Assembly (NCBI GenBank): GCA_000503835.1 | Contig: CP006914.1 | Location: 239,341 to 303,340 of the forward strand | Direction of reading: 5' to 3' | DNA length: 64,000 nucleotides | From: a candidate division WWE3 bacterium RAAC2_WWE3_1 | Lineage (GTDB): Bacteria; Patescibacteriota; WWE3; UBA101185; UBA10185 | Shown here: positions 1 to 64,000 of the stretch, one piece after another | Layout: every line of letters starts with the position of its first letter | Numbering within the stretch: the first letter of the stretch is position 1 | The notes under the pieces: model-generated | The model's database searches: none | What the model was told of the DNA's origin: nothing | What the model saw: only the letters and a program-made list of their open reading frames with translations | Translations under genes and position numbers: made by a program

Positions 1-338
1 AACGTCGGCGTTGAGCCAAATTCAAAGGTACCCACTACGTTTCATTGTTACACATAAAATTCATTTTTGCGGAGAGAATTACTAATTTAATATGATAGTT
101 ATAGGTCTATTTGTCTACGACCTTTTGATGTTGTAGACGAAGGCACTTTAACAACACAACAAGAAAGAGATGTGTGTTTAATTGGGCGGCACTTCCTGGC
201 GTTTCTTAGAGGAACTTCAGGTGGTGCCTGCTCAATAAGGAGCACACAAACTAATAATGAAAGGAGAAAATCATTGGAGAAAGAAATCTCTGTGCAGAGT
301 AAGTTGGATAATACTCAACCATTCAATAGGAGGATAAA

Positions 339-599
339 ATGTCTACGTTTGTAGCGAACGTCATCTTTATTGCCACCTTCGCATTCTCTGCTGCGCTGGT
401 ACTGTTTGGCCTGCTTATGGTAGTAGGCGTACTGCGCGGTCATGAAACTGCGGGGAAGGTTCTGACGACAATCGGTGCGGTTCTTTTAGCCGCGGCGATA
501 GTAATTTGGGCCTCCCGGGATTTTTCAGGTGACAAAATTTTGATCACCACCGTCGGCAATTGGATCGAAACGATCCTTACCGAACCATTGGGTCAGTAA
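339..599 (+). CDS. Small (86 aa) membrane protein with two hydrophobic helices; candidate T4SS pilin-like subunit (VirB2/TrbC-like)
   Basis: Strong RBS aggagg 5 nt upstream of ATG 339. Two long hydrophobic segments (VIFIATFAFSAALVLFGLLMVVGVL and TTIGAVLLAAAIVIWA) in an ~90-aa protein. It is the first gene of the co-directional cluster and abuts the next gene (stop 599, start 601). Confidence 0.4.
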   Translation: MSTFVANVIFIATFAFSAALVLFGLLMVVGVLRGHETAGKVLTTIGAVLLAAAIVIWASRDFSGDKILITTVGNWIETILTEPLGQ

Positions 600-600
600 A

Positions 601-2106
601 ATGACCGCCAAGCGTGCAGGGACATGGCTCATCGCACTGGTGGGCGGCCTGCTGCTAACCGGATGTGATGTTCCAACAAACATGGAGAGTCTTTTTGACT
701 GGAGGGATAAGTTTTTCCTTCAAGTAGAGATCTCCAATATCGAACAGCTCCTAGGTCCTGTGATAGCCTTGCTAACAGTTATGGCTACTGTTATCTCACT
801 TTGGGGTGCTATCTCAAACATGAATAACAGGAGACCAATCTCTAGTGGCTCATACCTGGTCGGGGTTTTTCTTCTCGTAACTGCAGGATTGATACTTAGA
901 TATATACCCATAGCAACAAGCTTTGGGAAAAGTATCTTTCCTCAGGACTTAACTTTGGATAAGGTTTTCAGTGCGTTGCGCTGGGAAATCTCGTCCGACC
1001 CTATTGAGCTGGTAACCGTGGCTTGGGGCGTATCGTTGACCTTAGTCCTACCGCTAATAAGTGCTTTCTGGGAAATAGTCATGCTGGTAGCTGCAGTAAT
1101 TGCTATAGCAATATCTATTGCCGGGAGGTCGCTTAAAGGAGTAATCTTCGCTGTCGTGCAAATTCTGGGTTGGGGTCTGTTTCTTGTGATGTATAACACC
1201 CTGGTGTCACTCATAGGAACCTATTACCCTTCCTGGGATTTGTCGTCTGTTGCTGTTCTGACCAGTGCTTTCTATATAGCGGCGACGTTGTTTTTACTGC
1301 TTGCCTGTTACATAGGATTGCCTTGGTTAGCCGTTTCTCTCGCTCCCTCACGTTCTTCGGAGGAAGTTGTAGAACGGGAAGAAAAACGGAGTTGGAAAAT
1401 AGATCTAAACGATATATTAAACTCTCCAATTCCTATTCCCATTCCTTACGAGCGTGATAATGAAGACAGCGAAGTCGGAAACGGCGGAGGCGGAGACGAT
1501 GACGAGATGCCCCCTTACTACACGTGGAGTCCCAGTGGACCCAACTCACCACGGAGTCCGGAAAATCCTATACCGGTGATAAATTTACCGGGTGGTTCTT
1601 CGGAAGAATCCTACTTCAGCGGCTCTGTAGCGGATAGTCCCGACTTACAAAATGCAGGTAACGACAATTCTGACTATGTGGTAAGTGTGAGGAATGAGAC
1701 AACAAAACACGCTCCACAGCCGGAAAAAGAACGACCTGCAAACCCATCCGTAAGAAACCCACTAAAATCCAACGAGGAAGACTTGTTGCCTGATGGAGAC
1801 ATCAGTTCCCGTAAGTCTGCCAGGAAAAGCTACGTCGAGAATTTAAACAAGACGGCAGAGATTCTTACAGTAGCGGGAACAGTAACAGGTCAACCGAAGC
1901 TGGTTTTAGGAGGTAGTGCGGTAAAGTTTGCCGGGCACATCGCAGAACAGCTTTCCGCACCGGGTGCCCATCCTAAAGAAGTACTTTCACGGGAAGCGAA
2001 AGGGTTGGCTGAGAGAACTGTCGAATCACTTTTTCCCGGCATTTCCGGTGCAGACTTACTGCCGGATTTAGGGAAGAAGGGAGGTGAGGATGAACAAGCT
2101 CCCTAA
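601..2106 (+). CDS. Polytopic membrane lipoprotein (501 aa) with long disordered acidic/Pro-rich C-terminal tail; VirB6/TrbL-like candidate
   Basis: N-terminal signal with lipobox LLLTGC. There are at least 5 hydrophobic TM segments in the first ~250 aa, then ~250 aa of low-complexity hydrophilic sequence (PIPIPIPY, GNGGGGDDDE). This is the architecture typical of VirB6/TrbL family channel proteins. Inference from architecture only. Confidence 0.4.
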   Translation: MTAKRAGTWLIALVGGLLLTGCDVPTNMESLFDWRDKFFLQVEISNIEQLLGPVIALLTVMATVISLWGAISNMNNRRPISSGSYLVGVFLLVTAGLILRYIPIATSFGKSIFPQDLTLDKVFSALRWEISSDPIELVTVAWGVSLTLVLPLISAFWEIVMLVAAVIAIAISIAGRSLKGVIFAVVQILGWGLFLVMYNTLVSLIGTYYPSWDLSSVAVLTSAFYIAATLFLLLACYIGLPWLAVSLAPSRSSEEVVEREEKRSWKIDLNDILNSPIPIPIPYERDNEDSEVGNGGGGDDDEMPPYYTWSPSGPNSPRSPENPIPVINLPGGSSEESYFSGSVADSPDLQNAGNDNSDYVVSVRNETTKHAPQPEKERPANPSVRNPLKSNEEDLLPDGDISSRKSARKSYVENLNKTAEILTVAGTVTGQPKLVLGGSAVKFAGHIAEQLSAPGAHPKEVLSREAKGLAERTVESLFPGISGADLLPDLGKKGGEDEQAP

Positions 2107-2419
2107 GGTTGATGCGGTAAAAGAGTGGAAATATCGTTTACTCGACAATTCCGCTCAATTCGGATTTGGGGACATAGCTGTTAAACCTATTTGGGGTGTG
2201 GTGTTGGTTCTCCTGATGTTTCTGGCTGTTCTGTACACAATTCTTCCGTCTTTTGTGGTTGGCGTTCTGGCGATTACGGCGGCTCTATCGGTGTTTGCGC
2301 TGATAAAGAAAGTCCGGCGGAATTACAAATACCATAAGCTTCACGTGAAGCCTGCGAGGAAGAATGAGGAACGCGTTATAGAAACCACTCTTGCGGATCG
2401 CCCTTACTCCAAAAAGTGA
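2090..2419 (+). CDS. Small membrane protein (~109 aa), VirB3-like candidate located immediately upstream of the P-loop ATPase
   Basis: The ORF track starts at GTG 2084. ATG 2090 follows RBS gaaggaggtgagg. One long hydrophobic segment (PIWGVVLVLLMFLAVLYTILPSFVVGVLAITAALSVFAL) and a basic C-terminus. The start overlaps the end of the upstream gene, which suggests translational coupling. Confidence 0.35.
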   Translation: MNKLPKVDAVKEWKYRLLDNSAQFGFGDIAVKPIWGVVLVLLMFLAVLYTILPSFVVGVLAITAALSVFALIKKVRRNYKYHKLHVKPARKNEERVIETTLADRPYSKK

Positions 2420-2458
2420 GTATGCATTTCGGAGAGTACCCCGAAAAGTGACCAAACC

Positions 2459-2493
2459 GAGAGGATAGGGAGTCCCCCTGTCTCTATCCTCTC
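2459..2493 (+). promoter_or_regulatory. Perfect 10-bp inverted repeat hairpin (gagaggatag ... ctatcctctc, 15-nt loop) in the 363-bp gap between VirB3-like and VirB4-like genes; possible attenuator/terminator or protein-binding palindrome
   Basis: Inverted repeat read directly from the sequence. It is followed only by a weak T-run (acccttttaag), so intrinsic termination efficiency is uncertain. Confidence 0.3.
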
Positions 2494-2781
2494 ACCCTTT
2501 TAAGTAAAACCACAACTTGAGAGGGAATTCTCTTTCTTGTTGTGGCTCTTTTTAAACAGCTGACTAAACGGCTGCTTGAAAAGGGTAGAGAGTAAGTTAG
2601 GTCTCTGATTTTACAGAGACGCACTTTGACAAACACAGCATGAAAGTTTACTAAGACAATTTATGGATCATGCAGTGGCGCGGGTACCGGCAAGAGATTG
2701 TCCGTGATCTTTTTCCGGTGCTCACGCCAATAAAGGCATGAAACCTAATCAACCAAACACCTATATACGAAAGGAGAACAC

Positions 2782-4719
2782 ATGGTTTTTTGGAGACGAC
2801 TCAAAACGCCGGTAAAAGAGCAACTTTTATTGCCGGCAAGTATACGTAAGGACCATGAAGCGTTTGAGCGTGAAAAACTCACCGCTCAGGCACTTTTGGG
2901 AATCAAGGTACGCCCCGGGGAACACTCAGAAGCTGTTATTACAAGTTACACCAGGGATACGATTAAACGGTCGGTGGCTTACCACAGGTCATCAAATTTT
3001 TATGATGATTCTGTTTTGGAACTCCGCCGGGCATTTGATTATTCCAACGATTTTACGTTTCTTGTAAGGGCGGTCCGTGAAGACCCGCAGGCTTATCTTA
3101 ATCACCTGGAGCAGGAAAAATCCATTTCTAATGAGCACCGCACCCTGTTTCTCGACGAAGTTCAGGAATGGGCCTTGCCCCGTAAGTTACGGCAGTTGTC
3201 AGGCCACGACTTACTTATATGGGGACCTGAGGAACAAGTTGTTCCGGCCGCCCACGAAGAATCTTTAGCTCTCCACGGGAAGATAGTAGGGTATCGTCAG
3301 TACGGACCTGTACTAAGGTCGGTAATTGACGGCGTAGCGATGGATATGTCCAATACTCCTGAGGATCCTTTCACGGGATCGATGGACCCTGTATGGTACG
3401 CCGCCCCGCTAAATGTTATATGGCACTACCGCTACTATGAACTACCGCACATCGACAAATCTTTCGCGTTCTTCTCAGGAGTTTTTAAGAAACCCGAGGA
3501 GATATCTCAGGCGTTAGAACTTGGAGACTTGTTAATCCGGGCTGAAAATGTCGGACGAGTGATGTATTTCACGGCGGTACTTCGCGTCGAGGTAAGCACG
3601 AACGGAAAGGCTCCGGATTTCTCTACACCGGCGAAGATATTATCTAAGCTGGGAAAATGGGAACTCAGAACCGGAAACGATATCCGCACGGCGTTTTTAG
3701 CTTTCATACCGGGTAGTGCGGTACTACAGGAATGGCATCGGCATTCCATTTCTTCCAAAGTTGATCAAACTTTGCAGAGTTTTACAAGATCTCTGCGAAC
3801 AACAGGCGACAGAAATGGAAACTACATCGTCGGTATAAACAACGGTCAGCCACTCCTGCTGGATTACCGGGTACGGCCCTCCATACTTTATGTGGGACCA
3901 AGCAAAACCGGTAAGACGACCAAGGCTCTCGAAGAAGCTCTTGAGACCACAAAAAACGTGGTCTGGCTGCCTTTAACCGCAGGTGAATTTGAAGCGGCTC
4001 CCAAAGTATTTGAACTTTTCGGCGGGAAAGTTATTCCCCTGAATTTACCCGATGCTTACTCGCTTAACGAGGGAAAGAACGGGAGATTCCGCCGGGAAGC
4101 AAATATCGAAGAGCAGGAAAAGCTTCACACTGAAGACAGGGAGCTCGCTCAAAAGATTGTTCTTGAGTTGGAGGCAAGTTGGGAAATGAAAGGTAGGGTA
4201 GTCGGATTACCACTGACTTTTAAGATTGAGTCAGGCGATACTATCCGTCTGTACAGTTTCTACGATCATTTTCTAAAGGCATTTCGGGATCTCTGGAAGC
4301 GCCGGTACGAAAAGACAGGCGAGTGGGCTGTTGTAGTGGCTGATAACTTCAGCGCTCTACGACTATCCGAAGACGATCCGATTTTGGGAAGTATTCCCGA
4401 AGCAACCGGCCGCAATCTGGGCATTTTGCTCGCATGGATGGTCAGCAACGGAAGAAATGTGGGAATCTTAACCCGCATTTTGACCCACTCAAAGGACGAT
4501 TTGGACTACATTACAACGGGTCTTTTTCGTCAGTTCGGACTCGTCCTGCAGTTCGAGCACAACGAGTATTCCTGGGTGAAGGTTTTCCAAAACGGTGAAG
4601 TTTATGCAGACCGTGTGGAAGTTACACTGCCCAAGTCTATTCTTTCGCTCGTAGGCAGACGGGAGCCCGGACAAGGAGAAGATGAGTGGATACAAGAAGT
4701 TTCTTCCGCTCGCTCCTAG
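2782..4719 (+). CDS. P-loop NTPase, 645 aa (Walker A YVGPSKTGKTTKA); VirB4/TraC-like secretion ATPase candidate
   Basis: RBS aaggag before ATG 2782. It has a Walker A GxxxxGKT at about aa 375, preceded by a ~370-aa non-TM N-terminal domain. A candidate Walker B, AVVVADNF, carries D but not the usual E. The position after a VirB3-like gene and before a cell-wall hydrolase fits VirB4. Family assignment is inference; no motif beyond the P-loop is unambiguous. Confidence 0.4.
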   Translation: MVFWRRLKTPVKEQLLLPASIRKDHEAFEREKLTAQALLGIKVRPGEHSEAVITSYTRDTIKRSVAYHRSSNFYDDSVLELRRAFDYSNDFTFLVRAVREDPQAYLNHLEQEKSISNEHRTLFLDEVQEWALPRKLRQLSGHDLLIWGPEEQVVPAAHEESLALHGKIVGYRQYGPVLRSVIDGVAMDMSNTPEDPFTGSMDPVWYAAPLNVIWHYRYYELPHIDKSFAFFSGVFKKPEEISQALELGDLLIRAENVGRVMYFTAVLRVEVSTNGKAPDFSTPAKILSKLGKWELRTGNDIRTAFLAFIPGSAVLQEWHRHSISSKVDQTLQSFTRSLRTTGDRNGNYIVGINNGQPLLLDYRVRPSILYVGPSKTGKTTKALEEALETTKNVVWLPLTAGEFEAAPKVFELFGGKVIPLNLPDAYSLNEGKNGRFRREANIEEQEKLHTEDRELAQKIVLELEASWEMKGRVVGLPLTFKIESGDTIRLYSFYDHFLKAFRDLWKRRYEKTGEWAVVVADNFSALRLSEDDPILGSIPEATGRNLGILLAWMVSNGRNVGILTRILTHSKDDLDYITTGLFRQFGLVLQFEHNEYSWVKVFQNGEVYADRVEVTLPKSILSLVGRREPGQGEDEWIQEVSSARS

Positions 4720-6077
4720 CGTTTTTTATTTTCCCCGGAATTCCGTTGTTGATACTCGCGCTTTTGGCGTCGATGTTTTTAACATTCGGGATTATGCACG
4801 ACGCAGACCCAAAGGCTTACAATGATTACATCAAAGAAGCCTTGGGTCTGTCCGGGGGAACGTGGTACTCACTCCCCGCCGATGCCGAAGAGAAAATTAT
4901 CTCATTAGGCTTTGATCCTGCTGTTGTTGCCGATGAAATAATGGCGAACAAATGGATTAATGAGAACGGCGGTGAGATTGACCTTGGCATTCAACTATCC
5001 ATACTGGAGGGCGAGTCTAAAGGAGGTACAAATTTAGGTACCTGCAGTGGAATAGCCTCTTCAGCCAAACTGTCCCATCAGGAAGTTGTTTCCGCCCTGT
5101 GGCTTTTAAACTACTGGAAGGAACACGATGTGAGAGATTGGTCAGATATTGCCAAAGAAATGATCCGGCCGGACTATAGCGACTACACAGCACATTGTTC
5201 GGCCGGAGAAATTGGACCCAACGGAATACTTCCTTCCACCGGGGTAAAGATATGCAGGGACGGACTTTCAATGCATCCCGACGACCTGGTGAAATCCTGC
5301 AACTTTTTTGACAAGCGGGTAGCACCGTACGGAAAAAACTGGTGGTTAAAAGCTATCGGATACAGGTCGGGGCAGACAAAAGCCGAAAAGATTGACTCAC
5401 TGTATGGTTGGAACCATGACAGCACTTACCGCAATCAGCTTGTAGATAGGGCCGATGTTTTAAATGCTGCGGCGTTCGGTTGGAGCGACTACGCACCCGT
5501 TTCTGAGAATGCCTACGTTTTCAAAGGAGGGTGGTGGCGTAGTCAGGCAATTAAGGTTTTGAAAACGACAGGTTTGCTTGAAGGTATAGTGTTTGCCGCA
5601 GGTCCGGACTATCCGCCATGGGAACCACCACAAGTTGCAGGGAGCTTTTCCAACCCCTATCCGGACAGCGTAATATGCGGGTATGAATACGGAAAACCTG
5701 TTGCCAACGGAATTCATTGGGGAATAGATCTTTGCATAGGCGACCCGTTGAGATCCTCTCCGATATACGCCATGCATTCCGGTACCGTAACGTTTTCCAG
5801 ATATCTGTCTCCCAGCGAAACGTTAGCAGGTCAATGGTGGGTTTCAGGAAACGTCATCGCCGTAGAAGGAAAAGACGATGAAGGAAAAACTATCTGGACA
5901 GCTTACGGCCACGGTGCCAACGGTACCACTAAAGTTAAGGAAGGAGATGTTGTAAAGGAAGGTCAGTTGCTCATGATGTCTGGAACAACCGGCTTTTCTA
6001 CAGGAATTCACCTGCACCTTGCTATGAAAATTAATGGCGGGTGGGTGAATCCTTCGGCTTATCTAGGGGGCGATTGA
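4686..6077 (+). CDS. Membrane-anchored peptidoglycan hydrolase with C-terminal M23 (LytM-type) peptidase domain; VirB1-like functional analogue
   Basis: N-terminal hydrophobic anchor (LLAFFIFPGIPLLILALLASMFLTFGIM). The C-terminus has the M23 signature HWGIDL ... GHGANGTT ... TGFSTGIHLHLAM (HxxxD and HxH metal ligands). GTG start 4686 overlaps the upstream gene by 34 nt. An in-frame ATG at MFLTF is the alternative start. Confidence 0.7.
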   Translation: MDTRSFFRSLLAFFIFPGIPLLILALLASMFLTFGIMHDADPKAYNDYIKEALGLSGGTWYSLPADAEEKIISLGFDPAVVADEIMANKWINENGGEIDLGIQLSILEGESKGGTNLGTCSGIASSAKLSHQEVVSALWLLNYWKEHDVRDWSDIAKEMIRPDYSDYTAHCSAGEIGPNGILPSTGVKICRDGLSMHPDDLVKSCNFFDKRVAPYGKNWWLKAIGYRSGQTKAEKIDSLYGWNHDSTYRNQLVDRADVLNAAAFGWSDYAPVSENAYVFKGGWWRSQAIKVLKTTGLLEGIVFAAGPDYPPWEPPQVAGSFSNPYPDSVICGYEYGKPVANGIHWGIDLCIGDPLRSSPIYAMHSGTVTFSRYLSPSETLAGQWWVSGNVIAVEGKDDEGKTIWTAYGHGANGTTKVKEGDVVKEGQLLMMSGTTGFSTGIHLHLAMKINGGWVNPSAYLGGD

Positions 6078-6280
6078 TCGGAGGATTTTTCTCTCTCATT
6101 CGCCCCGTTTCCGCTCAGGAAAAACTTTCTTGCTGTGTTAGAACATGAGCATTTAAATGTAAATTTGAATGTTGATGTTTCGGTTTAGCTTTTAAAGTCA
6201 AACCGTTTATCAAAGCACTTTAAAAATATAGATAAGCTAACGTTTATTATGTAAGGCGGGCGCCGGTAAGATTTTCACTT

Positions 6281-6289
6281 GATATAATT
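6281..6289 (+). promoter_or_regulatory. Extended -10 promoter element (tgaTATAAT) upstream of the 6359 gene
   Basis: TGnTATAAT match at 6281-6289. There is no good -35, which is consistent with extended -10 promoters. Confidence 0.3.
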
Positions 6290-6358
6290 GGAAGTCTTCC
6301 CGGCGTGATAGCCTTAATAAGAGGCGTTAAAAATCAGACTATCGGAAGGAGAAAAGCA

Positions 6359-7576
6359 ATGAGTTCAGGTAAAGCGTTGACGGCCTTGGGCCTACTAATT
6401 TTCACACTTTGTGCGGTTGTAGGATTCCTCGCCTTTGCGTTAAATACTTTAAGTGTAGGTTCTGATCTTTTTTCAGGGATAGTTTTACCGCAATTGGAAA
6501 CAGTAGTATTATATGCAGTTTCCTTTACACTTGCGGTAATTCTTAGCCAGGTTTTTTCAATCCGGTTTGTTAAAGTTTCACAAAACTTTGTATTCAAGAT
6601 TTTTGACCGGCAGTGGCTCCCCAAAGAAGGTAAGGCCGAAACTTATACAACTGAATACGGCGAAAGGTTGGAAAAGGTTGTGTCGCAAAGCTATACAGGA
6701 ACAGTTGTATGGGAATTGGTTACGCAAACAATCCCCACAGTTTTTCTGTTAAGTTTCGTATTCGGTGTTCTTGCTGTGATTGTTGCCTTCGCCGTAAATC
6801 TGTCGCTTCCGCTAGTCGGATTAGGAACAGTATTTATGGTCAACGTTGTTTTGTTTTCATGGGAATACTGGGTAAAACAATGGAGAAGGAAATACAGCAA
6901 ACTGATAATTTTCACTTCACAGGTTGGGTATTTGAGGGTGAGAACACCACTTCTTTCCCTTCTTTTCGGCATCGGAAATTTACCGAGAGTATCCTGGACA
7001 CCCGTGAGTGAAATAAACGATGACCAGATCGCCGCGGATCCCCAGGATTTCGATCCAAAATACAAAACGTCTTGGCTGCGCGATCAGTATACGTCGTTCT
7101 TGTCCAAAAAAAATAACATAAGAACGATATTTCTTAGATCGAAGTCTAACGAAGCGGAAGATACTGTGCTGTGGATCGATCACGGACCAGGTATCGAAAA
7201 GATACTAAAAAGTCTAAAGAGAAGGTCTACACAGCTGTTGACGGAGCAGAGTTACATAGATCGGGCTGCCCTTCGTATGCGCCTAGGAGGCACCGCTGAA
7301 GAGGACTGGAGTCGTATTCGTGCTGACGAAGAGGCAAGACTTTTTCAGGAACGTTTCAGGGAAATTAGCATTGCTCCAAAAACCCACGATCTGTATAGGA
7401 TTGAAGATCCGGGGTTATACGACAACGACGGCAACCTGATTGAGAAAACGTCTGTCGAGGCTAACGCAGGGAGAGGCGATTATGATGTTTCGCATTTTTT
7501 CTCCTCCCCTAGCCGTCGGCTAAATGATTACGATGCTACAGAGGAGCAGAATCCTGATCAGGATAAAATTCCGTAG
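6359..7576 (+). CDS. Polytopic membrane protein (about 4 TM helices) with ~200-aa charged cytoplasmic C-terminal domain; hypothetical, last gene of the T4SS-like cluster
   Basis: The ORF track starts at 6305. ATG 6359 has a perfect RBS ggaagga 6 nt upstream and lies downstream of the extended -10 element. Hydrophobic helices in the N-terminal half. No recognisable catalytic motif. Confidence 0.5.
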   Translation: MSSGKALTALGLLIFTLCAVVGFLAFALNTLSVGSDLFSGIVLPQLETVVLYAVSFTLAVILSQVFSIRFVKVSQNFVFKIFDRQWLPKEGKAETYTTEYGERLEKVVSQSYTGTVVWELVTQTIPTVFLLSFVFGVLAVIVAFAVNLSLPLVGLGTVFMVNVVLFSWEYWVKQWRRKYSKLIIFTSQVGYLRVRTPLLSLLFGIGNLPRVSWTPVSEINDDQIAADPQDFDPKYKTSWLRDQYTSFLSKKNNIRTIFLRSKSNEAEDTVLWIDHGPGIEKILKSLKRRSTQLLTEQSYIDRAALRMRLGGTAEEDWSRIRADEEARLFQERFREISIAPKTHDLYRIEDPGLYDNDGNLIEKTSVEANAGRGDYDVSHFFSSPSRRLNDYDATEEQNPDQDKIP

Positions 7577-7588
7577 TTCCCGTAATAT

Positions 7589-7635
7589 GGGAAAAGGATG
7601 AGAACAATGTTTTCATCCTTTTCCTTACTTTAAAA
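7589..7635 (+). terminator. Intrinsic terminator: 16-bp near-perfect stem (ggaaaaggatgagaac / gttttcatccttttcc), 3-nt loop, T/A-rich tail
   Basis: Hairpin read directly from the sequence 12 nt after stop codon 7576. It separates the membrane cluster from the rho-like gene. Confidence 0.5.
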
Positions 7636-7705
7636 ATTAAGAGTAGGTCGAAATTCGGACTTAATTTGGATATTGAGATCGTATTTGGGCCTATCCTAAT
7701 AAGGG

Positions 7706-9061
7706 ATGGTAAATCAACTAAGAGAAAGGAAGAGAAATATGATCGGACTTGTGTTACAGCAGGAATTGTCTAGTGTTGAAAAACCCTTGTATGACTACAT
7801 GGGAAACAAGAAGAACGTGAATAATTATCCGAAAACGATTATTATACCCAATACTGATCAGTTTTTCGGGTTTGGAAGACACGATCTTTTTGAGCGTTCA
7901 AAAGACTACGCCCTTGTACACGGAGAGGATACCTACTATTGGGGAAATTTGACCGAAAAGGGTCTAAAACGAACCGGGGTTGTACACTATTCAAAAAACG
8001 AAGAAGAAGTCATGACGGGACTTGAGGTACCACCTGAAGTATCTTCTTACTACAGGCTGGTAGAGGGAGACGAGGTCGGTGTGGTCGTAAACCACCCGGA
8101 AAAAACCGTTTTCATCTGTTCGGTCAACGGTAGTCAGGAGCCACGTGTCTTTAGGTCTTGGCCACAAAATCTTTCTGAATTTCAGAGCGATTACCCTAAA
8201 AGACCTCTTCTTGTCGAAAAGTTCGGAGACTTTGACCTGCGTGCTATGACCTTGCTTGCCCCGATAGGCTTGGGTTCGAGTTATTGGGTTATAGCTCCGG
8301 GAGGCGCCGGAAAAACGTGGCTTCTTGTTAAGCTTTTAGACGCCTGTTTGAAGCTTTCAAGGGAAGATGACAGTATTTACGTAATGATGGTATATGTTGG
8401 CGACCGGCCTGAGGATGCTTCACAATACATCGAGGTATTTGGAAGAAACAAGAGAGGCCGCGGTGTATTTCACCAAGCCCCATGGAACATAAGCCCCGAT
8501 GCTCAGGTTGATGTTGCGAAGTTCGCGATGAAACGAGCTCACAGGTTGGTGGCTACGGGAAGGCATGTGGTCGTGCTGTTCGATTCCATTAGTCGTACTG
8601 TCGCCGCGCACACAGCGTCGTCATATGTGGACGGTGAAGGAGGTATGATAGGGGGAGGTATATACCGCCAAAGTCTGACCGACATGATCGCTAAACAATT
8701 CGGAACGCACGGTTCATTTGATGAGAAACGGTCTCTAACAATTATAGGCTCCGTTCTTTCTTCATCGGATACCAGAAAAACTTCCGAATCAGCTGTTGAT
8801 CAGGAAACTTCGGATAGTTCTACAACAGGAATTTGCAGGTTGCTAAAAATTCCGACGTCGGAAAGACCGTGGGTATCGGTTAACGAAGGCGAAACCTATA
8901 CGAGATTTCCCAATGGGAGAGATTTCAGAAGCGAGAATCAGCGTCAGGAAATGGAAACGGTTAAGAAATTGATGCGGACAGGTGCCGGGAGCAGGGATTC
9001 TTCGGAGGCGCATAAAATTCTTTTAAAATATGCCAGGGAAAACCCTCTCCCTAAGTACTGA
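7706..9061 (+). CDS. rho: Transcription termination factor Rho (divergent), 451 aa
   Basis: Collinear matches to E. coli Rho across both domains. RNP1-like FFGFGR in the N-terminal OB region (Rho DGFGFLR). DLRAMTLLAPIGLGSSYWVIAPGGAGKTWLL versus [33 protein letters not shown] (Walker A). VMMVYVGDRPEDA versus LMVLLIDERPEEV. VVVLFDSISRTVAAHT versus VIILLDSITRLARAYN (Walker B). SLTIIGSVL versus SLTIIATAL. Confidence 0.65.
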   Translation: MVNQLRERKRNMIGLVLQQELSSVEKPLYDYMGNKKNVNNYPKTIIIPNTDQFFGFGRHDLFERSKDYALVHGEDTYYWGNLTEKGLKRTGVVHYSKNEEEVMTGLEVPPEVSSYYRLVEGDEVGVVVNHPEKTVFICSVNGSQEPRVFRSWPQNLSEFQSDYPKRPLLVEKFGDFDLRAMTLLAPIGLGSSYWVIAPGGAGKTWLLVKLLDACLKLSREDDSIYVMMVYVGDRPEDASQYIEVFGRNKRGRGVFHQAPWNISPDAQVDVAKFAMKRAHRLVATGRHVVVLFDSISRTVAAHTASSYVDGEGGMIGGGIYRQSLTDMIAKQFGTHGSFDEKRSLTIIGSVLSSSDTRKTSESAVDQETSDSSTTGICRLLKIPTSERPWVSVNEGETYTRFPNGRDFRSENQRQEMETVKKLMRTGAGSRDSSEAHKILLKYARENPLPKY

Positions 9062-9096
9062 ACTGAATGTATGAATTGAAAGAACGAGCTTTACTT

Positions 9097-9140
9097 AAGA
9101 GGCAAAGATTAAATGTTTTTGCCTCTTTTTTTATTTTTCC
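9097..9140. terminator. Bidirectional intrinsic terminator between convergent rho-like gene and coiled-coil gene
   Basis: Stem aagaggcaaa / tttgcctctt with an 11-nt loop, flanked by T-run tttttttatttttcc on the plus strand and an A-run on the minus strand. Confidence 0.5.
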
Positions 9141-9550
9141 GGGGATTTGTTTTCGCCGTCGTGAAGTTTGAGGCTTTGTTTCTCCAGATTAGTTATTCTT
9201 CTGTTCATGAAGGCTCTTTCTTCGCGGTTTTCTTTTATTTCCCCAATCATAGCATCAACATTATCGTAGAGTTTGGGAAAGTTTATAGTTCTTGTGTCCA
9301 GCTCTTCGAGTTTTTGTTCTACTTTGAAAAGTCTGTTTAAGATACCGGTTAATGTGTTATTTATTCTAGTTAGTTCTTCAGTTATTCCGCTTACTGTATT
9401 GGTTACCTTAGCTAGCTCTTTAGTTATTTCATCTACTGTATTATTTGTCCTTGCTACTTCTTTCTCCAGCGTCTCCAGCTTGCCTTGTATCACGCCTAAG
9501 ACTTTCTCGACCCTGGATTCAAATGTATTTTCTAGAACAGTGTCTTTCAT
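9131..9550 (-). CDS. Small coiled-coil protein (~139 aa) with three ~11-14-residue T/N-rich heptad-like repeats (NNTVDEITKEL / TNTVSGITEEL / NNTLTGILNRL); co-transcribed downstream of the giant surface protein
   Basis: The ORF track uses a TTG start at 9589; the first ATG is 9550 (MKDTVLEN). Sequence is K/E/L-rich. Same strand as the giant gene with only 69 bp between them. Confidence 0.45.
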   Translation of the reverse strand: MKDTVLENTFESRVEKVLGVIQGKLETLEKEVARTNNTVDEITKELAKVTNTVSGITEELTRINNTLTGILNRLFKVEQKLEELDTRTINFPKLYDNVDAMIGEIKENREERAFMNRRITNLEKQSLKLHDGENKSPEK

Positions 9551-9657
9551 TTGTTTTTCGAAAATAACACAGTGAAGAAAGTTGTTCAATATGTCAGCCT
9601 ATGAAAAACGGAAAAATTGTAAACCAATATTCTAATATGCCCCCAACACAATAAAAG

Positions 9658-12600
9658 CTACTCGCCGAATCTTAATGCGGAATTTTCGTTATATAAAAGT
9701 TTTACAAGTGTGTCATTAAACGCCATGGTGTGTATTGAAACCTCATCGATTTTTCCATCAAAATATCCGCTGCCTGCGGAGTCACGTCCTATATTTAATG
9801 CCGTTGCACTAGTCGACATAACATTGTCGGCCTCAGCCTGAGTTCCCGTGTTTACGCCATTTACGTATATTTTAATATTTGATCCGTCGTAGGTGCAAAA
9901 AACGTGGGACCAGGTACTTGTAGAAAGGGCAGTTGAGGACACGGCGGCCGTCTGCCAGGCTCCGGCATATATCTCGCACTGCGGTTTATTCGAGGAGTCG
10001 GTAGTTAGCCTAAACTCGTTGTTCTTTTGAATTATGGTCTTCGAGGTCGCGGCGGTGGCAGGATTGACCCACGCGCCGAACGAAAAGTTGTTGTATGGCT
10101 GTGAGGTTGCCGAGGTTAAAAGAACGGTGTTAGAGCTAGCAAGATAGTCATCAGTCCCGTCAAAATCCAGACTTCCGTTGAACTTGCCGCTTTCTCCCCC
10201 AAACCACATTTCATTCGCACTCCCCACACATGTCCCTACCGTTGTATTGCCTAATGTTTGAGGATAGATTGTTAAGTTGGTACCGACTGCAGTTCCGTTC
10301 GAGTTCTGTGCTGAATTATTTGCAGTGTTGCCGGAGCATTCGTTAAGTTTGTAGTTATACGTTGCATCACCTCTGTTATATTCCCAGTTTATTTGCTGTG
10401 GGGTACGGGCGTATTTGTACATAACAATGTTGTCGATTTTGCCTTCGAAGTTTGTGTTGCCGGCGGGTTGTGCACCGACGGTGAAGTCGCTCGCGGTTAC
10501 AGGATTCAAGTCTCCGACCGCCGTAAGCGTTCCGCTCTGGGCAGCGCCTCTTTTAATACCGTTGACATAAATGTCGGTATTGGCAGTAGAATCCCGGTCA
10601 ACGACAACTTCCAAATGCACCCACTGGTTGCTGGGAACTGAGGCTGCGTCCGACAACGTAAATTGATCCGTGCCGTCCGATATGTAAAATCTGGGAAGTC
10701 CGGCACTGCTGATGAATAAATAGTAGCCGGGATCGGTTGCTGTAGTAGTGGCTTTCTTGGCAATAACAACGTCGGTACTGACAGGTGGGGCCTTATATAT
10801 CCACGTGGAAATAGAGAAATCTTCGGTGTTGATTGAAAGATCGGCGTTAGTGGGTTCCTGAAGATAATCATCGCCTCCGTCAAAATACCCGGCATAACCG
10901 AACTTCCCGATCTGACCTCCTGTCGGGCCCGAACCTGCCGGACCGGAACGGAGGTTATATTGATTCACCGAAGAATCTAAAACAGAGAGTGTGCTGTCAT
11001 CGTTTATCCAGGAGCCTTCGTCAAATTTCCAATGTCCAAAAGGTGCCTCACACGTCGCCGTATCCCCCGGCACGCAAAACTCGCGATCATACGAATTCGA
11101 GGGGTTTCCGGAACTGTCGGTCGATACAGCGCCCCATTGAGAAGTTTTCGAGTCGTTCAAAAAAAGTTTGGCCCGGTCGGAGCCGATATCAAAATTATAT
11201 ATACTTACTTCGTCTATGGAGCCGTTAAATTTGGACGAGTAATCTTCCCCGCGTCCGCCTATGACCAATGTATTGTCTCCGTTAACGGTACCTGATGCTG
11301 CGATTGTCGTTTTCGAATCGACTAAAAGTCCGTCAATGTAAAGGTCGATTTGGGTATTATCTTTTTTCACCGCAGTTGCATTGTGCCAAAGACCGTCGTA
11401 TAAATCCGTAGGACTTGAGGCCGAAGTGTCCGGGCCCCAAGTTGTGTCATCATCAACACCGAATAAAAGATTCCCCGCAGTGTTGAAATATAATGCGTAG
11501 CCCGCAGTAGTATTTCCTCCTCTTCCGAGCACATATTCTGTGCCGGAAGGATTGGATGAGGAGCTTGATTTGAACCAGAGATTTAAAGCAAAACCGGCGG
11601 CGTTGAATATAAAGGCATTATCGTCTCTCGAGGCATAGTTTGTGCCGTTGGGGTAGAATGCTTTATTAAATTTTCCTGTTACGGTGTATGAAACGGCAGT
11701 CGGAGGGGAGGCCGTAAGGGTTAGGTTTCTGCTATTTCCTGTTCTATCGTAAATCGTTGTTCCCCCACCCTCATCGAAACGCCAAAATCCGAGTGCCGTA
11801 CCCAGAGTTGGGTCGGGAGAAGGGTATTGTGCGTCCAAATCTTTTGTTATCTGAGTTATTTCAGCCGGATAGTTATATATTTTTACATCATCTATTCGAC
11901 CCTTGAATATTTCCCCAGAGCCTCCTACCCATTGGGAACCGTAGGTTTTTCCGATCAAAAGTGGGGCACCGGCAGAATCGATTGTATAGGCTGAGCCATT
12001 TGTTGTTGTATTTTCCAGAACCCCGTTTACATATATTTTTAAGTTTGTTCCGTCGAAGGTACCTGCAAGGTGATACCAGGTGTTGGGGGTCCAGGAGGAT
12101 GTTGTTGAGGCAACGCTTTTTAGTTTAGAAGTGCCGTATTTTGCAATCTGGTTAACAGTTACACCACCAGCTGTGGTAAAAGCTCCACCCACATATAAAT
12201 TCCCGTTATATACTGCGAAAGCGTTGACGGTGCTATCCACCCCCGTTGTCTGTCCGATATTAGAAAACTGATTCGTCTGGTCATTGTATTTTGCAATGTA
12301 GTTAACACTTACTCCTCCCGCCGTGATGAAATATCCCCCCGCATACAAACTCCCGTTATATACTGCGAAAGCGTTGACGGTGCTATCCACCCCCGTTGTC
12401 TGTCCGATATTTGAAAAGGTGTTTGTAGAGTCATTATACTTTGCGATTTTGTTGACACTTATTCCTCCCGCCGTGGTTAAGTCTCCACCCACATACAAAT
12501 TCCCGTTATATACTGCGAGAGTCTGGACGTAGCTATTTACCCCCGTTGTCTGTCCAATATTTGAAAAGGTGTTTGTCTGGTCATTGTACTTTGCAATGTA

Positions 12601-15600
12601 GTTAACCGTCACACCTCCGGCGGTGGTGAAATATCCACCCACATACAGGTTTCCGTTATATACTGCGAGAGTCTGGACTGTGATGCCTACACCTGTAGTC
12701 TGTCCGATATTAGAAAACTGATTCGTCTGGTCATTGTATTTTGCGATACGGTTAACCGTCACACCCCCCGCTGTGGTAAAACCTCCCCCCACATACAGAT
12801 TCTCGTTATATACTGCGAAAGCGTTGACGGTGCTATTCACCCCCGTTGTCTGTCCGATATTAGAAAACTGATTCGTCTGGTCATTGTATTTTGCAATGTA
12901 GTTAACACTTACTCCCCCAGCCGTGGCAAAAGTTCCACCCACATACAGGTTTCCGTTATATACTGTAAGAGCGTTGATGTTACCACTTACCCCCGTTGTC
13001 TGTCCTATATTTGAAAACTGATTCGTCTGGTCGTTGTATTTTGCTATGTAGTTAACACTTACTCCTCCCGCTGTGGTAAATTGACCTCCGACATACAAGT
13101 TTCCGTTATACACAGCGAAAGCCTCGGCAGGCGCTGACACCCCAGTTCCCTGCCCAATACTAGAAAAAGCTTCCGAAGCACTATCATTCACCACAAACTT
13201 AGCCTTCCCGTCCGTCTTATCCAGAAAAAGCTGATAATCCCCCTTGTCAATAACACCCATATTACCGGGCGCTGAGGTAGAAAAACCATTATCCACAGAA
13301 ACCCAAGCTGAAACTGCAATGGATGACGTTGGGGAAATATATGAACTGCTGCTTGTAGTCACAAAATCATTATTCCCGTCAAAGGAAACACCCGATCCGT
13401 ATCTTCCGGGCGCAAATTCTGCGCCTTCGTTTAGGGTTCCCGTGGCACCGTTTCCGCTCACGTCATTTGTAGTAGTTCCTGAGCCTTCTTCAAATTTATA
13501 ATACAGATTTGATGGGGGGGACAGTTCGGCTAAGTTATATATTTCGTCATCGGTTAGTGCTGTATTGTATGTTCTGAAGTCGTCAAGACGGCCTTTGAAA
13601 TTCTCTCCGGAACCTCCGGCCCATTGAGAACCGTAGGTTTTACCCATGTAAAGCGGGGAGGATGATGCTGAAAGTGTAAATGATGACGTGTTTGTTGTGG
13701 TGTTTTCAAGGACACCGTTTATATACATTTTAAGTGTTTTTCCGTCAAAGGTTCCTGTAAGGTGGTACCAGGTGTTTGCCGTGAATGATGCTGTGGTTGA
13801 CGACACAGTTTTAGTGTTGGAGGTGCCGTATTTCGCGATGTAGTTAACACTCACACTTCCAGCTGTGGTAAAGTTTCCACCCACATACAGATTCCCGTTA
13901 TATACTGCAAAAGCGTAGACGGTGCTATTTACCCCCGTTGTCTGTCCAATATTCGAAAACTGATTCGTCTGATCATTGTACTTTGCAATGTAGTTAACAC
14001 TCACACCCCCTGCCGTGGTTAAGTTTCCCCCCACATACAAGTTTCCGTTATACATAGCAAGAGAGTCGACTTCGGTATCTACCCCTGTTGTCTGTCCTAT
14101 ATTAGAAAACTGATTCGTCTGGTCATTGTATTTTGCAATGTAGTTAACACTAACACCTCCTGCCGTGGTAAAGTACCCCCCTACATACAAGTTTCCGTTG
14201 TACACAGTCATGTCGAGAACCATACCATCAACCCCTGTTGTCTGTCCAATATTCGAAAACTGATTCGTCTGGTCATTGTATTTTGCAATGTAGTTAACCG
14301 TCACACCTCCCGCTGTGGAAAATATTCCGCCCACATACAAGTTTCCGTTATATACTGCAAAAGCGTAGACTTCGCCAGCTACCCCTGTTGTCTGTCCTAT
14401 GTTAGAAAACTGATTCGTCTGGTCATTGTATTTTGCAATGTAGTTAACACTAACACCTCCTGCCGTGGTAAAGTACCCCCCTACATACAAGTTTCCGTTA
14501 TATACTGCCAAAGCGCTGACGAAGTTATCTACACCCGTACCCTGTCCTATATTAGAAAAAGCCTTAGCAACGTTGTCATTAACAACCCATTTAGCTTTCC
14601 CGTCTGTTTTATCCATGTAAAACTGGTAATCGCCTTTATCAACAACTCCCATATTAGAAGGAGACGATGTGGAGAAGCCGTCGGTCATTTTTACCCATCC
14701 GGATACTGTGACCTGGGAAGTGGGAGCGAGTGTCGGATTAGAACCCGCTGTTACGTAGTCATCGACGCCGTCAAGAGAAGTTGCGTTAACATACTTACCT
14801 TCGTTCCACGCGGCACTGTTAACAAGTGTTGCCGTGTTGGAATTTCCCGAATAGTCGGCTGATGTTGTACCTGTACCTTCGTCCATCTTCCAATAGCCTG
14901 TTAAACCATCCGACACAAAATTAGTTGAATCATTTCCGAACGCAGCCGACGTTCCGTGCAAAGTGGGGGAGTACTTTATGTTATCGGACCTTATTTCGAC
15001 GAGCGTTCTTTCTTTGGCGTATATTTTGAATTCATCGATGTACCCGTCAAAATTTGAACCGCTGGAACCCGCCCCTATGTTAAGTGTATTTGTTTCGGTA
15101 GCGGGAGATCCGTCACCATTAATGCTGGTTCCTTTTAAAACTCCGTCAACATATATTGATATTTCATCATCAGAATCGTTTGTGTACGCCAGGCTAATCA
15201 AGTGCCATTGATTAAGATTTAACGCGTCATCCACAGTAAGCGTTGCATCAGTTGTTCCGAGGTCTATTTTCGCCGAAAGGTCAACAACCTGATCGTTACT
15301 TCCTGCCGCAAGTCCGAGATAGTTGTTTGCCCCCTTAGAAAATATTTTTCCTGTGTTTGACCCGCCTAGTGTGTTTGCCCGCACCCACATTTGAATCGTG
15401 AAGCCACTGTTTAGTTTTTTTCCAAAGTTGATAGGTTCGTTGTCAGTGACACCTACCACATCGTCAGATCCGTCGAAAACAAGACATCTGCCGCTTACAC
15501 AATATTCATCTGCGGATTGCCAGGAAGGCATGGTAATGTCACTGACAGATAGTGTTTTTAACGATAGAATCGAAGATGAGTAAATATCATTGTTATTAGT

Positions 15601-17982
15601 TGTTGCTGTAACATCGATTGTTTGAGATGAAGATGGGGCGCTGAACGCCGAGGAGCGTGCTCTGTTTGAAGGGGTGACTGTCGTATTAGCAATATCCGTA
15701 GGTGTCCCATTAGGGTCTATTTGGAGTCTTAAAGAAGATGAACTTGAATTAGCACCATTCACTTCATGATAGTATGCGGCCGATTGTGAGTATATTTCTG
15801 CGGGGTCAAAAAGAGTATCAAAGTTTTGAGGAGCGGAGCCCGAGGATAAGAGTGTATTAGCCAGTAGATATTGATTCTCGAGTTTTGTTACACCGGTAGT
15901 ACTTGTTTGGTCAACGATTATCTTTGCGGAGTAAATATCGTAGGTGCCGTTTGTGGTTCCTCCCGATGCAACGAGTCTATAATTTTTACCTGTCGCCGGT
16001 GTAAAAGAAACACGAACTCTTGTTGAGGATGTTGCAGTTCCGGAGGAAACCAATGTTGCTTTATCTGTCCATCCAGCAAAAGACCCGTTATCTTCCTGCA
16101 ATATTATTGTCGCATTGATTGTCCATGTTAAAACTAATTTACCGTCGGCACCTGAACCCCCTGTTTTTGCGGTACCGTCACCCGATCCCCCTCCCCCTCC
16201 TCCGTTACCACTTGCAGGAGCGGATCCGTTGGCACCAGCTCCTCCACCGTCTCCGCCATGCCCGGCTCCCGCCGGAGTTGATGCAGTTGGGTATGTTGCA
16301 GTATCCCAAGTCTGAGGCCCTGAATATCCGTCACTAGCCGTGCCTGCTGAAGAACCCCCGTAACCTCCTGTACCGGTATTGTGGTTTCTACCTATCTCCC
16401 CCTGTCCTCCATTAAATTTTACATCCCCAACACTTGACGAGGCGGCACCACCAAGACCTCCCGCCGGCGGAGTGCCTGTTGAATTTGACCCAGGTAAGCC
16501 TCCCATCGCCATTACACTTGAAGTATTGATAAAATAGGTGTGTCCACCAGATTGTCCCGCTCCGCTTGTTCCCCCTGAGCCTCCCGCTCCAACCACGAGC
16601 GTATGTGGGCTACCGGGCGTTACCGCCTGGGCGTTTTTTTTAACGTAAGCGCCACCTCCGCCGCCTCCGCCGCCATCAGAAGTTGCGTTTTGGCCGCCTC
16701 CGCCTCCGCCGGCACCCCAGGCCTCAACCTGAACAGATTGAACACCGCTAGGAGCTGACCAGTTACTGCTGGTCGCAGTTGTGTACGACGCTGTTCCGCT
16801 TGCCCCTGATACTTTATATACAACCTCTGCAGAAAAAGTTTTCGTTCCATCCCAATTTCCTTCCGTATAATTCCAATACTTCGGAGCGTTAAGAGCAGCC
16901 GCAGTTGTATTGGATTTTGCCACCTCGTAATTTCCGAGCTCGATTTGAGTTTGTGTGGTTGTTAAAGCGCTTTTTCCTATATTTTGAAAGACCAGGATTC
17001 TTGCTGATTTAACCTGGGGAGTTGTTCCGTTTGCCAGATTTATATTATATTCAGTCGTTCCGGTTGGAGGTGTAAACGCTGTCGCACTCCTTTTTCTTGC
17101 AAAGGCGGTTTCGGTAACCGTAACCGTTGAGTCTTGTGTTGAGGTACCCGCACGCTCGAGTGCTACCGTTAAAGTTCCGGATGAAACCTGAGCGACAACC
17201 TCAAAGTAGTATGTGACCGTTCCGCTATATTTTGTTGTATCCAGTTGAACAAGAGAAGGATCGTCCCCTGTAGCCGTCGCGATGTGGTCAATAATATTTA
17301 TCTCCTGTCTTAATTTTTGATCCGGAACAGCCGGGTCTCCGAGTGCCGCATTGTTAGCGTTTGATGTTGAGTCATATGCCGTTCCTCCGTACCCCTCGTC
17401 AAATTTCAGATACATCGAAGGCGACGGTCCTATTTCTTCACTTCCCGCACTTGGAGCACCGCTCGGAGAAAGACTTGTTACCGAGGATACAGCCCCGTCT
17501 ATTGTTGAATGGGCTATTGGGTTTGAATAGTACATAAAGATACTATTTCCCCCGTTTGTGACGCTATCGACAACAACGTCGTATACGGTTGATGTAGTGT
17601 TGCATCCTGAAACAAGGGTATATTTTAAAAGCTTCCCTCCAACCGACGTGAAAATTGTGTCATCACAATCTGTCTGCATTTTTCCGTCAGTTATCAGTGC
17701 CTGGGTATTTACGGTTACGGATATTCTTCTCTCGGAAGAAATATCCGAAGTATGCGAAAAGCTAATCTCCTGCCTTTGGTTATATGAATCATCAAACCAG
17801 TCGGCTTTAACACGGGTTGCTCTTATAATTGAAAATATTGTTACGGGGATTAAAACGGCAAGAGTTACAAGGATAATTATTCTTCTTGATTTTTTGTTTT
17901 TAAATGCGGCGGCAACTGCCTCGCGCATCTTGTTTAGTATATGGATATTTGTTTTCAGGCGCAGTTTATTGATAGCTTCCAT
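9658..17982 (-). CDS. Giant cell-surface protein (2774 aa): N-terminal signal-anchor, multiple LamG/ConA-like lectin-fold modules, two arrays of SBBP-like beta-propeller repeats, Gly-rich segments
   Basis: Uninterrupted 8.3 kb ORF. N-terminal basic stretch plus TM (RRIIILVTLAVLIPVTIFSII). Repeated LamG-like cores (W.HL.GTFDG..LKIYVNGVL; LNQWHLISLAYTNDSDDEISIYVDGVL). About 16 copies of the 41-aa unit YNGNLYVGG.FTTAGGVSVNYIAKYNDQTNQFSNIGQTTGV, resembling the SBBP beta-propeller repeat. Runs of GGGGGGGG. Confidence 0.8.
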   Translation of the reverse strand: MEAINKLRLKTNIHILNKMREAVAAAFKNKKSRRIIILVTLAVLIPVTIFSIIRATRVKADWFDDSYNQRQEISFSHTSDISSERRISVTVNTQALITDGKMQTDCDDTIFTSVGGKLLKYTLVSGCNTTSTVYDVVVDSVTNGGNSIFMYYSNPIAHSTIDGAVSSVTSLSPSGAPSAGSEEIGPSPSMYLKFDEGYGGTAYDSTSNANNAALGDPAVPDQKLRQEINIIDHIATATGDDPSLVQLDTTKYSGTVTYYFEVVAQVSSGTLTVALERAGTSTQDSTVTVTETAFARKRSATAFTPPTGTTEYNINLANGTTPQVKSARILVFQNIGKSALTTTQTQIELGNYEVAKSNTTAAALNAPKYWNYTEGNWDGTKTFSAEVVYKVSGASGTASYTTATSSNWSAPSGVQSVQVEAWGAGGGGGGQNATSDGGGGGGGGAYVKKNAQAVTPGSPHTLVVGAGGSGGTSGAGQSGGHTYFINTSSVMAMGGLPGSNSTGTPPAGGLGGAASSSVGDVKFNGGQGEIGRNHNTGTGGYGGSSAGTASDGYSGPQTWDTATYPTASTPAGAGHGGDGGGAGANGSAPASGNGGGGGGSGDGTAKTGGSGADGKLVLTWTINATIILQEDNGSFAGWTDKATLVSSGTATSSTRVRVSFTPATGKNYRLVASGGTTNGTYDIYSAKIIVDQTSTTGVTKLENQYLLANTLLSSGSAPQNFDTLFDPAEIYSQSAAYYHEVNGANSSSSSLRLQIDPNGTPTDIANTTVTPSNRARSSAFSAPSSSQTIDVTATTNNNDIYSSSILSLKTLSVSDITMPSWQSADEYCVSGRCLVFDGSDDVVGVTDNEPINFGKKLNSGFTIQMWVRANTLGGSNTGKIFSKGANNYLGLAAGSNDQVVDLSAKIDLGTTDATLTVDDALNLNQWHLISLAYTNDSDDEISIYVDGVLKGTSINGDGSPATETNTLNIGAGSSGSNFDGYIDEFKIYAKERTLVEIRSDNIKYSPTLHGTSAAFGNDSTNFVSDGLTGYWKMDEGTGTTSADYSGNSNTATLVNSAAWNEGKYVNATSLDGVDDYVTAGSNPTLAPTSQVTVSGWVKMTDGFSTSSPSNMGVVDKGDYQFYMDKTDGKAKWVVNDNVAKAFSNIGQGTGVDNFVSALAVYNGNLYVGGYFTTAGGVSVNYIAKYNDQTNQFSNIGQTTGVAGEVYAFAVYNGNLYVGGIFSTAGGVTVNYIAKYNDQTNQFSNIGQTTGVDGMVLDMTVYNGNLYVGGYFTTAGGVSVNYIAKYNDQTNQFSNIGQTTGVDTEVDSLAMYNGNLYVGGNLTTAGGVSVNYIAKYNDQTNQFSNIGQTTGVNSTVYAFAVYNGNLYVGGNFTTAGSVSVNYIAKYGTSNTKTVSSTTASFTANTWYHLTGTFDGKTLKMYINGVLENTTTNTSSFTLSASSSPLYMGKTYGSQWAGGSGENFKGRLDDFRTYNTALTDDEIYNLAELSPPSNLYYKFEEGSGTTTNDVSGNGATGTLNEGAEFAPGRYGSGVSFDGNNDFVTTSSSSYISPTSSIAVSAWVSVDNGFSTSAPGNMGVIDKGDYQLFLDKTDGKAKFVVNDSASEAFSSIGQGTGVSAPAEAFAVYNGNLYVGGQFTTAGGVSVNYIAKYNDQTNQFSNIGQTTGVSGNINALTVYNGNLYVGGTFATAGGVSVNYIAKYNDQTNQFSNIGQTTGVNSTVNAFAVYNENLYVGGGFTTAGGVTVNRIAKYNDQTNQFSNIGQTTGVGITVQTLAVYNGNLYVGGYFTTAGGVTVNYIAKYNDQTNTFSNIGQTTGVNSYVQTLAVYNGNLYVGGDLTTAGGISVNKIAKYNDSTNTFSNIGQTTGVDSTVNAFAVYNGSLYAGGYFITAGGVSVNYIAKYNDQTNQFSNIGQTTGVDSTVNAFAVYNGNLYVGGAFTTAGGVTVNQIAKYGTSKLKSVASTTSSWTPNTWYHLAGTFDGTNLKIYVNGVLENTTTNGSAYTIDSAGAPLLIGKTYGSQWVGGSGEIFKGRIDDVKIYNYPAEITQITKDLDAQYPSPDPTLGTALGFWRFDEGGGTTIYDRTGNSRNLTLTASPPTAVSYTVTGKFNKAFYPNGTNYASRDDNAFIFNAAGFALNLWFKSSSSSNPSGTEYVLGRGGNTTAGYALYFNTAGNLLFGVDDDTTWGPDTSASSPTDLYDGLWHNATAVKKDNTQIDLYIDGLLVDSKTTIAASGTVNGDNTLVIGGRGEDYSSKFNGSIDEVSIYNFDIGSDRAKLFLNDSKTSQWGAVSTDSSGNPSNSYDREFCVPGDTATCEAPFGHWKFDEGSWINDDSTLSVLDSSVNQYNLRSGPAGSGPTGGQIGKFGYAGYFDGGDDYLQEPTNADLSINTEDFSISTWIYKAPPVSTDVVIAKKATTTATDPGYYLFISSAGLPRFYISDGTDQFTLSDAASVPSNQWVHLEVVVDRDSTANTDIYVNGIKRGAAQSGTLTAVGDLNPVTASDFTVGAQPAGNTNFEGKIDNIVMYKYARTPQQINWEYNRGDATYNYKLNECSGNTANNSAQNSNGTAVGTNLTIYPQTLGNTTVGTCVGSANEMWFGGESGKFNGSLDFDGTDDYLASSNTVLLTSATSQPYNNFSFGAWVNPATAATSKTIIQKNNEFRLTTDSSNKPQCEIYAGAWQTAAVSSTALSTSTWSHVFCTYDGSNIKIYVNGVNTGTQAEADNVMSTSATALNIGRDSAGSGYFDGKIDEVSIHTMAFNDTLVKLLYNENSALRFGE
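12080..13150. repeat. Tandem ~123-bp DNA repeats (about 9 copies, high identity) encoding the first SBBP-like beta-propeller array of the giant protein
   Basis: Recurring blocks visible directly, for example tcccgttatatactgcgaaagcgttgacggtgctat and ccccgttgtctgtccgatattagaaaactgattcgtctggtcattgtattttgcaatgtagttaac. They generate spurious plus-strand ORFs with the repeated peptide PPAVVK.PPTYKFPLYTAKALTVLSTPVVCPI. Confidence 0.8.
13780..14540. repeat. Second tandem array of ~123-bp repeats (about 6 copies) encoding the second SBBP-like propeller block
   Basis: Same repeat unit as 12080-13150, separated from it by a LamG-type module. The copies are near-identical. Confidence 0.8.
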
Positions 17983-18010
17983 GCAATGAAATTTTACATT
18001 ATTTTTGGTG

Positions 18011-18406
18011 TTAGTTGCTAGGGTTTTTGGGAATAAATAAGTTTAGTTCTTTAACAGGTGTAAAGTGTTTTGTGTCCATCGTCCAAAGAAGATTTTTGTT
18101 AATTATTGCGGTAGCCGCAATAAGTGCGTCCGCTATACCAAGCCTTGTTTTTAGCCCGTATTTAATTATAAGATTGAAGGCTAGGAGCGAGATCTCTTTA
18201 TTTATTTCAACAATATCCATGCTGTCGATAAAATTCAGGTTGATTCTTCTTTCTTTACGGTCTCTTGATCCCAGAACAATTTCGCAGGCCGCTATTCTCG
18301 AAATTTGTACCGAATCTATTTGTTTATGGAAAGTGGAAACAACCTTACTATTGTGTTTCTGCATCTCAATAAGTACGGAAGTATCGATGAGAGTTTTAAT
18401 CGCCAT
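18011..18406 (-). CDS. vapC: PIN-domain ribonuclease toxin (VapC-type), 131 aa
   Basis: N-terminal LIDTSVLIE motif with the conserved Asp. Later acidic positions in GIADALIAATA and WTMDTKHF fit the PIN fold. It overlaps the upstream antitoxin gene by 11 nt. Confidence 0.75.
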   Translation of the reverse strand: MAIKTLIDTSVLIEMQKHNSKVVSTFHKQIDSVQISRIAACEIVLGSRDRKERRINLNFIDSMDIVEINKEISLLAFNLIIKYGLKTRLGIADALIAATAIINKNLLWTMDTKHFTPVKELNLFIPKNPSN

Positions 18407-18689
18407 ACCAAGAGTCTTTTCTCAACTTTGCGGCTATTGTAGAGCTAGATTTGCCCTCCCAATCTTTTCTATTTTTGTACATGCCAATAAAGTCAGAAAT
18501 AGCGTCTCTTTTGTCTAGTGAGGATTTCTTAACACGTCTCTTTTTATACTCATACGTATCGGGGTCAATTATTACTACCTGTTCCTTTCCGTTTTTTGTA
18601 ATATAAATGGGATTGAGTTTAGACATCCCCAAATACATAGAAAGGTTGTGGTGAAAGTCTCTAAGACTCACGTGCTTAGTTTTTTTCAT
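18396..18689 (-). CDS. Phd/YefM-type antitoxin, 97 aa, partner of VapC
   Basis: VSLRDFHHNLSMYL ... PIYITKNGKEQVVIIDPDTYEYKK resembles the Phd/YefM N-terminal fold. Gene order antitoxin-then-toxin with overlap. Confidence 0.6.
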   Translation of the reverse strand: MKKTKHVSLRDFHHNLSMYLGMSKLNPIYITKNGKEQVVIIDPDTYEYKKRRVKKSSLDKRDAISDFIGMYKNRKDWEGKSSSTIAAKLRKDSWYGD

Positions 18690-18797
18690 ACTTTCAATAT
18701 ATCAAGTGTTTGACAATTTGTCTAACAAAAATGTCTAATTTTATTAGATTTCGGGTGATTAGGCTTATGGGTATTCCACGGGGAATTTTGACTCCGT

Positions 18798-18874
18798 CAA
18801 AGCAATTCCACTCGCTTCGCTCGCAGAATTGTTTATCTCAAAGCAATTCCACTCGCTTCGCTCGCAGAATTGTC
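18798..18874. repeat. Two perfect 36-bp direct repeats (caaagcaattccactcgcttcgctcgcagaattgt) separated by 5 bp, between the TA module and tRNA-Glu
   Basis: 100% identical copies at 18798-18833 and 18839-18874, read directly from the sequence. Confidence 0.9.
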
Positions 18875-18960
18875 GAACACAACTAAAGTTAGTGCGTTCC
18901 CGAGCGAGAATCACACGAACAGAACCTTCACCTCGCGTTGCTCGATGAAGAACCTGTTCA

Positions 18961-19035
18961 TGGTGACCCCACGGGGAATCGAACCCCGGTTGCCGGGATG
19001 AAAACCCGGCGTCCTAACCGTTAGACGATGGGGCC
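18961..19035 (-). tRNA. tRNA-Glu (anticodon TTC), CCA encoded
   Basis: Reverse complement GGCCCCATCGTCTAACGGTTAGGACGCCGGGTTTTCATCCCGGCAACCGGGGTTCGATTCCCCGTGGGGTCACCA. Anticodon stem CCGGG/CCCGG, loop TTTTCAT (U33, TTC, A37). T-loop TTCGATT. 7-bp acceptor stem. Confidence 0.85.
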
Positions 19036-19205
19036 AAGCGTCTGAAGTGGCTTGTGACCACTGTAACAACAAGGCACAACGGTATATTATCAACAAATCT
19101 ACCTATTTGGCAACAAAACGTCGTCCGTCCGGCGCCAATTTCGTTAAAATCTTGAACAACCCCAAACCGCCCTACCAATATAAAATAGTGGTAAAATAAG
19201 TCGAA

Positions 19206-20627
19206 ATGGCCATACTAACCACCATTTACCTATACATTTACACGTTTTTTGCCGCTCTTTTACCCGGTGTAAGTTACAACGAGGGGATGTTGGGGCAGCC
19301 TCAAACCTTTTTGCCGAGTCAGGTAGTACAGCAGACAGATAAGGCCGTAAGCTCCCTCCTTTATAGAGGCCTTTTTAAATACGATATATATGGTGCGACT
19401 GTCCCCGATTTGGCCGAAACCTGGCAGGTATCTGATGACGGTCTTGTTTATACCATAAGACTTAAAGACAACCAGCTTTGGACCAACGGCAGAAAAATAA
19501 ACTCTGACGACCTTATTTACACCTCGTTTAAGGTCACGGATTTGTCAGGTGTGGCAACAGATAAGGTGGATGATATGACCGTGCGATACACACTCCCAAA
19601 TAAATACTCCCCTTTTTTGAGCCTGTTAACCGTGGGTATAATGCCCCGGGATTCCGAGGAGAATAATGACCCTCTTCATCCCGTAACAAGCGGAGACTTC
19701 AGGGTCGCCAGAATTGAGAAATCAGGCAAATACATAAGACAAATCACACTCGTTTCACCCAACAACAAGTACGATATTCAAAAAATAAGCTTTAGATACT
19801 ACACGAATGAGGACGAAATTTTAACTGCGGCCAAGCTGGGCGAGATCAACGGCTATCTTTTTTCGGAAAAAAAAGCCCCGGAGAATTTTTATAATTACGA
19901 ATTCCCGGTGCAGGGTATTTATTACGCACTGTTTTTTAATATTAGAAACGAAAAGCTTTCGGATGTCGCTGTGAGACAGAAGTTGGAAAAGGTAATACCG
20001 CTGGAAAGCTTTACGGCAGGTCGGGGCATAAGGGTCCAGGGTCCTGTGAGCCGAAGTGTTTTTACTGACCTGGAGCTTGAATTTGACCGCTACGACCCTC
20101 TTTTTTCTGAGGATCTTGGCGATATGAGCCTGACAATAAGAGTCCCTGACATTGAAGAACATGTAATTATGGCTAAACAGATAGCTTCGGTTTGGAGGGA
20201 AAAGCTGGATATAGAAGTAAAGGTCGAGCCTATCGCCGCAAATGATATTGTTCCTAGAATTATAGAACCGCGGGATTTTGAGGTTTTGTTATTCGGGCAG
20301 GAAGTAGGTCGCGACCCCGACAGGTACGTGTTATGGCACTCCGCGCAAAAAAACCCTCCCGGATTGAATTTTTCAGGATTCGACCAGGTCAGGGCCGACA
20401 GAGCTTTGGAGGAAGGCAGGAATGAGTTAGATAATGAGAAAAGGATCGTTCACTACAATGAATTTCAAAAGGTTGTTGTGGATCAGGTTCCCGCAGTCTT
20501 TTTGTATCATCCGTTTACCAACTTTTACGTTTCAAAGTATATAGAGGGGGTGGGGGAGAAGTATACCTTTACCTACGCTGACAGGTTTCTGGATTTTGAG
20601 AATTGGAGGTATGTGAGGACGAATTAG
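19206..20627 (+). CDS. ABC transporter substrate-binding protein, family 5 (peptide/nickel/oligosaccharide-binding, DppA/OppA-like)
   Basis: 473 aa with an N-terminal hydrophobic anchor. The overall size and C-terminal region (VVDQVPAVFLYHPFTNFYVSKYIEG) resemble SBP_bac_5 proteins. No cognate permease is adjacent, so the assignment is moderate. Confidence 0.45.
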   Translation: MAILTTIYLYIYTFFAALLPGVSYNEGMLGQPQTFLPSQVVQQTDKAVSSLLYRGLFKYDIYGATVPDLAETWQVSDDGLVYTIRLKDNQLWTNGRKINSDDLIYTSFKVTDLSGVATDKVDDMTVRYTLPNKYSPFLSLLTVGIMPRDSEENNDPLHPVTSGDFRVARIEKSGKYIRQITLVSPNNKYDIQKISFRYYTNEDEILTAAKLGEINGYLFSEKKAPENFYNYEFPVQGIYYALFFNIRNEKLSDVAVRQKLEKVIPLESFTAGRGIRVQGPVSRSVFTDLELEFDRYDPLFSEDLGDMSLTIRVPDIEEHVIMAKQIASVWREKLDIEVKVEPIAANDIVPRIIEPRDFEVLLFGQEVGRDPDRYVLWHSAQKNPPGLNFSGFDQVRADRALEEGRNELDNEKRIVHYNEFQKVVVDQVPAVFLYHPFTNFYVSKYIEGVGEKYTFTYADRFLDFENWRYVRTN

Positions 20628-20701
20628 AGTCGGCAGTTCTGAGTAAGGTGGGTTCTTTGGGGTTTTCTTGGGCGATGTTATAATCTTTTTGGTTGTATTG
20701 T

Positions 20702-20778
20702 GGTGGTGTGTGCCGAACGGCTTAGGCGCTGCCCTGTGGAGGCAGTTTTAGCGGGTTCGACTCCCGTACACCACCCCA
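20702..20778 (+). tRNA. tRNA-His (anticodon GTG) with extra 5' G(-1), CCA encoded
   Basis: G-1 plus GTGGTGT acceptor pairing with ACACCAC, discriminator C, CCA. Anticodon stem CTGCC/GGCAG, loop CTGTGGA (U33, GTG, G37). T-arm GCGGGTTCGACTCCCGT. Confidence 0.85.
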
Positions 20779-20860
20779 TAAATTAAGGTTGTTACATCAA
20801 CATTTCTTCCTATACCCCTAATGTATAATTGAACCCACTTGTTACTGCTATACTATTTTT

Positions 20861-21445
20861 ATGAACAAAGACTTACTTATCATTGCAGACCAGCTTCAAA
20901 GAGATGCTTATTCTATAGTAGAAAAACTACAGTTAGAAAGTGTTTTAGGTGAACGCTTTGTAGTAAAAGTTGTGGGGAGTACTGTTTATAACCTTATGAC
21001 CTGGAGGGACTTGGATTTTGACCTTGTTACACCCGTTCTACCGGATAATAAAGTATATTTTACCTTAGTAGAATATTTATTTGCCTTGTCTGAAGTTAAA
21101 AAGGTTACTTTAGCGGATAACAGAAACCTGGAAGAACAGGATAGACCAAAAAGTATGTATATTGGACTTCAATATGTGGATTCAAAAAAAGAGATATGGA
21201 AACTGGATATACGTTTATTATCAAAAGAAGATGTTGTTACAGATAGAGTTGCAGATTTGATACAGGAAAAGTTAACTGAAAAGTTTAGGCACTACATTTT
21301 GGAAATTAAAACTCAAGTACATAATAATCCTAAGTATCATAAAAGTTTTTCAAGTGTTGATATCTATAATGCAGTACTTTCAAATAGTGTCAAAGATTTG
21401 GGAGGTTTTGAGTCTTATTTAAAAACATTGGGCAAATCTTTTTGA
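20861..21445 (+). CDS. Nucleotidyltransferase-fold protein (pol beta superfamily; MNT/ANT-like), 194 aa
   Basis: Minimal NTase motif hG[GS]...DhDh: VVKVVGSTVYNLMTWRDLDFDLVTP. The substrate is unknown. Confidence 0.5.
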   Translation: MNKDLLIIADQLQRDAYSIVEKLQLESVLGERFVVKVVGSTVYNLMTWRDLDFDLVTPVLPDNKVYFTLVEYLFALSEVKKVTLADNRNLEEQDRPKSMYIGLQYVDSKKEIWKLDIRLLSKEDVVTDRVADLIQEKLTEKFRHYILEIKTQVHNNPKYHKSFSSVDIYNAVLSNSVKDLGGFESYLKTLGKSF

Positions 21446-21583
21446 ATACTAATAGTTCTTTTACTATTTGGTTCAAGTTAGCACCCATTACCGACCCCAT
21501 AAATTAAGGTTGGTATCACAACATAAATTCCAGTAACCCTAACGTAGTATTGAACCGTTGATTTAACTCAAAGGAAACTACTT

Positions 21584-22066
21584 ATGTATAATAAGTGTAT
21601 GAAAATACGAAAAGCCACAAAAAAGGATATCCCAAAAATTAGAAGGGGATTGCTAGAATCGTGGCTGTCTCATGTGGACAATGAGCCAATGTACTATAAC
21701 CGCGACCGGGTAGAAAAATCAGACATTGATACTTATTATACTAACGCCATGGACAGTGTTGATTCTTTTGTTCTTATTATTGAAGAAAATGGAAAATTTA
21801 TTGGATTTGGAAAGGCTGATATACAAAAGATAGAACCTTGGTATAAGGAGCAAAAAGTTCTGTATATAGATGATATTTACATCGAAAAAGAATTCAGAAA
21901 AAAAGGCTGTGCCAAAACTCTTTTACAGGAGTTTGAGAAGATGGCAAAAACTAGGGATATAAAATGGATTAAAGCACGAGTGTATTCTTTTAATGAGCCG
22001 GCGAAAAAACTAAATGCCTCATTTGGGTTTTATCCTTTATATTCAGAGTATTTTAAGATTATTTAG
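21584..22066 (+). CDS. GNAT family N-acetyltransferase, 160 aa
   Basis: Acetyl-CoA binding-type motif region LYIDDIYIEKEFRKKGCAKTLLQEFEKMA (Q/RxxGxG/A-like) and a C-terminal NASFGF. Confidence 0.7.
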   Translation: MYNKCMKIRKATKKDIPKIRRGLLESWLSHVDNEPMYYNRDRVEKSDIDTYYTNAMDSVDSFVLIIEENGKFIGFGKADIQKIEPWYKEQKVLYIDDIYIEKEFRKKGCAKTLLQEFEKMAKTRDIKWIKARVYSFNEPAKKLNASFGFYPLYSEYFKII

Positions 22067-22258
22067 ATATCACTTTTTAAGATTAAGAATGCGAGAATGC
22101 CGGTTGTAACCTAAACAACAATGTTAATTCTTGCACTATTTGGTTCATTTTATCGGTTATTACCAACCCCATTTTTCGATGTTGTTACTACAACATATTT
22201 CTCGTTACCCCCAATATTTAATCGAACCAGTACACGCTCAACTGCTATAATTAAGTAT

Positions 22259-22909
22259 ATGAATAAAAAAGAGCAGTGGTGGGACACAAAGCACGATAGG
22301 TATGCTTCAGAGGACTGGATAAGCAAACCGACTATATTCGCTCGATGGGTAATAGCATATCTACCAAAAAACGGAAGGTTACTCGATGTCGCAGCGGGGC
22401 ATGGCCAAGACAGCGTGTATTTTGCTAGACAAGGGTTTTCGGTGATCGCTACCGACTTTTCTGAAAAAGCGATTCAATATATTAATAAAAACATTACCCC
22501 TGATATCAAAGGTAAGATTACTACACAAAAGGTAGATTTATCAAAGAAACTGCCTTTTGAAGATAATATGTTTGATATTGTATACGGGCATCTTGCCGTC
22601 CACTATTTTACTAACAAGATTACAGATAAGGTATTTAAGGAATTAAAAAGAATACTTAAACCCGGAGGAATAATTGCGTTATTAGTAAATTCTACAAAAG
22701 ATCCGGAGTATGAAACGGGAAGAAAAATCGAAGAGGATTACTTTGAATTATCACCGGGGGATTTTAAACATTTTTTCACTATTGATTATATGCGATTGAA
22801 ATCCAAAGGACTGGAAGAAGTTTTTATTGATGATAACGGCACTACTTATAAAGATAACGCAAAAGGCGTTTTTAACTTAATAAGGTATGTTGGTAAGAAA
22901 GTAAGCTAA
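22259..22909 (+). CDS. Class I SAM-dependent methyltransferase (about 216 aa)
   Basis: Motif I LLDVAAGHGQDSVYFARQGFSVIATDFSEKAI and a post-II region ILKPGGIIALLV. The ORF track starts at 22121, but the upstream 46 aa look non-coding; the first plausible start is MNKKEQWW at 22259. Confidence 0.65.
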   Translation: MNKKEQWWDTKHDRYASEDWISKPTIFARWVIAYLPKNGRLLDVAAGHGQDSVYFARQGFSVIATDFSEKAIQYINKNITPDIKGKITTQKVDLSKKLPFEDNMFDIVYGHLAVHYFTNKITDKVFKELKRILKPGGIIALLVNSTKDPEYETGRKIEEDYFELSPGDFKHFFTIDYMRLKSKGLEEVFIDDNGTTYKDNAKGVFNLIRYVGKKVS

Positions 22910-23116
22910 GTTAGTATATTTGTGATTCAATTATTTATACGATCTTCAGTTACGCTATCGTCCAAAAAACCAAAGCGTGAGGCACTTCACAGATTAACGT
23001 AGCCTCCTACTCACAATTATGATAATTTATTTAAGACCGTTTCTCTACAAACTAAAAATTTGTCAACTATTAGATTAACCCAACACCACCCCATTTAAAC
23101 CGCCTCACCTAAAATT

Positions 23117-23455
23117 CTAAAATAGCGCAGTAGTTCTAACTTTTCTCCTAACTTCCTTATAATTCGGAATGGTCCTTTCTACCTCCGCCCAGAATCTCTT
23201 AGAGTGATTGAACTCTATCAGGTGACAAAGTTCGTGAACGATCACGTAGTCTCTCTGGTCTTTAGGCAATAACGCAACCTTGTAGTTAAAATTCAAATTT
23301 CTAGCTTTTGAACAACTGCCCCACTTAGTTTTTTGATTTCTAATCGCAACTTTCCTGTATTTAACACCGTATAAATGGGCAAAAAATTCGAGGCATTCAA
23401 GTATGACTTTCCTGGCAACCGTCTTATTTTCAAGATAGTGTCTTTTCGAGCGCAT
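23117..23455 (-). CDS. YgjP/DUF45-like (SprT/WLM-like) zinc metallohydrolase, 112 aa
   Basis: HExxH motif in YVIVHELCHLIEFNHSKRFW, matching the DUF45 consensus (vvHElaHl.e.nHs..Fw). Confidence 0.6.
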   Translation of the reverse strand: MRSKRHYLENKTVARKVILECLEFFAHLYGVKYRKVAIRNQKTKWGSCSKARNLNFNYKVALLPKDQRDYVIVHELCHLIEFNHSKRFWAEVERTIPNYKEVRRKVRTTALF

Positions 23456-23614
23456 ATTTTAATAGTTTACCAAGAAGTGTCAGGATTAGTCCTGGATAAA
23501 TATAGGGCGTTAAAAGCTGCTTTGCAGGCTTGCTAGCCGTTTAACCTTTAAAGTAGTACAATGACAAAGCGGAAGGAGGTATAAATAGGTTTAACCCCCA
23601 ATCTATAAAAAACT

Positions 23615-23812
23615 ATGAACGGAACAATTAAAACTAAGACAGATAAAGGATTCGGATTCATTTCTCGTGACGGAGAAACCAAGGATCTTTTCTTTCACTC
23701 TAACAATCTAACAGGCGTTACATTTGACGAGCTTCAAGTCGGAGCAGCAGTTACATTTGATGTAGTCAACAGCGACAAAGGACCGAGAGCAGAAGACGTA
23801 CAGCTTGCTTAA
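23615..23812 (+). CDS. cspA: Cold-shock protein (CspA family), 65 aa
   Basis: RNP1 KGFGFI and RNP2-like FFHS motifs; canonical length. Confidence 0.9.
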   Translation: MNGTIKTKTDKGFGFISRDGETKDLFFHSNNLTGVTFDELQVGAAVTFDVVNSDKGPRAEDVQLA

Positions 23813-23849
23813 TAGAGTCGATAATAAAAGGTAGAATTGCGAAAAAGAG

Positions 23850-23899
23850 AAACACATCCCCGTATTATAAATATTTAAAGGATGTGTTTTCTTTTTTTT
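23850..23899 (+). terminator. Rho-independent terminator after cspA
   Basis: Stem aaacacatcc / ggatgtgttt with a 19-nt A/T loop, followed by a 10-T run. Confidence 0.6.
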
Positions 23900-24013
23900 A
23901 AAAAACTCCTCGGTGAGCTCTCGCCATACAATTCTCAAATAGTTAACAAGTCCAGAAATAGTGGTATGATGGTCGCAATACTATAACCTGAAATACACGA
24001 AAAAGGAGAGAAA

Positions 24014-24274
24014 ATGTTCACAATCTTTGATATGGCTAGGATGCTCAAGGAAGCCACGGCCATGGCAGCCCGGCGGTCAGTAGTAAAACCGCTCCATGAG
24101 TGGATTTTGGAGAAGAAGAAATTTACATGTTGGGAAGCCGGGAAGGAGCACGACAGACTGGTGAAAGAAGGTTTTGAAGGGTTGTGTGTCGACTCTTCGC
24201 TAGAGGAGCTCCTTCGTACTTATGTTGAGATTGGTCTTTTAAGACTGGAGGGGGATGTTTACACGCTGGTGTGA
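24014..24274 (+). CDS. Hypothetical small protein, 86 aa
   Basis: ORF with RBS-like aaaaggagag before the ATG; no recognisable motif. Confidence 0.3.
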   Translation: MFTIFDMARMLKEATAMAARRSVVKPLHEWILEKKKFTCWEAGKEHDRLVKEGFEGLCVDSSLEELLRTYVEIGLLRLEGDVYTLV

Positions 24275-24407
24275 GAAATTGTTCGTATACAGCACCTCGG
24301 GACTCATAGAAATATGAATCACGGGGTGTTTTTCTATTTTGACTAATATTTCGTATGCCTGACCGTATTTAGTGAGGGCATGGTAGTCAAACCCCTTAAT
24401 AAGGAAA

Positions 24408-25658
24408 TTATCTGACAAAAGTCAAAGCAACGCCCTTTTTACCCATTCTTCCGGTTCTGCCTACACGGTGGATATAGTCTGTAAAAGTTGCCGGAGGATC
24501 GTAGTTAATAACGTGTGTGATATCGGGTACATCAATTCCTCTTGAGGCGACGTCCGTCGCTACCAATATGTCTATTTCATATCTCTTAAATTCATTTAAA
24601 ACTTTAGATCGCTGTCCTAACGATTTATTCCCGTGCAAAGCCCCTGATTTATGGCCTCTTTTTCTTAACTCCGAAGATATTTCCTCTGCCCCTCTTTTAG
24701 TTTTTGAAAACACCAGAACTCTTTTGAAATCAGCATTAATTAACAAGCCGTGCAATACTTCGATTTTGCTTTTGCTGGAATCTATTCTCACAATATCCTG
24801 GTCCACGTTTTTCACTGCTTCCTGTTTTTCAATCTCAACTTTGTAAGGGTTTCTCAATAAAGAGTTTGCGACCTCTTCTGATTTTTTTGATAGGGTAGCG
24901 GAGAAGAACAATGACTGTCTCGAATTATTTAATTTTGCAACAATCTTTTTAACATCATTAATAAATCCCATATCCAACATCTCATCTACCTCATCGAGAA
25001 TGATGTTATTAAAAGAACTTAAGTCTATTTGTTTTCTTTCGCACAAATCTAAAAGTCTCCCGGGGGTGGCAATTACGAAATGAGGATTTTTCTTAATAAG
25101 TCTTATTTGTTCCGAGTAGCTGGCGCCTCCCATAATAACGACATCTCTTAAGTGAGTTCCAGAAATGAGAAGGCTGTATTCGGTTCTGATTTGATTAATT
25201 AGTTCTCTGGTAGGAGCAATTATCAAACATTTCTGGCCCTGATTTTTCATAATCTTATTTATCATTGGTATTAGGTAGGCGGCTGTTTTTCCCGATCCCG
25301 TGCAGGCTACTCCCAGAACATCCTGTCCGCTCAATATTTGAGGTATTATTTCTGCCTGGATTTTGGTGGGATGCAGGTAAGACTTTTTAGAGATATTTTT
25401 TTGCAAAGATTGAACAAGTGTATAGTCGCTAAAGGTCATATTGGGAACGTACATTGACTCTGACTCGCCTTTGACAGCCTTAGAAACGAATAAGTCGGTG
25501 TTTAGATATGCTCCGGAATAGGGATTTCTTCTTTGAAATCTGCTTGCGCCTCCGAAACTACTGCCGGAATTGCTGTAATTACGAGCACTTCCGAACTTTC
25601 TTCGGCTACGGGCAAACCTCGAACTGCTATTACTATGTCCATAACTTTTAGTATGCAT
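24408..25658 (-). CDS. DEAD-box ATP-dependent RNA helicase with N-terminal Arg/Ser/Gly-rich extension
   Basis: Q motif (F..Y.L...LQKN...PT.IQ), motif I CTGSGKTAAYLIP, motif II DEVDEML, motif III SAT, motif VI HRVGRTGR. A ~70-aa basic low-complexity N-terminus (SRFARSRRKFGSARNYSNSGSSFGGASRFQRR). Confidence 0.85.
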   Translation of the reverse strand: MHTKSYGHSNSSSRFARSRRKFGSARNYSNSGSSFGGASRFQRRNPYSGAYLNTDLFVSKAVKGESESMYVPNMTFSDYTLVQSLQKNISKKSYLHPTKIQAEIIPQILSGQDVLGVACTGSGKTAAYLIPMINKIMKNQGQKCLIIAPTRELINQIRTEYSLLISGTHLRDVVIMGGASYSEQIRLIKKNPHFVIATPGRLLDLCERKQIDLSSFNNIILDEVDEMLDMGFINDVKKIVAKLNNSRQSLFFSATLSKKSEEVANSLLRNPYKVEIEKQEAVKNVDQDIVRIDSSKSKIEVLHGLLINADFKRVLVFSKTKRGAEEISSELRKRGHKSGALHGNKSLGQRSKVLNEFKRYEIDILVATDVASRGIDVPDITHVINYDPPATFTDYIHRVGRTGRMGKKGVALTFVR

Positions 25659-25738
25659 ATGTTTTTGGTGGGGAAAGAGAAAAAACGGGTTTATCTCAAT
25701 CAGACACAGCTAGAAGTATACCACGCAAGCCTTTATAT

Positions 25739-27568
25739 TCAAATTATCCTTGAAACAGCCCTTCGCCTTAAAGTAGGGTCCAGAATCTTTTTTCTTAATC
25801 TTAGGGACACCGGAGTTATCTCCAAAAGCTCGTCGTCCTCTAAAAGCCCTAAGTACTGCTCTAAACTCATCTCTACCGGCGGAGGAATTGTGATGCCGTC
25901 CTCGCCCGAAGACCTGTTATTGGTCAGTTGCTTCTCTTTACAGACGTTAACTTCCACGTCCTCATCCCGGCCGTTTAGGCCTACTATCATCCCTTGATAG
26001 ACCATTGTCTGCGGTCCGATGAAAACAGGGCCTTTTTCGTGTGCTGGTACAAGTCCGTGCGGTACGGCCTTGCCGCTGTGAGAGGCTATAATAGCGCCTT
26101 TTCTTAGTTTAGGTATGGATGCACCAATTTTCTCGTACCTTGAGAACATTGAACTTAAGACCGCCGTACCTTTTGAAAGGGTTAATAAAACGCTTCTTAA
26201 GCCAAGAATACCCCGCGTAGCTATTTCAAAAACAAGTCTTGAAGATTCTGAAGTAAGCTCTTCCTGGGACATCAAAACTCCGTGTCTTCTTCCCAATTCA
26301 CTTTTTATTGCGCCGAGGTGCATATTTTCAACGTCAATAGTAAGCTCCTCTACAGGTTCCATTTCTACGCCGTCAATAACTTTGGTTATAACTCGGGGTT
26401 TGCCTACACTAAGTTCAAACCCTTCTCTTCGTAGGGTTTCTAGGAATACGGAAAGATGGAGCTCGCCACGTCCGGATAAAACATACTGGCCTTCTTCGAT
26501 TTTAAATTTCATAGCGACGTTTGTTTGAAGCTCCCGTTCTATTCTTTCCAAGATCTGGCGCCCTGTTAAAAATTTACCTTCTTTGCCTAAAAAGGGAGAA
26601 GTATTTGGTCCGATTGATATAGCCAGTGTTGGTTCCTCGATTTTTATAGTGGGCAATGCTTCCGGTGTAGTAGCGTCGCAAACTGTATCTCCGATACCTG
26701 CATTTTTAATTCCGGTTATCGAAACAATATCTCCGGATACGCCTATTTCGGTTTCAACTCTTTTTAAACCCCGATTCACGAAAACTCTCTCAACAATATT
26801 TTTTTCAGGTTTTCCGCCCGATGAGATTAGAACTACAGGCATTCCCGGTTTAACAACACCACGGGTCACCCTTCCGATCGCGTATTTACCTTTATAGTTG
26901 TCCCAGTCCAAAGTTGAGACCAGCATTTGAAAAGGTTCGCTATCCCGTGACTCAGGCTGAGGTACGTGCTTTAGGACAGCCTCAAAAATGGGAGTAAAAT
27001 CGGCAGGAGCAGCGGTCAGTTCTGCAAGTTTCGAGAAATCAAAATCTTTCCAGGCTTTTCCATCCCTACCTATTGCGTAAAGAATAGGAAATTCAAGCTG
27101 GCTTTCGTGCGTTGCCAGTTCCAGAAAAAGATCATATATTTTGTGCAGGGAATTCTTAATCAAGGCGTCTTTTTTATCTATTTTGTTTACAATAACAATT
27201 ATTTTTAAACCCAATTCCAACGCCTTTTTTAAAACGAATTTGGTCTGGGGCATCGGGCCTTCCTGCGAGTCCACTACCAGCAGTGCGCCGTCAGCCATAT
27301 TTAAGGTGCGCTCTACTTCGCCACCGAAATCTGAATGACCGGGCGTGTCTATAATGTTAATTTTTGTATCTTTATAAATAACGGCAGTATTTTTGGCCAA
27401 AATGGTTATGCCTCTCTCGCGTTCCTGGTCGTTGGAGTCCAAAATCAAATCCTGATTCATCTCGGATTCGTTGTCCCTAAAGGTTTTGGACTGCTTCAAC
27501 AATCCATCAACAATGGTGGTTTTTCCGTGGTCGACGTGTGCAATTATGGCTATATTTCTTAGGTTCAT
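25739..27568 (-). CDS. bipA: Translational GTPase BipA/TypA
   Basis: G1 AHVDHGKTT, DTPGH, NKID. Overall length ~609 aa from MNLRNIAIIAHVDHGKTTIVDGLL. The ORF track start at 27712 adds 48 implausible residues. Confidence 0.9.
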   Translation of the reverse strand: MNLRNIAIIAHVDHGKTTIVDGLLKQSKTFRDNESEMNQDLILDSNDQERERGITILAKNTAVIYKDTKINIIDTPGHSDFGGEVERTLNMADGALLVVDSQEGPMPQTKFVLKKALELGLKIIVIVNKIDKKDALIKNSLHKIYDLFLELATHESQLEFPILYAIGRDGKAWKDFDFSKLAELTAAPADFTPIFEAVLKHVPQPESRDSEPFQMLVSTLDWDNYKGKYAIGRVTRGVVKPGMPVVLISSGGKPEKNIVERVFVNRGLKRVETEIGVSGDIVSITGIKNAGIGDTVCDATTPEALPTIKIEEPTLAISIGPNTSPFLGKEGKFLTGRQILERIERELQTNVAMKFKIEEGQYVLSGRGELHLSVFLETLRREGFELSVGKPRVITKVIDGVEMEPVEELTIDVENMHLGAIKSELGRRHGVLMSQEELTSESSRLVFEIATRGILGLRSVLLTLSKGTAVLSSMFSRYEKIGASIPKLRKGAIIASHSGKAVPHGLVPAHEKGPVFIGPQTMVYQGMIVGLNGRDEDVEVNVCKEKQLTNNRSSGEDGITIPPPVEMSLEQYLGLLEDDELLEITPVSLRLRKKILDPTLRRRAVSRII

Positions 27569-27617
27569 AGACAAGCGTTCATTATACACGCTATCGGCAG
27601 TTGCGGTTAATCCGTCA

Positions 27618-27648
27618 TTGACATATCGAAAGCATTTTGGTTTACAAT
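27618..27648 (+). promoter_or_regulatory. Candidate sigma70-type promoter (TTGACA ... TACAAT, 19-nt spacer) for the large secreted protein gene; possibly leaderless
   Basis: -35 TTGACA at 27618-27623 and -10 TACAAT at 27643-27648. The 19-nt spacing is suboptimal. ATG 27655 sits ~7 nt after the -10. Confidence 0.25.
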
Positions 27649-27654
27649 AATAGT

Positions 27655-30600
27655 ATGCAAATAAAAAGGACGTCTGAGCACGGCTTTGCGCACGTTGCTT
27701 TGGTTCTTGCAATTTTACTGACAGCCGGTGCCGTTCTATCCTTCAAAGAAATCCCAAAAGTAAAAGAACTATCACGCACTCTGCTCGGAAAAATTGACCC
27801 GGGGAATGTGCTGTCCCTGGCCACAGGGAGACTTTACTATGTAGACTGTCAAAAGGGAAATGATTCGAACTCAGGAAATTCTGAAGGCTCCCCCTGGAAG
27901 ACATTTTCAAAGGTGAACGGTGTGGCTTTAACGGCCGGTGACGCGGTTTACATAAAACGTGATGGGATCTGCACCGATACCGTAAACGGTGTTTTAAATA
28001 TAACTTCGAGCGGCAACTCGACAGATCAGATATTAATCAGTTCCTACGGTGTCGGTTCTTATCCGAAGATTGTTAAAACGGTAAGCGGGGATGCTATAAA
28101 CGTAAGCGGAGCGTACATTTTAATATCCAATATTCATGTAACAGCCGATCTGTCTACTGTTACAAAAGACTCTGCCTGTCAAAACGGTCCTATAGGGACA
28201 ATGTCGGGCATAAGACTTGATAAAAACTCTCACGACGTGACTGTTAGAAATATTATAGCCTCGAAACTTTACGCCGGTGTATACATTGCAGGTGATCTGA
28301 CAACCGGACCCGTCTCCAGTCGCAACAAAATTTTAAACAGCGTTTTTATAGACAACAAAATGATGAACTCTCAATCAAGCGCGGGTGCCATGGGTGTCTT
28401 AGTTTGGGGTGATGATAACGAAATAGCTTACAACGAGTTTTCGGGTAACGACGCCTGTTCCAGACTTTATACAAGGGATGGCTCGGCTGTCGAAATCTAC
28501 GGGGGAAAGAGAAATAACATCCATCACAACAGAGCTTATAATAACGAGACGTTCTCGGAGCTCGGGCACGTGAGAACGGATAGCAATAAGTTCGGGTACA
28601 ACCTGGTAGTTTCTAAACTTCCTTATTCAAAAGGCTTTGTCACCAGGGGCGGTGGGGACAGCTATGGTCCGGTGCCCAATTCAACATTTTATAACAACAC
28701 GGTATATCTTACAGGATCGACCTCACAGGCTTTCGTATGCGCCGGGGACTGCAATACGACGACATCTCCCGTTTTCACAATCAAGAACAATATTTTTTCC
28801 GGAGCGCAAAAGTCCGCCTATTTCGGAGGCACTTCATTTGTAGAGTCCAATAATATCTTCAACAAAACTCCTGAACCGACATCTTACAGCATTAACGGGT
28901 CGTCCAAAGTGACGGACCCCCAGTTCGCAACTATTGAGGACGCCTATGCCTCAGTTCTGGACTTCCACTTAAAATCTACAAGTCCGGCTGTAAACGCAGG
29001 CACAAGTGATAATGGAGGATATACCACAGATTTGGACGGATCCGGCGTGCCGGTGTCAACAACGGACATAGGAGCTTTTGAATATGGGGCCACCGGCGCA
29101 CCTGCAGGGCCTTCATTTTCTTTTGGCTCTGTAGGTGACCATGGTTACGGAAGTGCTGGCAGCGGGGTGTTTACCAAAGCGTCTCAATCGGGGCTGGATC
29201 TATTTTTGTCACTCGGCGATTTGTCTTACCAATTACCCAGCGGAAAAAATGAATATACTTGGTGCAACGAATACGTCAAGCCTTCATGGGGCAGTAAGCC
29301 TTTCTCGATTATTGCCGGAGGGCACGAAAATGGCGTGGATAACGCCGGGAACGGTGTCATAGATTATTTCGTTGACGACACCTGTCTTCCTGACCGAGTG
29401 AACGGTGTTCAGTCTCCTAATTTAGGTACCGGAGGCTCACCTACAGGAACAGACAACATAGGCAAGGAATTTTATTTCGACTATCCGGCTGAAAATCCTA
29501 CAACCAGGTTCATTTTAGTAGATCCGAAGATGAATTTCTTATATGGCGGGTTGTACACTTTTTCGGTCGGAAACGAAAGATACAACTGGCTCAGTGACAG
29601 GATAGATGAAGCTCGTGTTTTAGGCCGTAAATGGATTATCGTGGCTAACCATGAAAATTATATAAGCAGTGGTATTAAAAGCGATGAGATAGGGTCGGAC
29701 TACTTTAACCTTGTTATGAAAAAGAGGCCCGATTTGTTACTACAGGGGCATGACCACAATTACCAAAGAGGTAAACAACTCTATCTGAATTCTTCGTGCC
29801 CATCCATATCGGCATCAACATCAACCGCAGGAAATTCAGCGTGCATTGTTTCCGGATCACTGGGCGGGGACGGACCTAATTACTCAAAAGGTCTCGGAAC
29901 AGTGTTGGTAATAAACGGTTCCGGCGGCGTAGGACACTACACTCTAAGCAGTTCTTCCGATGTTCACTACAATTACTTTGCGGCGAGAAACGATACGGCG
30001 TTCGGGTTTTCTAAATTTACGGTAACACCGAGCGGTATTACATCGTCGTATGTTGACAAAGCAACAACCTCTCCGTTCACCGATACCTTTTCCATCTCTG
30101 TCTCCGGAAGCACCGTGACCCCTCCGCCTCCTCCGGAAGCTGATACGACTGCTCCAAGTACACCTACGAACTTAACGGCGGCCGTAGTGTCCTCCACCCA
30201 GATTAACTTAACCTGGTCCGCGTCAACTGATAACGTGGGAGTTACAGGATATGAAGTTTATCGAAACGGTGTTAAAGCGGGAACGGTTACTTCTACGTCT
30301 TACAACAGTACCGGCCTGACCGCTTCTACAGCCTACAATTACTACGTTAGAGCTTTTGACGCCGCCTCAAACTTTTCTTCTGCCTCTACTACTGTAAGTG
30401 CAACAACACAATCTGCTCCTGATACATCCGCTCCCACACCGCCGGCAAATCTAACCGGGACTGTGGTATCGCAGTCGCAAATTAACCTGACGTGGACACC
30501 TTCCTCGGATAATGTGGGGGTTACAGGCTACGATGTGTACAGAAATAATACTAAGGTCGGGACTGTAACATCGGCGTCTTATACTAATACAGGACTTACG

Positions 30601-31248
30601 GCAGGTACTACTTACACTTTCTTTATTAAGGCGTTCGACGCGGCCGGTAATGTTTCGGGGGCATCCAATACTGTAAGTGCTACCACTTTCGCTGCCCCAG
30701 ATACAACTGCACCGACTGCTCCCGCGAACTTAATTGCGACTGTAATATCTTCTACACAAATAAATCTGACCTGGTCCGCATCAACCGATGATGTCGGTGT
30801 AACGGCATATGAGGTGTACAGGGACAATGTAAAGGTCGCAACGATAACAACAACCGGTTACGGGGATGCTACGAGATCTCCGGCAACAACTTATTACTAC
30901 TACGTCAAGGCCCGTGATGCCGCAGGAAATCTATCGACGGCCAGTGCTACTGTAGCTGCGACAACTCTTCCGCAGGTAACCACCATAGCTTCCGTTCACG
31001 GTACGGTTTTTTCGTCTTCAAATACGCCGATATATTTAGGTAAGATTACGGTAATAAAAGACGGAGTTAGTAAGTCGAAGAAAACTTACTATACTGATTC
31101 AAAAGGTGCGTTTTCGATTCCAAATCTGACTACCGGCACGTACAAAGTGACATACTCGGCTAAACAGCACGTTTCACAGAGCGAAAGTGTGGTAATAACA
31201 AGTACAACAACCGACATCACTAAAAATATTATTTTACAAAGGAGATAA
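27655..31248 (+). CDS. Large secreted multidomain protein: signal peptide, right-handed beta-helix region, calcineurin-like metallophosphatase domain, 3 tandem fibronectin type III domains, C-terminal carboxypeptidase-regulatory-like domain
   Basis: The signal peptide is HVALVLAILLTAGAVLS. Beta-helix-like N/G/S/T-rich repeats are present. Metallophosphatase motifs are GDLSY, VANHENY and GHDHNYQR. Three copies of TAPSTPTNLTAAVVSSTQINLTWSASTDNVGVTGYEVYRNG give the FN3 domains. The C-terminus reads GKITVIKDGVSKSKKTYYTDSKGAFSIPNLTTGTYKVTYSAKQH. The ORF track start at 27637 lies inside the putative promoter; MQIK at 27655 is preferred. Confidence 0.7.
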   Translation: MQIKRTSEHGFAHVALVLAILLTAGAVLSFKEIPKVKELSRTLLGKIDPGNVLSLATGRLYYVDCQKGNDSNSGNSEGSPWKTFSKVNGVALTAGDAVYIKRDGICTDTVNGVLNITSSGNSTDQILISSYGVGSYPKIVKTVSGDAINVSGAYILISNIHVTADLSTVTKDSACQNGPIGTMSGIRLDKNSHDVTVRNIIASKLYAGVYIAGDLTTGPVSSRNKILNSVFIDNKMMNSQSSAGAMGVLVWGDDNEIAYNEFSGNDACSRLYTRDGSAVEIYGGKRNNIHHNRAYNNETFSELGHVRTDSNKFGYNLVVSKLPYSKGFVTRGGGDSYGPVPNSTFYNNTVYLTGSTSQAFVCAGDCNTTTSPVFTIKNNIFSGAQKSAYFGGTSFVESNNIFNKTPEPTSYSINGSSKVTDPQFATIEDAYASVLDFHLKSTSPAVNAGTSDNGGYTTDLDGSGVPVSTTDIGAFEYGATGAPAGPSFSFGSVGDHGYGSAGSGVFTKASQSGLDLFLSLGDLSYQLPSGKNEYTWCNEYVKPSWGSKPFSIIAGGHENGVDNAGNGVIDYFVDDTCLPDRVNGVQSPNLGTGGSPTGTDNIGKEFYFDYPAENPTTRFILVDPKMNFLYGGLYTFSVGNERYNWLSDRIDEARVLGRKWIIVANHENYISSGIKSDEIGSDYFNLVMKKRPDLLLQGHDHNYQRGKQLYLNSSCPSISASTSTAGNSACIVSGSLGGDGPNYSKGLGTVLVINGSGGVGHYTLSSSSDVHYNYFAARNDTAFGFSKFTVTPSGITSSYVDKATTSPFTDTFSISVSGSTVTPPPPPEADTTAPSTPTNLTAAVVSSTQINLTWSASTDNVGVTGYEVYRNGVKAGTVTSTSYNSTGLTASTAYNYYVRAFDAASNFSSASTTVSATTQSAPDTSAPTPPANLTGTVVSQSQINLTWTPSSDNVGVTGYDVYRNNTKVGTVTSASYTNTGLTAGTTYTFFIKAFDAAGNVSGASNTVSATTFAAPDTTAPTAPANLIATVISSTQINLTWSASTDDVGVTAYEVYRDNVKVATITTTGYGDATRSPATTYYYYVKARDAAGNLSTASATVAATTLPQVTTIASVHGTVFSSSNTPIYLGKITVIKDGVSKSKKTYYTDSKGAFSIPNLTTGTYKVTYSAKQHVSQSESVVITSTTTDITKNIILQRR
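30130..30960. repeat. Three tandem ~290-bp DNA repeats encoding the FN3 domains
   Basis: Repeated blocks ...ccggaagctgatacgactgctccaagtacacctacgaacttaacggcg..., ...gctcctgatacatccgctcccacaccgccggcaaatctaaccggg..., ...gctgccccagatacaactgcaccgactgctcccgcgaacttaattgcg.... Confidence 0.7.
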
Positions 31249-31251
31249 CAA

Positions 31252-31680
31252 ATGAGTACATGCAAAGAAAAGGGTAATATCCTGCTCATGCTGGTAATTT
31301 TGGTAGCGGTTGTAGGCGGAGCGGTCTTGCTGTATCCCAAATACTTTCCGGCTAAGGAGGCCGTAGTTCAGGAGAACGTAGTGCTTCAGGGTGCTGATTT
31401 TGACATGCCTTTAGTTGAAATCAGAGTGACGTCCAAAGGGTTTGAACCGGCAGTTATAACTATAAAAAAAGGAGCAAGGGTCACGTGGGTAAATTCAGAC
31501 AAAATTGCACACAACTTGCTCTCGGTAGAAAACTTCGCAGCCAATAAAATAGATATTGATCTTGATGAAGTTTTGGAACCGGAAGATTCGTTGGAAATAC
31601 CTTTCGAGCAATCGGGGGTTTTTAAGTACGAGGACAAGGATAATCCGGAGGGCTACCAAGGTGTTGTCACGGTTGAGTAG
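31252..31680 (+). CDS. Membrane-anchored small protein with cupredoxin-like beta-sandwich domain lacking Cu ligands (142 aa)
   Basis: N-terminal TM (ILLMLVILVAVVGGAVLL). VEIRVTSKGFEPAVITIKKGARVTWVNSDKIAHNL resembles the cupredoxin-like F.P..I.V..G..V.W.N fold signature, but no Cys or Met ligand set is present. Confidence 0.3.
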   Translation: MSTCKEKGNILLMLVILVAVVGGAVLLYPKYFPAKEAVVQENVVLQGADFDMPLVEIRVTSKGFEPAVITIKKGARVTWVNSDKIAHNLLSVENFAANKIDIDLDEVLEPEDSLEIPFEQSGVFKYEDKDNPEGYQGVVTVE

Positions 31681-31749
31681 GTGATAAAAGCTTCGCTTCG
31701 GCTACGTCATTAGTCAGGCGGCAAGACCGTGGAATGTCAGTTCGTAAAG

Positions 31750-33147
31750 TTACTCTCTTTCTCCTGCCCAGGTCTTTGCAAGTTTCAGTGCAGAGGTAAC
31801 GGCCGGGTCTATGATTTTCATTACTCTCCCCATCTCCGGTGAATCACCGAATTTGTGGTACATGCCATGTCCCACTTGATTCAATTCCTTAGAAGTAAGA
31901 GGCATTTTTTGGATGCAGACGTTTTTTATGCCGAACTCTTCAAAAAGGGCACCGAGTTCCAATATATCCTCGTCTGGTACATCGTCCGGAAGTCTCACAA
32001 CAACGGGATATTCAAAATTAATTTTTTCCTGTGTAATTTCACCTGTGGAATCATTTACCAGATCTATGTCTACATTCAAAGATTCGTGCAGAGTTTCGTT
32101 ATTAGCAACATTTAAAAAGTTTCGTATTCCGCCAAAATCCACACCCAGGGTCATTCCGGTCCACTCCATTTTTTCATTTAAAATCCTGAGCGCCGACCCT
32201 TTCCTCTCGTATAACGCAGCTTCTGCGGCTTTGTCACTTTTCTCCTGCCAGGAAGCTCCGAAATTATCCAGCTCCAGGGGAACGGTTTGTTGTAGGGATT
32301 TTATCCAATCTTTTACTTCCTGAGGTGTATATGATTTTACCTCGACAGCTCCCACAATCTTGCCTCGACGATCCTTTAAAAAAGCATCAGGAAGAGTAGT
32401 TGCTTCGTACGGAAGCTCGGCATGGTGTTCGATAAGATTTTTTATATTTGCGTTGTACTTATTACTCGTAACTTTTAATGCTTCATTCAATAAACGGTTT
32501 TGCGTACTTTTCTTTTTACCTTCGAGTCCGTGTTCCTGTTCTTTTATATTCCATCTTATTAGTTCGTCTCTGGTAACACCACTTCGTGCCTGAGGATTTT
32601 TACTAACCCATTTTCTTTCAATCTCATCATAGTTGATAAGTGTAGAAATTGTGTCCTTTTTAAGAGTTTCTATCTCGTCAGCGGTTATAAATCCTGACTC
32701 TCCTTGTTTCGGAACGATTTCATGGGCTTCCTTGTTAAAATAGTAATTGAGAAGAGCGATGTCTTTTCTTGAACTGCCCAGCTCGTTGAAAAAATCATAA
32801 GGGTCTACGATCTCGGAGTTCGGAATAAAGATCATCGCGCCGTAAATTGTTTCACATTCGGAAAGTCCCATCGACTTGCTAATTAACTCCCCTGTAAATC
32901 CCCTGACTTCCCCAACAGCCTTTATAATTTTCCTGTCCGTATCGTCTTCAGAGATTCTATCTACGGCGTTACTTATAATGGAAAGAAGTTCTTTTGGATG
33001 TCTGCCCCCCGAGTGCGCCTCGCCGGAATAAATATAATTTTCAGCTTTGCTTTTTAACTCCTCTTTCTCTTCTTCTGTAAATTTTTCTGCCAGATGAATT
33101 GTCGAAGATTCTTGTTCGTAATCCGTTGCTATGGTCTCTACAGGCAT
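31750..33147 (-). CDS. Hypothetical protein, 465 aa, no recognisable motif
   Basis: Long uninterrupted ORF; charged, soluble-looking. Confidence 0.4.
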   Translation of the reverse strand: MPVETIATDYEQESSTIHLAEKFTEEEKEELKSKAENYIYSGEAHSGGRHPKELLSIISNAVDRISEDDTDRKIIKAVGEVRGFTGELISKSMGLSECETIYGAMIFIPNSEIVDPYDFFNELGSSRKDIALLNYYFNKEAHEIVPKQGESGFITADEIETLKKDTISTLINYDEIERKWVSKNPQARSGVTRDELIRWNIKEQEHGLEGKKKSTQNRLLNEALKVTSNKYNANIKNLIEHHAELPYEATTLPDAFLKDRRGKIVGAVEVKSYTPQEVKDWIKSLQQTVPLELDNFGASWQEKSDKAAEAALYERKGSALRILNEKMEWTGMTLGVDFGGIRNFLNVANNETLHESLNVDIDLVNDSTGEITQEKINFEYPVVVRLPDDVPDEDILELGALFEEFGIKNVCIQKMPLTSKELNQVGHGMYHKFGDSPEMGRVMKIIDPAVTSALKLAKTWAGERE

Positions 33148-33194
33148 GCATGAATTATATACATAAAATACAGCCCGTTGCTATAATATGGTAA

Positions 33195-34400
33195 GTGAAA
33201 AATCTGCCCGTCCTGAATTCCTTAAAATTTATTGGATCTACCGCTCTGTTTCTTGTAGTAATAGCAGGATTGGTGTATCAGCATGTCCGGCTCAATAATG
33301 CAGAAAAATCTTTGTCGGTTATTAAGGCGTCACAGACTAATTTACGGGAAAATTTCTCCGACGCTCTTTTCGAAGACCACTTAAAAGTTACCAACTCCAT
33401 GGTATCGGGGGCGAAACTCACTTCACTGCAGAACGAGCTTGAGACGCTAAAAGCCAAAGAAACAACCGACGAAAAAACGATAAAAGATGTGTACGACTCT
33501 CTAATAATACTTGAGCAGAAAATAAACAGGAACGTGAAAGCCGGATTAAAGTCGCCCGACCTTACAGAACAAAAAGATTCATGGGGCAGCTTTCTAATAG
33601 AAAAGGATTTTGCTTCGATAATGACAGGTATCAACGAACAGACCGCACTTTTGGACAAAGACTATTCGGTTTATCTGACCAAGTTGGAGCAAACAAGGGT
33701 AGCGGCATCAGGGTATAGTTATCAAACGGTTCAAACTGAACGTGGTACCTTTGGAGCCCATGTTATAAAAATTCCTTTGAATGAAATAAAAGTAAAGACA
33801 GTTTCAGCATCCTCCGGTTCCTGTTCTAATGACTGTGACACTAAGAGTCTTGCCGATTACGTCAAAGGTAGCGGAGGATTTGCCGGAATGAACGGATCGT
33901 ATTTCTGTCCTCCCGACTATGCTTCGTGCGATGGAAAAGTGAATTCTTTTGACTTCGCTCTGTACGACAGCAATGACGGAAAATGGGAACATAAAGACGC
34001 TCTTACCTGGTTTGAAACAGGACTTATAACCTTTAACGGGAGCACCCCTTCCTTTTATAAAGAAACCTCAGATTATGGCGGAGGAGGAGTTACCGCCGGA
34101 ATCTCTAATTACCCCGCGCTTGTTAAAGACGGCGACATCGTAGTAGACGAAGACGAACTTACGTCTTTTCAAAAAGACATTAAAGGCCCGAGGGGAGTCA
34201 TCGGAGTAGGCGGGGAGAATTTGTACCTTGCAATAATAAACGGAGCGAACGTAATCGACGCCGCTTACGTTATCAGATCTCTCGGTGCGAAACACGCTCT
34301 GAACCTTGACGGGGGCGGTTCATCAGCTATGTATATAAACGGTAAATACATTGTGGGGCCCGGGAGAAGTTTACCTAACGCAATTGTCCTGACTAAGTAA
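33195..34400 (+). CDS. Membrane-anchored protein with C-terminal phosphodiester glycosidase (NAGPA/DUF2233-like) domain
   Basis: N-terminal TM (STALFLVVIAGLVY), a central coiled coil, and a C-terminal LNLDGGGSSAMYINGKYIVGPGRSLPNAIVL typical of the phosphodiester glycosidase family. Confidence 0.5.
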   Translation: MKNLPVLNSLKFIGSTALFLVVIAGLVYQHVRLNNAEKSLSVIKASQTNLRENFSDALFEDHLKVTNSMVSGAKLTSLQNELETLKAKETTDEKTIKDVYDSLIILEQKINRNVKAGLKSPDLTEQKDSWGSFLIEKDFASIMTGINEQTALLDKDYSVYLTKLEQTRVAASGYSYQTVQTERGTFGAHVIKIPLNEIKVKTVSASSGSCSNDCDTKSLADYVKGSGGFAGMNGSYFCPPDYASCDGKVNSFDFALYDSNDGKWEHKDALTWFETGLITFNGSTPSFYKETSDYGGGGVTAGISNYPALVKDGDIVVDEDELTSFQKDIKGPRGVIGVGGENLYLAIINGANVIDAAYVIRSLGAKHALNLDGGGSSAMYINGKYIVGPGRSLPNAIVLTK

Positions 34401-34452
34401 AAGGTTATTCCAGCGATTTGACATATTGAAGAAAATTGCCCAGAATTATTAA

Positions 34453-35178
34453 ATGGCAAATAAAAATTCCCACAAACAAATATCTATATATAGTTTTTCT
34501 TTTTTAGTAGTACTCGGGCTAATGCTCGCATTTTCTGGGTCACTGTACGGCAGCTATAGGCTTTCTAAAGCCGTAGCAGAAGAGAACCCGACAGTTTTAT
34601 CAGATGAAGACGATAGAGAAGACAGCGGGGACGAAAGTAACGATTCAGATGATGATAACGAGATCGACGATGTTGATGAAAACGATGATTCCGACGATAA
34701 AGACGGTTCTGACGACATCGACGAAGCAGACGATATAGACGGGGACGAATTAGAAGATTCGGATGAACCTGAGGACGAAGATGAACCGGAAGACGGGGAC
34801 GAATTGGATGACAACGATGAAGATGAAAGCCTGAAAGATGAACTTGAGAGCTTTGTCGAATCCCAGAAAGATCTTCAGGAAGAGTCTATCGACCAGCTTG
34901 AAAAAATCTCAGAAAGAGGCGGTGTTACTAGGTTCTTGATAGGACCCAATTTTGAGTCGATCAGAAAGCTTCAGGAAGTCATAGACGCCAACACGAGGAT
35001 GCTAGCGCAGATACAGCAAATAAGAAGCGGGACGATAACCCCTGAAGAACAACAGGCTTTAGATACACTTTCAAGCTCGATTGAGAACCAGAATCAAGTC
35101 ATCAATAACCAGCTCAGTGAACAGGAAGGCAGTTTTTCGCTGTTCGGTTGGTTAGTACGTTTGCTGTCCAGAGATTAA
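34453..35178 (+). CDS. Membrane-anchored highly acidic (D/E-rich) low-complexity protein, 241 aa
   Basis: N-terminal TM (IYSFSFLVVLGLMLAFSGSLYG), then ~100 aa composed mostly of D/E/S/N. Confidence 0.4.
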   Translation: MANKNSHKQISIYSFSFLVVLGLMLAFSGSLYGSYRLSKAVAEENPTVLSDEDDREDSGDESNDSDDDNEIDDVDENDDSDDKDGSDDIDEADDIDGDELEDSDEPEDEDEPEDGDELDDNDEDESLKDELESFVESQKDLQEESIDQLEKISERGGVTRFLIGPNFESIRKLQEVIDANTRMLAQIQQIRSGTITPEEQQALDTLSSSIENQNQVINNQLSEQEGSFSLFGWLVRLLSRD

Positions 35179-35239
35179 AAAAAGAGGCCTCATTGCAGAA
35201 AAAGATCGGTTCTGATCCTTGTGCTTTGAGGCCAATTAG

Positions 35240-35539
35240 TTAGCGAACCCGTAAGTTATCCAAAGCCCTGGCCACGCTCTCCCTAATGTCTTTGGCGGTC
35301 AGGGTAGCCGGTTCCTCACTACCACTAGCGTTAATTACCCACGTGAAAACTTCAAGGTGGGTTCTGGTGAGAGCGGCAGTGATTGCCACTATAGGATAAC
35401 CCGGAACATTTGGGTCAGTTGCGCTGCCGTACACTATCGCTTCGAGAGATCCGGGAGCAATGATGTTCACCGTATCCGTTATGAGACGTACCAAAGCTAA
35501 CGCGTCCTGTTTGTTCTTATCCACCGAGCTTACGTCCAT
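35240..35539 (-). CDS. Hypothetical protein, 99 aa
   Basis: ORF only. Confidence 0.3.
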   Translation of the reverse strand: MDVSSVDKNKQDALALVRLITDTVNIIAPGSLEAIVYGSATDPNVPGYPIVAITAALTRTHLEVFTWVINASGSEEPATLTAKDIRESVARALDNLRVR

Positions 35540-35679
35540 TTCTCCTCCTTCTTGTTGTTATTTTCCGCTATACTACCTCAACTTTCCTCAAAAATCAACC
35601 CATAGCGTTGAATAATTCTATTGACGCCGGGCTGAAGGAGAACTAAACTCTACTTAATATTCGGGTTTCCTTCGTATCT

Positions 35680-35940
35680 ATGATAACAAAAGTGAAAACG
35701 CCGGTATCTATTATAGCCGTATATGACCATAAAAAGAGGAATTTTAGACCCTCTGTGGTCATTTGGGAGGGGCACCGGCATAAAATCGTAAAGTTAGGCT
35801 ACCACCACACTTTCCGTGGCGGAAAAACCCTTTTTCACGTGTTTTCGGGTGCCGCCGAAACCATTTTCTTTAAATTGGTCCTAAATACCGATGATTTGTC
35901 CTGGGAAGTGGAGGAAGTGTCCGATGGACAGGCTGACTAA
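35680..35940 (+). CDS. Hypothetical His-rich small protein (86 aa) immediately upstream of and overlapping dinB
   Basis: ORF only. Its 3' end overlaps the polymerase ORF. Confidence 0.3.
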   Translation: MITKVKTPVSIIAVYDHKKRNFRPSVVIWEGHRHKIVKLGYHHTFRGGKTLFHVFSGAAETIFFKLVLNTDDLSWEVEEVSDGQAD

Positions 35941-37186
35941 CTTACAGTTTAATCCAAAACACCCGACATTAATGCTTATAGACATAAATTCCTGTTTCGC
36001 CACGATAGAACAGCAGGCCAACCCACAGCTGAGAGGCCGTCCTGTGGCAGTTGCGGCTTACGACACGCCCTCAGGATGCATTTTAGCCGCGTCGTACGAG
36101 GCAAAAAAGCTAGGTGTTAAAACCGGAATGCGCGTAAGGGAAGGAAAACTTCTGGCACCCGACCTTACGGTGCTCACCCCGGATCCTCAAAAGTATCGTG
36201 ATGTTCATTTAAAACTCCGCACCGTTTTGAATAAGTTCTCGGACGCGGTAGTTCCGAAATCCATTGATGAATTCATAGTAAATCTTGAAGGTTGTCCCTC
36301 ATTTAAAAAAGGGATGAGAAATGTTGCCTCTGAAATAAAGGAACTAATTAAAAAGAACGTCGGCGATTGGATAACTGTCTCCATCGGCATCGGTCCGAAT
36401 ATTTTTTTAGCGAAGACAGCCGCAGGTCTCAAAAAACCCGACGGCTTGGAAGAAATAAATATAAATAATTTCGAAACCGTTTATTCTTCTCTCGAAATTA
36501 CCGGTCTGCATGGAATCAAACAAAGTAATGCTGCCCGTCTGGCTACTCAAAACATCTATACAGTCATGGATTTTTACAAAGCTTCCTCAGCAACCCTTGA
36601 ACGAGCGTTCGGCTCCATAACCGGATACTACTGGTATCTACGCCTCCGCGGATGGGAAATAGATGATGTAGCGTGGGGCAGAAGAAGCTACGGAAATTCC
36701 TACGCAATACCCGACCGGCTATCAAAAAGCGAGGATCTTGCCCCCATTTTGTATAAATTAGTTGAAAAGACGGCAAGACGCCTAAGGAAAGCCGGTTACA
36801 AAGCTAAAGGAGTCAGCGTTTCCATAAACTACCGAGACGGCTCTCATTGGCACCACGGCCACATTATGGGCAAAACCCTTTTTGACCCCCGCGATATTTT
36901 TAAAGAAGCTTACAGAATAATGTGTCGGTCGCCTTACTACGGAAAAACGGTGGCCATACTGGCCGAATCGGTGTTTGAAATTTTTGACAACGACACCACG
37001 CAGTTAGATCTCTTCGACGATATAAATCGAAAAGAAAAACTTTATTCGGCCGTCGACGAAATCACTGATAGATGGGGAGAGTTTGTAATAACACCTGCGA
37101 GAATGCTGTCTGCCAAAAAACACGTTCACGACAGAATTGCTTTCGGTGGAATAAAAGAGCTCGAAGAATTTACACTTCAGGACTAA
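35924..37186 (+). CDS. dinB: Y-family DNA polymerase IV (DinB)
   Basis: N-terminus LMLIDINSCFATIEQQANPQLRGRPVAVA ... GCILAASYEAKKLGVKTGMRV matches the DinB palm/fingers signature (hhDhD.FFA.VE ... V.AaSYEAR.hGV..GM). Start is ambiguous between 35891, 35924 and 35972. Confidence 0.8.
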   Translation: MDRLTNLQFNPKHPTLMLIDINSCFATIEQQANPQLRGRPVAVAAYDTPSGCILAASYEAKKLGVKTGMRVREGKLLAPDLTVLTPDPQKYRDVHLKLRTVLNKFSDAVVPKSIDEFIVNLEGCPSFKKGMRNVASEIKELIKKNVGDWITVSIGIGPNIFLAKTAAGLKKPDGLEEININNFETVYSSLEITGLHGIKQSNAARLATQNIYTVMDFYKASSATLERAFGSITGYYWYLRLRGWEIDDVAWGRRSYGNSYAIPDRLSKSEDLAPILYKLVEKTARRLRKAGYKAKGVSVSINYRDGSHWHHGHIMGKTLFDPRDIFKEAYRIMCRSPYYGKTVAILAESVFEIFDNDTTQLDLFDDINRKEKLYSAVDEITDRWGEFVITPARMLSAKKHVHDRIAFGGIKELEEFTLQD

Positions 37187-38412
37187 CGGAGGTATTTTGT
37201 TCCTTTAAGCTTGTCCGGAAAATATTCTATATCAGGAAGTTTTTTACCTTCGGGGCTATGGTAGTAATTGTAATTTTTTCCGTAACCGATGTCTTTCATT
37301 AATTTTGTAGGCGCATTTCTTATATGAAGGGGCACCGGAAGGTTACCGTATTTTACGGCGTCGTCCGCAGCCTTACCGTATGCGATATAAAGTTCGTTTG
37401 ACTTAGGGGATTTTGCAAAGTAAACAACAACCTCGGCGAGGGCGAGATTGCACTCGGGCATGCCTATTCTTTCGCAGGCCTGAAATGCTGCTACTGCAAT
37501 AACAAGGGCCTGGGGATCTTTGAGACCGATGTCCTCGGAGGCGAGCCTTATTAATCGTCTGGCAATATAAATAGGGTCCTGTCCCGCCTCAAGCATTCTT
37601 GCCAGCCAATAAAGTGCTGCGTCAGGGTCGGAACCGCGAATAGATTTATGTAATGCAGAAATTGTGTTGTAAAATTCTTCACCCTGCAGATCAAAGGTTA
37701 GCTGACTTTTCTGTAGCGCGGTTTTAATATCATCGAATGTGATTTCTTTTCCCTTTTGTAAATGAAAAGCTATTTCTAAAATATTAATACATGTACGTGC
37801 GTCGCCGTTACTACACTGAACTAAAAACTTCCTGGCATCTTTTTCAAGTCTTTTTCCTATGTCTTCCAGCGCCCTATCTACAATTTTATCCAGGTCTACT
37901 TCTGAAAGCTGACCCATGATTACTACGCGGCATCTGGATAGGAGAGGAGCAATAACTTCGAAAGAAGGATTTTCGGTAGTTGCCCCCATAAAAATAATTT
38001 TCCCTTGTTCAACCAACGGAAGAAGTGCGTCTTGTTGAGCTTTATTAAATCTATGAATTTCGTCGATAAAAACGACCGGAGCTCCGACCCTTTTCTTTGA
38101 CGAGGTATCCTGAGTCCACAAATTAGGTGAGGCAGTTTTACCGTTATCCTCTAATTCTTTTTCGATAGTTTTAACCGAAGTATTTACTGCACTGAACTCG
38201 TAAAACCTGCGGTTTGTTTCCGACGCGATTATTCTTGCCAACGTAGTTTTACCCACACCAGGAGGCCCCCAGAATATTAACGAAGGAAAAAATCCGGTTG
38301 CTAGTGTGTTCTTCAAAAGTTCGGAGATTATTCCGCCATCGCCCAACAGCTTTTCGTGACCCGACATTTCATTTAAGTTTTTAGGACGTATCTTATCTGC
38401 TAAAGGCTGCAT
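37183..38412 (-). CDS. rarA: Replication-associated recombination protein A (RarA/MgsA AAA+ ATPase)
   Basis: LIFWGPPGVGKTTLARIIA (Walker A), VVFIDEIHRFNKAQQDALLP (Walker B / sensor), HKSIRGSDPDAALYWLARMLEAGQDP (MgsA C-terminal signature). Confidence 0.9.
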   Translation of the reverse strand: MQPLADKIRPKNLNEMSGHEKLLGDGGIISELLKNTLATGFFPSLIFWGPPGVGKTTLARIIASETNRRFYEFSAVNTSVKTIEKELEDNGKTASPNLWTQDTSSKKRVGAPVVFIDEIHRFNKAQQDALLPLVEQGKIIFMGATTENPSFEVIAPLLSRCRVVIMGQLSEVDLDKIVDRALEDIGKRLEKDARKFLVQCSNGDARTCINILEIAFHLQKGKEITFDDIKTALQKSQLTFDLQGEEFYNTISALHKSIRGSDPDAALYWLARMLEAGQDPIYIARRLIRLASEDIGLKDPQALVIAVAAFQACERIGMPECNLALAEVVVYFAKSPKSNELYIAYGKAADDAVKYGNLPVPLHIRNAPTKLMKDIGYGKNYNYYHSPEGKKLPDIEYFPDKLKGTKYLR

Positions 38413-38466
38413 TTAAATACCCAAATATTACCCGTAGGGAAATAATACATTTGAAAGGGGCAACCG

Positions 38467-39573
38467 TCAAAGTTTGAATACTTTTTGTAATATCCTGGAA
38501 ATAAGGTCGTTACCTTTTTTAGCGGTCAGTCTGGAGCGGAGAGATAGATCCAATCCAAGATTGGTGACACTGGCAACGGCTAAAGTTAAAAGCTTAAGTC
38601 TCGGAAATATTAAAAAGACCGCAAATAAAACGGTGTTGAACGTAACAAATTTTATTAGGTCTCTTTTAGCATCGTTAAAGCTTTTTCTTATTGCTTCTTT
38701 TAACATACCCATTGTTGTTCTCTTTGTGCCCATAAAATTTTCAAGTTCGTGAGAAAAGTTCAGGTAGTACTTTCTGGCGCTGGCGAATATTTTTATCATA
38801 TTTCTTAGAACTTCCAACGATACGGTAGTTACAATAAGAGCTAAGGTGGTAATTACGTGTTTGTCGTAAACAAAGCTTCTCACCATTAAGTCATAATCCC
38901 GGAACTCGGCTTTTAAGGGAATGTTAAGGTCGGCCGGTAAAAAGAAAAGGTCGGTGCTATCCATGGTTAAAAAGAAAATAAATAGAATGACCTCGACCCC
39001 GTCAATAAATCCGGCTTTGAACCTTTTTTGAAACTGTCCTTTCCAGGTAAGTTCTATTACAATTTCAGGCTGAGGTTTGCTTAAAAAGCCAAAACCTAAA
39101 ATAGCCACGGCAGTGATTGCTACAGTCATTATGGTAACGTCGTACGTTTTACCTACCGACTTATATACATACAAAAGGAGAACGTAAACCAAAAAAGCGG
39201 CTATATAAGCGAAGATCGGCGTTGCGAATAAAAGGAACTCTTTTAAAAGGTCGACGAATCTTCTCCAGAGGTTTTTAAGGAATTCCAGGAAGTCTATAAA
39301 AGTTAGTGCGCCCTCGAGCAGCATATCCAAAATCCTGCCGGCTTCATTTTTCATCCCTATTATCACGAGAATTCCCAAAGTGAAAAATATAGCTGCCGAC
39401 GCTATAAGAATTATCCAGATTACGTTAAGAATTACCGAAACCGCTTCCGGGAATAAAAATCCTGCCGCGAGGAACAAAGCCAGGATTACAATCAGTGTCG
39501 TAAGAAGTGAAAATACTTTCCTATCCATATTATTTCGGCCAACCTGGCCTGTAAATATATCTTTTAGTGTCAT
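38467..39573 (-). CDS. Polytopic membrane protein, hypothetical (368 aa); 4-nt overlap with map
   Basis: At least 6 hydrophobic helices; no motif. Confidence 0.45.
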   Translation of the reverse strand: MTLKDIFTGQVGRNNMDRKVFSLLTTLIVILALFLAAGFLFPEAVSVILNVIWIILIASAAIFFTLGILVIIGMKNEAGRILDMLLEGALTFIDFLEFLKNLWRRFVDLLKEFLLFATPIFAYIAAFLVYVLLLYVYKSVGKTYDVTIMTVAITAVAILGFGFLSKPQPEIVIELTWKGQFQKRFKAGFIDGVEVILFIFFLTMDSTDLFFLPADLNIPLKAEFRDYDLMVRSFVYDKHVITTLALIVTTVSLEVLRNMIKIFASARKYYLNFSHELENFMGTKRTTMGMLKEAIRKSFNDAKRDLIKFVTFNTVLFAVFLIFPRLKLLTLAVASVTNLGLDLSLRSRLTAKKGNDLISRILQKVFKL

Positions 39574-40349
39574 TTGTCTTTTCTAGTTAAAATTTCGTAA
39601 CCGTCTTTCGTTACTAAAATCGTGTGCTCGGCCTGGGCAAAGTATCCTCCGTCAGCCATACGTGTTTCCCATTCGCTTTCGTTGACTACGATGTCGTCTC
39701 CGGTGCAAACGAGAGCCTCGATGCATATAGTCATTCCCTCGACAAGCTTCGGACCGTCGTTTACGCCGCCGTAACACGGTATTTCAGGATATTCGTGCAT
39801 TTCCGAGCCTATACCGTGGCCTGCGTAGTCTTTGAGTACATTCAAACCTTGAGATTCTACTATTTTTTGCATTTTATTGCTAATCCTGCCAATGCGTACG
39901 CCGGGACCCACTTCGGAAATAGTTTCGTAAAGTGCTTTTTCTGCCGTATTCACTAAAAGGCTTTTTAGGCTGTTTGTGTTTTTTCCGACAACAGTGGAGA
40001 ATGCGGCGTCAACGTTCAGACCCTTGTATTTGATTACGGTATCGACGGTCACAACATCACCGTCCTTTAAAATAACGCCTTTTTTCGGAAAACAGTGAAC
40101 AGATTGGTCGTTTATGCTTAGGCAAAGTCCCGTAGGAAACTCAGGCATACCGTGGGGGGAATATCCTTTACACGTAGGGGCGACTTTATTTTTACTGCAC
40201 ATTTTTATAAATTCTTTTTCCAGATCGAGAGAATCCCTGCCCGGAACTAGCATTTTCTTAAGTTCAGACAGAGTTTCGGCAAGTATTTTTCCTCCGTGCC
40301 TCATTTTGTTGATATCTTCGGCGTTTTTTACAAAATCCATATAGTCCAT
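39570..40349 (-). CDS. map: Methionine aminopeptidase type I
   Basis: M24 signatures: D..VVTVD, GHGIGSEMHEYPEIP, EHTILVT. Confidence 0.9.
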   Translation of the reverse strand: MDYMDFVKNAEDINKMRHGGKILAETLSELKKMLVPGRDSLDLEKEFIKMCSKNKVAPTCKGYSPHGMPEFPTGLCLSINDQSVHCFPKKGVILKDGDVVTVDTVIKYKGLNVDAAFSTVVGKNTNSLKSLLVNTAEKALYETISEVGPGVRIGRISNKMQKIVESQGLNVLKDYAGHGIGSEMHEYPEIPCYGGVNDGPKLVEGMTICIEALVCTGDDIVVNESEWETRMADGGYFAQAEHTILVTKDGYEILTRKDK

Positions 40350-40399
40350 TATACCCCAGAATTAAAGGGTTTTCTTAAATGGCCAAAAAGTGATAACAT

Positions 40400-41143
40400 T
40401 TGCTCATGCCCGATAATAGACTTATAAATATATCCCTTTTATTAAATATCTTTGTGTCAATTTTGTTTGCCGCCTTAGTTGGTACGGGGGTGTGGTATCT
40501 GCTAAAAGTACTGACACCGCAGACAATATCTGTATCCGGGTCGTCTACCTCTCAGGTAAAAAACCAGATTGCATCATACTCTCTGACTATAGAGGTATCT
40601 GACGCTGACAAGGCAAAAGCTGTTGAAGCACTTACTGAAAGGTCCAAAAACGTAGTGCAGATGATCAAGGATTTCGGTATACCCGAAGAAGACATTGAAA
40701 CAACCAGTCTAAACATTTATCAAAGACAGGATTCAGTGTATCGCGGCGGCGTTACTACCTATGAGCTCGGAGACTGGTTCGCTTCGTACACCATAAATTC
40801 CAAACTTCGTGATTTGGCAAGGTCGGACGATCTCACAGCATTGCTGGCAACAGTCGAAAAAGCCTCTATGTGGGGACCGAACCTCACAATCGACGACAAA
40901 ATGATAGATGAAGAAGCGTTGCTTAACGCCGCCATCGAGGATGCCAGAAACAAAGCCTCGGCAATAGCCGTGGGAATGGGGAGAAAACTCGGGAAGGCTG
41001 TTCAAATCAACGAAGGCTTCGTTCAATACATGTACGGAGGCATCAAAAATGAAGCGTTCGGAGCGGGCGGCGGAGGGATACCTATTGAGCCGGGTTCCAC
41101 ATCGACCTATAAGAACGTTACCGTGATATTCGAACTGAGATAA
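40400..41143 (+). CDS. SIMPL/DUF541 domain protein (membrane-anchored)
   Basis: N-terminal TM. LLNAAIEDARNKASAIAVGMGRKLGKAVQINE matches the SIMPL family core. Confidence 0.6.
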   Translation: MLMPDNRLINISLLLNIFVSILFAALVGTGVWYLLKVLTPQTISVSGSSTSQVKNQIASYSLTIEVSDADKAKAVEALTERSKNVVQMIKDFGIPEEDIETTSLNIYQRQDSVYRGGVTTYELGDWFASYTINSKLRDLARSDDLTALLATVEKASMWGPNLTIDDKMIDEEALLNAAIEDARNKASAIAVGMGRKLGKAVQINEGFVQYMYGGIKNEAFGAGGGGIPIEPGSTSTYKNVTVIFELR

Positions 41144-41174
41144 TGACCAAGACCTTAAGAGGTATTTTTATCGG

Positions 41175-43640
41175 TTAAACAACTAAACTTACGATTTTAC
41201 CTTTTATGTATATTATTTTTCTTATCTGACGGCCGTCAAGCGACTTTGTTATATCGGCGTTGTTTTTTAAAAGTTCAGCGATAGTTTGCTCATCGGCGTT
41301 CGGAGCTACCTCAATCTCGGCACGAACCTTTCCATTCACCTGAACCGGAATGATAATAGTACTCTCGGCTAATTTAGAGGGGTTGTACTTAGGCCAGTCC
41401 TGCAAATGAACACTATTCCTCTTATCCCAGCTCTTGAAACCGTTTATCTCATGCCAAAGTTCTTCAGCTACAAAGGGTATAAATGGAGCGAGCATCTTAA
41501 TGTAGCCTTTCCATTGTGCCGCACTTATTGACGGGGTTTTCTTTGCGGCGTTGGCGAAAATCATGAACTCACTTACACAAGTGTTCATTTTTAGGTCTTC
41601 ACACATACCTGTCACTTTTTTAACCATCAAATTGTAATCTTTTTCCAGCTCTACGCCTGCATCTTCGTCATCTCTCACCTTGTTCTTTAAAAGAAAGAGG
41701 TTATCGATAAACTTTTTAGTTGCTTTAACTCCGTGGTCATCCCATGGATATGTTTCGTCGTAGGGACCGATAAAACAAAGGTACAGTCTGCAGGCGTCAG
41801 CCCCGAAATATTCCACAATTTCCTTAGGGTTAATAACATTCCCGCGCGACTTAGACATCTTCTGCCCGTCTGCTCCCAGTAATAGGCCACCCGTCATCCT
41901 CCATTTATACGGTTCTGAGGTAGGCACTAACCCAAGGTCATAAAAAAATCTGTGCCAAAACCTGGAATATAAAAGGTGCGCGGTTGTGTGACCGCCGTCA
42001 CCGAAATATTTATCGACGGGAAGCCAGTACTTCAGGATTTCAGGGTCCGCGAAGGCCTTTTCATTTTTTGGGTCGCAGTATCTTATGTAATACCAGCTCG
42101 AACCTGCCCATGTAGGCATGGTTTCGGTCTCTCTTTTTGCGGAATTCCCGTTTTTGTCCACAGTCGCGACCCAATCCGTTAATCTTGCCAGGGGAGCACC
42201 GCCGCTTTCAGAAGGCTGGTAATCTTTGGTATAAGGAAGTTCCACAGGAAGTTTTTTATGCACTTCTTCCATGTCCTTCGTATCAACAACAGCTTCGACA
42301 CTACCGTCACTTTTATAAACAACAGGAATGGGTTCCCCCCAATATCTCTGACGGGAAAATACCCAGTCACGAAGCTTGTAATTTATCTTGAACCTACCGA
42401 AGTTTTCTTTTTCGGCTTTTTCGATCATTTCCACTATCGCCTGTTCGGAGGACTTACCTGAGTAGTCGCCCGAATTTATGGAAATCCCGTAACCTGTGTA
42501 GGCTTCTTTATGGACATCTACAGATGTATCGTCGGCCGGTCTGACAACCTGCCTTATTTCCAAACCGTATTTAACAGAAAATTCGTGGTCTCTTTCATCA
42601 TGTGCAGGAACACACATTACAGCTCCCGTACCGTAGGTAGTGAGAACAAAATCTGCCACCCAAACCGGACATTTTTCCCTGCTGAAAGGGTTCAGAACAT
42701 AAGTACCCGTGAATACCCCGGATTTATCTTTTTGTATCGCTGTCCTCTCCATTTCAGTTTTTTGTTTTGCAGCTTTAACGTATTTTTCAACATCGCCCCG
42801 CTGTTTTTCTGCAACAAAATCGTATAAATTTTCATATTCGGGTGAAATTACAACCGCGGAAGCTCCGTAAATAGTATCTATCCTTGTCGTGAAAACGGTA
42901 ATCGTTTTGGCGCTGCTTTCTGTTTTAAAAACTACCTCTGCTCCCACTGACTTTCCTATCCAGTTGATCTGAGCGGTCTTTATGTAATCCGGAAAATCAG
43001 TCTCTTTAAGCCCGTCTATAAGTTTTTCGGCGTACGCTGGTATCTTTAAGACCCACTGCCTGAACATTTTCCTTTCGACAGCATACCCACCGCGTTCGCT
43101 TACCTTCTGACCGTCTTTTCCCGTCAATACTTCTTCTTCCGCAAGGACACCCAGCTCTTTGCACCACCAAACCGGCATTTCCTCCTGCACGGCAAGCCCG
43201 TTCTCAAAAAATTTCAGGAATAGCCACTGCGTCCATTTGTAATACTTAGGATCGGAGGTTGTAATTTCACGATTCCAGTCGATGCCGTAGCCGAAATCCT
43301 GTGCCGATTGCTTATAACCTTTCGCGAGTTCTTCGGTCACTTCCTGCGGGGTCTTACCCATTTTTAACGCGTACCCTTCTGTCGGAAGACCGAAAGCGTC
43401 CCAGCCCATTGGGTACATTACGTTATAGCCGTTCATTCTGAGAAAGCGCGAATAAACGTCGGGCACCGTGTATCTCATCATATGCCCGGCGTGCAAATAA
43501 GGTCCGGAAGGGTAGGGGAGTTCGGCCAGAATATACTTCTTAGGTTTTTCCGAAAAATCCACAGCCTCGTAAATGTTGTCACGATACCAAAATTCTTTCC
43601 ATTTATTCTCTACTTGTTTATGATCGTACTTTTTTTCCAT
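41175..43640 (-). CDS. leuS: Leucyl-tRNA synthetase
   Basis: Class I HIGH region (PYPSGPYLHAGHMMRYT), KMSKS (QKMSKSRGNVINP), and editing-domain length consistent with bacterial LeuRS (821 aa). Confidence 0.95.
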   Translation of the reverse strand: MEKKYDHKQVENKWKEFWYRDNIYEAVDFSEKPKKYILAELPYPSGPYLHAGHMMRYTVPDVYSRFLRMNGYNVMYPMGWDAFGLPTEGYALKMGKTPQEVTEELAKGYKQSAQDFGYGIDWNREITTSDPKYYKWTQWLFLKFFENGLAVQEEMPVWWCKELGVLAEEEVLTGKDGQKVSERGGYAVERKMFRQWVLKIPAYAEKLIDGLKETDFPDYIKTAQINWIGKSVGAEVVFKTESSAKTITVFTTRIDTIYGASAVVISPEYENLYDFVAEKQRGDVEKYVKAAKQKTEMERTAIQKDKSGVFTGTYVLNPFSREKCPVWVADFVLTTYGTGAVMCVPAHDERDHEFSVKYGLEIRQVVRPADDTSVDVHKEAYTGYGISINSGDYSGKSSEQAIVEMIEKAEKENFGRFKINYKLRDWVFSRQRYWGEPIPVVYKSDGSVEAVVDTKDMEEVHKKLPVELPYTKDYQPSESGGAPLARLTDWVATVDKNGNSAKRETETMPTWAGSSWYYIRYCDPKNEKAFADPEILKYWLPVDKYFGDGGHTTAHLLYSRFWHRFFYDLGLVPTSEPYKWRMTGGLLLGADGQKMSKSRGNVINPKEIVEYFGADACRLYLCFIGPYDETYPWDDHGVKATKKFIDNLFLLKNKVRDDEDAGVELEKDYNLMVKKVTGMCEDLKMNTCVSEFMIFANAAKKTPSISAAQWKGYIKMLAPFIPFVAEELWHEINGFKSWDKRNSVHLQDWPKYNPSKLAESTIIIPVQVNGKVRAEIEVAPNADEQTIAELLKNNADITKSLDGRQIRKIIYIKGKIVSLVV

Positions 43641-43683
43641 AAAAAGGTTGTAATTTAGTTGATTTTATAATATATTTCACACC

Positions 43684-43860
43684 ATGGCAAAGAAAAAAGG
43701 TAATAGATTATTAATAGGGCTTGAGTGCACGGAAACGGGCATGAGGTCATACATTAGTCAAAAAAACCGCATCAACACAACGGATAAGGTTGAATTGATG
43801 AAGTACAATCCCAGACTTAGGAAACACACGCTGCATAAAGAAGTTCTGAGGCTCAAGTAA
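43684..43860 (+). CDS. rpmG: 50S ribosomal protein L33 (58 aa), absent from the supplied ORF track because it is shorter than 60 aa
   Basis: Hand translation [58 protein letters not shown] matches the L33 pattern (MAK..R..I.LEC.E.....Y.T.KN..NTP..LEL.KY.P..RKHT.HKE.K). Confidence 0.8.
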
Positions 43861-43872
43861 ATTTCGAAAGGT

Positions 43873-45279
43873 TTAACTAAGTTCCTTCCTTTCGGTGTCT
43901 TTTCTTAATGCTTTTCTTATCTCTTCCCGGGCTTTACGCGTTTTAACAAAGTCCAGCCAATCAGAGCTAGGTGATTTTTTGTGTTTCAACGTTTTTATTT
44001 CCACTCTGTCACCATCCTTCAACTCATAACTAAGCTTCTGAAAGTCACCGTTTACAGTAACTCCGACACAGGCATTACCCAGGTCTTTGTGAATGCTGTA
44101 GGCGAAATCTACGGGTGTGGCTCCGCGTGCCAGCTGTTTGATATCGCCTTTTGGTGTGAACACGTAAACGTATTTTTTGAACTGATCTATCCTGATCTCA
44201 CCTTTGTTTTTGATAAAGCTTATGTCGGTGAGCCAGTCCGGTGCCGCCTGAAAACTTTTCTTTAACTGCTCTCCGGTTTTGTAAAAAGTGTGGCTTGCAA
44301 TGCCGAATTCATTTTCCTCATGCATTTCCTTTGTTTTGATCTGTACTTCCAGGTTCATGGTGGGGCTAACCGCGAAAGTGTTATGGATACTTCGATAACC
44401 GCTGGGTTTTGGGTGCAGAATATAATCGTCGCGTTCCTCGGAAATACTGCCCCATACCTGTTTTAAAATATCTTCCGTCAGGTAACATTGCTCTACTGAG
44501 TCGACAAGAACTCTCATTGCGGCTATATCATAGATCTGATTAAGACCTTTGTAGTTCTTGGTTTCACGGTACTTTTGAGCCTTCCTGTAAATACTGTAAG
44601 TATGTTTAATCCTGTAATCTATTATCGCCGGTATTCCTTTCTCTTCGAGGATGTCCTTTACAAACTCGGCGGTATCTTTGAGGACGCTTTCCATCTCAGG
44701 CATTTTCTTTTTAAGGTACGACTCGATGGAGTAGTATTCTCCCGGATTTAATATTTTGAAACCTTCGTTTTCCAGCTCCACAACAAATTTATGGATACCT
44801 AAGAGTTGGCATATCGGGGAATACAGGTACATTGCCTTTTCCGCTACACGCCGGGCGTTTTCTTTAGGAAGTACGTACACGGATCTGATATTATCGACTT
44901 TATCGGCAAGCCTTACTATCAGAGTCTTGGGGTTTTTAATAAGATTCAGGTAGGTCTGGACAATTATATTTTCGTTGTAGTTTTTGGGGTCTATAGAACT
45001 TATTTCATTGGCTGAGATACGTCCGTATTCCAAAACTATCTCAGCAATTTCCGGCCCAAAATCCTTTTTAAGGTCTTCTTTTGAGTATTTCTTTGTGTCG
45101 AGTATGTGGTGCAGATACGCCCCCGCCAATATCTCAGGGTCGTTGACATTGTTCTCTTCGAGAAGTTCCGCAACCCGGTGCAAGTGCCAGTAATAGCCCT
45201 CGCCCGATAAGCGCATATGATTTTCATGTATTTTGAGGGCAACCGCCCCTGCTTTTTCAACAACATCTTTATCTATCAT
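43873..45279 (-). CDS. rel: Bifunctional (p)ppGpp synthetase/hydrolase, short Rel/SpoT homolog (HD + synthetase + TGS domains), 468 aa
   Basis: HD domain (HLHRVAELL ... HHILDT), synthetase motif (YRSIHNTF), TGS domain (VFTPKGDIKQLARGATPVDFAYSIH). No C-terminal ACT domain. Confidence 0.85.
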   Translation of the reverse strand: MIDKDVVEKAGAVALKIHENHMRLSGEGYYWHLHRVAELLEENNVNDPEILAGAYLHHILDTKKYSKEDLKKDFGPEIAEIVLEYGRISANEISSIDPKNYNENIIVQTYLNLIKNPKTLIVRLADKVDNIRSVYVLPKENARRVAEKAMYLYSPICQLLGIHKFVVELENEGFKILNPGEYYSIESYLKKKMPEMESVLKDTAEFVKDILEEKGIPAIIDYRIKHTYSIYRKAQKYRETKNYKGLNQIYDIAAMRVLVDSVEQCYLTEDILKQVWGSISEERDDYILHPKPSGYRSIHNTFAVSPTMNLEVQIKTKEMHEENEFGIASHTFYKTGEQLKKSFQAAPDWLTDISFIKNKGEIRIDQFKKYVYVFTPKGDIKQLARGATPVDFAYSIHKDLGNACVGVTVNGDFQKLSYELKDGDRVEIKTLKHKKSPSSDWLDFVKTRKAREEIRKALRKDTERKELS

Positions 45280-45323
45280 GTTAAAAACGGAAACCTCCCC
45301 TCATGTTTATTATCTCAGTAGTG

Positions 45324-46370
45324 TCAATCCGCGCAAGTACGGAGTTCGTCCATAAATTTAGAGTAAAACGCGAGGTTATGAATAGTGGCAAGACGCCCGG
45401 CGTTCGAGTCCTTTCGGTTGAACAGGTGATAAAGGTATGCACGGCTGTGCTGCGAACAAACTTCGCAGGAACAGGATGCTGAGACAGGTCTGTTGTCCGT
45501 TTCGTGCTTTCTAGCACGCATATAGATAAACTCGTAGCCTTTCTCTGCTCCGTCCTTAAAAACGTAAAGCCTTTTGTGCCTTGCGTCTCTTGTCGGAAGG
45601 ACGCAATCGAACATGTTGTACCCCATTTTTACACATTTTCTAATATCTTCCGGTTTTCCCACACCCATCGCATATTTTGGTTTACCTTCGGGCATCAGCG
45701 AGGCGGAATAAGCTAATATTTCGTCCAGGAACTTTCCGTCCCCGTCCATCGGCCAGCCTCCGTAGGCATACCCGTCAAACCCTATCTTTATAAGTTCTTC
45801 CGCACATTTTTTCCTAAGTTCTTTGCTGTTTCCTCCCTGGATTATCGCGAACAACAGGGTCCTCTTACTTTTTAGTTTTGTAAACTCCTTCTTACATCTT
45901 TTAGCCCACTCTACCGTTCTGGCGACGGAAAGTTCCTGTTCCCGCTGAGATTCTCCGGGATCGGTGCAGTCATCCAGACACATCATGATATCGGCCCTCA
46001 GTCCGGCTTGAGTTCGGATACAGTTCTCGGGCGTAAGAATAATACTTTTCCTCGAACCGTCCATTTTAAATTTAATTCCGTCTTTTGTTATCTTTCCGTT
46101 ACCAGGGCTTCTTCTCACCAGCGACATTGCCTGAAATCCCCCTGAATCTGTGATTATGGGTATATTTAAGCCCATAAATTTATGGAGGCCGCCGCATTTC
46201 TCAATAGTATCGACCGTCTTATCAACTATGGCGTGATACGTATTAACAACCAAGCCCGTAGTTCCGGAAGCTAAAATATCCCGGGAAGAGATACCTTTTA
46301 TACACGCATGTGTCGCATCGGGGAAAAATGCCGGATATTCAATTGTACCGTGTTTAGTCTTTAAACCCAT
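45324..46370 (-). CDS. tgt: Queuine tRNA-ribosyltransferase (tRNA-guanine transglycosylase)
   Basis: TIM-barrel TGT motifs (GLNIPIITDSGGFQ, Zn site CSCEVCSQHSRAYLYHL). Confidence 0.9.
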   Translation of the reverse strand: MGLKTKHGTIEYPAFFPDATHACIKGISSRDILASGTTGLVVNTYHAIVDKTVDTIEKCGGLHKFMGLNIPIITDSGGFQAMSLVRRSPGNGKITKDGIKFKMDGSRKSIILTPENCIRTQAGLRADIMMCLDDCTDPGESQREQELSVARTVEWAKRCKKEFTKLKSKRTLLFAIIQGGNSKELRKKCAEELIKIGFDGYAYGGWPMDGDGKFLDEILAYSASLMPEGKPKYAMGVGKPEDIRKCVKMGYNMFDCVLPTRDARHKRLYVFKDGAEKGYEFIYMRARKHETDNRPVSASCSCEVCSQHSRAYLYHLFNRKDSNAGRLATIHNLAFYSKFMDELRTCAD

Positions 46371-46388
46371 AAAATGCTAAAATGAACA

Positions 46389-47075
46389 ATGTTTATGTCT
46401 AAGGCGAAATTATATATTGTATCTACTCCGATTGGAAATATGGCTGATATTACTTTGAGAGCCCTTGAAACTCTTAAGGGCGTGGACATGATATTATCGG
46501 AGGATACACGGGAGACCGACAAGTTACTAAAAAGATATTCCTTTTCAAAACCCCAGCTGTCCTATAGAGACCAGAATCATGCGAGGGTAATAGAACAGGT
46601 AAAGGAAATGCTCAGGAACGGAAAGTCACTTGCTCTTGTCTCGGACAGCGGCACCCCGTTGATATCTGATCCCGGCTTTAAGCTGGTCAGAGATCTTACA
46701 GCGGAAAATATTGAGGTCGAAGCAATACCCGGACCTTCTGCCGTTACTGCCGCTCTCTCAATATCCGGACTTCCTACCGATAAATTCCTGTTTCTGGGTT
46801 TTCTCCCAAAAGGCAAGTTTCAGGTAGAAAAGTTTTTTGAAAAGTACTCCGGGATCGATGCGACCTTGATATTTTATGAGTCTCCGTTTAGACTGTCGGG
46901 GTCTATGCAAATTGCCCAAAAAGTATTAGGACATAGGCAGGCTTGTGTGTGCAACGACATCACCAAAATGTACGAGGAAGTTGTCAGGGGCAGTTTAGAA
47001 GAAATCTCAGATCATTATTCAAAAAAGAAAATTAAGGGCGAGTTTGTTGTGCTGATAGCAAAGAAAGATTACTAA
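46389..47075 (+). CDS. rsmI: 16S rRNA (cytidine1402-2'-O)-methyltransferase RsmI (tetrapyrrole methylase fold)
   Basis: LYIVSTPIGNMADITLRALETLKGVDMILSEDTR at the N-terminus; 228 aa. Confidence 0.85.
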   Translation: MFMSKAKLYIVSTPIGNMADITLRALETLKGVDMILSEDTRETDKLLKRYSFSKPQLSYRDQNHARVIEQVKEMLRNGKSLALVSDSGTPLISDPGFKLVRDLTAENIEVEAIPGPSAVTAALSISGLPTDKFLFLGFLPKGKFQVEKFFEKYSGIDATLIFYESPFRLSGSMQIAQKVLGHRQACVCNDITKMYEEVVRGSLEEISDHYSKKKIKGEFVVLIAKKDY

Positions 47076-47076
47076 A

Positions 47077-49143
47077 ATGGACAAGGTCTTTATAGAGGAA
47101 AAAGAATACGTTGAAAAAGTAAAGAATTCTGTAAAGCAGACACTCGCTGAATTGGAAGAAACGCTGAAAAGTGTCGGTATCTCTAATCTGAATAGACTAA
47201 AAGAACTCAAACAGGAGGGGGAGTTTGGTCCGGATTTTTTAATGTTCCTCGAGCAACTTCATGAAAAAAACGCTTCTCTCAATTTAAAGGATAAATTTAC
47301 AAGACTCGAAGAACTGAAGTATTTGTTATCACAGCCCTATTTTGCACGCATCGATCTTAAACATAAAAAATTAACGGAAAATATTTATATCGGTAAATTC
47401 GGACTTGCTGAATCAAGTCCCTCGGTAACGGACTGGCGTGCAAAAATAGCTTCTGTTTACTACAGATACAGGTATCCGCAGAAAGACGTTTATTACGATA
47501 CACCGGGCGGCGTTGAAAAAAGGGATCTCCTGCTAAAGAGAACGTACGAAATCTCTGACGGGGAGCTGATCAAATACTACAACAACGACATACAAATGGA
47601 CGAAAATGAAGTAATCATCGATAAAATCGGAAAGAAAACGGGAGGTGTCCTGGAAGACATCGTAGAAACTATCCAGCAGTCTCAGATGGATATTATCGAA
47701 TCCGACCCCAGACAGATATGTATAGTGCAGGGTTGTGTCGGTAGCGGGAAAAGTACCGTCGCGATACACAAACTTGCCCACATTTTTTTCAATTACCCGA
47801 AGCTGATTCATTCGGAAAAATCTATAGTTGTAGCAAAAAATCAGATACTTGTGGGCTATCTTTCTACGCTGTTCCCCAGGCTCGGAATCTTCGATATAAA
47901 CTACAAAACGGTAAGGGAAATACTGGTTAACCTGATTTTCCGCGAGCAGATACAAATCAAAACCGAACTTGATACACCGGGGGATTTAATGAACTTTAGA
48001 TTGAAAGATCTTAAAAAGCTCCACATTTCTTTGGAAAAAATTCACGGTTCCTACGAAAGAAAGCTTTCCGATCTATTTAAAGTGACGGAATTCGAGCCTT
48101 TTGGCGGGTATAAATATTCAACCAATATGTCTCCGTCTGAAAATATCAACGAGATACTTACAGAACTTGAAGAAGAGCTTACGAACCAAAAGGACGAGCT
48201 TAAAGAACTACCGAATGATTCAATAAAAGCCTATCTGTGCAGAGAAAATATAAAAAGTTTAAGGAAGCTGGTCAACAAGCTGGCGGATATGAAAAATGAC
48301 ATCAAGATTAACGAGGTCTCGGAGATGGCAAAAGCCTTTGGAATTGACCCAAAACAGCACCTGACTTACGCCCAATCTATACTGTATGTCTATATTTATC
48401 TATCGCTCATGGGAATTCAAAAACACCCCACTTACGAGTACTGCGTCGTAGACGAGGGGCAGGATTTTTCTCCTTTGGAATACGCGATAATGTCAAAAGT
48501 GGTTCTCAGGGGCAGATTTGGAATATTCGGAGATTTAAACCAGTCGCTTGACCCGTCGGGTATTGCGAGGTGGGAGGATCTCTTTGACATTATAAAAGAA
48601 GCCAAAACATCGGTGAGATTTGAGCTATCGACAAACTACAGGAGCACCCGGCCGATTATTGAGTTCGCACGTAATATACTGGCTCCGTACACAAAAGACT
48701 TCATGCCCGAATCAATAAACAGGAAGGGTGAACAGCCCGCTGCAAAGATGGTCAGTTCCGCCGACGATGTAGTCAGCGGATTTTTATCGGATATTAAAGA
48801 GGACGTCAAGATTCTGAATAAAAGTATAGGCGTTATCTGCTACGAAAAATCTTTGTTTGACAGGATTACAACCGAAATGAAGAAAATTATCAAAAATAAG
48901 GAAAATCTGGTCATCTTAGACTCCGGAACACGTGTGAACTACATCCCTAAAGGCGTGTATGTGATGGACGCCGAAAACTCTAAAGGCCTCGAGTTTTCAA
49001 AGGTGTATGTTCTCGGGTTAAATCCCGGCGAAATAAAAACCTTTGAGGAAGCGAGAAGAGCTTTTGTGGTTACTACCAGAGCAATGAATGAACTGGTAAT
49101 ATATGGTGTAAGGGAACATGAAAAAACTAATAGAAAAGATTAA
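47077..49143 (+). CDS. UvrD/HelD-family (helicase IV-like) SF1 DNA helicase, 688 aa
   Basis: Motif I GCVGSGKST, motif II YCVVDEGQDF, motif IV NYRSTRPIIEFA, motif VI SKGLEFSKVYVLG. An N-terminal ~200-aa accessory region is present, as in HelD. Confidence 0.7.
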   Translation: MDKVFIEEKEYVEKVKNSVKQTLAELEETLKSVGISNLNRLKELKQEGEFGPDFLMFLEQLHEKNASLNLKDKFTRLEELKYLLSQPYFARIDLKHKKLTENIYIGKFGLAESSPSVTDWRAKIASVYYRYRYPQKDVYYDTPGGVEKRDLLLKRTYEISDGELIKYYNNDIQMDENEVIIDKIGKKTGGVLEDIVETIQQSQMDIIESDPRQICIVQGCVGSGKSTVAIHKLAHIFFNYPKLIHSEKSIVVAKNQILVGYLSTLFPRLGIFDINYKTVREILVNLIFREQIQIKTELDTPGDLMNFRLKDLKKLHISLEKIHGSYERKLSDLFKVTEFEPFGGYKYSTNMSPSENINEILTELEEELTNQKDELKELPNDSIKAYLCRENIKSLRKLVNKLADMKNDIKINEVSEMAKAFGIDPKQHLTYAQSILYVYIYLSLMGIQKHPTYEYCVVDEGQDFSPLEYAIMSKVVLRGRFGIFGDLNQSLDPSGIARWEDLFDIIKEAKTSVRFELSTNYRSTRPIIEFARNILAPYTKDFMPESINRKGEQPAAKMVSSADDVVSGFLSDIKEDVKILNKSIGVICYEKSLFDRITTEMKKIIKNKENLVILDSGTRVNYIPKGVYVMDAENSKGLEFSKVYVLGLNPGEIKTFEEARRAFVVTTRAMNELVIYGVREHEKTNRKD

Positions 49144-50668
49144 TCTGGTCCTTTTCGGAGTGTTGGTTCCTGCCGTAATACTAAGGCTTTTTAACCTGGG
49201 CTACTCAGACTATCAGGGTGATGAAATAAAAGCCCTTTATCTGCCGGAGGACGGACAGAATTTCTTCAGCTATCTTATGGACCAGAGAAAAGGTCCCGTC
49301 CAATTCATTGTTACCTATCTTTTAAAGTTTCTAAACCCCGATTACACGAATCAGCTGGTGATTAGATTGCCCTTTGCCCTGGCAGGAATACTTTCGGTTT
49401 TCTTCCTTTACAAGCTTGTGCAGATACATTTCAGGAAAAGAGCGGCGTTGATTTCAGCACTTCTTCTCGGAAGCAACGGTTTTTTTGTGGCATTTTCGCG
49501 TATTGTTCAATATCAGTCGTTCGTAATACTTTTTATGATACTCGCTCTGTACATGCTAAGTTTAGCTGTTAAAAGACCGGACTATAAACATAAGGGCGTT
49601 ATCCTCGCATTTATTTTCTGGGCCCTTGGTATACTTTCACATTACGATGCGGTTTTCATCTTTCCATTCGTCGTATACCTGATGTCCGTGTGGCTCAAGA
49701 GAAACTTTAAAAAGGACCCTGCAGCATTAAGAACCATTATTACATCTATCGCCGTGTTCGGTGTTCTTCTTTTAGCTTTTTATATACCTTTTGTACTTTC
49801 TATTTCTGAATCAACGCTTTCTTATTGGTCGGGGAGAATTTCGGGAGATGTTTCCGCTAAGATATCTAGTTCAAAATACCTGTTTTCGGTCTACCAGCCC
49901 ATCTATGTCGTCCACTTTTACGTCCTGGCTTCCTTGCTGGGACTGGCATTTCTTTACTACAAAGCTTATGGTGTAAAACTGCCCACGAAGATTAAGCTTA
50001 AAAGTGCGGCGTCCTACATAGCTTTATTTATCTGGTTCTTCATACCTTTTGCCTTTATGGAGTGGCTTGTTTACATACCGGGCACGCACATTTACGTCTA
50101 TATTTTGCCGATAATTATAATAATTTCTATCGGACTCGATGGTCTTCTCGACTTTTTTTCTGAGAAACTTCCAGCTACGATTTTTGCGTGGGCGTACCAG
50201 GTTATACTTTTTTTAATATTCACATTTATATTTGCGCAAAGTTACGCGGTTTTCGTGGATAATACAAAGGAGTATCCGTGGGAAGAGGAAAAATTTTTCG
50301 CATGGACCTTTCCTGAACCCACTCCTATTTACCATCTAAGTCTTTTTGGGTTTCCTTACTACAGGGATTGGGAAGGTATTTCGGCGTTTATTAAACAATA
50401 TCCCGAAATAGCCGCTTACTCTACCAACGAAAGAAAATCTATCGTAAGATATTACGTGCCTCTCGAAAAGGATACGAACAAGGCGGGGTTTTACATTCAC
50501 ATCCGAAATCCCCAGACGTTTACTGAAACCGCTTCAGGAGAAAAGTCTGAATATTGGATGGAGAAGTATGATCCTATATTTACACTGACTAAAGCTAACC
50601 AGGATTACGTAAGGATGTATATTATGGAGCCCGGAACACTAAAAGAAATAAATGAGAGGGGATATTAA
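49118..50668 (+). CDS. Integral membrane glycosyltransferase, GT39/ArnT-like (dolichyl-phosphate-mannose-protein mannosyltransferase family)
   Basis: At least 10 TM helices. An early loop carries DxxE-like residues (DYQGDEIK). Overall topology resembles PMT_2/ArnT family proteins. Confidence 0.45.
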   Translation: MKKLIEKINLVLFGVLVPAVILRLFNLGYSDYQGDEIKALYLPEDGQNFFSYLMDQRKGPVQFIVTYLLKFLNPDYTNQLVIRLPFALAGILSVFFLYKLVQIHFRKRAALISALLLGSNGFFVAFSRIVQYQSFVILFMILALYMLSLAVKRPDYKHKGVILAFIFWALGILSHYDAVFIFPFVVYLMSVWLKRNFKKDPAALRTIITSIAVFGVLLLAFYIPFVLSISESTLSYWSGRISGDVSAKISSSKYLFSVYQPIYVVHFYVLASLLGLAFLYYKAYGVKLPTKIKLKSAASYIALFIWFFIPFAFMEWLVYIPGTHIYVYILPIIIIISIGLDGLLDFFSEKLPATIFAWAYQVILFLIFTFIFAQSYAVFVDNTKEYPWEEEKFFAWTFPEPTPIYHLSLFGFPYYRDWEGISAFIKQYPEIAAYSTNERKSIVRYYVPLEKDTNKAGFYIHIRNPQTFTETASGEKSEYWMEKYDPIFTLTKANQDYVRMYIMEPGTLKEINERGY

Positions 50669-50674
50669 ACCGGC

Positions 50675-51163
50675 ATGCCTGCCTTTTTAAAAGTTTTCAT
50701 CGAGTCGGCGAGTTTTTTCGGAAATAATATTCCCATTGTAGCAGTTGCGTCTCTCTCATTTATAGCCTACCTCGTGGTATCGGGTTATTTAAGAGAAGCC
50801 GGTGTTTTTTTCCTTTCTATATTCAGTCTTCTGTATTCAGTACTCCTAAAAAATATTTTCAGAATCCCGAGGCTGGATACGTATGCTGGCGATCCCACCA
50901 AACTCGGGGATATGTATAGATTTCCCAGCAGTCATGTAATATTTTACGTTTCCTTTTGGGGTTTATTACTTTTTTTAACTTTCAAAAAAGATGTTTTCGG
51001 GGACGGTTTGGCTGTGTACCTTCTCCGTATAATAAGCGTTTATCACTTACTTTTTGTCGGCATATCGAGAGTATTCATAGGGGCACACACAGTACAGGAT
51101 GTTGTAGCGGGGTATGTTTTCGGGGCAGTATATCTTGCAGTACTGATATACCTAAGCAGGTAG
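50675..51163 (+). CDS. PAP2 family phosphatase (phosphatidic acid/undecaprenyl-PP phosphatase-like)
   Basis: PAP2 motifs PSSH (FPSSHV) and SRVFIGAHTVQDV (SR...H...D) in a membrane protein. Confidence 0.7.
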   Translation: MPAFLKVFIESASFFGNNIPIVAVASLSFIAYLVVSGYLREAGVFFLSIFSLLYSVLLKNIFRIPRLDTYAGDPTKLGDMYRFPSSHVIFYVSFWGLLLFLTFKKDVFGDGLAVYLLRIISVYHLLFVGISRVFIGAHTVQDVVAGYVFGAVYLAVLIYLSR

Positions 51164-51541
51164 CAGAACGAAGAAATAAGGCCAAAATATCAGGATAAGT
51201 ATAACAAGTGCTGTAATGGCGGTTATAAGAACAAAGCCGGCGGATAAATCCTTTATCACCTTCACGCCTTCGTCAAAGTCTTTTATAAAAAAGTCGATTG
51301 TGTCCTCGACAACAGTATTGAGAACCTCAGCCATTAAAAGCAGACCCATCGAAAGTATCAGAAGACCCCACTCAGCGTTCGTTATTTTAAAACGGGCGCC
51401 CAGCAAAACAGAAATAACGACAATTACAACTTGAACCCTAAAGTTAGGTTCTTCCACCAAAGCATGAAAAATTCCTGTGAACGCGTGTTTGAAACTTCGG
51501 GCGTGTCTTAACGGGTGATGGGATTTTAAGAAACCGAACAT
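51152..51541 (-). CDS. dgkA: Prokaryotic diacylglycerol kinase / undecaprenol kinase family (DgkA)
   Basis: 129 aa with three TM helices. An N-terminal amphipathic FKHAFTGIFHALVEEPNFRVQ matches the DAGK_prok fold; conserved E/N/D in EVLNTVVEDTID. Confidence 0.7.
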   Translation of the reverse strand: MFGFLKSHHPLRHARSFKHAFTGIFHALVEEPNFRVQVVIVVISVLLGARFKITNAEWGLLILSMGLLLMAEVLNTVVEDTIDFFIKDFDEGVKVIKDLSAGFVLITAITALVILILIFWPYFFVLLPA

Positions 51542-51561
51542 GGTACTATAATATCACAAGT

Positions 51562-52623
51562 ATGCCAAAATTTACGTTAAAAAAACTTATCAAATATCTG
51601 CTAATCGGCATACCCGTAGCTTTAATACTCTGGTTTTTCTTACTTAGGCCAAAACAACTCACGTCGCTTGTAAGAAAGGTCGAAACCGAGAACAGAATAG
51701 TGTCGCGAACCGTCTCGGCAAGCGGTCAGGTTAAAGCTAATAAGCAGGCCGATCTTACGTTTATGTCAGCGGGAAAGATTTCGGAAATTTTAGTTAAAAA
51801 GGGTGATGACGTAAAACAGGGTCAACTCCTGGCTTATCTTGACGGTTCAACCCAGTTTCAGACCAGCCAATCCTATAAGGACGCCCGTGACGTCGCTATA
51901 AGAAATAAAGAACTATATGAAAAAGAAAAAGAAACCAACATCAAGACCCTCGGCGGAGAGGATGCGTATAGTATAAAAATAAGGCAGCTGAGTGAACTTG
52001 TAAGCCAGGCAGAGGCGTCATATCAAGCTCAATTGTCTATACTCAATAACTCTTATATTTACGCTCCGTTTGACGGAACAATTATCGAAGTTAACAAAAA
52101 GGCTGGCGAGACGGCTGTAATAGGCGAAGCAGTTATTACGCTAGCGAATGTGAGCAAATTCGTTTTTGAAATATCAATAGACCAGGAGGATTTCGGATAT
52201 ATTAAATTAGAACAGCCGGTTAAAATAAATCTGGATTCCTACGATTCATTCGATATCTACGCTAAGATAGACCAGCTTCCTCTCACGGCAAACACCGCTA
52301 CCGGAGTTTTTGATATAGAAATACCTGTCGCGGGAGATGCAGAACATAGACTGGCAATAGGAATGTCTGGCGACGCTTATATTGATGTCCTGAGTACCGG
52401 AAACGATGTCCGTGCGCTCACAATAGACGAAATATTTTACGACGTTTCGGACAACCCGTTTGTGTGGATCGTGGAAAACGGTAAGCTCAAAAAACTTTAT
52501 GTCGAGCTTGGTGTAGAGGGAGACATTTACACAGAGGTAAAAACTGACGTGAAAGAAGTTGTTATTCCGGCAGAAGACAATCAAAAACTTACCGAAGGAT
52601 ATTTCGCTAAAGTTATAAACTAG
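51562..52623 (+). CDS. Efflux transporter periplasmic adaptor subunit (HlyD/MacA family)
   Basis: N-terminal TM, coiled-coil hairpin, lipoyl-like motif YAPFDGTIIEVNKKAGE. It is followed by an ABC ATPase and an FtsX-like permease. Confidence 0.7.
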   Translation: MPKFTLKKLIKYLLIGIPVALILWFFLLRPKQLTSLVRKVETENRIVSRTVSASGQVKANKQADLTFMSAGKISEILVKKGDDVKQGQLLAYLDGSTQFQTSQSYKDARDVAIRNKELYEKEKETNIKTLGGEDAYSIKIRQLSELVSQAEASYQAQLSILNNSYIYAPFDGTIIEVNKKAGETAVIGEAVITLANVSKFVFEISIDQEDFGYIKLEQPVKINLDSYDSFDIYAKIDQLPLTANTATGVFDIEIPVAGDAEHRLAIGMSGDAYIDVLSTGNDVRALTIDEIFYDVSDNPFVWIVENGKLKKLYVELGVEGDIYTEVKTDVKEVVIPAEDNQKLTEGYFAKVIN

Positions 52624-52624
52624 A

Positions 52625-53296
52625 ATGACTCCCGTATTACAAGCTCAAAATGTATCTAAGATATACGACATGGGTTCTACGAAAATAGAAGCCCTTATGA
52701 ACGTCGACATCGAAATCAATAAAGGAGAATTTGTTGCTATTGTGGGCAAATCAGGCTCGGGTAAATCCACCTTGATGCATATTCTGGGGCTTTTAGACAC
52801 TCCCACAGAAGGAGAAATAATCCTTAACGGAATTAACACTAAGGGTATGACGGAAAAAGAATTAGCAGGAGTTAGAAACAGCGAGATAGGTTTTGTTTTT
52901 CAGTCTTTTAACTTACTGCAGCGTACAACCGTTCTGGACAACGTTATCCTCCCTCTTAAATACAGCAGAGTGCCCAGTTCCGAGTGGGAAAAGAAAGCTA
53001 AAGATGTGATCGAAATAGTCGGGTTGCAGAACCGATTAAAAAATAAGTCGAACGAGTTGTCGGGTGGACAAAAGCAAAGGGTTGCAATTGCGAGAGCGAT
53101 GGTAAATGATCCCAGCATGATACTTGCCGATGAACCGACCGGAAATCTCGATACAAAGACCGGAGAGGAAATCATAAATAACTTTCTGAAATTAAATTCT
53201 CAGGGAAAAACGATAATTCTCGTCACGCACGATGACGATTTGGCAAAAATAGCCCAAAGAAAAATAATGTTAAAAGACGGCTGTATTGTTAAATGA
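52625..53296 (+). CDS. ABC transporter ATP-binding protein (MacB/LolD-type)
   Basis: Walker [10 protein letters not shown], signature [14 protein letters not shown], Walker [13 protein letters not shown]-loop. Confidence 0.9.
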
Positions 53297-54474
53297 TCTA
53301 CGTTCCTGAAACAATTAAAAGTGCTTTGTCGGCCCTGGCGTTAAACAAAGTGAGAACGTTCCTGACGATGCTCGGTGTAATTATCGGCGTATTTTCCGTA
53401 GTAGCTCTGGTGGCCGTAGTACAGGGTTTTCAGAATTACATCACGGATCAGTTCGAATCGTTAGGTTCAAATTTGATATTGGTCACGCCTAAGATGAGCC
53501 AAGATCACGACCCCGGCAGAACTTTCATGGGGAATAGACTCAGTCTCAAAAACGTCGACACAATAAATCTATATGTCGGAGACAAAATAAGTGTGGTCAC
53601 GCCGTCGATACGTATCGCAAAAGTTGCGGAATATAAAAGTAAAGCTTATTCGGGGACAGTTGTAGGTGGAAATTACCAGTCATACTCCGTATATGGATTA
53701 GAAAAAGAATTCGGTTCCTACTATACAAAATCAGACGACTTGAATAAAGCTAATGTGGTGTTCATAAGCTCGGATGTTAAAAAAGAACTATTCGGAGATC
53801 GAAACCCGGTGGGTGAGAAGATCAAAATAGAAAATACAACTTTCGAAGTTCTGGGTGTTGCAAAACCAAAAAGTCCTACTTTCGATGACAGGATATTTAT
53901 GCCGGACACTTCACTGAAGGCGGCTTTTAACGTTGAGGTTTTGTCTAGTATTGCCGTAAAAGCCAAGGACGGCCAGGATCTTAACGAACTGATGCGCGAA
54001 ATAAAGCTGGCTTTGTTAAAAGACATGAAATCCGATGATTTTTCGGTTGTAACACAAAAAGATGTGCTGTCGTCCATAGATCAGATCTTAAGTGTCCTGT
54101 CTTCTGCGTTGGCCGCTGTAGCAGGTATCTCACTGCTCGTGGGAGGTATAGGAATCATGAATATAATGCTTGTTTCGGTCACGGAGCGCACCCGGGAAAT
54201 TGGGCTTAGGAAAGCGTTGGGTGCCACATCGAAGAACATAGGCGCACAGTTTTTGATTGAGGCCATAGTTATAAGCCTCGGCGGCGGTATCGTCGGATTA
54301 TCTCTCGGTTATCTTTCCACGCTGGCTGTAAGCAGCCTTGTACGGGCGGCAATACCCTGGTGGGCTATTGTACTGGCTCTGGGATTTTCTATATTGGTCG
54401 GCGTCATATTCGGAACTTATCCTGCCCTTAGTGCAAGTAAAAAAGACCCGATCGAATCCTTAAGATTTGAGTAG
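53293..54474 (+). CDS. ABC transporter permease (MacB-like, FtsX fold with periplasmic domain)
   Basis: N-terminal TM, large periplasmic domain, 3 C-terminal TM helices. It ends with the typical LRFE. 4-nt overlap with the ATPase gene. Confidence 0.8.
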   Translation: MIYVPETIKSALSALALNKVRTFLTMLGVIIGVFSVVALVAVVQGFQNYITDQFESLGSNLILVTPKMSQDHDPGRTFMGNRLSLKNVDTINLYVGDKISVVTPSIRIAKVAEYKSKAYSGTVVGGNYQSYSVYGLEKEFGSYYTKSDDLNKANVVFISSDVKKELFGDRNPVGEKIKIENTTFEVLGVAKPKSPTFDDRIFMPDTSLKAAFNVEVLSSIAVKAKDGQDLNELMREIKLALLKDMKSDDFSVVTQKDVLSSIDQILSVLSSALAAVAGISLLVGGIGIMNIMLVSVTERTREIGLRKALGATSKNIGAQFLIEAIVISLGGGIVGLSLGYLSTLAVSSLVRAAIPWWAIVLALGFSILVGVIFGTYPALSASKKDPIESLRFE

Positions 54475-54475
54475 A

Positions 54476-54919
54476 TTAGCGCGAAGCCTTTTCGTACACG
54501 AGCATGTAGTTCTTCCCGTCCATAAGATTCGTATCGTCCATTTTTAAGGTGATATCGGTATCGCCGTCGAGCATTTTCCACCGCATAGTTTCGGTAGACT
54601 TTATATTGTTTACATGGTCAATCTCACTGCCATACGAATAAGCGGTACGGTCGAATGAAAAATCCGCGTTATTCTCCTTGATTTTTAATAACAGATCGGA
54701 GGCTGAATCAACACTTTTTGATTGCTGAGTGTATATTTTTGTGTAAGCCGGGGCCTTTACGGTTAGTGACACGGTGATATTTTTTACTTCCGGATTTTCT
54801 TCTTCCAGCGTACCTGCCGTGGAGACCGGTACACCCTTTAAAACCGACCTGACATAAAAAAAGGAGAGTGTAAGAAAAACTATGTATAAAGGCACCAGAA
54901 GTTTGTTTAGCTTTTGCAT
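54476..54919 (-). CDS. Hypothetical membrane-anchored protein, 147 aa
   Basis: N-terminal TM (LLVPLYIVFLTLSFFYV); no motif. Confidence 0.35.
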   Translation of the reverse strand: MQKLNKLLVPLYIVFLTLSFFYVRSVLKGVPVSTAGTLEEENPEVKNITVSLTVKAPAYTKIYTQQSKSVDSASDLLLKIKENNADFSFDRTAYSYGSEIDHVNNIKSTETMRWKMLDGDTDITLKMDDTNLMDGKNYMLVYEKASR

Positions 54920-54978
54920 ACCGTTATTTTAGCAGATTGCGGTGGTATAATTTATTCGAATTGTAAGACTTTCTACTG

Positions 54979-55055
54979 GCCTCCATAGCTCAGCGGATCA
55001 GAGCACTCGTCTTCGGAACGAGGGGTCGGGGGTTCGAATCCCTCTGGGGGCGCCA
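54979..55055 (+). tRNA. tRNA-Arg (anticodon TCG), CCA encoded
   Basis: GCCTCCA acceptor pairing with TGGGGGC (one G-U). TAGCTCAGCGGA D-arm. Anticodon stem CTCGT/ACGAG, loop CTTCGGA. T-arm GGGGGTTCGAATCCCTC. Confidence 0.85.
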
Positions 55056-55145
55056 AGAAATTTTGATGGGACAATCCATGTTTCAAAAATACAAATATTT
55101 TATTAATATCCCATCACAATCAGACCGCGCAATGAGGAGAAACTT

Positions 55146-55766
55146 ATGTTAATAGCTTTCGAGGGAGGGGAAGGTTCGGGAAAAGGAACTCAAATCGAAA
55201 TGTTAAAGAAGTCTTTGGCAAACCTGGGATATGACGTTCTGGACATCATTGAACCCGGCGGAACGCCCGTAGGTCAGACAATAAGAAACATTTTGCTGGA
55301 TCGTAAGGACCTGGATATCCTTGGAATTACTGAAGTTTTTCTGTTCTCAGCCTCACGTGCTCAGCAGGTAAGAACCGTAACAAGGCCCGCGCTCAAGCAG
55401 GGAAAGATTGTTCTATCAGATCGCAGTTTCTACTCGACTTACGCCTATCAGGGAGCCGGTAGAAGGCAACCCAAAGAACTGCTCGAACAACTTACTAGTT
55501 TTGCCGTGGGCGAAACCACACCGGATTTAGTAATTTTACTCGATTTATCGCCGGAAGTCGGTCTAGCCAGAAAAAAGGACCAGAATAAAATTAACCGTCT
55601 GGACGCAGAGACTTTAGAGTTTCACAAAAATGTCCGTGATGCTTATCTCACAATGGCTGAAACGAACCCTAAACTGTGGAGGGTAGTTAACGCGGAGACC
55701 GGAGTTGAAGAAATTCATTCCCGTATTAAAACAATTGTCTTCGAAGCCCTGAAAATAGACAGATAG
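55146..55766 (+). CDS. tmk: Thymidylate kinase
   Basis: P-loop FEGGEGSGKGTQ, DR(Y/S) region LSDRSFYSTYAYQG, lid region. Confidence 0.9.
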   Translation: MLIAFEGGEGSGKGTQIEMLKKSLANLGYDVLDIIEPGGTPVGQTIRNILLDRKDLDILGITEVFLFSASRAQQVRTVTRPALKQGKIVLSDRSFYSTYAYQGAGRRQPKELLEQLTSFAVGETTPDLVILLDLSPEVGLARKKDQNKINRLDAETLEFHKNVRDAYLTMAETNPKLWRVVNAETGVEEIHSRIKTIVFEALKIDR

Positions 55767-55824
55767 TTTTGCAACAGTGCCTTCAAAACTCTGAAAAAGA
55801 TTTGGGCGTTAACCTTTTAGCAAT

Positions 55825-55853
55825 TTGAAACAGCCCGGTTTTTCATATACAAT
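55825..55853 (+). promoter_or_regulatory. Sigma70-like promoter TTGAAA-17 nt-TACAAT upstream of the 67-aa gene
   Basis: -35 TTGAAA at 55825-55830, a 17-nt spacer, -10 TACAAT at 55848-55853. RBS aaaggagag precedes ATG 55881. Confidence 0.4.
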
Positions 55854-55880
55854 CCCATTCACTAGAAAAGGAGAGTTAAA

Positions 55881-56084
55881 ATGCCCGATAGTATGATATT
55901 TGTGGAGCAGGTGATAAAGATGGTGTTGAAAGAGGAAGGCTCGATAGACAGGTCGGAGCTTATTCATAAAGTTGCTTTGCAAATGAAACTTCCCGAGCTC
56001 GAACCTTTCATAGAGTCGACGCTCGGTATCATGGTCGGTAACAAAAGCGTTAAAGTGGACGAGAATGGGAAAGTATACATCTAG
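55881..56084 (+). CDS. Hypothetical small protein, 67 aa
   Basis: Good RBS and promoter; no motif. Confidence 0.4.
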   Translation: MPDSMIFVEQVIKMVLKEEGSIDRSELIHKVALQMKLPELEPFIESTLGIMVGNKSVKVDENGKVYI

Positions 56085-56092
56085 TCAGATTC

Positions 56093-56677
56093 ATGAACGG
56101 ACATTCGGAAAATTTAAAAATCCCTATGTCCGTTTTCTTTTCTTGCTTAAACTGTCCCATAAAATATAATTTAAGGTATGAAACTAAAATAGCTGATTCT
56201 TTAATGGCAGGCGTAGGATTTGGAACAGCTTCGGGAATTATTACAACATTGGGCATGATAGTAGGACTTTATTCTTCATCGTCGGACAGGCTGGCTATAA
56301 TAGGAGGTATTTTTACCGTTAGCGTCGCAGATGCTTTATCAGATGCTTTAGGAGAGCATATTTCTGAGGAGTCGAAGAAACACCCAAGTATCGTGGACGT
56401 ACGCAACATTACCATTTCCACCTTTTTTTCTAAACTTCTAATCGGTCTTTCTTTTGTAATTCCCTTTATTCTTCTGCCTATAAACTCGGCTGTCGTGATC
56501 AGTGTTATTTATTCGGCCCTCGTTTTGACCATGCTGAGCCTGAGAATTTCAAAAAGGACTGGACAGAACCGGTACGAAGTAATAACCGAGCATTTGCTGA
56601 TAGGATTAGCCGTTGTCATCATTACCTTTTTTCTGGGAAAATGGGTAGAAACTGCTTTTGATAATACTTCGCTGTAG
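56093..56677 (+). CDS. Small membrane protein, possibly VIT1/CCC1-family (iron/manganese transporter-like)
   Basis: GVGFGTASGIITTLGMIVGL ... IGGIFTVSVADALSDALGEH resembles the conserved G-rich helix and acidic motif of VIT1/CCC1 proteins. The true start may be internal (M at 56206). Confidence 0.35.
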   Translation: MNGHSENLKIPMSVFFSCLNCPIKYNLRYETKIADSLMAGVGFGTASGIITTLGMIVGLYSSSSDRLAIIGGIFTVSVADALSDALGEHISEESKKHPSIVDVRNITISTFFSKLLIGLSFVIPFILLPINSAVVISVIYSALVLTMLSLRISKRTGQNRYEVITEHLLIGLAVVIITFFLGKWVETAFDNTSL

Positions 56678-56695
56678 TATAATTGGCGGGTTTGG

Positions 56696-56770
56696 GGACG
56701 TAGCTCAGTGGTAGAGCAACCGGCTCTTAACCGGTTTGTCGTGGGTTCAAATCCCACCGTCCTCACCATG
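56696..56770 (+). tRNA. tRNA-Lys (anticodon CTT), CCA encoded
   Basis: GGGGACG acceptor pairing with CGTCCTC. TAGCTCAGTGGTAGAGC D-arm. Anticodon stem ACCGG/CCGGT, loop CTCTTAA. T-arm GTGGGTTCAAATCCCAC. Confidence 0.85.
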
Positions 56771-56781
56771 AAAAATTTAAG

Positions 56782-56808
56782 GCTGCCGTAAGGTAGCCGT
56801 AATTTTTT
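56782..56808 (+). terminator. Terminator-like hairpin after tRNA-Lys (ggctgcc GTAA ggtagcc followed by taatttttt)
   Basis: 7-bp stem with one G-U pair, a GNRA-type loop, and a 6-T run. Confidence 0.4.
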
Positions 56809-57017
56809 GTAGATGAGGTGGGATGAGAATGCCGGACTGAGCGAAGGCGAAGGAGGCGGGGTCGACGGAATTCTCAGCAGAGAATTACCGGTGACCGAAT
56901 CCCTCCGTCCTCACCATGAAATTTTCCTGTACCACAAAAAATGTGAAGATTAGGAAGCTTGGATCTCGCCCTTCCTATTGATAAACGGTCAAATACTATA
57001 TAATCAGATTATAGAGA

Positions 57018-57102
57018 GCCAGAGTGGCGAAATTGGCAGACGCGCAGTCTTCAGAAGGCTGTATCGCAAGGTGTGTGGGTTCGAGTCCCACCTCTGGCAC
57101 CA
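57018..57102 (+). tRNA. tRNA-Leu (anticodon CAG), long variable arm, CCA encoded
   Basis: GCCAGAG acceptor pairing with CTCTGGC. GTGGCGAAATTGGCAGAC D-arm. Anticodon stem CAGTC/GGCTG, loop TTCAGAA. Extra arm ATCGCAAGGTGT. T-arm GTGGGTTCGAGTCCCAC. Confidence 0.85.
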
Positions 57103-57122
57103 GTATTTGATTAATTTTTAAA

Positions 57123-57581
57123 ATGAAAAATATAAAAATTGCCTTGGTGGTTACACTGGCTTTTGGCGCTTTATTTATTTCCTTCTACAATTTCTTCTAC
57201 TTAAGGAATCTTGAGAACAGATTAAGAGGCATCGAAAACAACCTGACAGGTAAAAGTTTGGAAGCAATCGATAACGTAGCCCCCGTAGAAAATCCGGTGG
57301 CTTTAGAGACCTTTGTAGGAACACTCAAAAAAGAGCCGATTCCGAAAGAGCTGGATTTGGGAGATTACTGGTACATTATCTATTTTGATGAACCGTACTT
57401 TCTTGAACTGAATGCCCGCGGCGTGCCCATGGACGTAAACAGACTCGAAGTCTACCCTCCGGAGCGTGAAGAGCAGGGAATGGATGCTTTTGACGGACAG
57501 CATGTGGAGATTAAGGGCAGTCTAACCTGGGGTTACGCCGAATCAAGAGTTATTCAGGCAGAAGAAATGGTGCTTAAATAG
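57123..57581 (+). CDS. Hypothetical membrane-anchored protein, 152 aa
   Basis: N-terminal TM (IALVVTLAFGALFISFYNFFYL); no motif. Confidence 0.4.
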   Translation: MKNIKIALVVTLAFGALFISFYNFFYLRNLENRLRGIENNLTGKSLEAIDNVAPVENPVALETFVGTLKKEPIPKELDLGDYWYIIYFDEPYFLELNARGVPMDVNRLEVYPPEREEQGMDAFDGQHVEIKGSLTWGYAESRVIQAEEMVLK

Positions 57582-57634
57582 GAGTTTAATCTAGTGCTTA
57601 AATAAGGACTATTCTGGTATAATTCCTCTTGTTT

Positions 57635-57721
57635 GGGCGAGTGGCGGAATTGGTATACGCGCAACGTTGAGGTCGTTGTCGGGTAAAACCGGTGCAGGTT
57701 CAAGTCCTGTCTCGCCCACCA
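57635..57721 (+). tRNA. tRNA-Leu (anticodon GAG), long variable arm, CCA encoded
   Basis: GGGCGAG acceptor pairing with CTCGCCC. Anticodon stem CAACG/CGTTG, loop TTGAGGT. Extra arm. T-arm GCAGGTTCAAGTCCTGT. Confidence 0.85.
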
Positions 57722-57764
57722 TTATAAAAAGCAGGCCGGCTTAAATCGTTATTTAATAATATAT

Positions 57765-59429
57765 ATGAGGTCACTACGCAAAATTTCTATCCTGCTTATT
57801 AGTTTTTCCATTTTTTTCACAGCCCGTGCGTCTGCCGAAGAATTAATCCGGTCTTTACAACTCGATTCTGTCGTAAATGAAGACGGGACCGTAAGTATCA
57901 CGGAAACCATTCTGTACGATTTTGGCAACGAACAGCGTCACGGAATTTTTAGATATATTCCCTACAAAAAGGTAAATCAGGACGAAAAGTCCTATGTTTT
58001 AGATATAAAAGTCGAAAAAATTACAGATGGAAAAGGAAACGACTATAAATACACCGAGACTAAATCCGGAAACGACTTAATGATAAAGATAGGTGACCCT
58101 AATAAAATTCTATCCGGTCAGCATATATATGTTATCTCATACGTAATCAGAGGAGGTCTGACTTACTTTGAGACCTACGATGAATTTTACTGGAATGGCG
58201 TAGGAAGCGGCTGGAAAATACCGATAAATTTTGTAACGGCCACTGTTAGTTTTAATCGGAATTTTGTAGAAGGAGAGTTGGACGGAGTATGTTACACAGG
58301 TCCGGTAGGAAGCACTGATAAATCTTGTACGATAAATAGGTTACAAAAAGGTATTACCTTTGCTGTTAGCCGTGTTAATCCGGGAGAGGCCTTTACTTTT
58401 GCAGTTAAATTTCCGAAAGGCTATGCGGCAGTATTAGAACCCATACAAGACAATCCTTCCATCATCCAATTGATTTTAATAGCTTTGGCGGGCATTGTGG
58501 CGGCTTGTTTTTACGTCTTTTTGCCGATTTTATTGCTAATTAAATGGTTGCGGGAGAAAAAGCACATTCAGGAGACGGCAAGGATTGTGGCCGCGTGGTT
58601 TTCTCCTCCCAAAACCTCTGATGGTGAATCCTTAACGCCTGTAGAAACAGCGATAACAGCAGATGTAACTGCCGGGGATAAGGCAGTCCCTGCTACTATA
58701 ATTTCTTTGGCTCAACGGGGTTATCTAAAAATTACACAAAAAGAAAGCAGAGAGTTCGTTTTTTCAAAGACCGAAAAGACAGGAGACGGTTTATTTAGAA
58801 AGTATGAAAATGATATTTATAACGCTATGTTTTCTGGTGACATTTTCGAAATATCTACAAAGGAATTGAGTAAAAAAGAGAGGTTCGGTGCGGCAGGAAC
58901 TTCGGTCGCAAATAATGCAGGAGATTATCTGAAAAAGAAAGGCGTTTTCAAATCCAATCCTGTGAATACGTCGATGGCATATTTGACTTTGGCAATAATG
59001 TCCTTTTTTGTGGGAAATGTGTTTTTAGCTGTGGTGTCCTTTATATTAGGAAGAAAAAGTCCGAGAAGACCCGATTCGGGAATTCAAACCTACTCTGAGG
59101 CGGTTTCTTTGAAGAACTTTTTAGTTAGTCAGGACCCGCAGTTTGATTTTCAGGCTCAGGAAATGATGTTCTTTGAGAGGCTTTTACCTTACGCAACTGC
59201 CTTTGGGGTGGAGGATGTCTGGCTCAAGCGGTTTAAAGATCTATATAGCACTAATCCTGAATGGTATCAGGGCGACGACTTTACCAGACTGGCCGTAATG
59301 AACACTGTAGTAAACAACTCGTTTCACAGCGCCAGTGCATCATCCAGGAGCTCTTCGGGCTTTAGCAGTGGATTTTCAGGTGGTTCGAGCGGTGGGGGTG
59401 GGGGCGGAGGCGGTGGAGGTAGCTGGTAA
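57765..59429 (+). CDS. DUF2207-family membrane protein (signal peptide, extracellular domain, TM helices, C-terminal poly-Gly tail)
   Basis: The signal peptide is ISILLISFSIFFTARASA. Central TM helices LILIALAGIVAACFYVFLPILLLI and LAIMSFFVGNVFLAVVSFILG are present. The C-terminus SSGFSSGFSGGSSGGGGGGGGGGSW is typical of DUF2207 proteins. Confidence 0.6.
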   Translation: MRSLRKISILLISFSIFFTARASAEELIRSLQLDSVVNEDGTVSITETILYDFGNEQRHGIFRYIPYKKVNQDEKSYVLDIKVEKITDGKGNDYKYTETKSGNDLMIKIGDPNKILSGQHIYVISYVIRGGLTYFETYDEFYWNGVGSGWKIPINFVTATVSFNRNFVEGELDGVCYTGPVGSTDKSCTINRLQKGITFAVSRVNPGEAFTFAVKFPKGYAAVLEPIQDNPSIIQLILIALAGIVAACFYVFLPILLLIKWLREKKHIQETARIVAAWFSPPKTSDGESLTPVETAITADVTAGDKAVPATIISLAQRGYLKITQKESREFVFSKTEKTGDGLFRKYENDIYNAMFSGDIFEISTKELSKKERFGAAGTSVANNAGDYLKKKGVFKSNPVNTSMAYLTLAIMSFFVGNVFLAVVSFILGRKSPRRPDSGIQTYSEAVSLKNFLVSQDPQFDFQAQEMMFFERLLPYATAFGVEDVWLKRFKDLYSTNPEWYQGDDFTRLAVMNTVVNNSFHSASASSRSSSGFSSGFSGGSSGGGGGGGGGGSW

Positions 59430-59460
59430 CCAGTTAGTGCCGCCGTTTAGGCCGTAGTTG

Positions 59461-59488
59461 TTGATTTTTAGACACCCTCCTTTATAAT
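59461..59488 (+). promoter_or_regulatory. Candidate promoter TTGATT-16 nt-TATAAT upstream of the tRNA-Gly/tRNA-Phe pair
   Basis: -35 TTGATT at 59461-59466 and -10 TATAAT at 59483-59488, 10 nt before the tRNA-Gly 5' end. Confidence 0.35.
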
Positions 59489-59498
59489 AACGTTGCAC

Positions 59499-59574
<76 letters not shown>

Positions 59575-59597
59575 GAAAATTTGTTAGTTGCCCACGT

Positions 59598-59673
59598 GGG
59601 GCGGTAGCCAAGTTGGTCAAGGCACCGGTCTGAAAAACCGGCTATGTGGGTTCGATCCCCACCCTCCCCACCA
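59598..59673 (+). tRNA. tRNA-Phe (anticodon GAA), CCA encoded
   Basis: GGGGCGG acceptor pairing with CCTCCCC (one C-U mismatch at 5-68). TAGCCAAGTTGGTCAAGGC D-arm. Anticodon stem CCGGT/ACCGG, loop CTGAAAA. T-arm GTGGGTTCGATCCCCAC. Confidence 0.8.
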
Positions 59674-59708
59674 AATATAGACGATAGTCTCTTTTTATTA
59701 ATCTAGTT

Positions 59709-60407
59709 GTGAATTTTCGACCATTAAACTTATCAATAAACGCCAATTCGAAAGTTTTGTTTATATATCCTCACCCTGACGATGAAACTTATGCTAATGG
59801 AGCTTTAATTCAAAGACTGACTATGAATAAGGTTAGTACTAAATGCGTCTGTCTAACGAAAGGCGGTGCATCTACATTACAGTATGGTATTGTGGGTAAT
59901 AATCTTGAGGAGATAAGACAAAAGGAGTTCATTTCTGTAATGAAATATCTAAATGTTTCAGATTACGAAATATTGGACCTTGAGGACAACAATCTTACCC
60001 AAAATACTAACCTGGCAGAGATAATTAAAGCCCAAATTAGTAGCTATAGTCCAACACACGTAATAACCTACGAGCCGATGGGAATTTATGGACATAAGGA
60101 CCACATTATAGTTTCAAAAGCGGTGTTTGACCTACAAAAAGACTATAAATTTGTACTCCTTTACTCGACTGTTTCTCCAAATTATAAACCGGATAAAGAC
60201 TCTTTAGCTATGGCAGAAAATCCTGAAAATATAAAACCTATAAAAAGAAATTTGGTTTTATACTTAACACCTGTGGAAATTATCGAAAAGTTAAAGGCTT
60301 TAAGTCTCTATAAGAGTCAAGTGAGCATTAAACATAACTTTATTCATAATTTAGTTCATGTGGTTTATCTAGCAAGAGAGTATTATTATAAAAAGGATTT
60401 AGTTTGA
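59709..60407 (+). CDS. PIG-L/LmbE-family N-acetylglucosaminyl deacetylase
   Basis: N-terminal LFIYPHPDDETYANGALI (the HPDDE zinc-binding motif of LmbE-like proteins) and a later HKDH. Confidence 0.75.
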   Translation: MNFRPLNLSINANSKVLFIYPHPDDETYANGALIQRLTMNKVSTKCVCLTKGGASTLQYGIVGNNLEEIRQKEFISVMKYLNVSDYEILDLEDNNLTQNTNLAEIIKAQISSYSPTHVITYEPMGIYGHKDHIIVSKAVFDLQKDYKFVLLYSTVSPNYKPDKDSLAMAENPENIKPIKRNLVLYLTPVEIIEKLKALSLYKSQVSIKHNFIHNLVHVVYLAREYYYKKDLV

Positions 60408-60525
60408 GGCAAAGATGTTGTGAGTGGACAAACTTGAGCCTGTTAAAAGTTCGCAACATCGTACAAGATAGTCCACCGTGGTTAAGCTTCTTTCACCCAC
60501 CGTTAAAAAAGAATAAAATATACAC

Positions 60526-61332
60526 ATGAGAAACAACTCACTAATGATAATATTTGGTGCCTTTTTGCTCGTAATTATAGGTGGAGGTCTATTCGCAATT
60601 TTGACTAAAGAAGGTGGTGGAACCGCAGTAAGCACTAATACAGTGGCCGACAAGGTAACCCGGCCTCAAATAACCGGCACACAGGAAACTCAAGTTGAGG
60701 ACAACCTTGTACCTGATGGCTGGAAATCTTATTCAAACGCGGACCTTAAGTTCTCGATAAACTATCCAAAAAATGTGTTCGTACAACAGGGTTCCTGCGA
60801 AAAAATCACTGAAGGAAGTGAAACGTCGTACAGGCCCAAACCCGCGGCGATACCTGTAAAAATATTTGAGGACGCCGACGGTATATTTATCGCCCCCGAA
60901 TATGTATACGAACTAACAGAACCTAAAACGCTTAACAACGTCACTTACTTCGGAGGATGCCGAAAAAAACCCAACACCTTAAGCGAACTTAAAACCACAC
61001 AAAAATCGTGGCACGTACTGGCAAAAACCGTCCCCGCCAAAGATGACCTTGAAAAATTTGTTAAGACACAGTTCGGCGCAGGTTGCTCAGTCGGAACTAT
61101 GACCAGCACCGCCGCGAACAACAAAGTGTACGACGTGAAAATCGAGGGAGACGGCTTGGAAATGCCTGAGACACTTTGTGGAATAAATTATATTTATGTT
61201 CTAAAGTACGTACCCGAAGCAAAAATGGTTTACACATACAATCTTGGCCAGGCATACAGCTTCTCAAAAGATCCGGGAGGATCCGAATATTACGATGAGG
61301 AAATGAACCAAAGTTTCCATCCTATATTCTAA
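60526..61332 (+). CDS. Hypothetical membrane-anchored secreted protein, 268 aa
   Basis: N-terminal TM (LMIIFGAFLLVIIGGGLFAIL); no motif. Confidence 0.4.
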   Translation: MRNNSLMIIFGAFLLVIIGGGLFAILTKEGGGTAVSTNTVADKVTRPQITGTQETQVEDNLVPDGWKSYSNADLKFSINYPKNVFVQQGSCEKITEGSETSYRPKPAAIPVKIFEDADGIFIAPEYVYELTEPKTLNNVTYFGGCRKKPNTLSELKTTQKSWHVLAKTVPAKDDLEKFVKTQFGAGCSVGTMTSTAANNKVYDVKIEGDGLEMPETLCGINYIYVLKYVPEAKMVYTYNLGQAYSFSKDPGGSEYYDEEMNQSFHPIF

Positions 61333-61372
61333 AAATACGTAATCCTCTGCCCACGGTATAATAGATAACGTT

Positions 61373-62758
61373 ATGTTTATCAGTAAAGACACGTTCTCTA
61401 AATTAAGTAATAGTTTTCACATGCCCCTACACGTCCTTGTCGGAGCTGTTTTGGGCTACTTGTTCTGGTATTTTCAGCCGGGGTTCGGTCTTTTACCGTC
61501 ATTATTATTAGGCGCCATTGGAGCCGTTATACCCGACGCCGACCATCTTTTTTATATCTACACGTACGGACACAAAACTGACTACGCCAAAAATCTCAGA
61601 TATTTTCTTAGGAATAAAGAATTGCGCGAGTTTCAAAGATTTGCCATAGAAAACCACAAGTTTAACACCGGCATTTACTCCCATAACCTGGTAACAGTTT
61701 TAATGGCCGTAATTTTTTTCTCATACTTCGCTTTAATTCAGGAAAATTACGGGGCGTCCATCTTTACTCTCGGAATGATTTCTCACTACTCTTACGATAT
61801 TTTCGAAGACTGGTTGCTTTTAGGCAGAATAAATCCTAACTGGTTCTTGTTATTTAAACGCGAAAAGATAAATACTCCGGTGTTTCTAAAAAAAGTGTTT
61901 CTTTTTGCCAAGCTGATTCGCTTTTTCCCGAACATTTTAAGTTCGTTTCCGTTGGTTTACGGATACTTTCTTGCAAATGATTTTAATCTCACACTAAAAG
62001 AAATAGGTTTTATTTTCTTAGCGACTTTCTTGTTTAGTCCGGTTTTTTACGGAGCAATTTATATTATGGATGACGTCCGCGACCTGGAGTCGGACAGGAA
62101 GCATCCTGTTAAAAGCCACGGGAGAGCTGTAGCTTCGGGAGAAATATCGGTAGCGGGTGCGCGTAGGATCCTTAAAATACTTCTTTTCTTTTCCTTCGTA
62201 TTTTCCTTGCTCTTATCCGACATCTTATTTTTATCTTTAACGGCGTTTTTGGTCATAAATTTACTTTATCTTTTTTTCTTAAGAAAAATTCCTGTTTCGG
62301 ACATTTTGATGACTACTGTTCTTCACTCCATGAAACTAATGACGGGTTTGGTACTGGCTTCGGCGTCCCCCTTAAATTTTCCCGCTATTATTATCACAGA
62401 TATACTGGCGTATTTAAGCATTGCCGCCGGTAAAAAGGTACGGGAACATAAAGAAGGCTACGCGCAAAACATGCTGGACACAAACTATGCCGATTATTTA
62501 ACTATTTTCCAATATCTGGTCTACGTTTTGTCTATTACCTATCTTTTTAGAACTTTCGAAGAACCCGGATTGTTTTACAGAATTGTTGTAATGGTCGTGG
62601 CTTTGTCGATGACGGTTTTGTACAAACCCAAAACCGCAATGAGATCCCTGGTGGATTTTTTGAGTTACGGAGACGACAGGGAAGGAACATTTACGCGGGT
62701 GTTTAATATAAAACTTTGGAAGAGGGCACCTAGACCGGCAGGACCGAAATCTCAATAA
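61373..62758 (+). CDS. Polytopic membrane protein with C-terminal UbiA-family prenyltransferase-like domain (N-terminal domain with His/Asp-rich membrane hydrolase-like motifs)
   Basis: Asp-rich UbiA first motif YIMDDVRDLESDRKHPVKS (NDxxDxxxD-like), flanked by multiple TM helices. The N-terminal ~170 aa carry HMPLH ... PDADH motifs. Confidence 0.45.
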   Translation: MFISKDTFSKLSNSFHMPLHVLVGAVLGYLFWYFQPGFGLLPSLLLGAIGAVIPDADHLFYIYTYGHKTDYAKNLRYFLRNKELREFQRFAIENHKFNTGIYSHNLVTVLMAVIFFSYFALIQENYGASIFTLGMISHYSYDIFEDWLLLGRINPNWFLLFKREKINTPVFLKKVFLFAKLIRFFPNILSSFPLVYGYFLANDFNLTLKEIGFIFLATFLFSPVFYGAIYIMDDVRDLESDRKHPVKSHGRAVASGEISVAGARRILKILLFFSFVFSLLLSDILFLSLTAFLVINLLYLFFLRKIPVSDILMTTVLHSMKLMTGLVLASASPLNFPAIIITDILAYLSIAAGKKVREHKEGYAQNMLDTNYADYLTIFQYLVYVLSITYLFRTFEEPGLFYRIVVMVVALSMTVLYKPKTAMRSLVDFLSYGDDREGTFTRVFNIKLWKRAPRPAGPKSQ

Positions 62759-63032
62759 TCTTTTCCCGGTCGTCATTTTCAGAGGTTCTATTATGTTTAG
62801 TCTCGCCGCACCTTTCACATTTGTGAACTATAAAGAACTCTCCGCGTTTTTTTACTATTCCCACAGGGCGCATCATGCCTTTGCAGAGGTTTGCACGGTC
62901 GCCCGGCATTATATCGATGTGTTCGCTGTAAAGACACTTCGGACAGTGGTTTGTATATCCGGTTCCGATAACAAAAGTTCCGCAATTGCGACATTTAAAA
63001 TCCTCTGTTTTCCTGGTAAAAGATAAAGACAT
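62730..63032 (-). CDS. Zinc-ribbon protein, RNHCP-domain-like, 100 aa
   Basis: CRNCG ... HCPKC ... CERCG cysteine pairs and an internal R-N-H-C-P (GYTNHCPKC) motif. Confidence 0.35.
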   Translation of the reverse strand: MSLSFTRKTEDFKCRNCGTFVIGTGYTNHCPKCLYSEHIDIMPGDRANLCKGMMRPVGIVKKRGEFFIVHKCERCGETKHNRTSENDDREKIIEISVLPV

Positions 63033-63034
63033 AA

Positions 63035-63940
63035 CTAGTTCATCAAAATATTAACAAACTCACCCGTCATTTTAGCGGCGTTCAAAAAGTTCTCGTAAGG
63101 CGCACGTTGGCTCATGAGACATACAATTAATTCTGATTCATTTGCATCCGTATATACAACACCGCAGTCGTGCCAGGAATCAGGCCAGCTGCCGATTTTA
63201 TGGGAAAAGGTTAAACCGTCCTTAAGGTAAGCGCTTACCCTGTCCTCGAATGATGTGTTTGTCATCAGGTCAGATAGATATTTTTTGTTGGCATCGTTCA
63301 AGTAGTTACCGAAGTAAAGTTTTTCAAAAACATAACCGATCTCGGCCGGCGTACTTAGGTTGTATCTATAGTAAGTGCTGGTGTTTTTGTCGGGAACAAT
63401 CTCGTTGAAAGTTTCCTGCACGTTTTTGTAACTTAAGGTCCTTAACAAAATATTCTGAGCAGTGTTATCACTGTTTTTTAATAGTTCGGACAGGATGTCA
63501 CTTATTTTTAGTTGAATTCCGTGAGAATAGGTCCCTATCACACCTGTACCTGAAGAGTAATCGTAAGGAAGGTATGTGGCGGTGTCGTCGAGTTTTAATT
63601 TTCCTGCCTCAACTTCTTTTAGTACTGCCGCACCGATAGGAACTTTATAAAGTGAGGCGGCGTAGAACTCTGTAGCGTCGTTATACTTGAATTCCCTCCC
63701 TGACCCGACGTCTTTTATGTAAAGTCCGTAAACGCCGGGCTCGATGGTCAATTTTTTCGCAAGCTCGGCAAATTGAGTCTCTACTTTGGTAAAGGTAACC
63801 TCGTCCTGAATAACAGGCTTGACGCTGATTCGGCCGCCGTTGTTACGCTGATAAACGACCTCCTGAATAAAGTTTCTTCCGAAAAGCTTTATGTTGAACT
63901 TGTCGCTCAGAACCAGGACAAAAAGCGTTGCAGCCGCCAA
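63035..63940 (-). CDS. Class A beta-lactamase-like serine hydrolase (membrane-anchored), 301 aa
   Basis: The SxxK motif is AASLYK, the SDN motif is KNSDNTAQ, and a KTG-like HKIGS follows. An N-terminal TM helix precedes the domain. Function (resistance versus peptidoglycan metabolism) is not inferable. Confidence 0.55.
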   Translation of the reverse strand: MAAATLFVLVLSDKFNIKLFGRNFIQEVVYQRNNGGRISVKPVIQDEVTFTKVETQFAELAKKLTIEPGVYGLYIKDVGSGREFKYNDATEFYAASLYKVPIGAAVLKEVEAGKLKLDDTATYLPYDYSSGTGVIGTYSHGIQLKISDILSELLKNSDNTAQNILLRTLSYKNVQETFNEIVPDKNTSTYYRYNLSTPAEIGYVFEKLYFGNYLNDANKKYLSDLMTNTSFEDRVSAYLKDGLTFSHKIGSWPDSWHDCGVVYTDANESELIVCLMSQRAPYENFLNAAKMTGEFVNILMN

Positions 63941-64000
63941 AACGGGTAAGAATATTAAGAGAAAATCGGTATCTCTGTTGTTTCCGCGCGGTCTTTGAGC

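What the first reader, a model, noticed from the sequence alone, without database searches (positions are those of the whole stretch)
339..7576. Compact T4SS-like (VirB2/B6/B3/B4/B1-type) membrane translocation module lacking relaxase and coupling protein
Six co-directional, tightly packed or overlapping plus-strand genes encode, in order:
- an ~86-aa two-helix hydrophobic protein (pilin-like);
- a lipobox-bearing (LTGC) polytopic membrane protein with a 250-aa disordered tail (VirB6/TrbL-like);
- a ~109-aa single-helix membrane protein (VirB3-like);
- a 645-aa P-loop NTPase with Walker A GPSKTGKT (VirB4/TraC-like position and size);
- a membrane-anchored M23/LytM peptidoglycan hydrolase (VirB1/TcpG/PrgK functional analogue);
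- another polytopic membrane protein.

This gene order (B2-like, B3-like directly 5' of the ATPase, hydrolase next) is the hallmark of minimal Gram-positive-type type IV secretion/conjugation cores. No VirD4, relaxase, oriT or integrase is visible in the window.

That suggests a chromosomal, non-conjugative use, for example DNA uptake or effector/contact-dependent delivery, as has been proposed for episymbiotic CPR bacteria.

None of the proteins except the M23 domain has strong primary-sequence motifs, so the system may be too divergent for standard annotation.
Basis: partly seen in the sequence, partly recalled or inferred. Interest (0 to 1): 0.8.

Follow-up and report, generated by a model that had tools for sequence, protein, structure and literature searches.

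The report
Divergent WWE3 type IV secretion cluster
This is a chromosomal type IV secretion-like gene cluster of an ultra-small WWE3 (CPR) bacterium, too divergent for standard annotation profiles to recognise, and it always carries an extra Rho-like motor ATPase and a repeated RNA leader not reported in the type IV secretion literature consulted here.

Summary
The six genes exist as described, and the cluster is real. Its order is conserved in at least 11 loci from WWE3 and related Patescibacteria, down to about 20% ATPase identity.

- **ATPase identity.** No Pfam, NCBIfam or PADLOC profile recognises the 645-aa ATPase. A high-confidence AlphaFold model (pLDDT 92.7) matches VirB4 best. VirB4 of R388 (TrwK) is the only solved structure that aligns over both domains (481 residues). 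A profile comparison with PrgJ-type VirB4 gives 83% probability.
- **Gene order.** The order (polytopic protein, small 2-TM protein, ATPase, wall hydrolase) mirrors PrgH-PrgI-PrgJ-PrgK of pCF10. The VirB2, VirB3 and VirB6 labels rest only on position and topology.
- **No conjugation genes.** There is no relaxase, VirD4 or integrase in the window. The setting is chromosomal, next to hisS.
The module has seven genes. A Rho-derived RecA-type ATPase (7739-9061) is always linked to it. Each of the four transcription units starts with the same cluster-specific leader, which has a covarying hairpin. The Walker B motif reads DN instead of DE.

[quoted passage not shown] Verdict: a new variant of a known kind.

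The parts
143..257 (+). Leader copy A before g1: box GCACTTTAACAACACAACAAGAAAG, then a covarying hairpin, then a GCTC-AATAA-GAGC mini-hairpin
   Evidence: Covariance model R1 scores 97 bits, E 8e-18. Covariation.
339..599 (+). g1: 86-aa protein with two hydrophobic helices; candidate VirB2-like pilin or conduit subunit
   Evidence: ORF. Two TM segments. Family alignment A4. It is a fused tandem duplicate in L016. Pfam pilin matches are noise level only.
601..2106 (+). g2: 501-aa polytopic lipoprotein with an invariant LLTGC lipobox, about 6 TM segments and a long hydrophilic tail; sits in the VirB6/PrgH position
   Evidence: No Pfam, NCBIfam or PDB sequence match.
2090..2419 (+). g3: 109-aa 2-TM hairpin protein; sits in the VirB3/PrgI position
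   Evidence: hhalign against PrgI gives only 14% probability, but aligns a shared N-terminal D-x-S...IWG motif.
2459..2493 (+). 13-bp stem hairpin followed by a T-run directly after g3; looks like a terminator
   Evidence: Consensus fold with partial covariation. Sequence.
2532..2544 (+). Inverted copy (CTTTCTTGTTGTG) of the leader's 13-mer, about 90 nt upstream of box B
2621..2745 (+). Leader copy B before g4
   Evidence: R1 scores 90 bits, E 3e-16. The intergenic sequence is conserved across WWE3 genera.
2782..4719 (+). g4: 645-aa VirB4-type ATPase. N-terminal domain about 1-345; RecA-like C-terminal domain with Walker A GPSKTGKT, Walker B VVADN, and GRNxG...THS
4686..6077 (+). g5: 463-aa membrane-anchored wall hydrolase. 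Conserved N-terminal domain of unknown fold plus a C-terminal M23 metallopeptidase with intact HxxxD and HxH
   Evidence: It overlaps g4 by 34 nt.
6125..6137 (+). Inverted 13-mer copy (CTTTCTTGCTGTG) upstream of leader C
6215..6336 (+). Leader copy C before g6
   Evidence: R1 scores 60 bits, E 5e-10.
6359..7576 (+). g6: 405-aa protein with 4 TM segments and a conserved, probably cytoplasmic, C-terminal domain (motifs SADPQxFD, RTIFLRS, DPGLYD). The ORF extends upstream to GTG 6305
   Evidence: No family or PDB match.
7625..7720 (+). Weak leader copy D before g7
   Evidence: R1 scores 18 bits, E 0.25 in the window. The equivalent copies, which were not in the training set, score E 5e-4 in L001 and 4e-5 in L005.
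7739..9061 (+). g7: 440-aa Rho-derived RecA-type ATPase. The ORF extends upstream to ATG 7706
   Evidence: NCBIfam Rho E 2e-22 but 80 bits against a cut-off of 315. Best PDB sequence matches are Rho at 6e-18, then FliI at 6e-8. The family is lineage-restricted. Alignment with E. coli Rho. Syntenic in every locus with enough downstream sequence.
9097..9127 (+). Intrinsic-terminator-like hairpin plus T-run that closes the cluster; shared with the convergent 152-aa gene

Best explanation
The region encodes a seven-gene, chromosomally fixed, type IV secretion-type envelope machine of a monoderm WWE3 (CPR/Patescibacteria) bacterium.

**Shown**
- g4 is a VirB4-fold ATPase.
- g5 is a membrane-anchored M23 peptidoglycan endopeptidase with intact catalytic residues.
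- g7 is a Rho-derived RecA-type ATPase.
- All seven genes are co-inherited across distant relatives.
- The four transcription units (g1-g3, g4-g5, g6, g7) begin with the same cluster-specific leader.

**Inferred**
- g2 (polytopic lipoprotein) and g3 (2-TM hairpin) form the membrane platform in the way VirB6/PrgH and VirB3/PrgI do, and they dock the VirB4 hexamer.
- g5 opens the wall locally, as VirB1 and PrgK do.
- g1 is pulled out of the membrane and polymerised into a pilus or conduit, as proposed for the VirB2-like pilins of other Patescibacteria.
- g6 and g7 form a lineage-specific second energising or substrate-handling unit, taking the place of the missing VirD4.

With no relaxase or coupling protein, the machine is not conjugative. 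It most likely moves macromolecules between the epibiont and its host cell. Direction and substrate are unknown.
For: **VirB4 identity**
- Foldseek: TrwK E 1e-10, TMq 0.53; the next best hit is HerA at E 6e-8, and no other hit exceeds TMq 0.31.
- hhalign of the family against a PrgJ profile gives 83%, E 9e-6, over 139 columns. These include the AFxAFvPG / EALNTiLPiG junction motif and Walker A. The control against a Rho-like P-loop profile gives 21% over 47 columns.
- The R(N/K)xG...T(H/Q) motif parallels VirB4's RKxG...TQ.

**Gene order and synteny**
- The order equals PrgH-PrgI-PrgJ-PrgK of pCF10 and resembles the Southlakia T4SS.
- Synteny holds in at least 11 loci, down to about 20% ATPase identity.

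**Co-regulation**
- The leader model finds copies only in front of cluster genes in the 64-kb window. It also finds copies that were not in its training set, before g1, g4 and g7 of the distant L005.

**Setting**
- Chromosomal and housekeeping. No defence-system match.
Against: - No curated HMM (Pfam, NCBIfam) detects VirB4, VirB3/PrgI, VirB6/TrbL or VirB2 in any of the proteins, in the 73 family members, or in family consensus sequences.
- Walker B reads D-N in WWE3 and D-D or D-N across the family, not D-E, so catalysis may be impaired or work differently.
- No VirB8-like component was found.
- g1, g2, g3 and g6 have no demonstrated homology to T4SS parts.
- A Rho-like ATPase is not reported in the T4SS literature consulted here.
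Confidence: 0.75

Rival explanations
1. g7 is not part of the machine. It is a dedicated Rho-paralogue regulator that loads on the conserved, G-poor, C/A-rich leader box (CACAACAAGAAAG) and terminates or attenuates transcription of the four units. On this reading the cluster is a six-gene T4SS-like machine plus its own regulator.
For: g7 is closest to Rho, not to secretion ATPases. Part of the Rho OB-fold, the Walker motifs and the Arg finger can be aligned. Every unit, g7's own included, carries the same leader with a strand-specific, G·U-rich covarying hairpin, which points to an RNA element.
Against: The Rho primary-site aromatic residues F62, F64 and Y110 fall in deletions. Pfam finds no Rho_RNA_bind domain. 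g7 directly follows the membrane protein g6 (10-nt gap in L016), which suggests a membrane-tethered partner. I know of no established case of an operon-specific Rho paralogue (own knowledge).
Confidence: 0.3
2. The cluster is a novel envelope machine built on a HerA/FtsK-type ATPase and is unrelated to type IV secretion. Examples would be a nucleic-acid pump, a wall-remodelling or division apparatus, or a defence system.
Against: Only VirB4 (TrwK) aligns across both domains. The hhalign match covers the VirB4 domain-junction motif. The gene order is identical to Gram-positive T4SS cores. No PADLOC match.
Confidence: 0.12
3. The cluster is a decayed remnant of an integrated conjugative element that has lost its relaxase, coupling protein and integrase.
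For: T4SS-like content without DNA-processing genes. A serine recombinase lies about 4 kb upstream of the window start on the organism's own contig.
Against: The cluster sits beside hisS in several WWE3 genera. All seven ORFs are intact and conserved, with g5 and g7 at 60-84% identity. The recombinase is not syntenic in relatives. GC content is unremarkable. The conserved shared leaders argue for an actively regulated system.
Confidence: 0.03

Closest known systems
Patescibacteria-clade T4SS, for example Southlakia epibionticum SEML1_0006-0019 (Wang et al. 2023, PMC10633639; Quinonero-Coronel et al. 2025, PMC12102498)
   Same: Chromosomal. No relaxase, and no coupling protein next to virB4. 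Short VirB4 (about 610-650 aa). A small TM protein lies upstream of VirB4 and a wall hydrolase downstream. Small hydrophobic pilin-like genes lie in the cluster. The organism is a monoderm CPR bacterium.
   Different: In Southlakia the parts are recognised by standard profiles: PF18895 pilins at E about 1e-12 to 1e-14, PF12666 PrgI at 5e-15, VirB4 through K12063, and an NTF2-like VirB8. Here none is recognised. The hydrolase here is M23, not lysozyme. Walker B is DN. A Rho-like ATPase, a 4-TM partner and a repeated leader are added. No VirB8-like protein or TrsD was found.
MPF-FATA Gram-positive conjugation core, pCF10 PrgH-PrgI-PrgJ-PrgK-PrgL
   Same: Same gene order: polytopic protein, small TM protein, VirB4, membrane-anchored wall hydrolase. 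The profile match to PrgJ is 83%.
   Different: pCF10 is plasmid-borne and conjugative, with VirD4 (PcfC) and a relaxase. Its hydrolase is lysozyme/CHAP type. It has no pilin and no Rho-like ATPase.
Archaeal Ced/Ted DNA-import systems (VirB2-, VirB6- and VirB4-like proteins only)
   Same: Minimal, relaxase-less, chromosomal VirB4-based machine with small hydrophobic subunits. Their role in DNA import is known from the literature (mentioned in PMC12102498).
   Different: Not compared here, because no sequences were available to the tools. Those systems are archaeal and, to my knowledge, have no M23 hydrolase or Rho-like ATPase.
Transcription termination factor Rho (for g7)
   Same: Homologous RecA-type ATPase domain with Walker A and B, Q- and R-loop region and Arg finger. 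Part of the OB-fold can be aligned.
   Different: It scores 72-83 bits against family cut-offs of 315-628. Pfam finds no Rho_RNA_bind or Rho_N domain. Catalytic E211 is replaced by D. Key RNA-binding aromatic residues are deleted. It is always encoded inside the T4SS-like cluster.

Membership tests
Type IV secretion system (VirB4-based) | VirB4-family ATPase with the characteristic N-terminal domain plus a RecA-like C-terminal domain | tested here: met
Type IV secretion system (VirB4-based) | Recognition of VirB4 by curated sequence profiles (Pfam CagE_TrbE_VirB, AAA_10, DUF87, TraG P-loop; NCBIfam) | tested here: not met
   No such hit for the protein, for 73 family members or for the family consensus. 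Only hhalign against a PrgJ profile gives a signal: 83%, E 9e-6, with a control at 21%.
Type IV secretion system (VirB4-based) | Canonical Walker A and Walker B (hhhhDE) catalytic motifs | tested here: not met
   The Walker A lysine is invariant. The residue after the Walker B Asp is N (28 of 73) or D (43 of 73), and E in only 1 of 73. The window protein has VVADN.
Type IV secretion system (VirB4-based) | VirB3/PrgI-like small membrane protein next to VirB4 | tested here: inconclusive
   Position, size and 2-TM topology fit. hhalign against PrgI gives only 14%. No PF12666 hit.
Type IV secretion system (VirB4-based) | VirB6/TrbL/PrgH-like polytopic membrane protein | tested here: inconclusive
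   About 6 TM segments plus a long hydrophilic tail, in the PrgH position. No Pfam, NCBIfam or PDB match.
Type IV secretion system (VirB4-based) | Dedicated peptidoglycan hydrolase (VirB1, PrgK or TcpG role) | tested here: met
   Membrane-anchored M23 peptidase with intact HxxxD and HxH, overlapping the ATPase gene. It is an analogue of VirB1, not a homologue of its SLT domain.
Type IV secretion system (VirB4-based) | VirB2/TrbC-type pilin | tested here: inconclusive
   A two-helix hydrophobic protein of 86 aa. Pfam TrbC at 0.042 and T4SS_pilin at 0.12-0.41, in single members or the consensus only.
Type IV secretion system (VirB4-based) | VirB8-like (NTF2-fold) bitopic protein | tested here: inconclusive
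   No candidate was found. The soluble domain of g6 follows 4 TM segments, is probably cytoplasmic, and has no sequence match. Its fold was not modelled.
Conjugative T4SS | Relaxase and VirD4/TcpA coupling protein | tested here: not met
   None among the cluster proteins or the larger window ORFs, nor in the 7 kb upstream on the organism's own contig. The rest of the genome could not be searched.
Transcription termination factor Rho (g7) | Score above the curated family cut-off, and the N-terminal Rho_N and Rho_RNA_bind domains | tested here: not met
   72-83 bits against cut-offs of 315-628. Pfam finds only ATP-synt_ab. Partial OB-fold alignment with key aromatic residues deleted.
HerA/FtsK-type translocases (alternative home for g4) | C-terminal-domain fold, plus the HerA HAS-barrel N-terminal domain or FtsK architecture | tested here: not met

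The most novel reading that the evidence does not exclude
The Rho-derived ring ATPase g7, tethered by the 4-TM protein g6, is the substrate motor of this T4SS-like machine. On this reading a nucleic-acid (RNA or ssDNA) translocase has replaced VirD4 and drives uptake of host nucleic acid through the VirB4/VirB6-like channel. That would supply a concrete molecular candidate for the host-RNA feeding recently reported for a cultivated Patescibacterium, whose uptake mechanism is unresolved (bioRxiv 10.64898/2026.06.21.733656).
Probability: 0.2. Interest if true: 0.85.

Novelty: new variant of a known kind. Interest (0 to 1): 0.6.

Why it matters
T4SS are essential for epibiotic growth in the one Patescibacterium that has been tested genetically, yet their substrate is unknown.

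- **Detection limits.** This cluster shows that a whole CPR lineage (WWE3 and relatives) carries a version so divergent that profile-based surveys would score it as lacking a T4SS.
- **A new handle on mechanism.** The version is invariably coupled to a Rho-type ATPase and a dedicated RNA leader. If the Rho-like protein is the motor, this points to nucleic-acid transport. If it is a regulator, it would be a rare operon-specific Rho paralogue.
- **Practical use.** The family alignments and the leader model made here could be used to re-screen CPR genomes.

Tried and rejected
- **Curated profiles.** Pfam and NCBIfam scans of all cluster proteins, of 73 ATPase family members and of family consensus sequences gave no T4SS family. 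PADLOC gave no defence-system match.
- **PDB sequence and profile searches.** Nothing for g4, g6 or g2.
- **hhalign against single pCF10 sequences.** Insignificant for PrgJ (3%) and PrgI (14%). A 20-sequence PrgJ profile was needed.
- The AFDB fold library was unavailable. The genome scan with the deep alignment failed for lack of conserved stretches; the shallow alignment found only 5 WWE3 loci.
- **Frameshift idea, rejected.** I considered whether the 362-nt gap before g4 hides a frameshifted N-terminus of VirB4. All three frames are closed, and the gap is a conserved non-coding element.
- **RNA and promoter scans.** Rfam finds nothing in the gap. The sigma-70 promoter and terminator scan was uninformative except for the terminator at 9097-9127.
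- **g7 as the housekeeping Rho, rejected.** Its scores are far below the family cut-offs. Its family is small, is confined to the same lineage and always sits in this cluster.

Full report
**1. Observation**

- A hydropathy scan gives two TM helices in g1 and a signal/lipobox plus about six TM segments in g2. It gives a 2-TM hairpin in g3, none in g4, one N-terminal TM in g5 and four in g6.
- Only g5 has a significant curated domain, Peptidase_M23 at E 1e-13. Its HxxxD (HWGID) and HxH (HLHLAM) ligands are intact, and a family profile hits LytM and TagE at about 1e-12.
- Two corrections apply. The genes are not uniformly tight, because gaps of 362 nt (g3-g4) and 281 nt (g5-g6) exist. The module also extends to a seventh gene, at 7739-9061.

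**2. Organism and setting**

- The ATPase has only eight 90%-identity clusters among 5.8 billion proteins. One is named candidate division WWE3.
- A genome scan returns four WWE3 MAGs and one 'Patescibacteria group' MAG.
- The rest of the window is housekeeping: LeuRS, TGT, RelA/SpoT, BipA, DinB, MgsA, MacB-type transporter parts and eight tRNAs.
- On the organism's own contig the cluster follows hisS and an RDD-domain gene. A serine recombinase further upstream is not syntenic in relatives.
- No VirD4, relaxase or integrase was found.

**3. The cluster is a conserved seven-gene module**

- The order g1-g2-g3-gap-g4-g5-g6-g7 recurs in WWE3 genomes with 44-84% ATPase identity: L001, L003, L009-L012 and L014.
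- It recurs in a 'Patescibacteria group' MAG, L016.
- It recurs positionally in loci whose ATPase is only about 20% identical, L005-L008.
- An exhaustive profile search finds just 83 representatives (50% clustering) among 1.84 billion proteins.

**4. The ATPase is VirB4-like**

*Sequence profiles fail.* No VirB4-type Pfam or NCBIfam family hits the protein, any of 73 family members, or the family consensus. The PDB sequence searches are empty.

*Structure succeeds.*
- In Foldseek, TrwK was the top hit at E 1e-10 and TMq 0.53. HerA was next at E 6e-8, and no other hit exceeded TMq 0.31.
- HerA, DptH, TcpA, TrwB, FtsK and EccC followed, all with 260 aligned residues or fewer.

*Profile-profile comparison.*
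- hhalign against a 20-sequence PrgJ-type VirB4 profile gives 83% probability and E 9e-6 over 139 columns. These span the domain junction motif (AFxAFvPGs against EALNTiLPiGkP) and Walker A.
- The control against the Rho-like family gives 21% over the P-loop only.
- The family motif R(N/K)xG...T(H/Q) parallels VirB4's RKxG...TQ.

*One unusual feature.* The residue after the Walker B Asp is Asn (window and WWE3) or Asp, and almost never Glu.

**5. The other components**

- The gene order equals PrgH(VirB6)-PrgI(VirB3)-PrgJ(VirB4)-PrgK(hydrolase) of pCF10. It resembles the Southlakia T4SS locus.
- Homology of g1, g2 and g3 to VirB2, VirB6 and VirB3 could not be shown. PrgI hhalign gives 14%, although it aligns a shared D-x-S...IWG motif. 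Pilin profiles are at noise level. g2 has no match.
- g2 has an invariant lipobox. In L016, g1 is a fused tandem duplicate.
- g6 has no match. Its conserved C-terminal domain follows four TM segments, so it is probably cytoplasmic and not VirB8-like (inference).

**6. The seventh gene, g7**

- g7 is a Rho homologue. NCBIfam Rho gives E 2e-22, but 72-83 bits against cut-offs of 315-628. The best PDB matches are Rho at 6e-18, with FliI at 6e-8.
- Its family has only 19 clusters, all from WWE3 or Patescibacteria. It lacks Pfam Rho_RNA_bind, and a canonical Rho is only a distant hit.
- Alignment with E. coli Rho keeps Walker A and B, the Q/R-loop region, the Arg finger and part of the OB-fold, including the Tyr80 equivalent. 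It deletes the F62/F64 and Y110 segments and has D for E211.
- g7 homologues lie in the cluster in every locus with enough downstream sequence.

**7. A cluster-specific leader**

- The g3-g4 gap is conserved at the DNA level between genera whose ATPases are about 45-55% identical.
- The same element of about 120 nt precedes g1, g4, g6 and, more weakly, g7. It consists of a GCACTTTGAnAACACAACAAGAAAG box, a hairpin and a GCC-AATAA-GGC mini-hairpin.
- The hairpin covaries. 88.5% of cells are paired against 73% in shuffles (0 of 500 shuffles reach the observed value). The covariation score is 0.55 against 0.28, and slid controls reach 0.22 or less. Many G·U pairs fit the sense strand.
- A covariance model finds no other copy in the 64-kb window. 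It recovers copies that were not in its training set before g1, g4 and g7 of the distant L005, and before g7 of L001.
- An inverted copy of the 13-mer lies about 90-100 nt upstream in two of the gaps. Rfam has no match.
- This argues for co-regulation of all seven genes.

**8. Comparison with what is known**

- Relaxase-less, chromosomal, pilin-bearing T4SS of MPF-FATA ancestry are described in 18 of 20 Patescibacteria classes (PMC12102498).
- They are essential in Southlakia (PMC10633639; review PMC12857230).
- That survey drew its genomes from NCBI's 'Patescibacteria group'. NCBI places WWE3 outside that group. No 'WWE3' or 'candidate division' name occurs in the roughly 2,000 of 3,035 Table S1 rows that are held. 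WWE3 therefore appears not to have been surveyed.
- In Southlakia the parts are recognised by standard profiles and no Rho-like gene is listed in the locus. Here none is recognised, and a Rho-like ATPase is constant.
- A 2026 preprint reports host-RNA uptake by a cultivated Patescibacterium. It shows tubular structures that may be T4SS pili, and the mechanism is unresolved. This makes an RNA-translocase-type ATPase in such a cluster worth testing, but the link is speculative.

**9. Verdict**

The finding is a new, highly divergent variant of the known Patescibacteria T4SS, with three added features: the Rho-derived ATPase with its 4-TM partner, the shared RNA leader, and the D-N Walker B.

- Confidence that it is a VirB4-based T4SS-type machine: about 0.75.
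- The role of g7 is open: about 0.3 for regulator and about 0.2 for substrate motor, with the remainder for other or accessory energising roles.

Noticed in passing
window 143-257, 2621-2745, 6215-6336, 7625-7720 (and L001, L003, L005, L009, L012-L014): A cluster-specific element of about 120 nt repeated before each transcription unit. It has a conserved 25-nt box, a strongly covarying hairpin and a GCC-AATAA-GGC mini-hairpin. It is absent from Rfam and from the rest of the 64-kb window.
   Followed up: yes
window 2532-2544 and 6125-6137: Inverted copies of the leader's 13-mer (CTTTCTTGTTGTG) lie about 90-100 nt upstream of the box in two gaps. They could form a long-range RNA stem or act as paired operator sites. 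In L013 both copies carry the complementary change, which fits either reading.
   Followed up: partly
window 4342-4347 (g4 residues 521-522): The Walker B of the VirB4-like ATPase reads D-N. Across the family the second position is D or N, and E in only 1 of 73. The protein may bind ATP but hydrolyse it poorly, or use another catalytic residue.
   Followed up: partly
window 9658-17982 (- strand): A 2,774-aa predicted surface protein with an N-terminal TM segment, glycine-rich stretches and about 17 near-identical repeats of roughly 45 aa (NGNLYVGGxFTTAGGVSVNYIAKYNDQTNQFSNIGQTTGV). It lies directly downstream of the cluster and convergent to it. It is not syntenic in other WWE3 loci, which have an SBP_bac_5 gene there. 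It may be an adhesin.
   Followed up: no
window 9131-9589 (- strand): A 152-aa coiled-coil protein that gives many weak coiled-coil family hits. It sits between the cluster's terminator and the giant protein.
   Followed up: no
L014 1721-3307 (own contig, about 4 kb upstream of window position 1): A large serine recombinase (Resolvase plus Recombinase domains) follows ResIII helicase and PDDEXK nuclease genes, on the far side of hisS. It is absent at this position in relatives.
   Followed up: partly
L001 6931-7230, L003 6999-7349, L005 161-532: Relatives carry an extra membrane protein of about 100-120 aa upstream of g1, with the motif ...DKRVP..LKL.P...PD..PGP.DD... By eye it resembles DUF1232/YkvA; this was not tested. 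In L001 it is preceded by a weak leader copy. The gene is absent from the window organism.
   Followed up: partly
L016 1886-2476: In this relative the g1 homologue is a fused tandem duplicate (two 2-TM units in one 196-aa protein). This is reminiscent of the pilin gene arrays of other Patescibacteria.
   Followed up: no
window 4800-5700 (g5 residues about 40-330): The N-terminal domain of the M23 hydrolase is the best-conserved part of the cluster (84% identity at the distance where the ATPase is 55%). It matches no family or solved structure. The motif CSAGEIGPNGILPST loosely recalls lytic transglycosylase motifs; that comparison is from memory and was not tested.
   Followed up: partly

Follow-up and report, generated by a model that had tools for sequence, protein, structure and literature searches.

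A giant protein of a WWE3 bacterium that combines LamG modules, Kelch-type blade arrays, and a glycine-rich cassette: a probable adhesin

The window, that is, the whole stretch of DNA analysed (64,000 nucleotides), contains one uninterrupted ORF of 8.3 kb, which takes up about 13% of its length, as stated in a preliminary description of the sequence; the ORF lies on the minus strand. The product is identical (100%) to AHB40191.1 (P147_WWE3C00001G0249) from the closed genome of the candidate division WWE3 bacterium RAAC2_WWE3_1, which confirms the CPR origin proposed earlier. The gene makes up about 1% of the DNA of a very small genome, and the protein is rich in Thr, Ser, Asn, and Gly. The features of the locus are given below, with amino acid positions in the giant protein.

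9097..9127, no strand assigned: hairpin with a 13-pair stem and a T-run, between the convergent coiled-coil and Rho-like genes
9131..9589, minus strand: coiled-coil ORF, co-oriented with the giant gene, 152 aa from a TTG start (139 aa as called in related genomes)
9658..17982, minus strand: whole ORF, 2,774 aa plus stop, ATG start
9658..10392, minus strand: LamG6, aa 2531-2774, C-terminus (Pfam)
10393..11172, minus strand: LamG5, aa 2271-2530 (E 5e-24)
11173..11847, minus strand: LamG4, aa 2046-2270 (E 3e-18)
11848..12117, minus strand: C-terminal part of LamG3, aa 1956-2045, completing LamG3 after blade array 2
12118..13167, minus strand: blade array 2, seven 50-aa blades, aa 1606-1955, within LamG3
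13168..13512, minus strand: N-terminal part of LamG3, aa 1491-1605 (Pfam)
13513..13809, minus strand: C-terminal part of LamG2, aa 1392-1490, completing LamG2 after blade array 1
13810..14559, minus strand: blade array 1, five 50-aa Kelch/DUF5122-type blades, aa 1142-1391, within LamG2 (count not fully secure)
14175..14380, minus strand: hyper-divergent 206-nt patch, gene nt 3603-3808, aa 1202-1270, loops of blades 2 and 3
14560..14940, minus strand: N-terminal part of LamG2, aa 1015-1141, ending near profile position 70 (Pfam)
14941..15477, minus strand: LamG1 (Laminin_G_3), aa 836-1014 (E 2e-22)
15478..17472, minus strand: cassette, aa 171-835 (folded core aa 219-814), a glycine-rich domain between two jelly-roll flanks
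16123..16782, minus strand: Gly_rich_2 (PF21722), aa 401-620, containing all three Gly runs
17473..17802, minus strand: DUF2341-like beta domain, aa 61-170 (weak Pfam match, E 0.02)
17803..17982, minus strand: Sec-type N-terminus, aa 1-60, with a basic n-region, a core at aa 35-53, and V-K-A(60)/D-W

Pfam analysis of the giant protein identified six Laminin_G_3 domains, Rax2/DUF5122/Kelch repeats, and Gly_rich_2. These are binding-type modules only, rather than unrelated intracellular domains. No catalytic domain was found by Pfam, and an NCBIfam search gave zero matches. Pfam detected no ATPase domain either; the sole Walker-A-like match sits within LamG3. The earlier picture of a giant, non-enzymatic, lectin-like CPR protein therefore stands, but its SBBP label, blade count, and "poly-Gly segments" do not. 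Laminin_G_3 (PF13385) was matched in six stretches with 402 bits overall (E 1.9e-121), and the individual modules score 67-115 bits each; at least four LamG/ConA-like modules had been expected. When the blade arrays were removed in silico, LamG2 gave a single Laminin_G_3 match (profile 1-150, 107 bits), and so did LamG3 (profile 1-145, 97 bits), the criterion being a score above the Pfam gathering score over most of the 151-position profile. On this profile evidence, each blade array is an insertion inside a LamG domain, LamG2 and LamG3 respectively. LamG may serve here as a display scaffold that accepts inserted propellers.

The two tandem blade arrays were also recovered. However, they had been described as about 16 copies of a 41-aa SBBP unit, whereas the repeat unit is 50 aa (150 nt) in 12 copies (5 + 7). 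The blades score above cutoff against Rax2 (PF12768, 122 bits), DUF5122 (PF17164, 89 bits), and Kelch_6 (49 bits), and by sequence their matches in the PDB are KLHL20 and designed Kelch propellers (E about 1e-15). SBBP (PF06739) had no match at E<=0.1 with the whole protein or at E<=1 with segments, so that only the Laminin_G_3 half of the expected domain pair was found; some distant propeller relatives carry PF06739 beside PF12768/PF17164. Four strands are predicted per repeat. The AF2 model of aa 1015-2045, built from a 4-row alignment (pLDDT 38), also has four strands per repeat, without a reliable tertiary fold. Kelch/DUF5122 ("delta-60")/Rax2 propellers of bacteria share the unit of about 50 aa and its four predicted strands. 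Hundreds of bacterial blade relatives with about 40-45% identity lack LamG and stand alone, at a length of about 800 aa; in contrast, each WWE3 array interrupts a LamG loop, and one of the two has only five blades. Propellers usually close with 6-7 blades, and the orthologues have about 5-7 blades at the position of array 1. The pN/pS ratio was 0.15 at blade framework positions versus 0.96 at 10 variable positions, namely 11-17, 29, 31, and 40 of each blade (pS about 0.5). Judged by these ratios, the blade frameworks are conserved, with about ten positions per blade apparently free to vary.

In public MAGs, the copies of the gene are broken up or wrongly joined within blade array 1. The 90% cluster has 36 members; of the 15 listed, only two span the full length, and the others are pieces that break in this array. 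Two MAG scaffolds split the gene into several ORFs, and array 1 contains exact repeats of 98-107 nt, while the reference was assembled from 101-bp reads. All of this could be expected if the long ORF were a chimeric assembly artefact across the repeats, but such an origin is very improbable. In the two split scaffolds, overlaps are duplicated, 30 nt are lost, 2 nt are added, and an N gap is present, and no clean tandem model explains the k-mers at their joins; by these sequence features they are themselves mis-joins. An independent assembly (n=1) contains the intact ORF at the same 8,325-nt length, free of the stops or frameshifts that an artefact might leave. Fragments in other listed assemblies tile the ORF at 96-100% identity, the N- and C-terminal ones being collinear with it. 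The domain order is common to orthologues at 55-75% identity, and the blades differ from one another by about 19% in DNA. Comparison with two orthologues showed purifying selection on every domain (pN 0.08-0.22 and pS 0.63-0.83 for each domain versus P0002). Orthologue architecture is plastic, with a varying blade number and an alternative insert in LamG2. By these sequence comparisons, the giant ORF is a real, selected gene, and the only remaining uncertainty concerns blades 2-3 of array 1, their number and their order. Since the MAG copies are broken at array 1, repeat counts in such genes are unreliable without long reads.

Two haplotypes of the gene were compared. Within the gene, the window and the UBA haplotype differ at 47 nucleotides, 46 of which fall in the 206-nt patch, and comparison of the two haplotypes over 28 kb of the locus revealed no second cluster of differences. 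Among 14 cluster members, no amino acid difference was found outside array 1, and outside the patch the protein is invariant across the assemblies compared. A single 7-blade array containing both A-type and B-type blades would fit all assemblies at k=61, but at k=101 the junction of A3 with blade 4 contradicts it, and no clean tandem accounts for the MAG joins. For these reasons two alleles, with A-type and B-type loops, are preferred from the sequence data, although they are not regarded as proven. A diversity-generating retroelement target was rejected: the variable region has no copy outside the gene, and the substitutions are of all 12 types. No ORF longer than 250 aa within the window contains a YxDD motif. 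The natural variation in the 206-nt patch may mark the loops likeliest to touch a ligand.

The Gly runs comprise 6, 8, and 6 residues (aa 425-430, 437-444, and 594-599), in agreement with the maximum of 8 given before. However, they are not free segments or linkers, as all three lie inside the folded Gly_rich_2 domain, which matches with 58-65 bits over positions 1-225 of the 226-position profile. The AF2 model of the cassette (pLDDT 81.5, pTM 0.67) contains no helix of >=4 residues, and the two jelly-roll flanks are homologous to each other (hhalign 95%). A Foldseek search of the PDB with this model identified the Pam3 fibre (7ypx_A, E 6.4e-7) and the Bxb1 tail tip (9d93_Qa, E 7.9e-6), both with probability 1.0, and further matches to ALK (7mzy) and TNF-like folds. 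The cassette profile likewise matched the Pam3 fibre (E 6e-7) and RemZ (3e-5) in the PDB. By fold, the identity to the phage heads is 26-29%, and the phage-fibre similarity spans only about one third of the cassette (about 235 aligned columns). In BFVD, 223 viral structures matched the cassette, mostly glycine-rich or tail-fibre proteins by name. Profile and model comparison together indicate that the cassette is homologous, in sequence and predicted fold, to the head by which phage tail fibres recognise their receptor, made of a TNF-like and a glycine-rich domain.

[quoted passage not shown] The phage heads (Pam3 gp24, 7YPX/7YFW; Bxb1, 9D93; S16 gp38-type polyglycine adhesins) resemble the cassette in having Gly_rich_2 and GGGGxGG-type motifs beside beta-sandwiches, and their glycine-rich part has been proposed to bind the host receptor. 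Unlike them, the WWE3 cassette lies near the N-terminus of a Sec-exported cellular protein, as a single chain with two homologous jelly-roll flanks, and it has no alpha-helical trimerisation shaft, neighbouring chaperone gene, or phage context. The ALK/LTK extracellular supradomain (7MZY, 7NX3) also packs a glycine-rich lattice on a TNF-like sandwich, and is a ligand-binding module there. However, ALK/LTK is a eukaryotic receptor and matches the model only weakly (E about 1e-2, TM about 0.2); the likeness is a fold analogy and does not indicate membership. The cassette travels as a unit and recurs in many unrelated protein architectures. It was found in >1,000 protein clusters at E<=1e-30, the nearest matches being giant Patescibacteria-type proteins. 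In other Patescibacteria proteins it is fused to M23 peptidoglycan peptidases, which is consistent with cell-surface targeting. A literature search for PF21722/Gly_rich_2 in CPR bacteria returned nothing relevant.

The basic n-region of the giant protein is kept from M1 in the orthologues, and the hydrophobic core has 19 residues (aa 35-53). A signal-anchor had been proposed; the hydrophobic segment exists and the long basic n-region would fit an anchor, but a conserved A-x-A suggests cleavage. In 12 of 12 family members inspected, this A-x-A stands directly before a W[YFW]D[DE] mature start, which fits signal peptidase I. Because the hydrophobic segment ends in this family-wide A-x-A, the N-terminal segment is more probably a signal peptide that is cleaved off than an anchor. 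The smaller cassette-bearing proteins begin with classical signal peptides. A type IV pilin-like N-terminus was rejected on inspection of the sequence, as KNKKSRRIIILVTLAV has neither a Gly-Phe/Met junction nor a Glu at +5. In the following domain (aa 61-170, 40-90% identical in homologues), PF10102 (DUF2341) matches aa 105-164 with 15.2-15.7 bits, below the gathering cutoff of 23.4; several homologues have a precomputed PF10102 match at the same position. At the other end, the protein finishes with LamG6 (last residues ...NENSALRFGE) and carries no C-terminal sorting signal: the sortase motif [LIV]Px[TSA]G is absent anywhere in the 2,774 aa. Neither a membrane anchor nor any other retention signal was found in the protein, so it might be freely secreted.

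The co-oriented coiled-coil gene noticed earlier adjoins the giant gene and is restricted to close relatives. No terminator was found between the two, which are probably co-transcribed as judged from this sequence, and the hairpin at 9097..9127 is likely the end of the transcription unit. On the side of the giant gene opposite the coiled-coil ORF lie a tRNA-Glu and a toxin-antitoxin pair of the PIN/Phd type, as described before. By contrast, the T4SS-like module was not confirmed: the ATPase encoded at 7706-9061 is of the Rho-like type, neither the Walker-A protein of 645 aa nor the polytopic membrane proteins nearby have a Pfam, NCBIfam, or PDB match, and the 645-aa protein has no match to VirB4. 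No chaperone or tail-fibre-assembly match was found among the neighbouring genes tested. The arrangement of genes had been taken as an argument for host attachment, but of the orthologues only the closest (P0002, 75% identity over the best local match) retains the flanking block, while the more distant P0006 and P0007 are located among housekeeping genes.

Large extracellular proteins with ConA/lectin and beta-propeller domains were noted in the same genome set (Kantor et al. 2013, PMC3812714). Like the giant protein, they are exported and combine LamG/ConA-like with propeller modules, and cell-surface interaction was proposed for them. That study treats the class collectively, and the nested LamG-propeller arrangement, the glycine-rich cassette, and the variable blade loops are not described there. 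The giant protein thus belongs to a kind already recognised in CPR, with some details that are new. Multi-LamG surface proteins of DPANN archaea (PMC10266531) are likewise large exported proteins with a proposed role in cell-surface interaction. The nanohaloarchaeal giant proteins (formerly SPEARE) differ in having a VirB4-like ATPase domain and Ig-like arrays, both absent from the WWE3 protein. Membership of this T4SS-linked type was rejected, as the protein has no ATPase domain, the neighbouring ATPase is Rho-like, and the 645-aa neighbour does not match VirB4. In a Saccharibacterium, Southlakia epibionticum, Tn-seq has shown that epibiotic growth requires lectin-like envelope proteins (PMC10633639). 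These are also extracellular Patescibacterial proteins with glycan-binding-type domains, and have been shown genetically to matter for life on the host. However, they contain VCBS, dockerin, and FN3 domains, have no detected homology to the WWE3 protein, and come from a different phylum-level lineage; by analogy they may offer a functional precedent only.

Taken together, the analyses tend to favour a Sec-exported, non-enzymatic, multivalent lectin-like binding protein of a WWE3 (Katanobacteria, CPR) bacterium, and the protein is probably an adhesin. The export signal, the exclusively binding-type domains, the phage-head-like cassette, and the variable blade loops speak for this reading. After export and probable cleavage of the signal peptide, the chain would extend outside the cell as about 14 globular modules in a long row. 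Several weak lectin-type sites might act jointly to bind another cell, through its glycans or surface proteins, or else a matrix of polysaccharide; the specificity might be set by the tip of the glycine-rich domain and by the variable loops of the blades. Attachment to a host cell in particular is suggested by the domain types. To our knowledge, no host of WWE3 is known. How CPR/Patescibacteria find and hold partner cells is little understood beyond a few cultivated Saccharibacteria, and the WWE3 protein gives concrete handles on this question, not an answer. LamG and propeller domains also occur in non-adhesin proteins. The search for an anchor, LPXTG motif, or other retention signal, and for partner genes conserved across orthologues, was negative, which also counts against an adhesin.

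The domain evidence fits any glycan target equally. The protein might be a secreted or loosely attached carbohydrate-binding scaffold for substrate capture or matrix binding, which would keep the cell attached to polysaccharide, biofilm, or particles of sediment, or concentrate polymers for other enzymes. Consistent with this, the organism comes from acetate-stimulated aquifer sediment (PMC3812714), no anchor was found, and the LamG modules also match the sialidase N-terminal lectin domain and the 3-keto-disaccharide hydrolase family, weakly and mostly below threshold. However, no glycoside hydrolase or other enzyme is present in the protein or reliably adjoining it, and the phage-fibre-type head, the M23 fusions, and the strain-level loop variation suggest a changing cell-surface target, which makes matrix binding rather unlikely. 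An S-layer-like structural coat, whose lectin-like domains would bind the cell's own glycans without recognition of other cells, appears improbable. A glycosylated S-layer and many glycosyltransferases have been suggested for WWE3 (PMC3812714), and the great size, the Thr/Ser/Asn/Gly-rich composition, and the invariance outside the 206-nt patch would suit such a coat. Against it, the sequence analyses gave no sign of lattice formation, the orthologues are plastic in blade number and LamG2 insert, unlike a lattice protein, and the cassette recurs in many unrelated architectures.

The resemblance of the glycine-rich cassette to phage fibres also raises the question of a phage or tailocin part, that is, a prophage tail-fibre or receptor-binding protein in an integration hotspot. 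PHROG matches include one "virion structural protein" family (via LamG), tRNA genes and the toxin-antitoxin pair lie nearby, and a serine recombinase is found upstream in the orthologous locus. However, none of the eight flanking ORFs tested matches capsid, portal, terminase, tail-tube, or baseplate families, and a prophage origin was rejected because no phage structural gene occurs among them. The gene carries a Sec signal; diverged WWE3 relatives retain it at differing chromosomal positions, surrounded by housekeeping genes, and the mobile-looking genes lie outside it and vary independently of it. A phage part is thus highly unlikely. Within the favoured reading of a cellular binding protein, a more specific and doubtful proposal is that an ultra-small bacterium recognises its partner cell by phage-style hardware. 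The TNF-like/glycine-rich head and the propeller blades would then be exchangeable specificity determinants, and the blade loops would be re-assorted through recombination between repeats. If this were true, the two haplotypes would be host-range or escape variants coexisting in the aquifer.

The giant protein (2,774 aa) is encoded by a single unbroken ORF (9658..17982, minus strand) with an ATG start, which occupies 13% of the window. All residues match AHB40191.1 (P147_WWE3C00001G0249) of the candidate division WWE3 bacterium RAAC2_WWE3_1; therefore, the CPR origin proposed in the preliminary description is correct. The genome is a closed circle of 878,109 bp, obtained from 101-bp paired reads and curated after assembly. 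Gly, Thr, Ser, Asn, and Ala are abundant in the protein, which contains only ten Cys. Its 90% cluster has 36 members. Two of the 15 listed members are full length; the other 13 tile the ORF with 96-100% identity, and 12 of these 13 break at aa 1167-1258, within the first of two propeller-blade arrays (array 1). Short-read assemblies break in array 1 and not in array 2 because exact repeats of 98-107 nt are present there.

Stops or frameshifts in independent assemblies had been named as signs of an assembly artefact, and in two MAG scaffolds the gene seems to be broken up into several ORFs. Neither scaffold has clean joins. In LCFZ01000001 (L001 6001-14511), the first join contains nt 3504-3582 twice; the second join has 2 extra nt, and the coordinates back up over nt 3661-3765. 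LCGA01000001 (L007 1237-9797) has lost 30 nt and contains a gap of 37 N. No clean tandem model accounts for the k-mers at the joins of these scaffolds. Both scaffolds are mis-joined inside the gene, and their annotations therefore divide it into two or three proteins. The independent assembly DNYF01000002 contains the intact ORF with an equal length of 8,325 nt. The domain order is unchanged in orthologues of 55-75% identity, and every domain showed pN of 0.08-0.22 and pS of 0.63-0.83 against the closest orthologue (P0002). The intact independent assembly, the tiling fragments, the collinear orthologues, and the low pN relative to pS make an artefact very unlikely; therefore, the ORF as a whole is real.

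Pfam analysis showed six Laminin_G_3 stretches (E 1.9e-121), in agreement with the earlier estimate of at least four LamG/ConA-like modules, together with propeller repeats (Rax2/DUF5122/Kelch), a Gly_rich_2 domain at aa 401-620, and, below threshold, DUF2341 at aa 105-164. No catalytic domain was found by Pfam, and the NCBIfam search gave no match. The C-terminus is a LamG domain; no LPXTG-like motif, and no anchor or sorting motif for cell retention, was found in the protein. Among orthologues, the N-terminus is conserved from M1: basic residues are followed by a hydrophobic core of 19 residues, which leads into V-K-A|D-W. An A-x-A-type motif lies immediately before the conserved W[YFW]D[DE], the start of the next domain, in all 12 relatives inspected. 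The hydrophobic N-terminus had been described as a signal-anchor; the hydrophobic segment is present, and the motif favours a putative signal peptide cleaved by signal peptidase I over such an anchor.

These features support a putative Sec-exported, non-enzymatic protein assembled from some 14 binding-type modules. We infer that it most likely binds multivalently, its ligands being glycans or surface proteins that belong to another cell or to a matrix; target, localisation, and oligomeric state are likewise inferred. A 2013 study of this genome set already noted large ConA/lectin and propeller proteins (PMC3812714), similar claims are standard for DPANN archaea (PMC10266531), and lectin-like envelope proteins matter, by genetics, in a cultivated Saccharibacterium (PMC10633639); thus, the giant protein belongs to a known kind. 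Three features have, to our knowledge, no earlier description: propeller arrays nested in LamG domains, a cassette of the phage-fibre type that is a common module among Patescibacteria, and allelic variation confined sharply to one patch of the blade loops. A literature search on the Pfam family PF21722 (Gly_rich_2) in CPR bacteria found nothing relevant.

The blade repeat unit was measured as 50 aa (150 nt), with 12 copies: five at aa 1142-1391 (array 1) and seven at aa 1606-1955 (array 2). The two arrays had been recognised correctly; the proposed 41-aa unit in about 16 copies was not recovered, and neither was the SBBP identity, since PF06739 is absent from the Pfam matches. By sequence, the seven-blade array matched the KLHL20/KLHL17 Kelch domains and designed Kelch propellers in the PDB at about 1e-15. 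The segment preceding each array, taken alone, had no Pfam match; the segment following each array matched only positions 71-150 of the Laminin_G_3 profile. After in silico deletion of the arrays, the joined halves of LamG2 gave one full-length Laminin_G_3 match (profile 1-150, 107 bits), and those of LamG3 gave another (profile 1-145, 97 bits). Each blade array is thereby predicted to sit inside a LamG domain. LamG2 and LamG3 share 59% identity; either shares about 30-37% with the remaining four. In the orthologue P0003, LamG2 has a different insert of roughly 280 aa (aa ~1070-1354) at the same place, which is unrelated to the blades; therefore, the LamG loop tolerates different insertions. 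A sequence resembling this insert was also found after the glycine-rich cassette in the homologue P0045. Among the proteins retrieved, LamG-propeller nesting occurs only in P0001-P0006, the close WWE3-type orthologues; the best 120 of about 800 blade-repeat relatives lack LamG and are free-standing propeller proteins of up to ~800 aa.

Synonymous divergence among the 12 blade copies is high, with a pS of about 0.5. The pN/pS is 0.15 at 40 framework positions and 0.96 at ten others (11, 12, 13, 15, 16, 17, 29, 31, 40, and 50), a pattern that points to a conserved scaffold with variable loops and selection on the fold. The pattern also shows the copies to be old, and distinguishable in DNA (81% identity). 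P0003, P0004, and P0005 are near-identical apart from blade number (6, 3, and 2, respectively); repeat collapse in short-read assemblies is the most likely reason, and calls for caution on blade counts in such genes.

Comparison with DNYF01000002 showed 47 nt differences in the gene, and 46 of the 47 fall within 206 nt:

14175-14380, minus strand: hyper-divergent patch in the loops of blades 2 and 3 (13603-13808 in the other-haplotype locus, L002)

Over the 28-kb locus, the two sequences align with 99.8-100% identity; their mismatches total about as many as within the gene and form no other cluster. No amino-acid differences were found outside array 1 among 14 cluster members compared. The substitutions are of all types and not adenine-specific, and the window has no reverse transcriptase or template copy; therefore, a diversity-generating retroelement was rejected. 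In the alternative allele, one stretch repeats 107 nt of the adjacent blade junction exactly, a signature of gene conversion; the loop codons of this allele match no other blade. Each mis-joined MAG contains both A-type and B-type loops, which we read as two alleles occurring together. A longer, single array 1 is compatible at k=61 and clashes with one junction at k=101, so that five blades are probable. Array 1 of the closest orthologue has seven blades.

The preliminary description had listed poly-Gly segments. Gly runs of up to 8 residues are present; they are not separate segments, as all three (6, 8, and 6 residues) lie within the Gly_rich_2 domain of a conserved cassette (aa 171-835), whose two jelly-roll flanks are homologous to one another (hhalign 95%). 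The whole cassette is found again, as one unit, in many other proteins, usually directly after a signal peptide. With a profile from 18 cassettes, a search of 1.84 billion proteins gave 1,064 representative clusters at E<=1e-30. Several proteins (P0017, P0105, P0110, P0111, and P0140, one annotated Patescibacteria) carry it as a fusion with an M23 peptidoglycan peptidase, which suggests that the cassette can serve as a targeting module for cell-wall enzymes. The AF2 model, built on the alignment of the 18-cassette profile, is a confident one (pLDDT 81.5, pTM 0.67), with a folded core from aa 219 to 814. Among solved structures, the model was matched best by the cyanophage Pam3 fibre (7ypx_A), at E 6.4e-7 and 26% identity, and by the Bxb1 tail tip (9d93); the ligand-binding region of ALK and TNF/C1q-type sandwiches were among the weaker matches. 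By sequence, the profile matched the Pam3 fibre (E 6e-7) and also RemZ. In the viral structure library, 223 structures matched at E<=0.001, and many of these bear the name of a glycine-rich domain or tail-fibre protein. In phage-fibre glycine-rich heads, GGGGxGG motifs are conserved and the distal tip is variable (PMC9608196).

The neighbouring features are as follows:

339-9061, plus strand: seven-gene block, on the strand opposite to the giant gene
9131-9589, minus strand: small coiled-coil gene, directly downstream of the giant gene with no terminator between
18011-18689, minus strand: Phd/PIN pair, upstream on the same strand, ending 28 nt before the ATG with no terminator between
18961-19035, minus strand: tRNA-Glu, beyond the Phd/PIN pair

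The toxin-antitoxin/tRNA neighbours and the co-oriented coiled-coil gene were thus as first described. A strong hairpin terminator lies downstream of the coiled-coil gene, and the seven-gene block lies beyond it. The block encodes proteins of 86 aa (2 TM), 501 aa (7 TM), 111 aa (2 TM), and 645 aa (Walker A GPSKTGKT), an M23 peptidase with an N-terminal TM segment, a protein of 423 aa (4 TM), and a 451-aa RecA-type ATPase, which is Rho-like by NCBIfam and PDB matches. The block proteins tested have no VirB4, VirD4, or VirB6 match and no T4SS family match; therefore, the 'T4SS-like' label is unproven. The layout loosely resembles Gram-positive conjugative T4SS. No phage structural protein match was found among the flanking ORFs tested.

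A role in attachment had also been argued from the gene arrangement. The block is kept only beside the closest orthologue (L003), where the other flank (L003 1-9267) contains a Zeta toxin, a DnaD-like/HTH protein, and a serine recombinase; two more distant orthologues lie among ribosomal and tRNA-synthetase genes. No partner of the giant gene is therefore conserved, and the argument drawn from its arrangement is not sustained. The upstream flank is a variable spot. In strain-level relatives, a coiled-coil homologue (139 aa) lies 3' of the giant gene; more distant loci lack it, and the P0002 locus has an unannotated 91-aa ORF at this position.

What the first reader, a model, noticed from the sequence alone, without database searches (positions are those of the whole stretch)
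20702..23100. Mini genomic islet at the tRNA-His 3' end bounded by copies of the tRNA terminus and carrying NTase, GNAT and SAM-methyltransferase genes
The last 12 nt of tRNA-His plus the following base (acaccaccccat, 20768-20779) recur exactly at 23083-23094, about 2.3 kb downstream. A by-chance exact 12-mer in this window is expected at about 0.01.

A longer, more degenerate ~65-bp copy of the tRNA 3' end and its downstream flank (ccccataaattaaggttg ... ccctaa.gta.tattgaacc) recurs at 21496-21560. That copy includes a T-loop-like ggttcaagt.

The intervening DNA encodes three small modifying enzymes typical of accessory or resistance cargo: a nucleotidyltransferase, a GNAT acetyltransferase and a class I methyltransferase. 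No integrase remains, consistent with a decayed or trans-mobilised integrative element.

The repeated 65-bp unit also lies about 45 bp upstream of two gene starts, so it could double as a cassette-associated promoter or leader.
Basis: seen in the sequence. Interest (0 to 1): 0.65.

Follow-up and report, generated by a model that had tools for sequence, protein, structure and literature searches.

The report
Three mini gene cassettes at tRNA-His
Downstream of the tRNA-His gene of an uncultured WWE3 (Patescibacteria) bacterium sit three tiny single-gene cassettes, with no integrase in the array or anywhere found in the window. Each is bounded by a conserved ~120-bp attachment site that imitates the end of the tRNA. 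It looks like a minimal gene-capture hotspot that also occurs, with other genes, in related genomes.

Summary
The 12-mer ACACCACCCCAT occurs only at 20768 and 23083. The ~63-nt repeat has three copies, not two (20773, 21494, 22166), each just upstream of one gene.

The anatomy is tRNA-His|P' – NTase-fold gene – P|P' – GNAT – P|P' – methyltransferase – P|flank. Every junction falls exactly after ACCCCA, the tRNA's CCA end.

- The closest relative (flanking protein 92% identical) has the same flanks but a different 5.8-kb cargo, with the same P' and P–O–P' units.
- Three other relatives have empty sites without P'.
- Two further Patescibacteria genomes carry one cassette each (HIT protein; EamA transporter) between tRNA-His|P' and P|flank.
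- An 83%-identical copy of the NTase gene elsewhere keeps its P arm. Similarity stops exactly at ACCCCA.
- GC is 33.6% in the islet against 43–45% around it.
- No recombinase was found among 39 window proteins.

Best reading: tandem site-specific insertion of minimal cassettes without an integrase, mobilised in trans by an unknown recombinase. This is a new variant of tRNA-targeted island building.

The parts
20703..20778 (+). tRNA-His (GTG), intact, with encoded CCA. G-1 is at 20702. Its own extended -10 promoter TGTTATAAT lies at 20676-20684. It acts as the chromosomal attachment site (attB side of attL).
   Evidence: ARAGORN; Rfam tRNA 44.6 bits; promoter motif.
20773..20778 (+). Core O1 = ACCCCA, the last 6 nt of the tRNA. 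This is junction 1 (tRNA | P').
   Evidence: Junction table. All junctions in all genomes break after ACCCCA.
20779..20835 (+). P'1, the left arm of cassette 1 (57 nt). It contains the hairpin GTTG-N6-CAAC and ends in TTGAACC, an inverted T-loop-like motif.
   Evidence: the repeat finder family D1; nhmmer E 4e-17. It is conserved after tRNA-His in L004, L013 and L016 and absent at the empty sites.
20846..20854 (+). Extended -10 box TGCTATACT, 6 nt before the ATG of ORF1. This is an inferred promoter for a leaderless mRNA.
   Evidence: Motif scan. The same motif type precedes tRNA-His, tRNA-Arg and tRNA-Leu, and the leaderless NAGPA gene at 33179.
20861..21445 (+). Cargo 1: a 194-aa protein with a Pol-beta-type nucleotidyltransferase fold. 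It belongs to a small CPR-restricted family without a Pfam model.
   Evidence: No Pfam or NCBIfam hit. 63 homologs. Invariant GS...DxD...D. AlphaFold pLDDT 91.6. Foldseek hits to TUTase, Cid1 and Pol beta.
21441..21499 (+). P arm of cassette 1 (TTTTGAATAC...TGGTTCAAGTTAGCACCCATTACCG) plus core O2 (ACCCCA, 21494-21499). The ORF1 stop codon lies inside the start of the arm.
   Evidence: P-arm HMM E 2e-15. Homologous arm in L027, where similarity ends exactly at ACCCCA: 80% identity to the left and 41% to the right.
21500..21556 (+). P'2, the left arm of cassette 2.
   Evidence: Family D1, 79% identity to P'1; nhmmer E 1e-17.
21599..22066 (+). Cargo 2: a GNAT N-acetyltransferase. The likely start is the ATG at 21599, 6 nt after TATAAT at 21587-21592. 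The longest ORF starts at 21584.
   Evidence: Pfam Acetyltransf_1, E 2e-13. No resistance equivalog reaches its cut-off. Sequence read directly.
22115..22171 (+). P arm of cassette 2 plus core O3 (ACCCCA, 22166-22171).
   Evidence: P-arm HMM E 2e-12. Exact 13-mer ACTATTTGGTTCA shared with the first P arm.
22172..22228 (+). P'3, the left arm of cassette 3. Its hairpin is ATGTTGT-tact-ACAACAT.
   Evidence: Family D1, 71% identity; nhmmer E 5e-16.
22243..22251 (+). Extended -10 box TGCTATAAT, 7 nt before the ATG at 22259.
   Evidence: Motif scan.
22259..22909 (+). Cargo 3: a class I SAM-dependent methyltransferase (216 aa).
   Evidence: Pfam Methyltransf_11/25, E 1e-18. The best NCBIfam match is the MduS methyltransferase domain at 104 bits, far below its cut-off of 380.
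23062..23094 (+). Distal junction: a decayed, shortened P arm (ACTATTAGATTAACCCAACACC) plus core O4. It contains the exact 12-mer ACACCACCCCAT (23083-23094). Beyond it there is no P'.
   Evidence: 12-mer; arm similarity. Homology with the closest relative resumes at 23137.
23117..23455 (-). First conserved gene on the right flank: a 112-aa C-terminal-half YgjP-like metallopeptidase domain. It is not part of the islet and marks its right limit.
   Evidence: Pfam YgjP-like, E 3e-36, profile positions 110-205 of 207. 84% nt identity to L004. Same gene in L003 and L004.

Best explanation
**What it is.** The region 20779-23093 is a tandem array of three minimal integrative cassettes, none carrying an integrase. 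They appear to have been inserted one after another by conservative site-specific recombination at the very 3' end (ACCCCA) of the tRNA-His gene.

**Cassette layout.** Each cassette consists of:
- a 57-nt left arm P';
- its own extended -10 promoter, placed for a leaderless mRNA;
- one small enzyme gene;
- a ~55-60-nt right arm P ending in ACCCCA.

**The attachment site.** Circularised, P-O-P' would form an attP of about 120 bp. Its P side loosely imitates the tRNA from the T-loop to CCA (GGTTCAA...ACC-ACCCCA). Imperfect inverted repeats flank an A/T-rich stretch, as in TACCGACC-CCATAAATTAA-GGTTGGTA. Its outer ends are inverted T-loop-like motifs (TGGTTCA...TGAACCA).

**How the array grows.** A recombinase encoded elsewhere would exchange strands at ACCCCA, either in the genome outside the window or on another element. 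Each newcomer would enter at the intact tRNA and push older cassettes distally. That gives tRNA|P'-g1-P|P'-g2-P|P'-g3-P|flank.

**Shown:** the repeat architecture, the exact junction positions, variable or empty sites in relatives, the same arms with different cargo in other genomes, and the low GC.

**Inferred:** the recombination chemistry, the order of insertion, the trans-acting recombinase, promoter use, and whether the cassettes are still mobile.
For: 1. **Junction grammar in every occupied genome.** It is tRNA|P', P|P' (internal) and P|non-P' (distal), always breaking right after ACCCCA. This holds for the window, L004, L013 and L016; L015 and L027 each show a P|non-P' junction.
2. **Same flanks, different cargo.** Against the closest relative (flanking protein 92% identical), homology runs 18961-20835 and resumes at 23137. 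In between, the window has 2.3 kb and the relative has 5.8 kb of unrelated genes. The relative carries its own P' after the tRNA and an internal P-O-P'.
3. **Empty sites.** Relatives L024-26 (81%), L012 (79%) and L022 (66%) have an intact tRNA-His and no P'. The L024 tRNA has an identical 3' end.
4. **Specific association with tRNA-His.** A P-arm pattern scan of 185,579 species genomes gave only 4 hits. Three lie 0.5-2.5 kb downstream of a tRNA-His that is directly followed by P'. Their cargo differs: a HIT protein, an EamA transporter, and radical-SAM genes.
5. **A cassette seen in a second context.** An 83%-identical NTase gene in L027 keeps the P arm (81.5% identity). Similarity collapses exactly after ACCCCA, from 80% to 41%. 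The arm therefore travels with the gene on its left, and the boundary is O.
6. **Same arm, different cargo.** Nearly identical P arms follow three unrelated cargo genes in L004, L015 and L016.
7. **Composition.** GC is 33.6% in the islet against 45.1% and 43.2% in the flanking 10 kb.
8. **Repeats are far beyond chance.**
Against: - No recombinase gene was found among 39 proteins of the 64-kb window, nor within about 10 kb of the arrays in relatives. The catalyst is therefore hypothetical.
- There is no evidence of current mobility. All 23 long contigs carrying the exact NTase protein show the same neighbourhood.
- The arms within the array are only 71-79% identical, the distal arm is decayed, and the strictly shared core is only 6-7 bp.
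- Only five or six genomes carry the family, so the sample is small.
- P'1 is about as similar to the relative's P' (75%) as the surrounding orthologous DNA is (76%). Vertical inheritance of that one arm cannot be excluded.
- No free or extrachromosomal attP copy was found in viral contigs, phage records or plasmids.
Confidence: 0.55

Rival explanations
1. Relics of ordinary integrase-carrying islands (CIME-type decay). Each unit was once a normal tRNA-His-integrating element with its own integrase. Internal deletions left only the two att arms and one gene, and the array is now an immobile fossil.
For: - The array is fixed in all 23 long contigs read.
- The arms are degenerate (71-79% identity) and the distal arm is shortened.
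- No recombinase was found in the window.
- Decay of integrated elements to att-flanked, integrase-less CIMEs, followed by accretion, is a documented route (PMC5704250). Remnants and partial tRNAs accumulate in tycheposon islands.
Against: - At least eight cassettes in five or six genomes show no integrase pseudogene or spare non-coding DNA.
- The arms abut intact single genes. The ORF1 stop codon lies inside the P arm, and a promoter sits 10-30 nt after P'.
- Nearly identical P arms sit next to three unrelated cargos.
- The NTase gene and its P arm are conserved as one unit in a second context.
- Independent decay would not repeatedly produce the same minimal layout.
Confidence: 0.2
2. Cassette exchange by natural transformation and homologous recombination. 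The conserved flanks (SBP-tRNA-His and YgjP/CSD) and the repeated P/P' modules serve as homology arms, as in the 'minimal mobile elements' of Neisseria. In this reading P/P' are mainly conserved intergenic punctuation.
For: - The flanks are conserved at 76-84% nt identity between genomes with different cargo.
- No recombinase was found.
- P arms in L004, L015 and L016 are near-identical and could support homologous recombination.
- That CPR bacteria are thought to rely on DNA uptake is my own background knowledge and was not tested here.
Against: - Every junction falls at one nucleotide position, the CCA end of the tRNA or its imitation. The L027/window similarity stops exactly there, not at a variable point inside a homology arm.
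- P' is absent at empty sites, so it is not native punctuation of the tRNA-His locus.
- The arms within one array are only 71-79% identical, which is poor substrate for RecA.
- The P arm imitates the tRNA 3' half, which is typical of attP sites (Islander description, PMC4383910).
Confidence: 0.15
3. RNA-level function. The units are transcript punctuation in a tRNA-His-led transcript, where tRNA-like 3' ends (T-loop-like, acceptor-like, CCA) would be processed by RNase P/Z or the CCA enzyme. Alternatively they are leaders regulating the downstream genes.
For: - The P-O segment resembles the T-loop-to-CCA part of a tRNA.
- In MFE folds of all five junction or reconstructed units, the outer inverted repeat (TGGTTCA/TGAACCA) closes a domain.
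- The small P' hairpin shows partial compensatory change in two copies (alignment).
- All three window genes are co-oriented with the tRNA.
Against: - No Rfam family matches.
- ARAGORN calls no tRNA-like gene there.
- The T-stem is not maintained.
- In L013 the cargo is antisense to the tRNA.
- Each cassette appears to have its own promoter downstream of the unit, so the unit would not be in that mRNA.
- This reading does not explain the empty sites, the variable cargo or the GC shift.
Confidence: 0.05
4. Chance similarity, or simple local duplication of the tRNA-His downstream region.
For: AT-rich intergenic DNA gives many short spurious repeats. Most two-copy families look like this.
Against: - 12-mer: 0 of 100 shuffles reach 2 hits.
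- nhmmer E-values are 1e-16 to 1e-17 for three copies in 64 kb.
- The same unit occurs in independent genomes at the same tRNA.
- Local duplication does not explain different genes between the copies.
Confidence: 0.01

Closest known systems
tRNA-gene-integrated genomic islands and additive islands (Islander-type tDNA islands; tycheposon islands of Prochlorococcus)
   Same: - Insertion is at the 3' end of a tRNA gene, which stays intact.
- A copy of the tRNA terminus marks the distal end.
- Successive insertions at the same tRNA push older material distally and are separated by partial tRNA copies.
- Composition is foreign, and the island is present or absent among relatives.
   Different: - There is no tyrosine or serine recombinase and no replication module.
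- Units are single genes of 0.44-2.75 kb, rather than elements of several kb or more that also carry integration and replication modules.
- The identity with the tRNA is only 6-7 nt (ACCCCA), ending exactly at the CCA.
- The arms (P, P') are a conserved family shared by cassettes with unrelated cargo.
CIMEs (cis-mobilisable elements) and site-specific accretion in Streptococcus (ICESt1/ICESt3 family)
   Same: These elements are flanked by attL/attR-type sites, lack integration and transfer genes, and sit in tandem at one attachment site. Mobility depends on a recombinase supplied by another element (PMC5704250).
   Different: - CIMEs are viewed as decay products of known ICEs or IMEs and are usually several kb.
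- Here no parent element is known.
- The units are uniformly minimal (arm-promoter-gene-arm) and recur in that form in several CPR genomes.
- The target is a tRNA, not fda.
Integron gene-cassette arrays and CALINs
   Same: - Co-oriented arrays of mostly single-ORF cassettes, each with a ~60-120-nt imperfectly palindromic recombination site.
- The recombination sites are a homogeneous family while the cargo is unrelated.
- New cassettes appear to enter at the proximal end.
   Different: - There is no intI and no attI.
- Boundaries are at ACCCCA in the middle of the unit, not at a GTTRRRY core at its 3' edge.
- After the tRNA there is a full 57-nt half-site, as expected for attP x attB exchange.
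- The cassettes carry their own promoters.
- The platform is a tRNA gene.
ssrA (tmRNA)-targeted tandem islands of Dehalococcoides
   Same: Several islands sit in tandem at one small-RNA gene in a streamlined genome (PMC3146451, title and abstract seen). That they are separated by direct repeats of the gene's 3' end is my recollection of that paper.
   Different: By my recollection of that paper (not re-read here), those islands are kb-scale and associated with their own recombinase genes.

Membership tests
tDNA-integrated genomic island (Islander definition) | The island directly abuts an intact tRNA or tmRNA gene whose 3' part is regenerated. | tested here: met
   tRNA-His at 20703-20778 is intact. 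Foreign DNA starts at 20779.
tDNA-integrated genomic island (Islander definition) | A displaced fragment or direct repeat of the tRNA 3' end marks the distal island end. | tested here: met
   The exact 12-mer is at 23083-23094 and occurs only twice in the window. Homology with the relative resumes 43 bp further on.
tDNA-integrated genomic island (Islander definition) | A tyrosine (or serine) integrase gene is encoded in the island next to an att site. | tested here: not met
   The islet holds only NTase-fold, GNAT and methyltransferase genes. No recombinase domain was found in 39 window proteins.
tDNA-integrated genomic island (Islander definition) | Presence/absence or content polymorphism among related genomes. 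| tested here: met
   Different cargo in the 92% relative. Empty sites in L012, L022 and L024-26.
Integron / CALIN | An IntI integrase gene and attI lie adjacent to the array (integron). For a CALIN, at least two attC sites are needed. | tested here: not met
   No integrase was found within the window. The upstream neighbours are tRNA-Glu and an SBP_bac_5 gene.
Integron / CALIN | attC sites with R''-L''/L'-R' boxes, and a cassette boundary at the GTTRRRY core. | tested here: not met
   By inspection there is no RYYYAAC/GTTRRRY pair at the unit ends. Boundaries are at ACCCCA in mid-unit. No attC covariance model was available, so a model-based test was not run.
Integron / CALIN | Cassettes are mostly promoterless and expressed from a platform promoter. 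| tested here: not met
   Each gene has a TGnTATAMT or TATAAT box 6-7 nt before its ATG. This is sequence inference only, with no expression data.
CIME (cis-mobilisable element) | Flanked by attL- and attR-type sites and devoid of integration and transfer genes. | tested here: met
   Each cassette has P' on the left and P-O on the right, with a single enzyme gene between them.
CIME (cis-mobilisable element) | Derived by decay from, and mobilised by, a related integrase-bearing ICE or IME at the same site. | not testable with these tools
   No integrase-bearing relative with P/P' was found in the loci fetched. The collection scans were exhausted.
Tycheposon | tRNA-proximal integration, with tandem elements separated by partial tRNAs. 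| tested here: met
   See the junction table and the description of the family.
Tycheposon | Carries a tyrosine or large serine recombinase, usually with a replication module. | tested here: not met
   None is present in the islet or the window.
MITE / non-autonomous transposon | Terminal inverted repeats plus a target-site duplication, inserted at many sites. | tested here: not met
   The units occur only at tRNA-His. There are three copies in the window and none elsewhere. The flanking repeat is the tRNA end, not a variable target-site duplication.

The most novel reading that the evidence does not exclude
WWE3 and related Patescibacteria possess a dedicated gene-capture platform that evolved independently of integrons but works like one. 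The 3' end of tRNA-His would play the role of attI. Minimal cassettes would be circularised and inserted at ACCCCA by a recombinase encoded elsewhere in the genome or on a helper element. Each cassette is a ~120-bp tRNA-mimicking att site plus its own leaderless promoter and one or a few genes. This would give these ultra-small genomes a compact, exchangeable accessory-gene slot.
Probability: 0.3. Interest if true: 0.8.

Novelty: new variant of a known kind. Interest (0 to 1): 0.55.

Why it matters
Very few mobile-element systems have been described in Candidate Phyla Radiation bacteria, and my literature searches found none of this kind. How their tiny genomes gain and swap accessory genes is largely unknown.

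This locus shows a recurrent, precisely delimited insertion grammar at one tRNA gene. The cassettes are as small as a single gene and carry no recombinase. If they are mobilised in trans, this is a minimal cassette system comparable in logic to integrons but built on tRNA-type attP/attB recombination. It would give a concrete sequence model (P-O-P') for finding accessory-gene slots and the missing recombinase in thousands of uncultured genomes.

If the cassettes are only fossils, the locus is still a clean example of additive island growth at a tRNA in a streamlined genome.

Tried and rejected
- **attC-like crossover at the outer inverted repeat.** I considered an integron-style reading with crossover at GGTTCAA/TTGAACC. 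I rejected it for three reasons. A full P' half-site follows the tRNA. Distal junctions lack P'. The L027/window similarity ends at ACCCCA.\n- **My first P' pattern was out of register.** It found almost nothing in the window. It was replaced by HMMs.\n- **Collection scans.** The P' pattern in metagenome contigs returned only the known relative. The P and P' patterns in viral contigs gave 0 hits. blastn of the junction unit against phage and plasmid records gave no match. No free attP or helper element was found.\n- **More distant homologs of the NTase-fold gene.** Homologs at 50-65% identity (L018-L021, L028-29) are not at tRNA-His and lack P/P'. The gene family itself is therefore not tied to the cassette system.\n- **Resistance prediction.** NCBIfam gave only far-sub-threshold GNAT and methyltransferase matches.\n- **Sequence-profile search for the NTase.** The search against PDB was not significant (MNT family, E 0.59). 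Only the structure prediction settled the fold.\n- **Generic sigma-70 and terminator scan.** It was not enriched over shuffles.\n- **Rfam.** It found only the tRNA.\n- **Literature.** Searches found no description of such cassettes in CPR bacteria.


Full report
**1. Checking the observation**

ARAGORN and Rfam place an intact tRNA-His(GTG) with an encoded CCA at 20703-20778. The 12-mer ACACCACCCCAT occurs at 20768 and 23083 and nowhere else in the window, even with one mismatch allowed. The expectation is 0.13, and 0 of 100 shuffles gave two hits.

- 20773-20835;
- 21494-21556 (79% identity);
- 22166-22228 (71% identity).

The start-to-start spacing is 721 and 672 bp. A profile of the three finds only these copies in 64 kb, at E 1e-16 to 1e-17.

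Copies 2 and 3 also share an upstream arm (ACTATTTGGTTCA...TTACC[G/A]ACCCCA, exact 13-mer at 21463 and 22135). A shortened version of that arm (ACTATTaGaTT...ACACCACCCCA) precedes the distal 12-mer.

**2. Anatomy**

I call the arm to the left of ACCCCA 'P', the ACCCCA core 'O', and the 57 nt to its right 'P''. Read this way, the region is:

tRNA-His|P'1 – ORF1 – P|P'2 – ORF2 – P|P'3 – ORF3 – P(decayed)|flank.

That makes three cassettes of 721, 672 and 922 bp.

Each gene is preceded by a -10 box 6-7 nt before its ATG:
- TGCTATACT at 20846 for ORF1;
- TG+TATAAT at 21585-21592 for ORF2;
- TGCTATAAT at 22243 for ORF3.

This extended -10 motif also precedes tRNA-His, tRNA-Arg and tRNA-Leu, and one other leaderless-looking gene at 33179. 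Each cassette therefore probably carries its own promoter for a leaderless mRNA. This is inference only.

The unit P-O-P' has three notable features:
- imperfect inverted repeats around an A/T-rich stretch (TACCGACC-CCATAAATTAA-GGTTGGTA in copy 2);
- a small hairpin, GTTG-N6-CAAC;
- outer inverted T-loop-like motifs (TGGTTCA...TGAACCA), which close the minimum-free-energy fold of all five junction or reconstructed units.

**3. The cargo**

ORF2 is a GNAT acetyltransferase and ORF3 is a class I SAM methyltransferase. Neither approaches any NCBIfam resistance or other equivalog cut-off.

ORF1 has no Pfam or NCBIfam match. Its family is small (63 proteins) and CPR-restricted. It has invariant G39 S40 D50 D52 D116. 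The AlphaFold model (pLDDT 91.6) matches only Pol-beta-type nucleotidyltransferases such as TUTase, Cid1, Pol beta and CdnC. 'NTase' is therefore right at the fold level, and the substrate is unknown.

GC is 33.6% in the islet, against 45.1% and 43.2% in the flanking 10 kb.

**4. Relatives**

The window belongs to a candidate division WWE3 bacterium. It lies on a 486-kb JGI contig.

| Genome (SBP identity) | State of the tRNA-His site |
|---|---|
| WWE3 RIFOXYB1_FULL_43_24 (92%), L003-L007 | Same flanks (tRNA-Glu, SBP, tRNA-His ... YgjP-like fragment, CSD, DEAD helicase, BipA) with 5.8 kb of unrelated genes between them |
| L024-26 (81%), L012 (79%), L022 (66%) | Intact tRNA-His followed by unrelated sequence and no P': empty sites. 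The L024 tRNA has an identical 3' end |
| L008 (78%) | A different small element at the site (see section 9) |

In the closest relative, the cargo includes two radical-SAM enzymes, small Cys-rich peptides and Peptidase_MA_2-like proteins. Nucleotide homology with the window runs 18961-20835 (through P'), stops, and resumes at 23137. That relative has its own units:
- a P' directly after its tRNA-His;
- an internal P-O-P' at 13996-14115;
- a weaker P-like site near 16770;
- a distal ...CACTACCACCCCCA.

**5. The same system elsewhere**

An exact-pattern scan for the P arm across one genome per species (185,579 species) gave four hits.

| Locus | Source | Layout |
|---|---|---|
| L014 | The WWE3 relative above | As in section 4 |
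| L016 | Patescibacteria MAG | tRNA-His \| P' – 124-aa HIT protein – P \| flank; cassette of 541 bp |
| L013 | MAG labelled Nomurabacteria | tRNA-His \| P' – 285-aa EamA-type transporter, antisense – P \| flank |
| L015 | Short stretch of a contig binned as Bathyarchaeia, probably mis-binned | 213-aa unknown protein – P \| flank |

The P arms of L004, L015 and L016 are almost identical although their cargo is unrelated.

**6. Where the cassette boundary lies**

An 83%-identical homolog of ORF1 on a 1.3-kb contig (L027) is followed by a homologous P arm. In the window/L027 alignment, identity is 80% (96 of 120 positions) up to and including ACCCCA. Within that, the gene's 3' end is 78.8% identical and the P arm 81.5%. 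Immediately after ACCCCA identity falls to 41%. L027 continues into a different gene with no P'.

So P belongs to the gene on its left, P' belongs to the gene on its right, and the exchange point is the position equivalent to the tRNA's CCA end. This is the pattern expected from attP (P-O-P') x attB (tRNA-O-flank) recombination repeated at the same site. It is not the pattern of an integron attC, where crossover would be at the outer edge of the unit.

**7. Mechanism and its weak points**

The best-supported model is tandem site-specific insertion of minimal cassettes at the tRNA-His 3' end. This matches the additive-island logic described for tRNA-targeting elements (Islander abstract; tycheposon preprint). 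The difference is that the cassettes carry no recombinase and consist of arm-promoter-gene-arm.

The weak points are:
- The catalyst is unknown. No recombinase domain was detected in 39 window proteins or in the called genes around the relatives' arrays.
- Current activity is not shown. The 23 longest contigs with the exact ORF1 protein all have the same neighbourhood.
- The arms within the array are 71-79% identical and the distal one is decayed.
- No free attP was found in viral, phage or plasmid collections.

**8. Rivals**

- *Decay relics of ordinary integrase-bearing islands (CIME-type).* Plausible for immobility. It does not easily explain why eight or more units in several genomes share the same minimal layout with no integrase remnants, or why near-identical arms flank unrelated cargo.
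- *Homologous-recombination exchange between conserved flanks.* Disfavoured by the single-nucleotide precision of all junctions and by the absence of P' at empty sites.
- *RNA-processing or leader function.* Disfavoured by the antisense cargo in L013, by the promoters lying downstream of the unit, and by the lack of any Rfam or tRNA-like call.
- *Chance.* Excluded.

**9. Comparison with known systems**

The islet works like a tRNA-targeted additive island and like a CIME array, and it resembles an integron cassette array in logic. It fails the defining features of:
- an integron (no IntI or attI, no GTTRRRY boundaries, cassettes with their own promoters);
- a tycheposon or classical island (no recombinase or replication genes).

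It meets the descriptive definition of CIMEs, but no parent element is known. Literature searches found no description of such cassettes in CPR bacteria. I therefore rate it a new variant of a known kind.

*Seen in passing.* A different, GC-rich element of about 150 nt sits directly after tRNA-Lys at 56769-56916 and ends in an exact copy of the tRNA's last ~20 nt (exact 12-mer at 56905). The same core sits after tRNA-His in relative L008/L011, where it ends in a copy of that tRNA's 3' end. Its 5' part is complementary to the tRNA-specific copy in both cases. It is unexplained.

**10. Verdict**

The islet at tRNA-His is real, but it is three tandem cassettes, the unit is not the promoter, and no resistance function is indicated.
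- Confidence in trans-mobilised site-specific cassettes is 0.55.
- Interest is 0.55.
- The most novel reading still allowed is an integron-like capture platform on tRNA-His in CPR bacteria, with probability about 0.3.

Noticed in passing
window 56769-56916 (after tRNA-Lys 56694-56768): A ~150-nt element lies directly after the tRNA-Lys CCA end. It has a hairpin with a T-run, then a GC-rich core (GAATGCCGGACTGAGCGAAGGCGAAGGAGGCGGGGTCGACGG...ACCGGTGACC). It ends in a second copy of the last ~20 nt of the tRNA (exact 12-mer CCGTCCTCACCA at 56905). It folds into a closed structure (-42.9 kcal/mol, z -2.5) whose outer helix pairs its 5' part with the tRNA-end copy. No Rfam family matches.
   Followed up: partly
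L008 11564-11713 and L011 2225-2335: The same GC-rich core as at the window's tRNA-Lys sits after tRNA-His in a 78% relative. There it ends in a 22-nt exact copy of the tRNA-His 3' end, and the 5' complementary segment is changed to match. This suggests a second, unrelated family of tRNA-3'-end-associated elements, or a tRNA-like small RNA.
   Followed up: partly
L004 11753-17231 (WWE3 RIFOXYB1_FULL_43_24): The cargo at the same tRNA-His site in the closest relative looks like a RiPP-type cluster. It has two radical-SAM (one SPASM) enzymes, a 49-aa peptide, very Cys-rich coding stretches (CDCE..CQCQC) and Peptidase_MA_2-like proteins. These are split over two or three cassettes.
   Followed up: no
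window 18011-18960 (left of tRNA-Glu 18961-19035, - strand): Homology with the closest relative also starts exactly at tRNA-Glu. To its 3' side the window has a low-GC (36%) PIN/PhdYefM toxin-antitoxin pair and a 2774-aa protein. The relative has a B12 radical-SAM gene and HisRS there. A 66% relative (L022) has a 572-aa large serine recombinase at that position. The tRNA-Glu 3' side may be a second variable insertion site.
   Followed up: partly
window 23117-23455 (- strand): A 112-aa ORF matches only the C-terminal half (profile positions 110-205 of 207) of the YgjP-like metallopeptidase domain and keeps the HExxH motif. It is conserved at the same length and at 84% nt identity in the relative. 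It may be a stable half-size gene rather than a fresh truncation.
   Followed up: no
window 20676, 33179, 54943, 57615: Extended -10 boxes (TGnTATAAT) precede tRNA-His, tRNA-Arg and tRNA-Leu. One lies 7 nt before the GTG of the NAGPA-domain gene at 33195. This suggests the organism uses -35-independent promoters and some leaderless mRNAs.
   Followed up: partly
L015 (contig CAZQTZ010000026.1, bin labelled Bathyarchaeia) and L013 (labelled Nomurabacteria): A P arm nearly identical to those of WWE3-type genomes occurs on a contig binned as an archaeon. This is probably a binning error. Another occurs in a MAG assigned to a different CPR class, so either the label is loose or the cassette family crosses class boundaries.
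   Followed up: no
window 20861-21445 and homologs P0121-P0183: ORF1 defines a small family (63 clusters) of ~193-aa Pol-beta-fold nucleotidyltransferases with no Pfam or NCBIfam model. By the source names seen, it is found in CPR bacteria (WWE3, Shapirobacteria, Daviesbacteria). Outside this locus it sits in ordinary, non-cassette contexts.
   Followed up: partly
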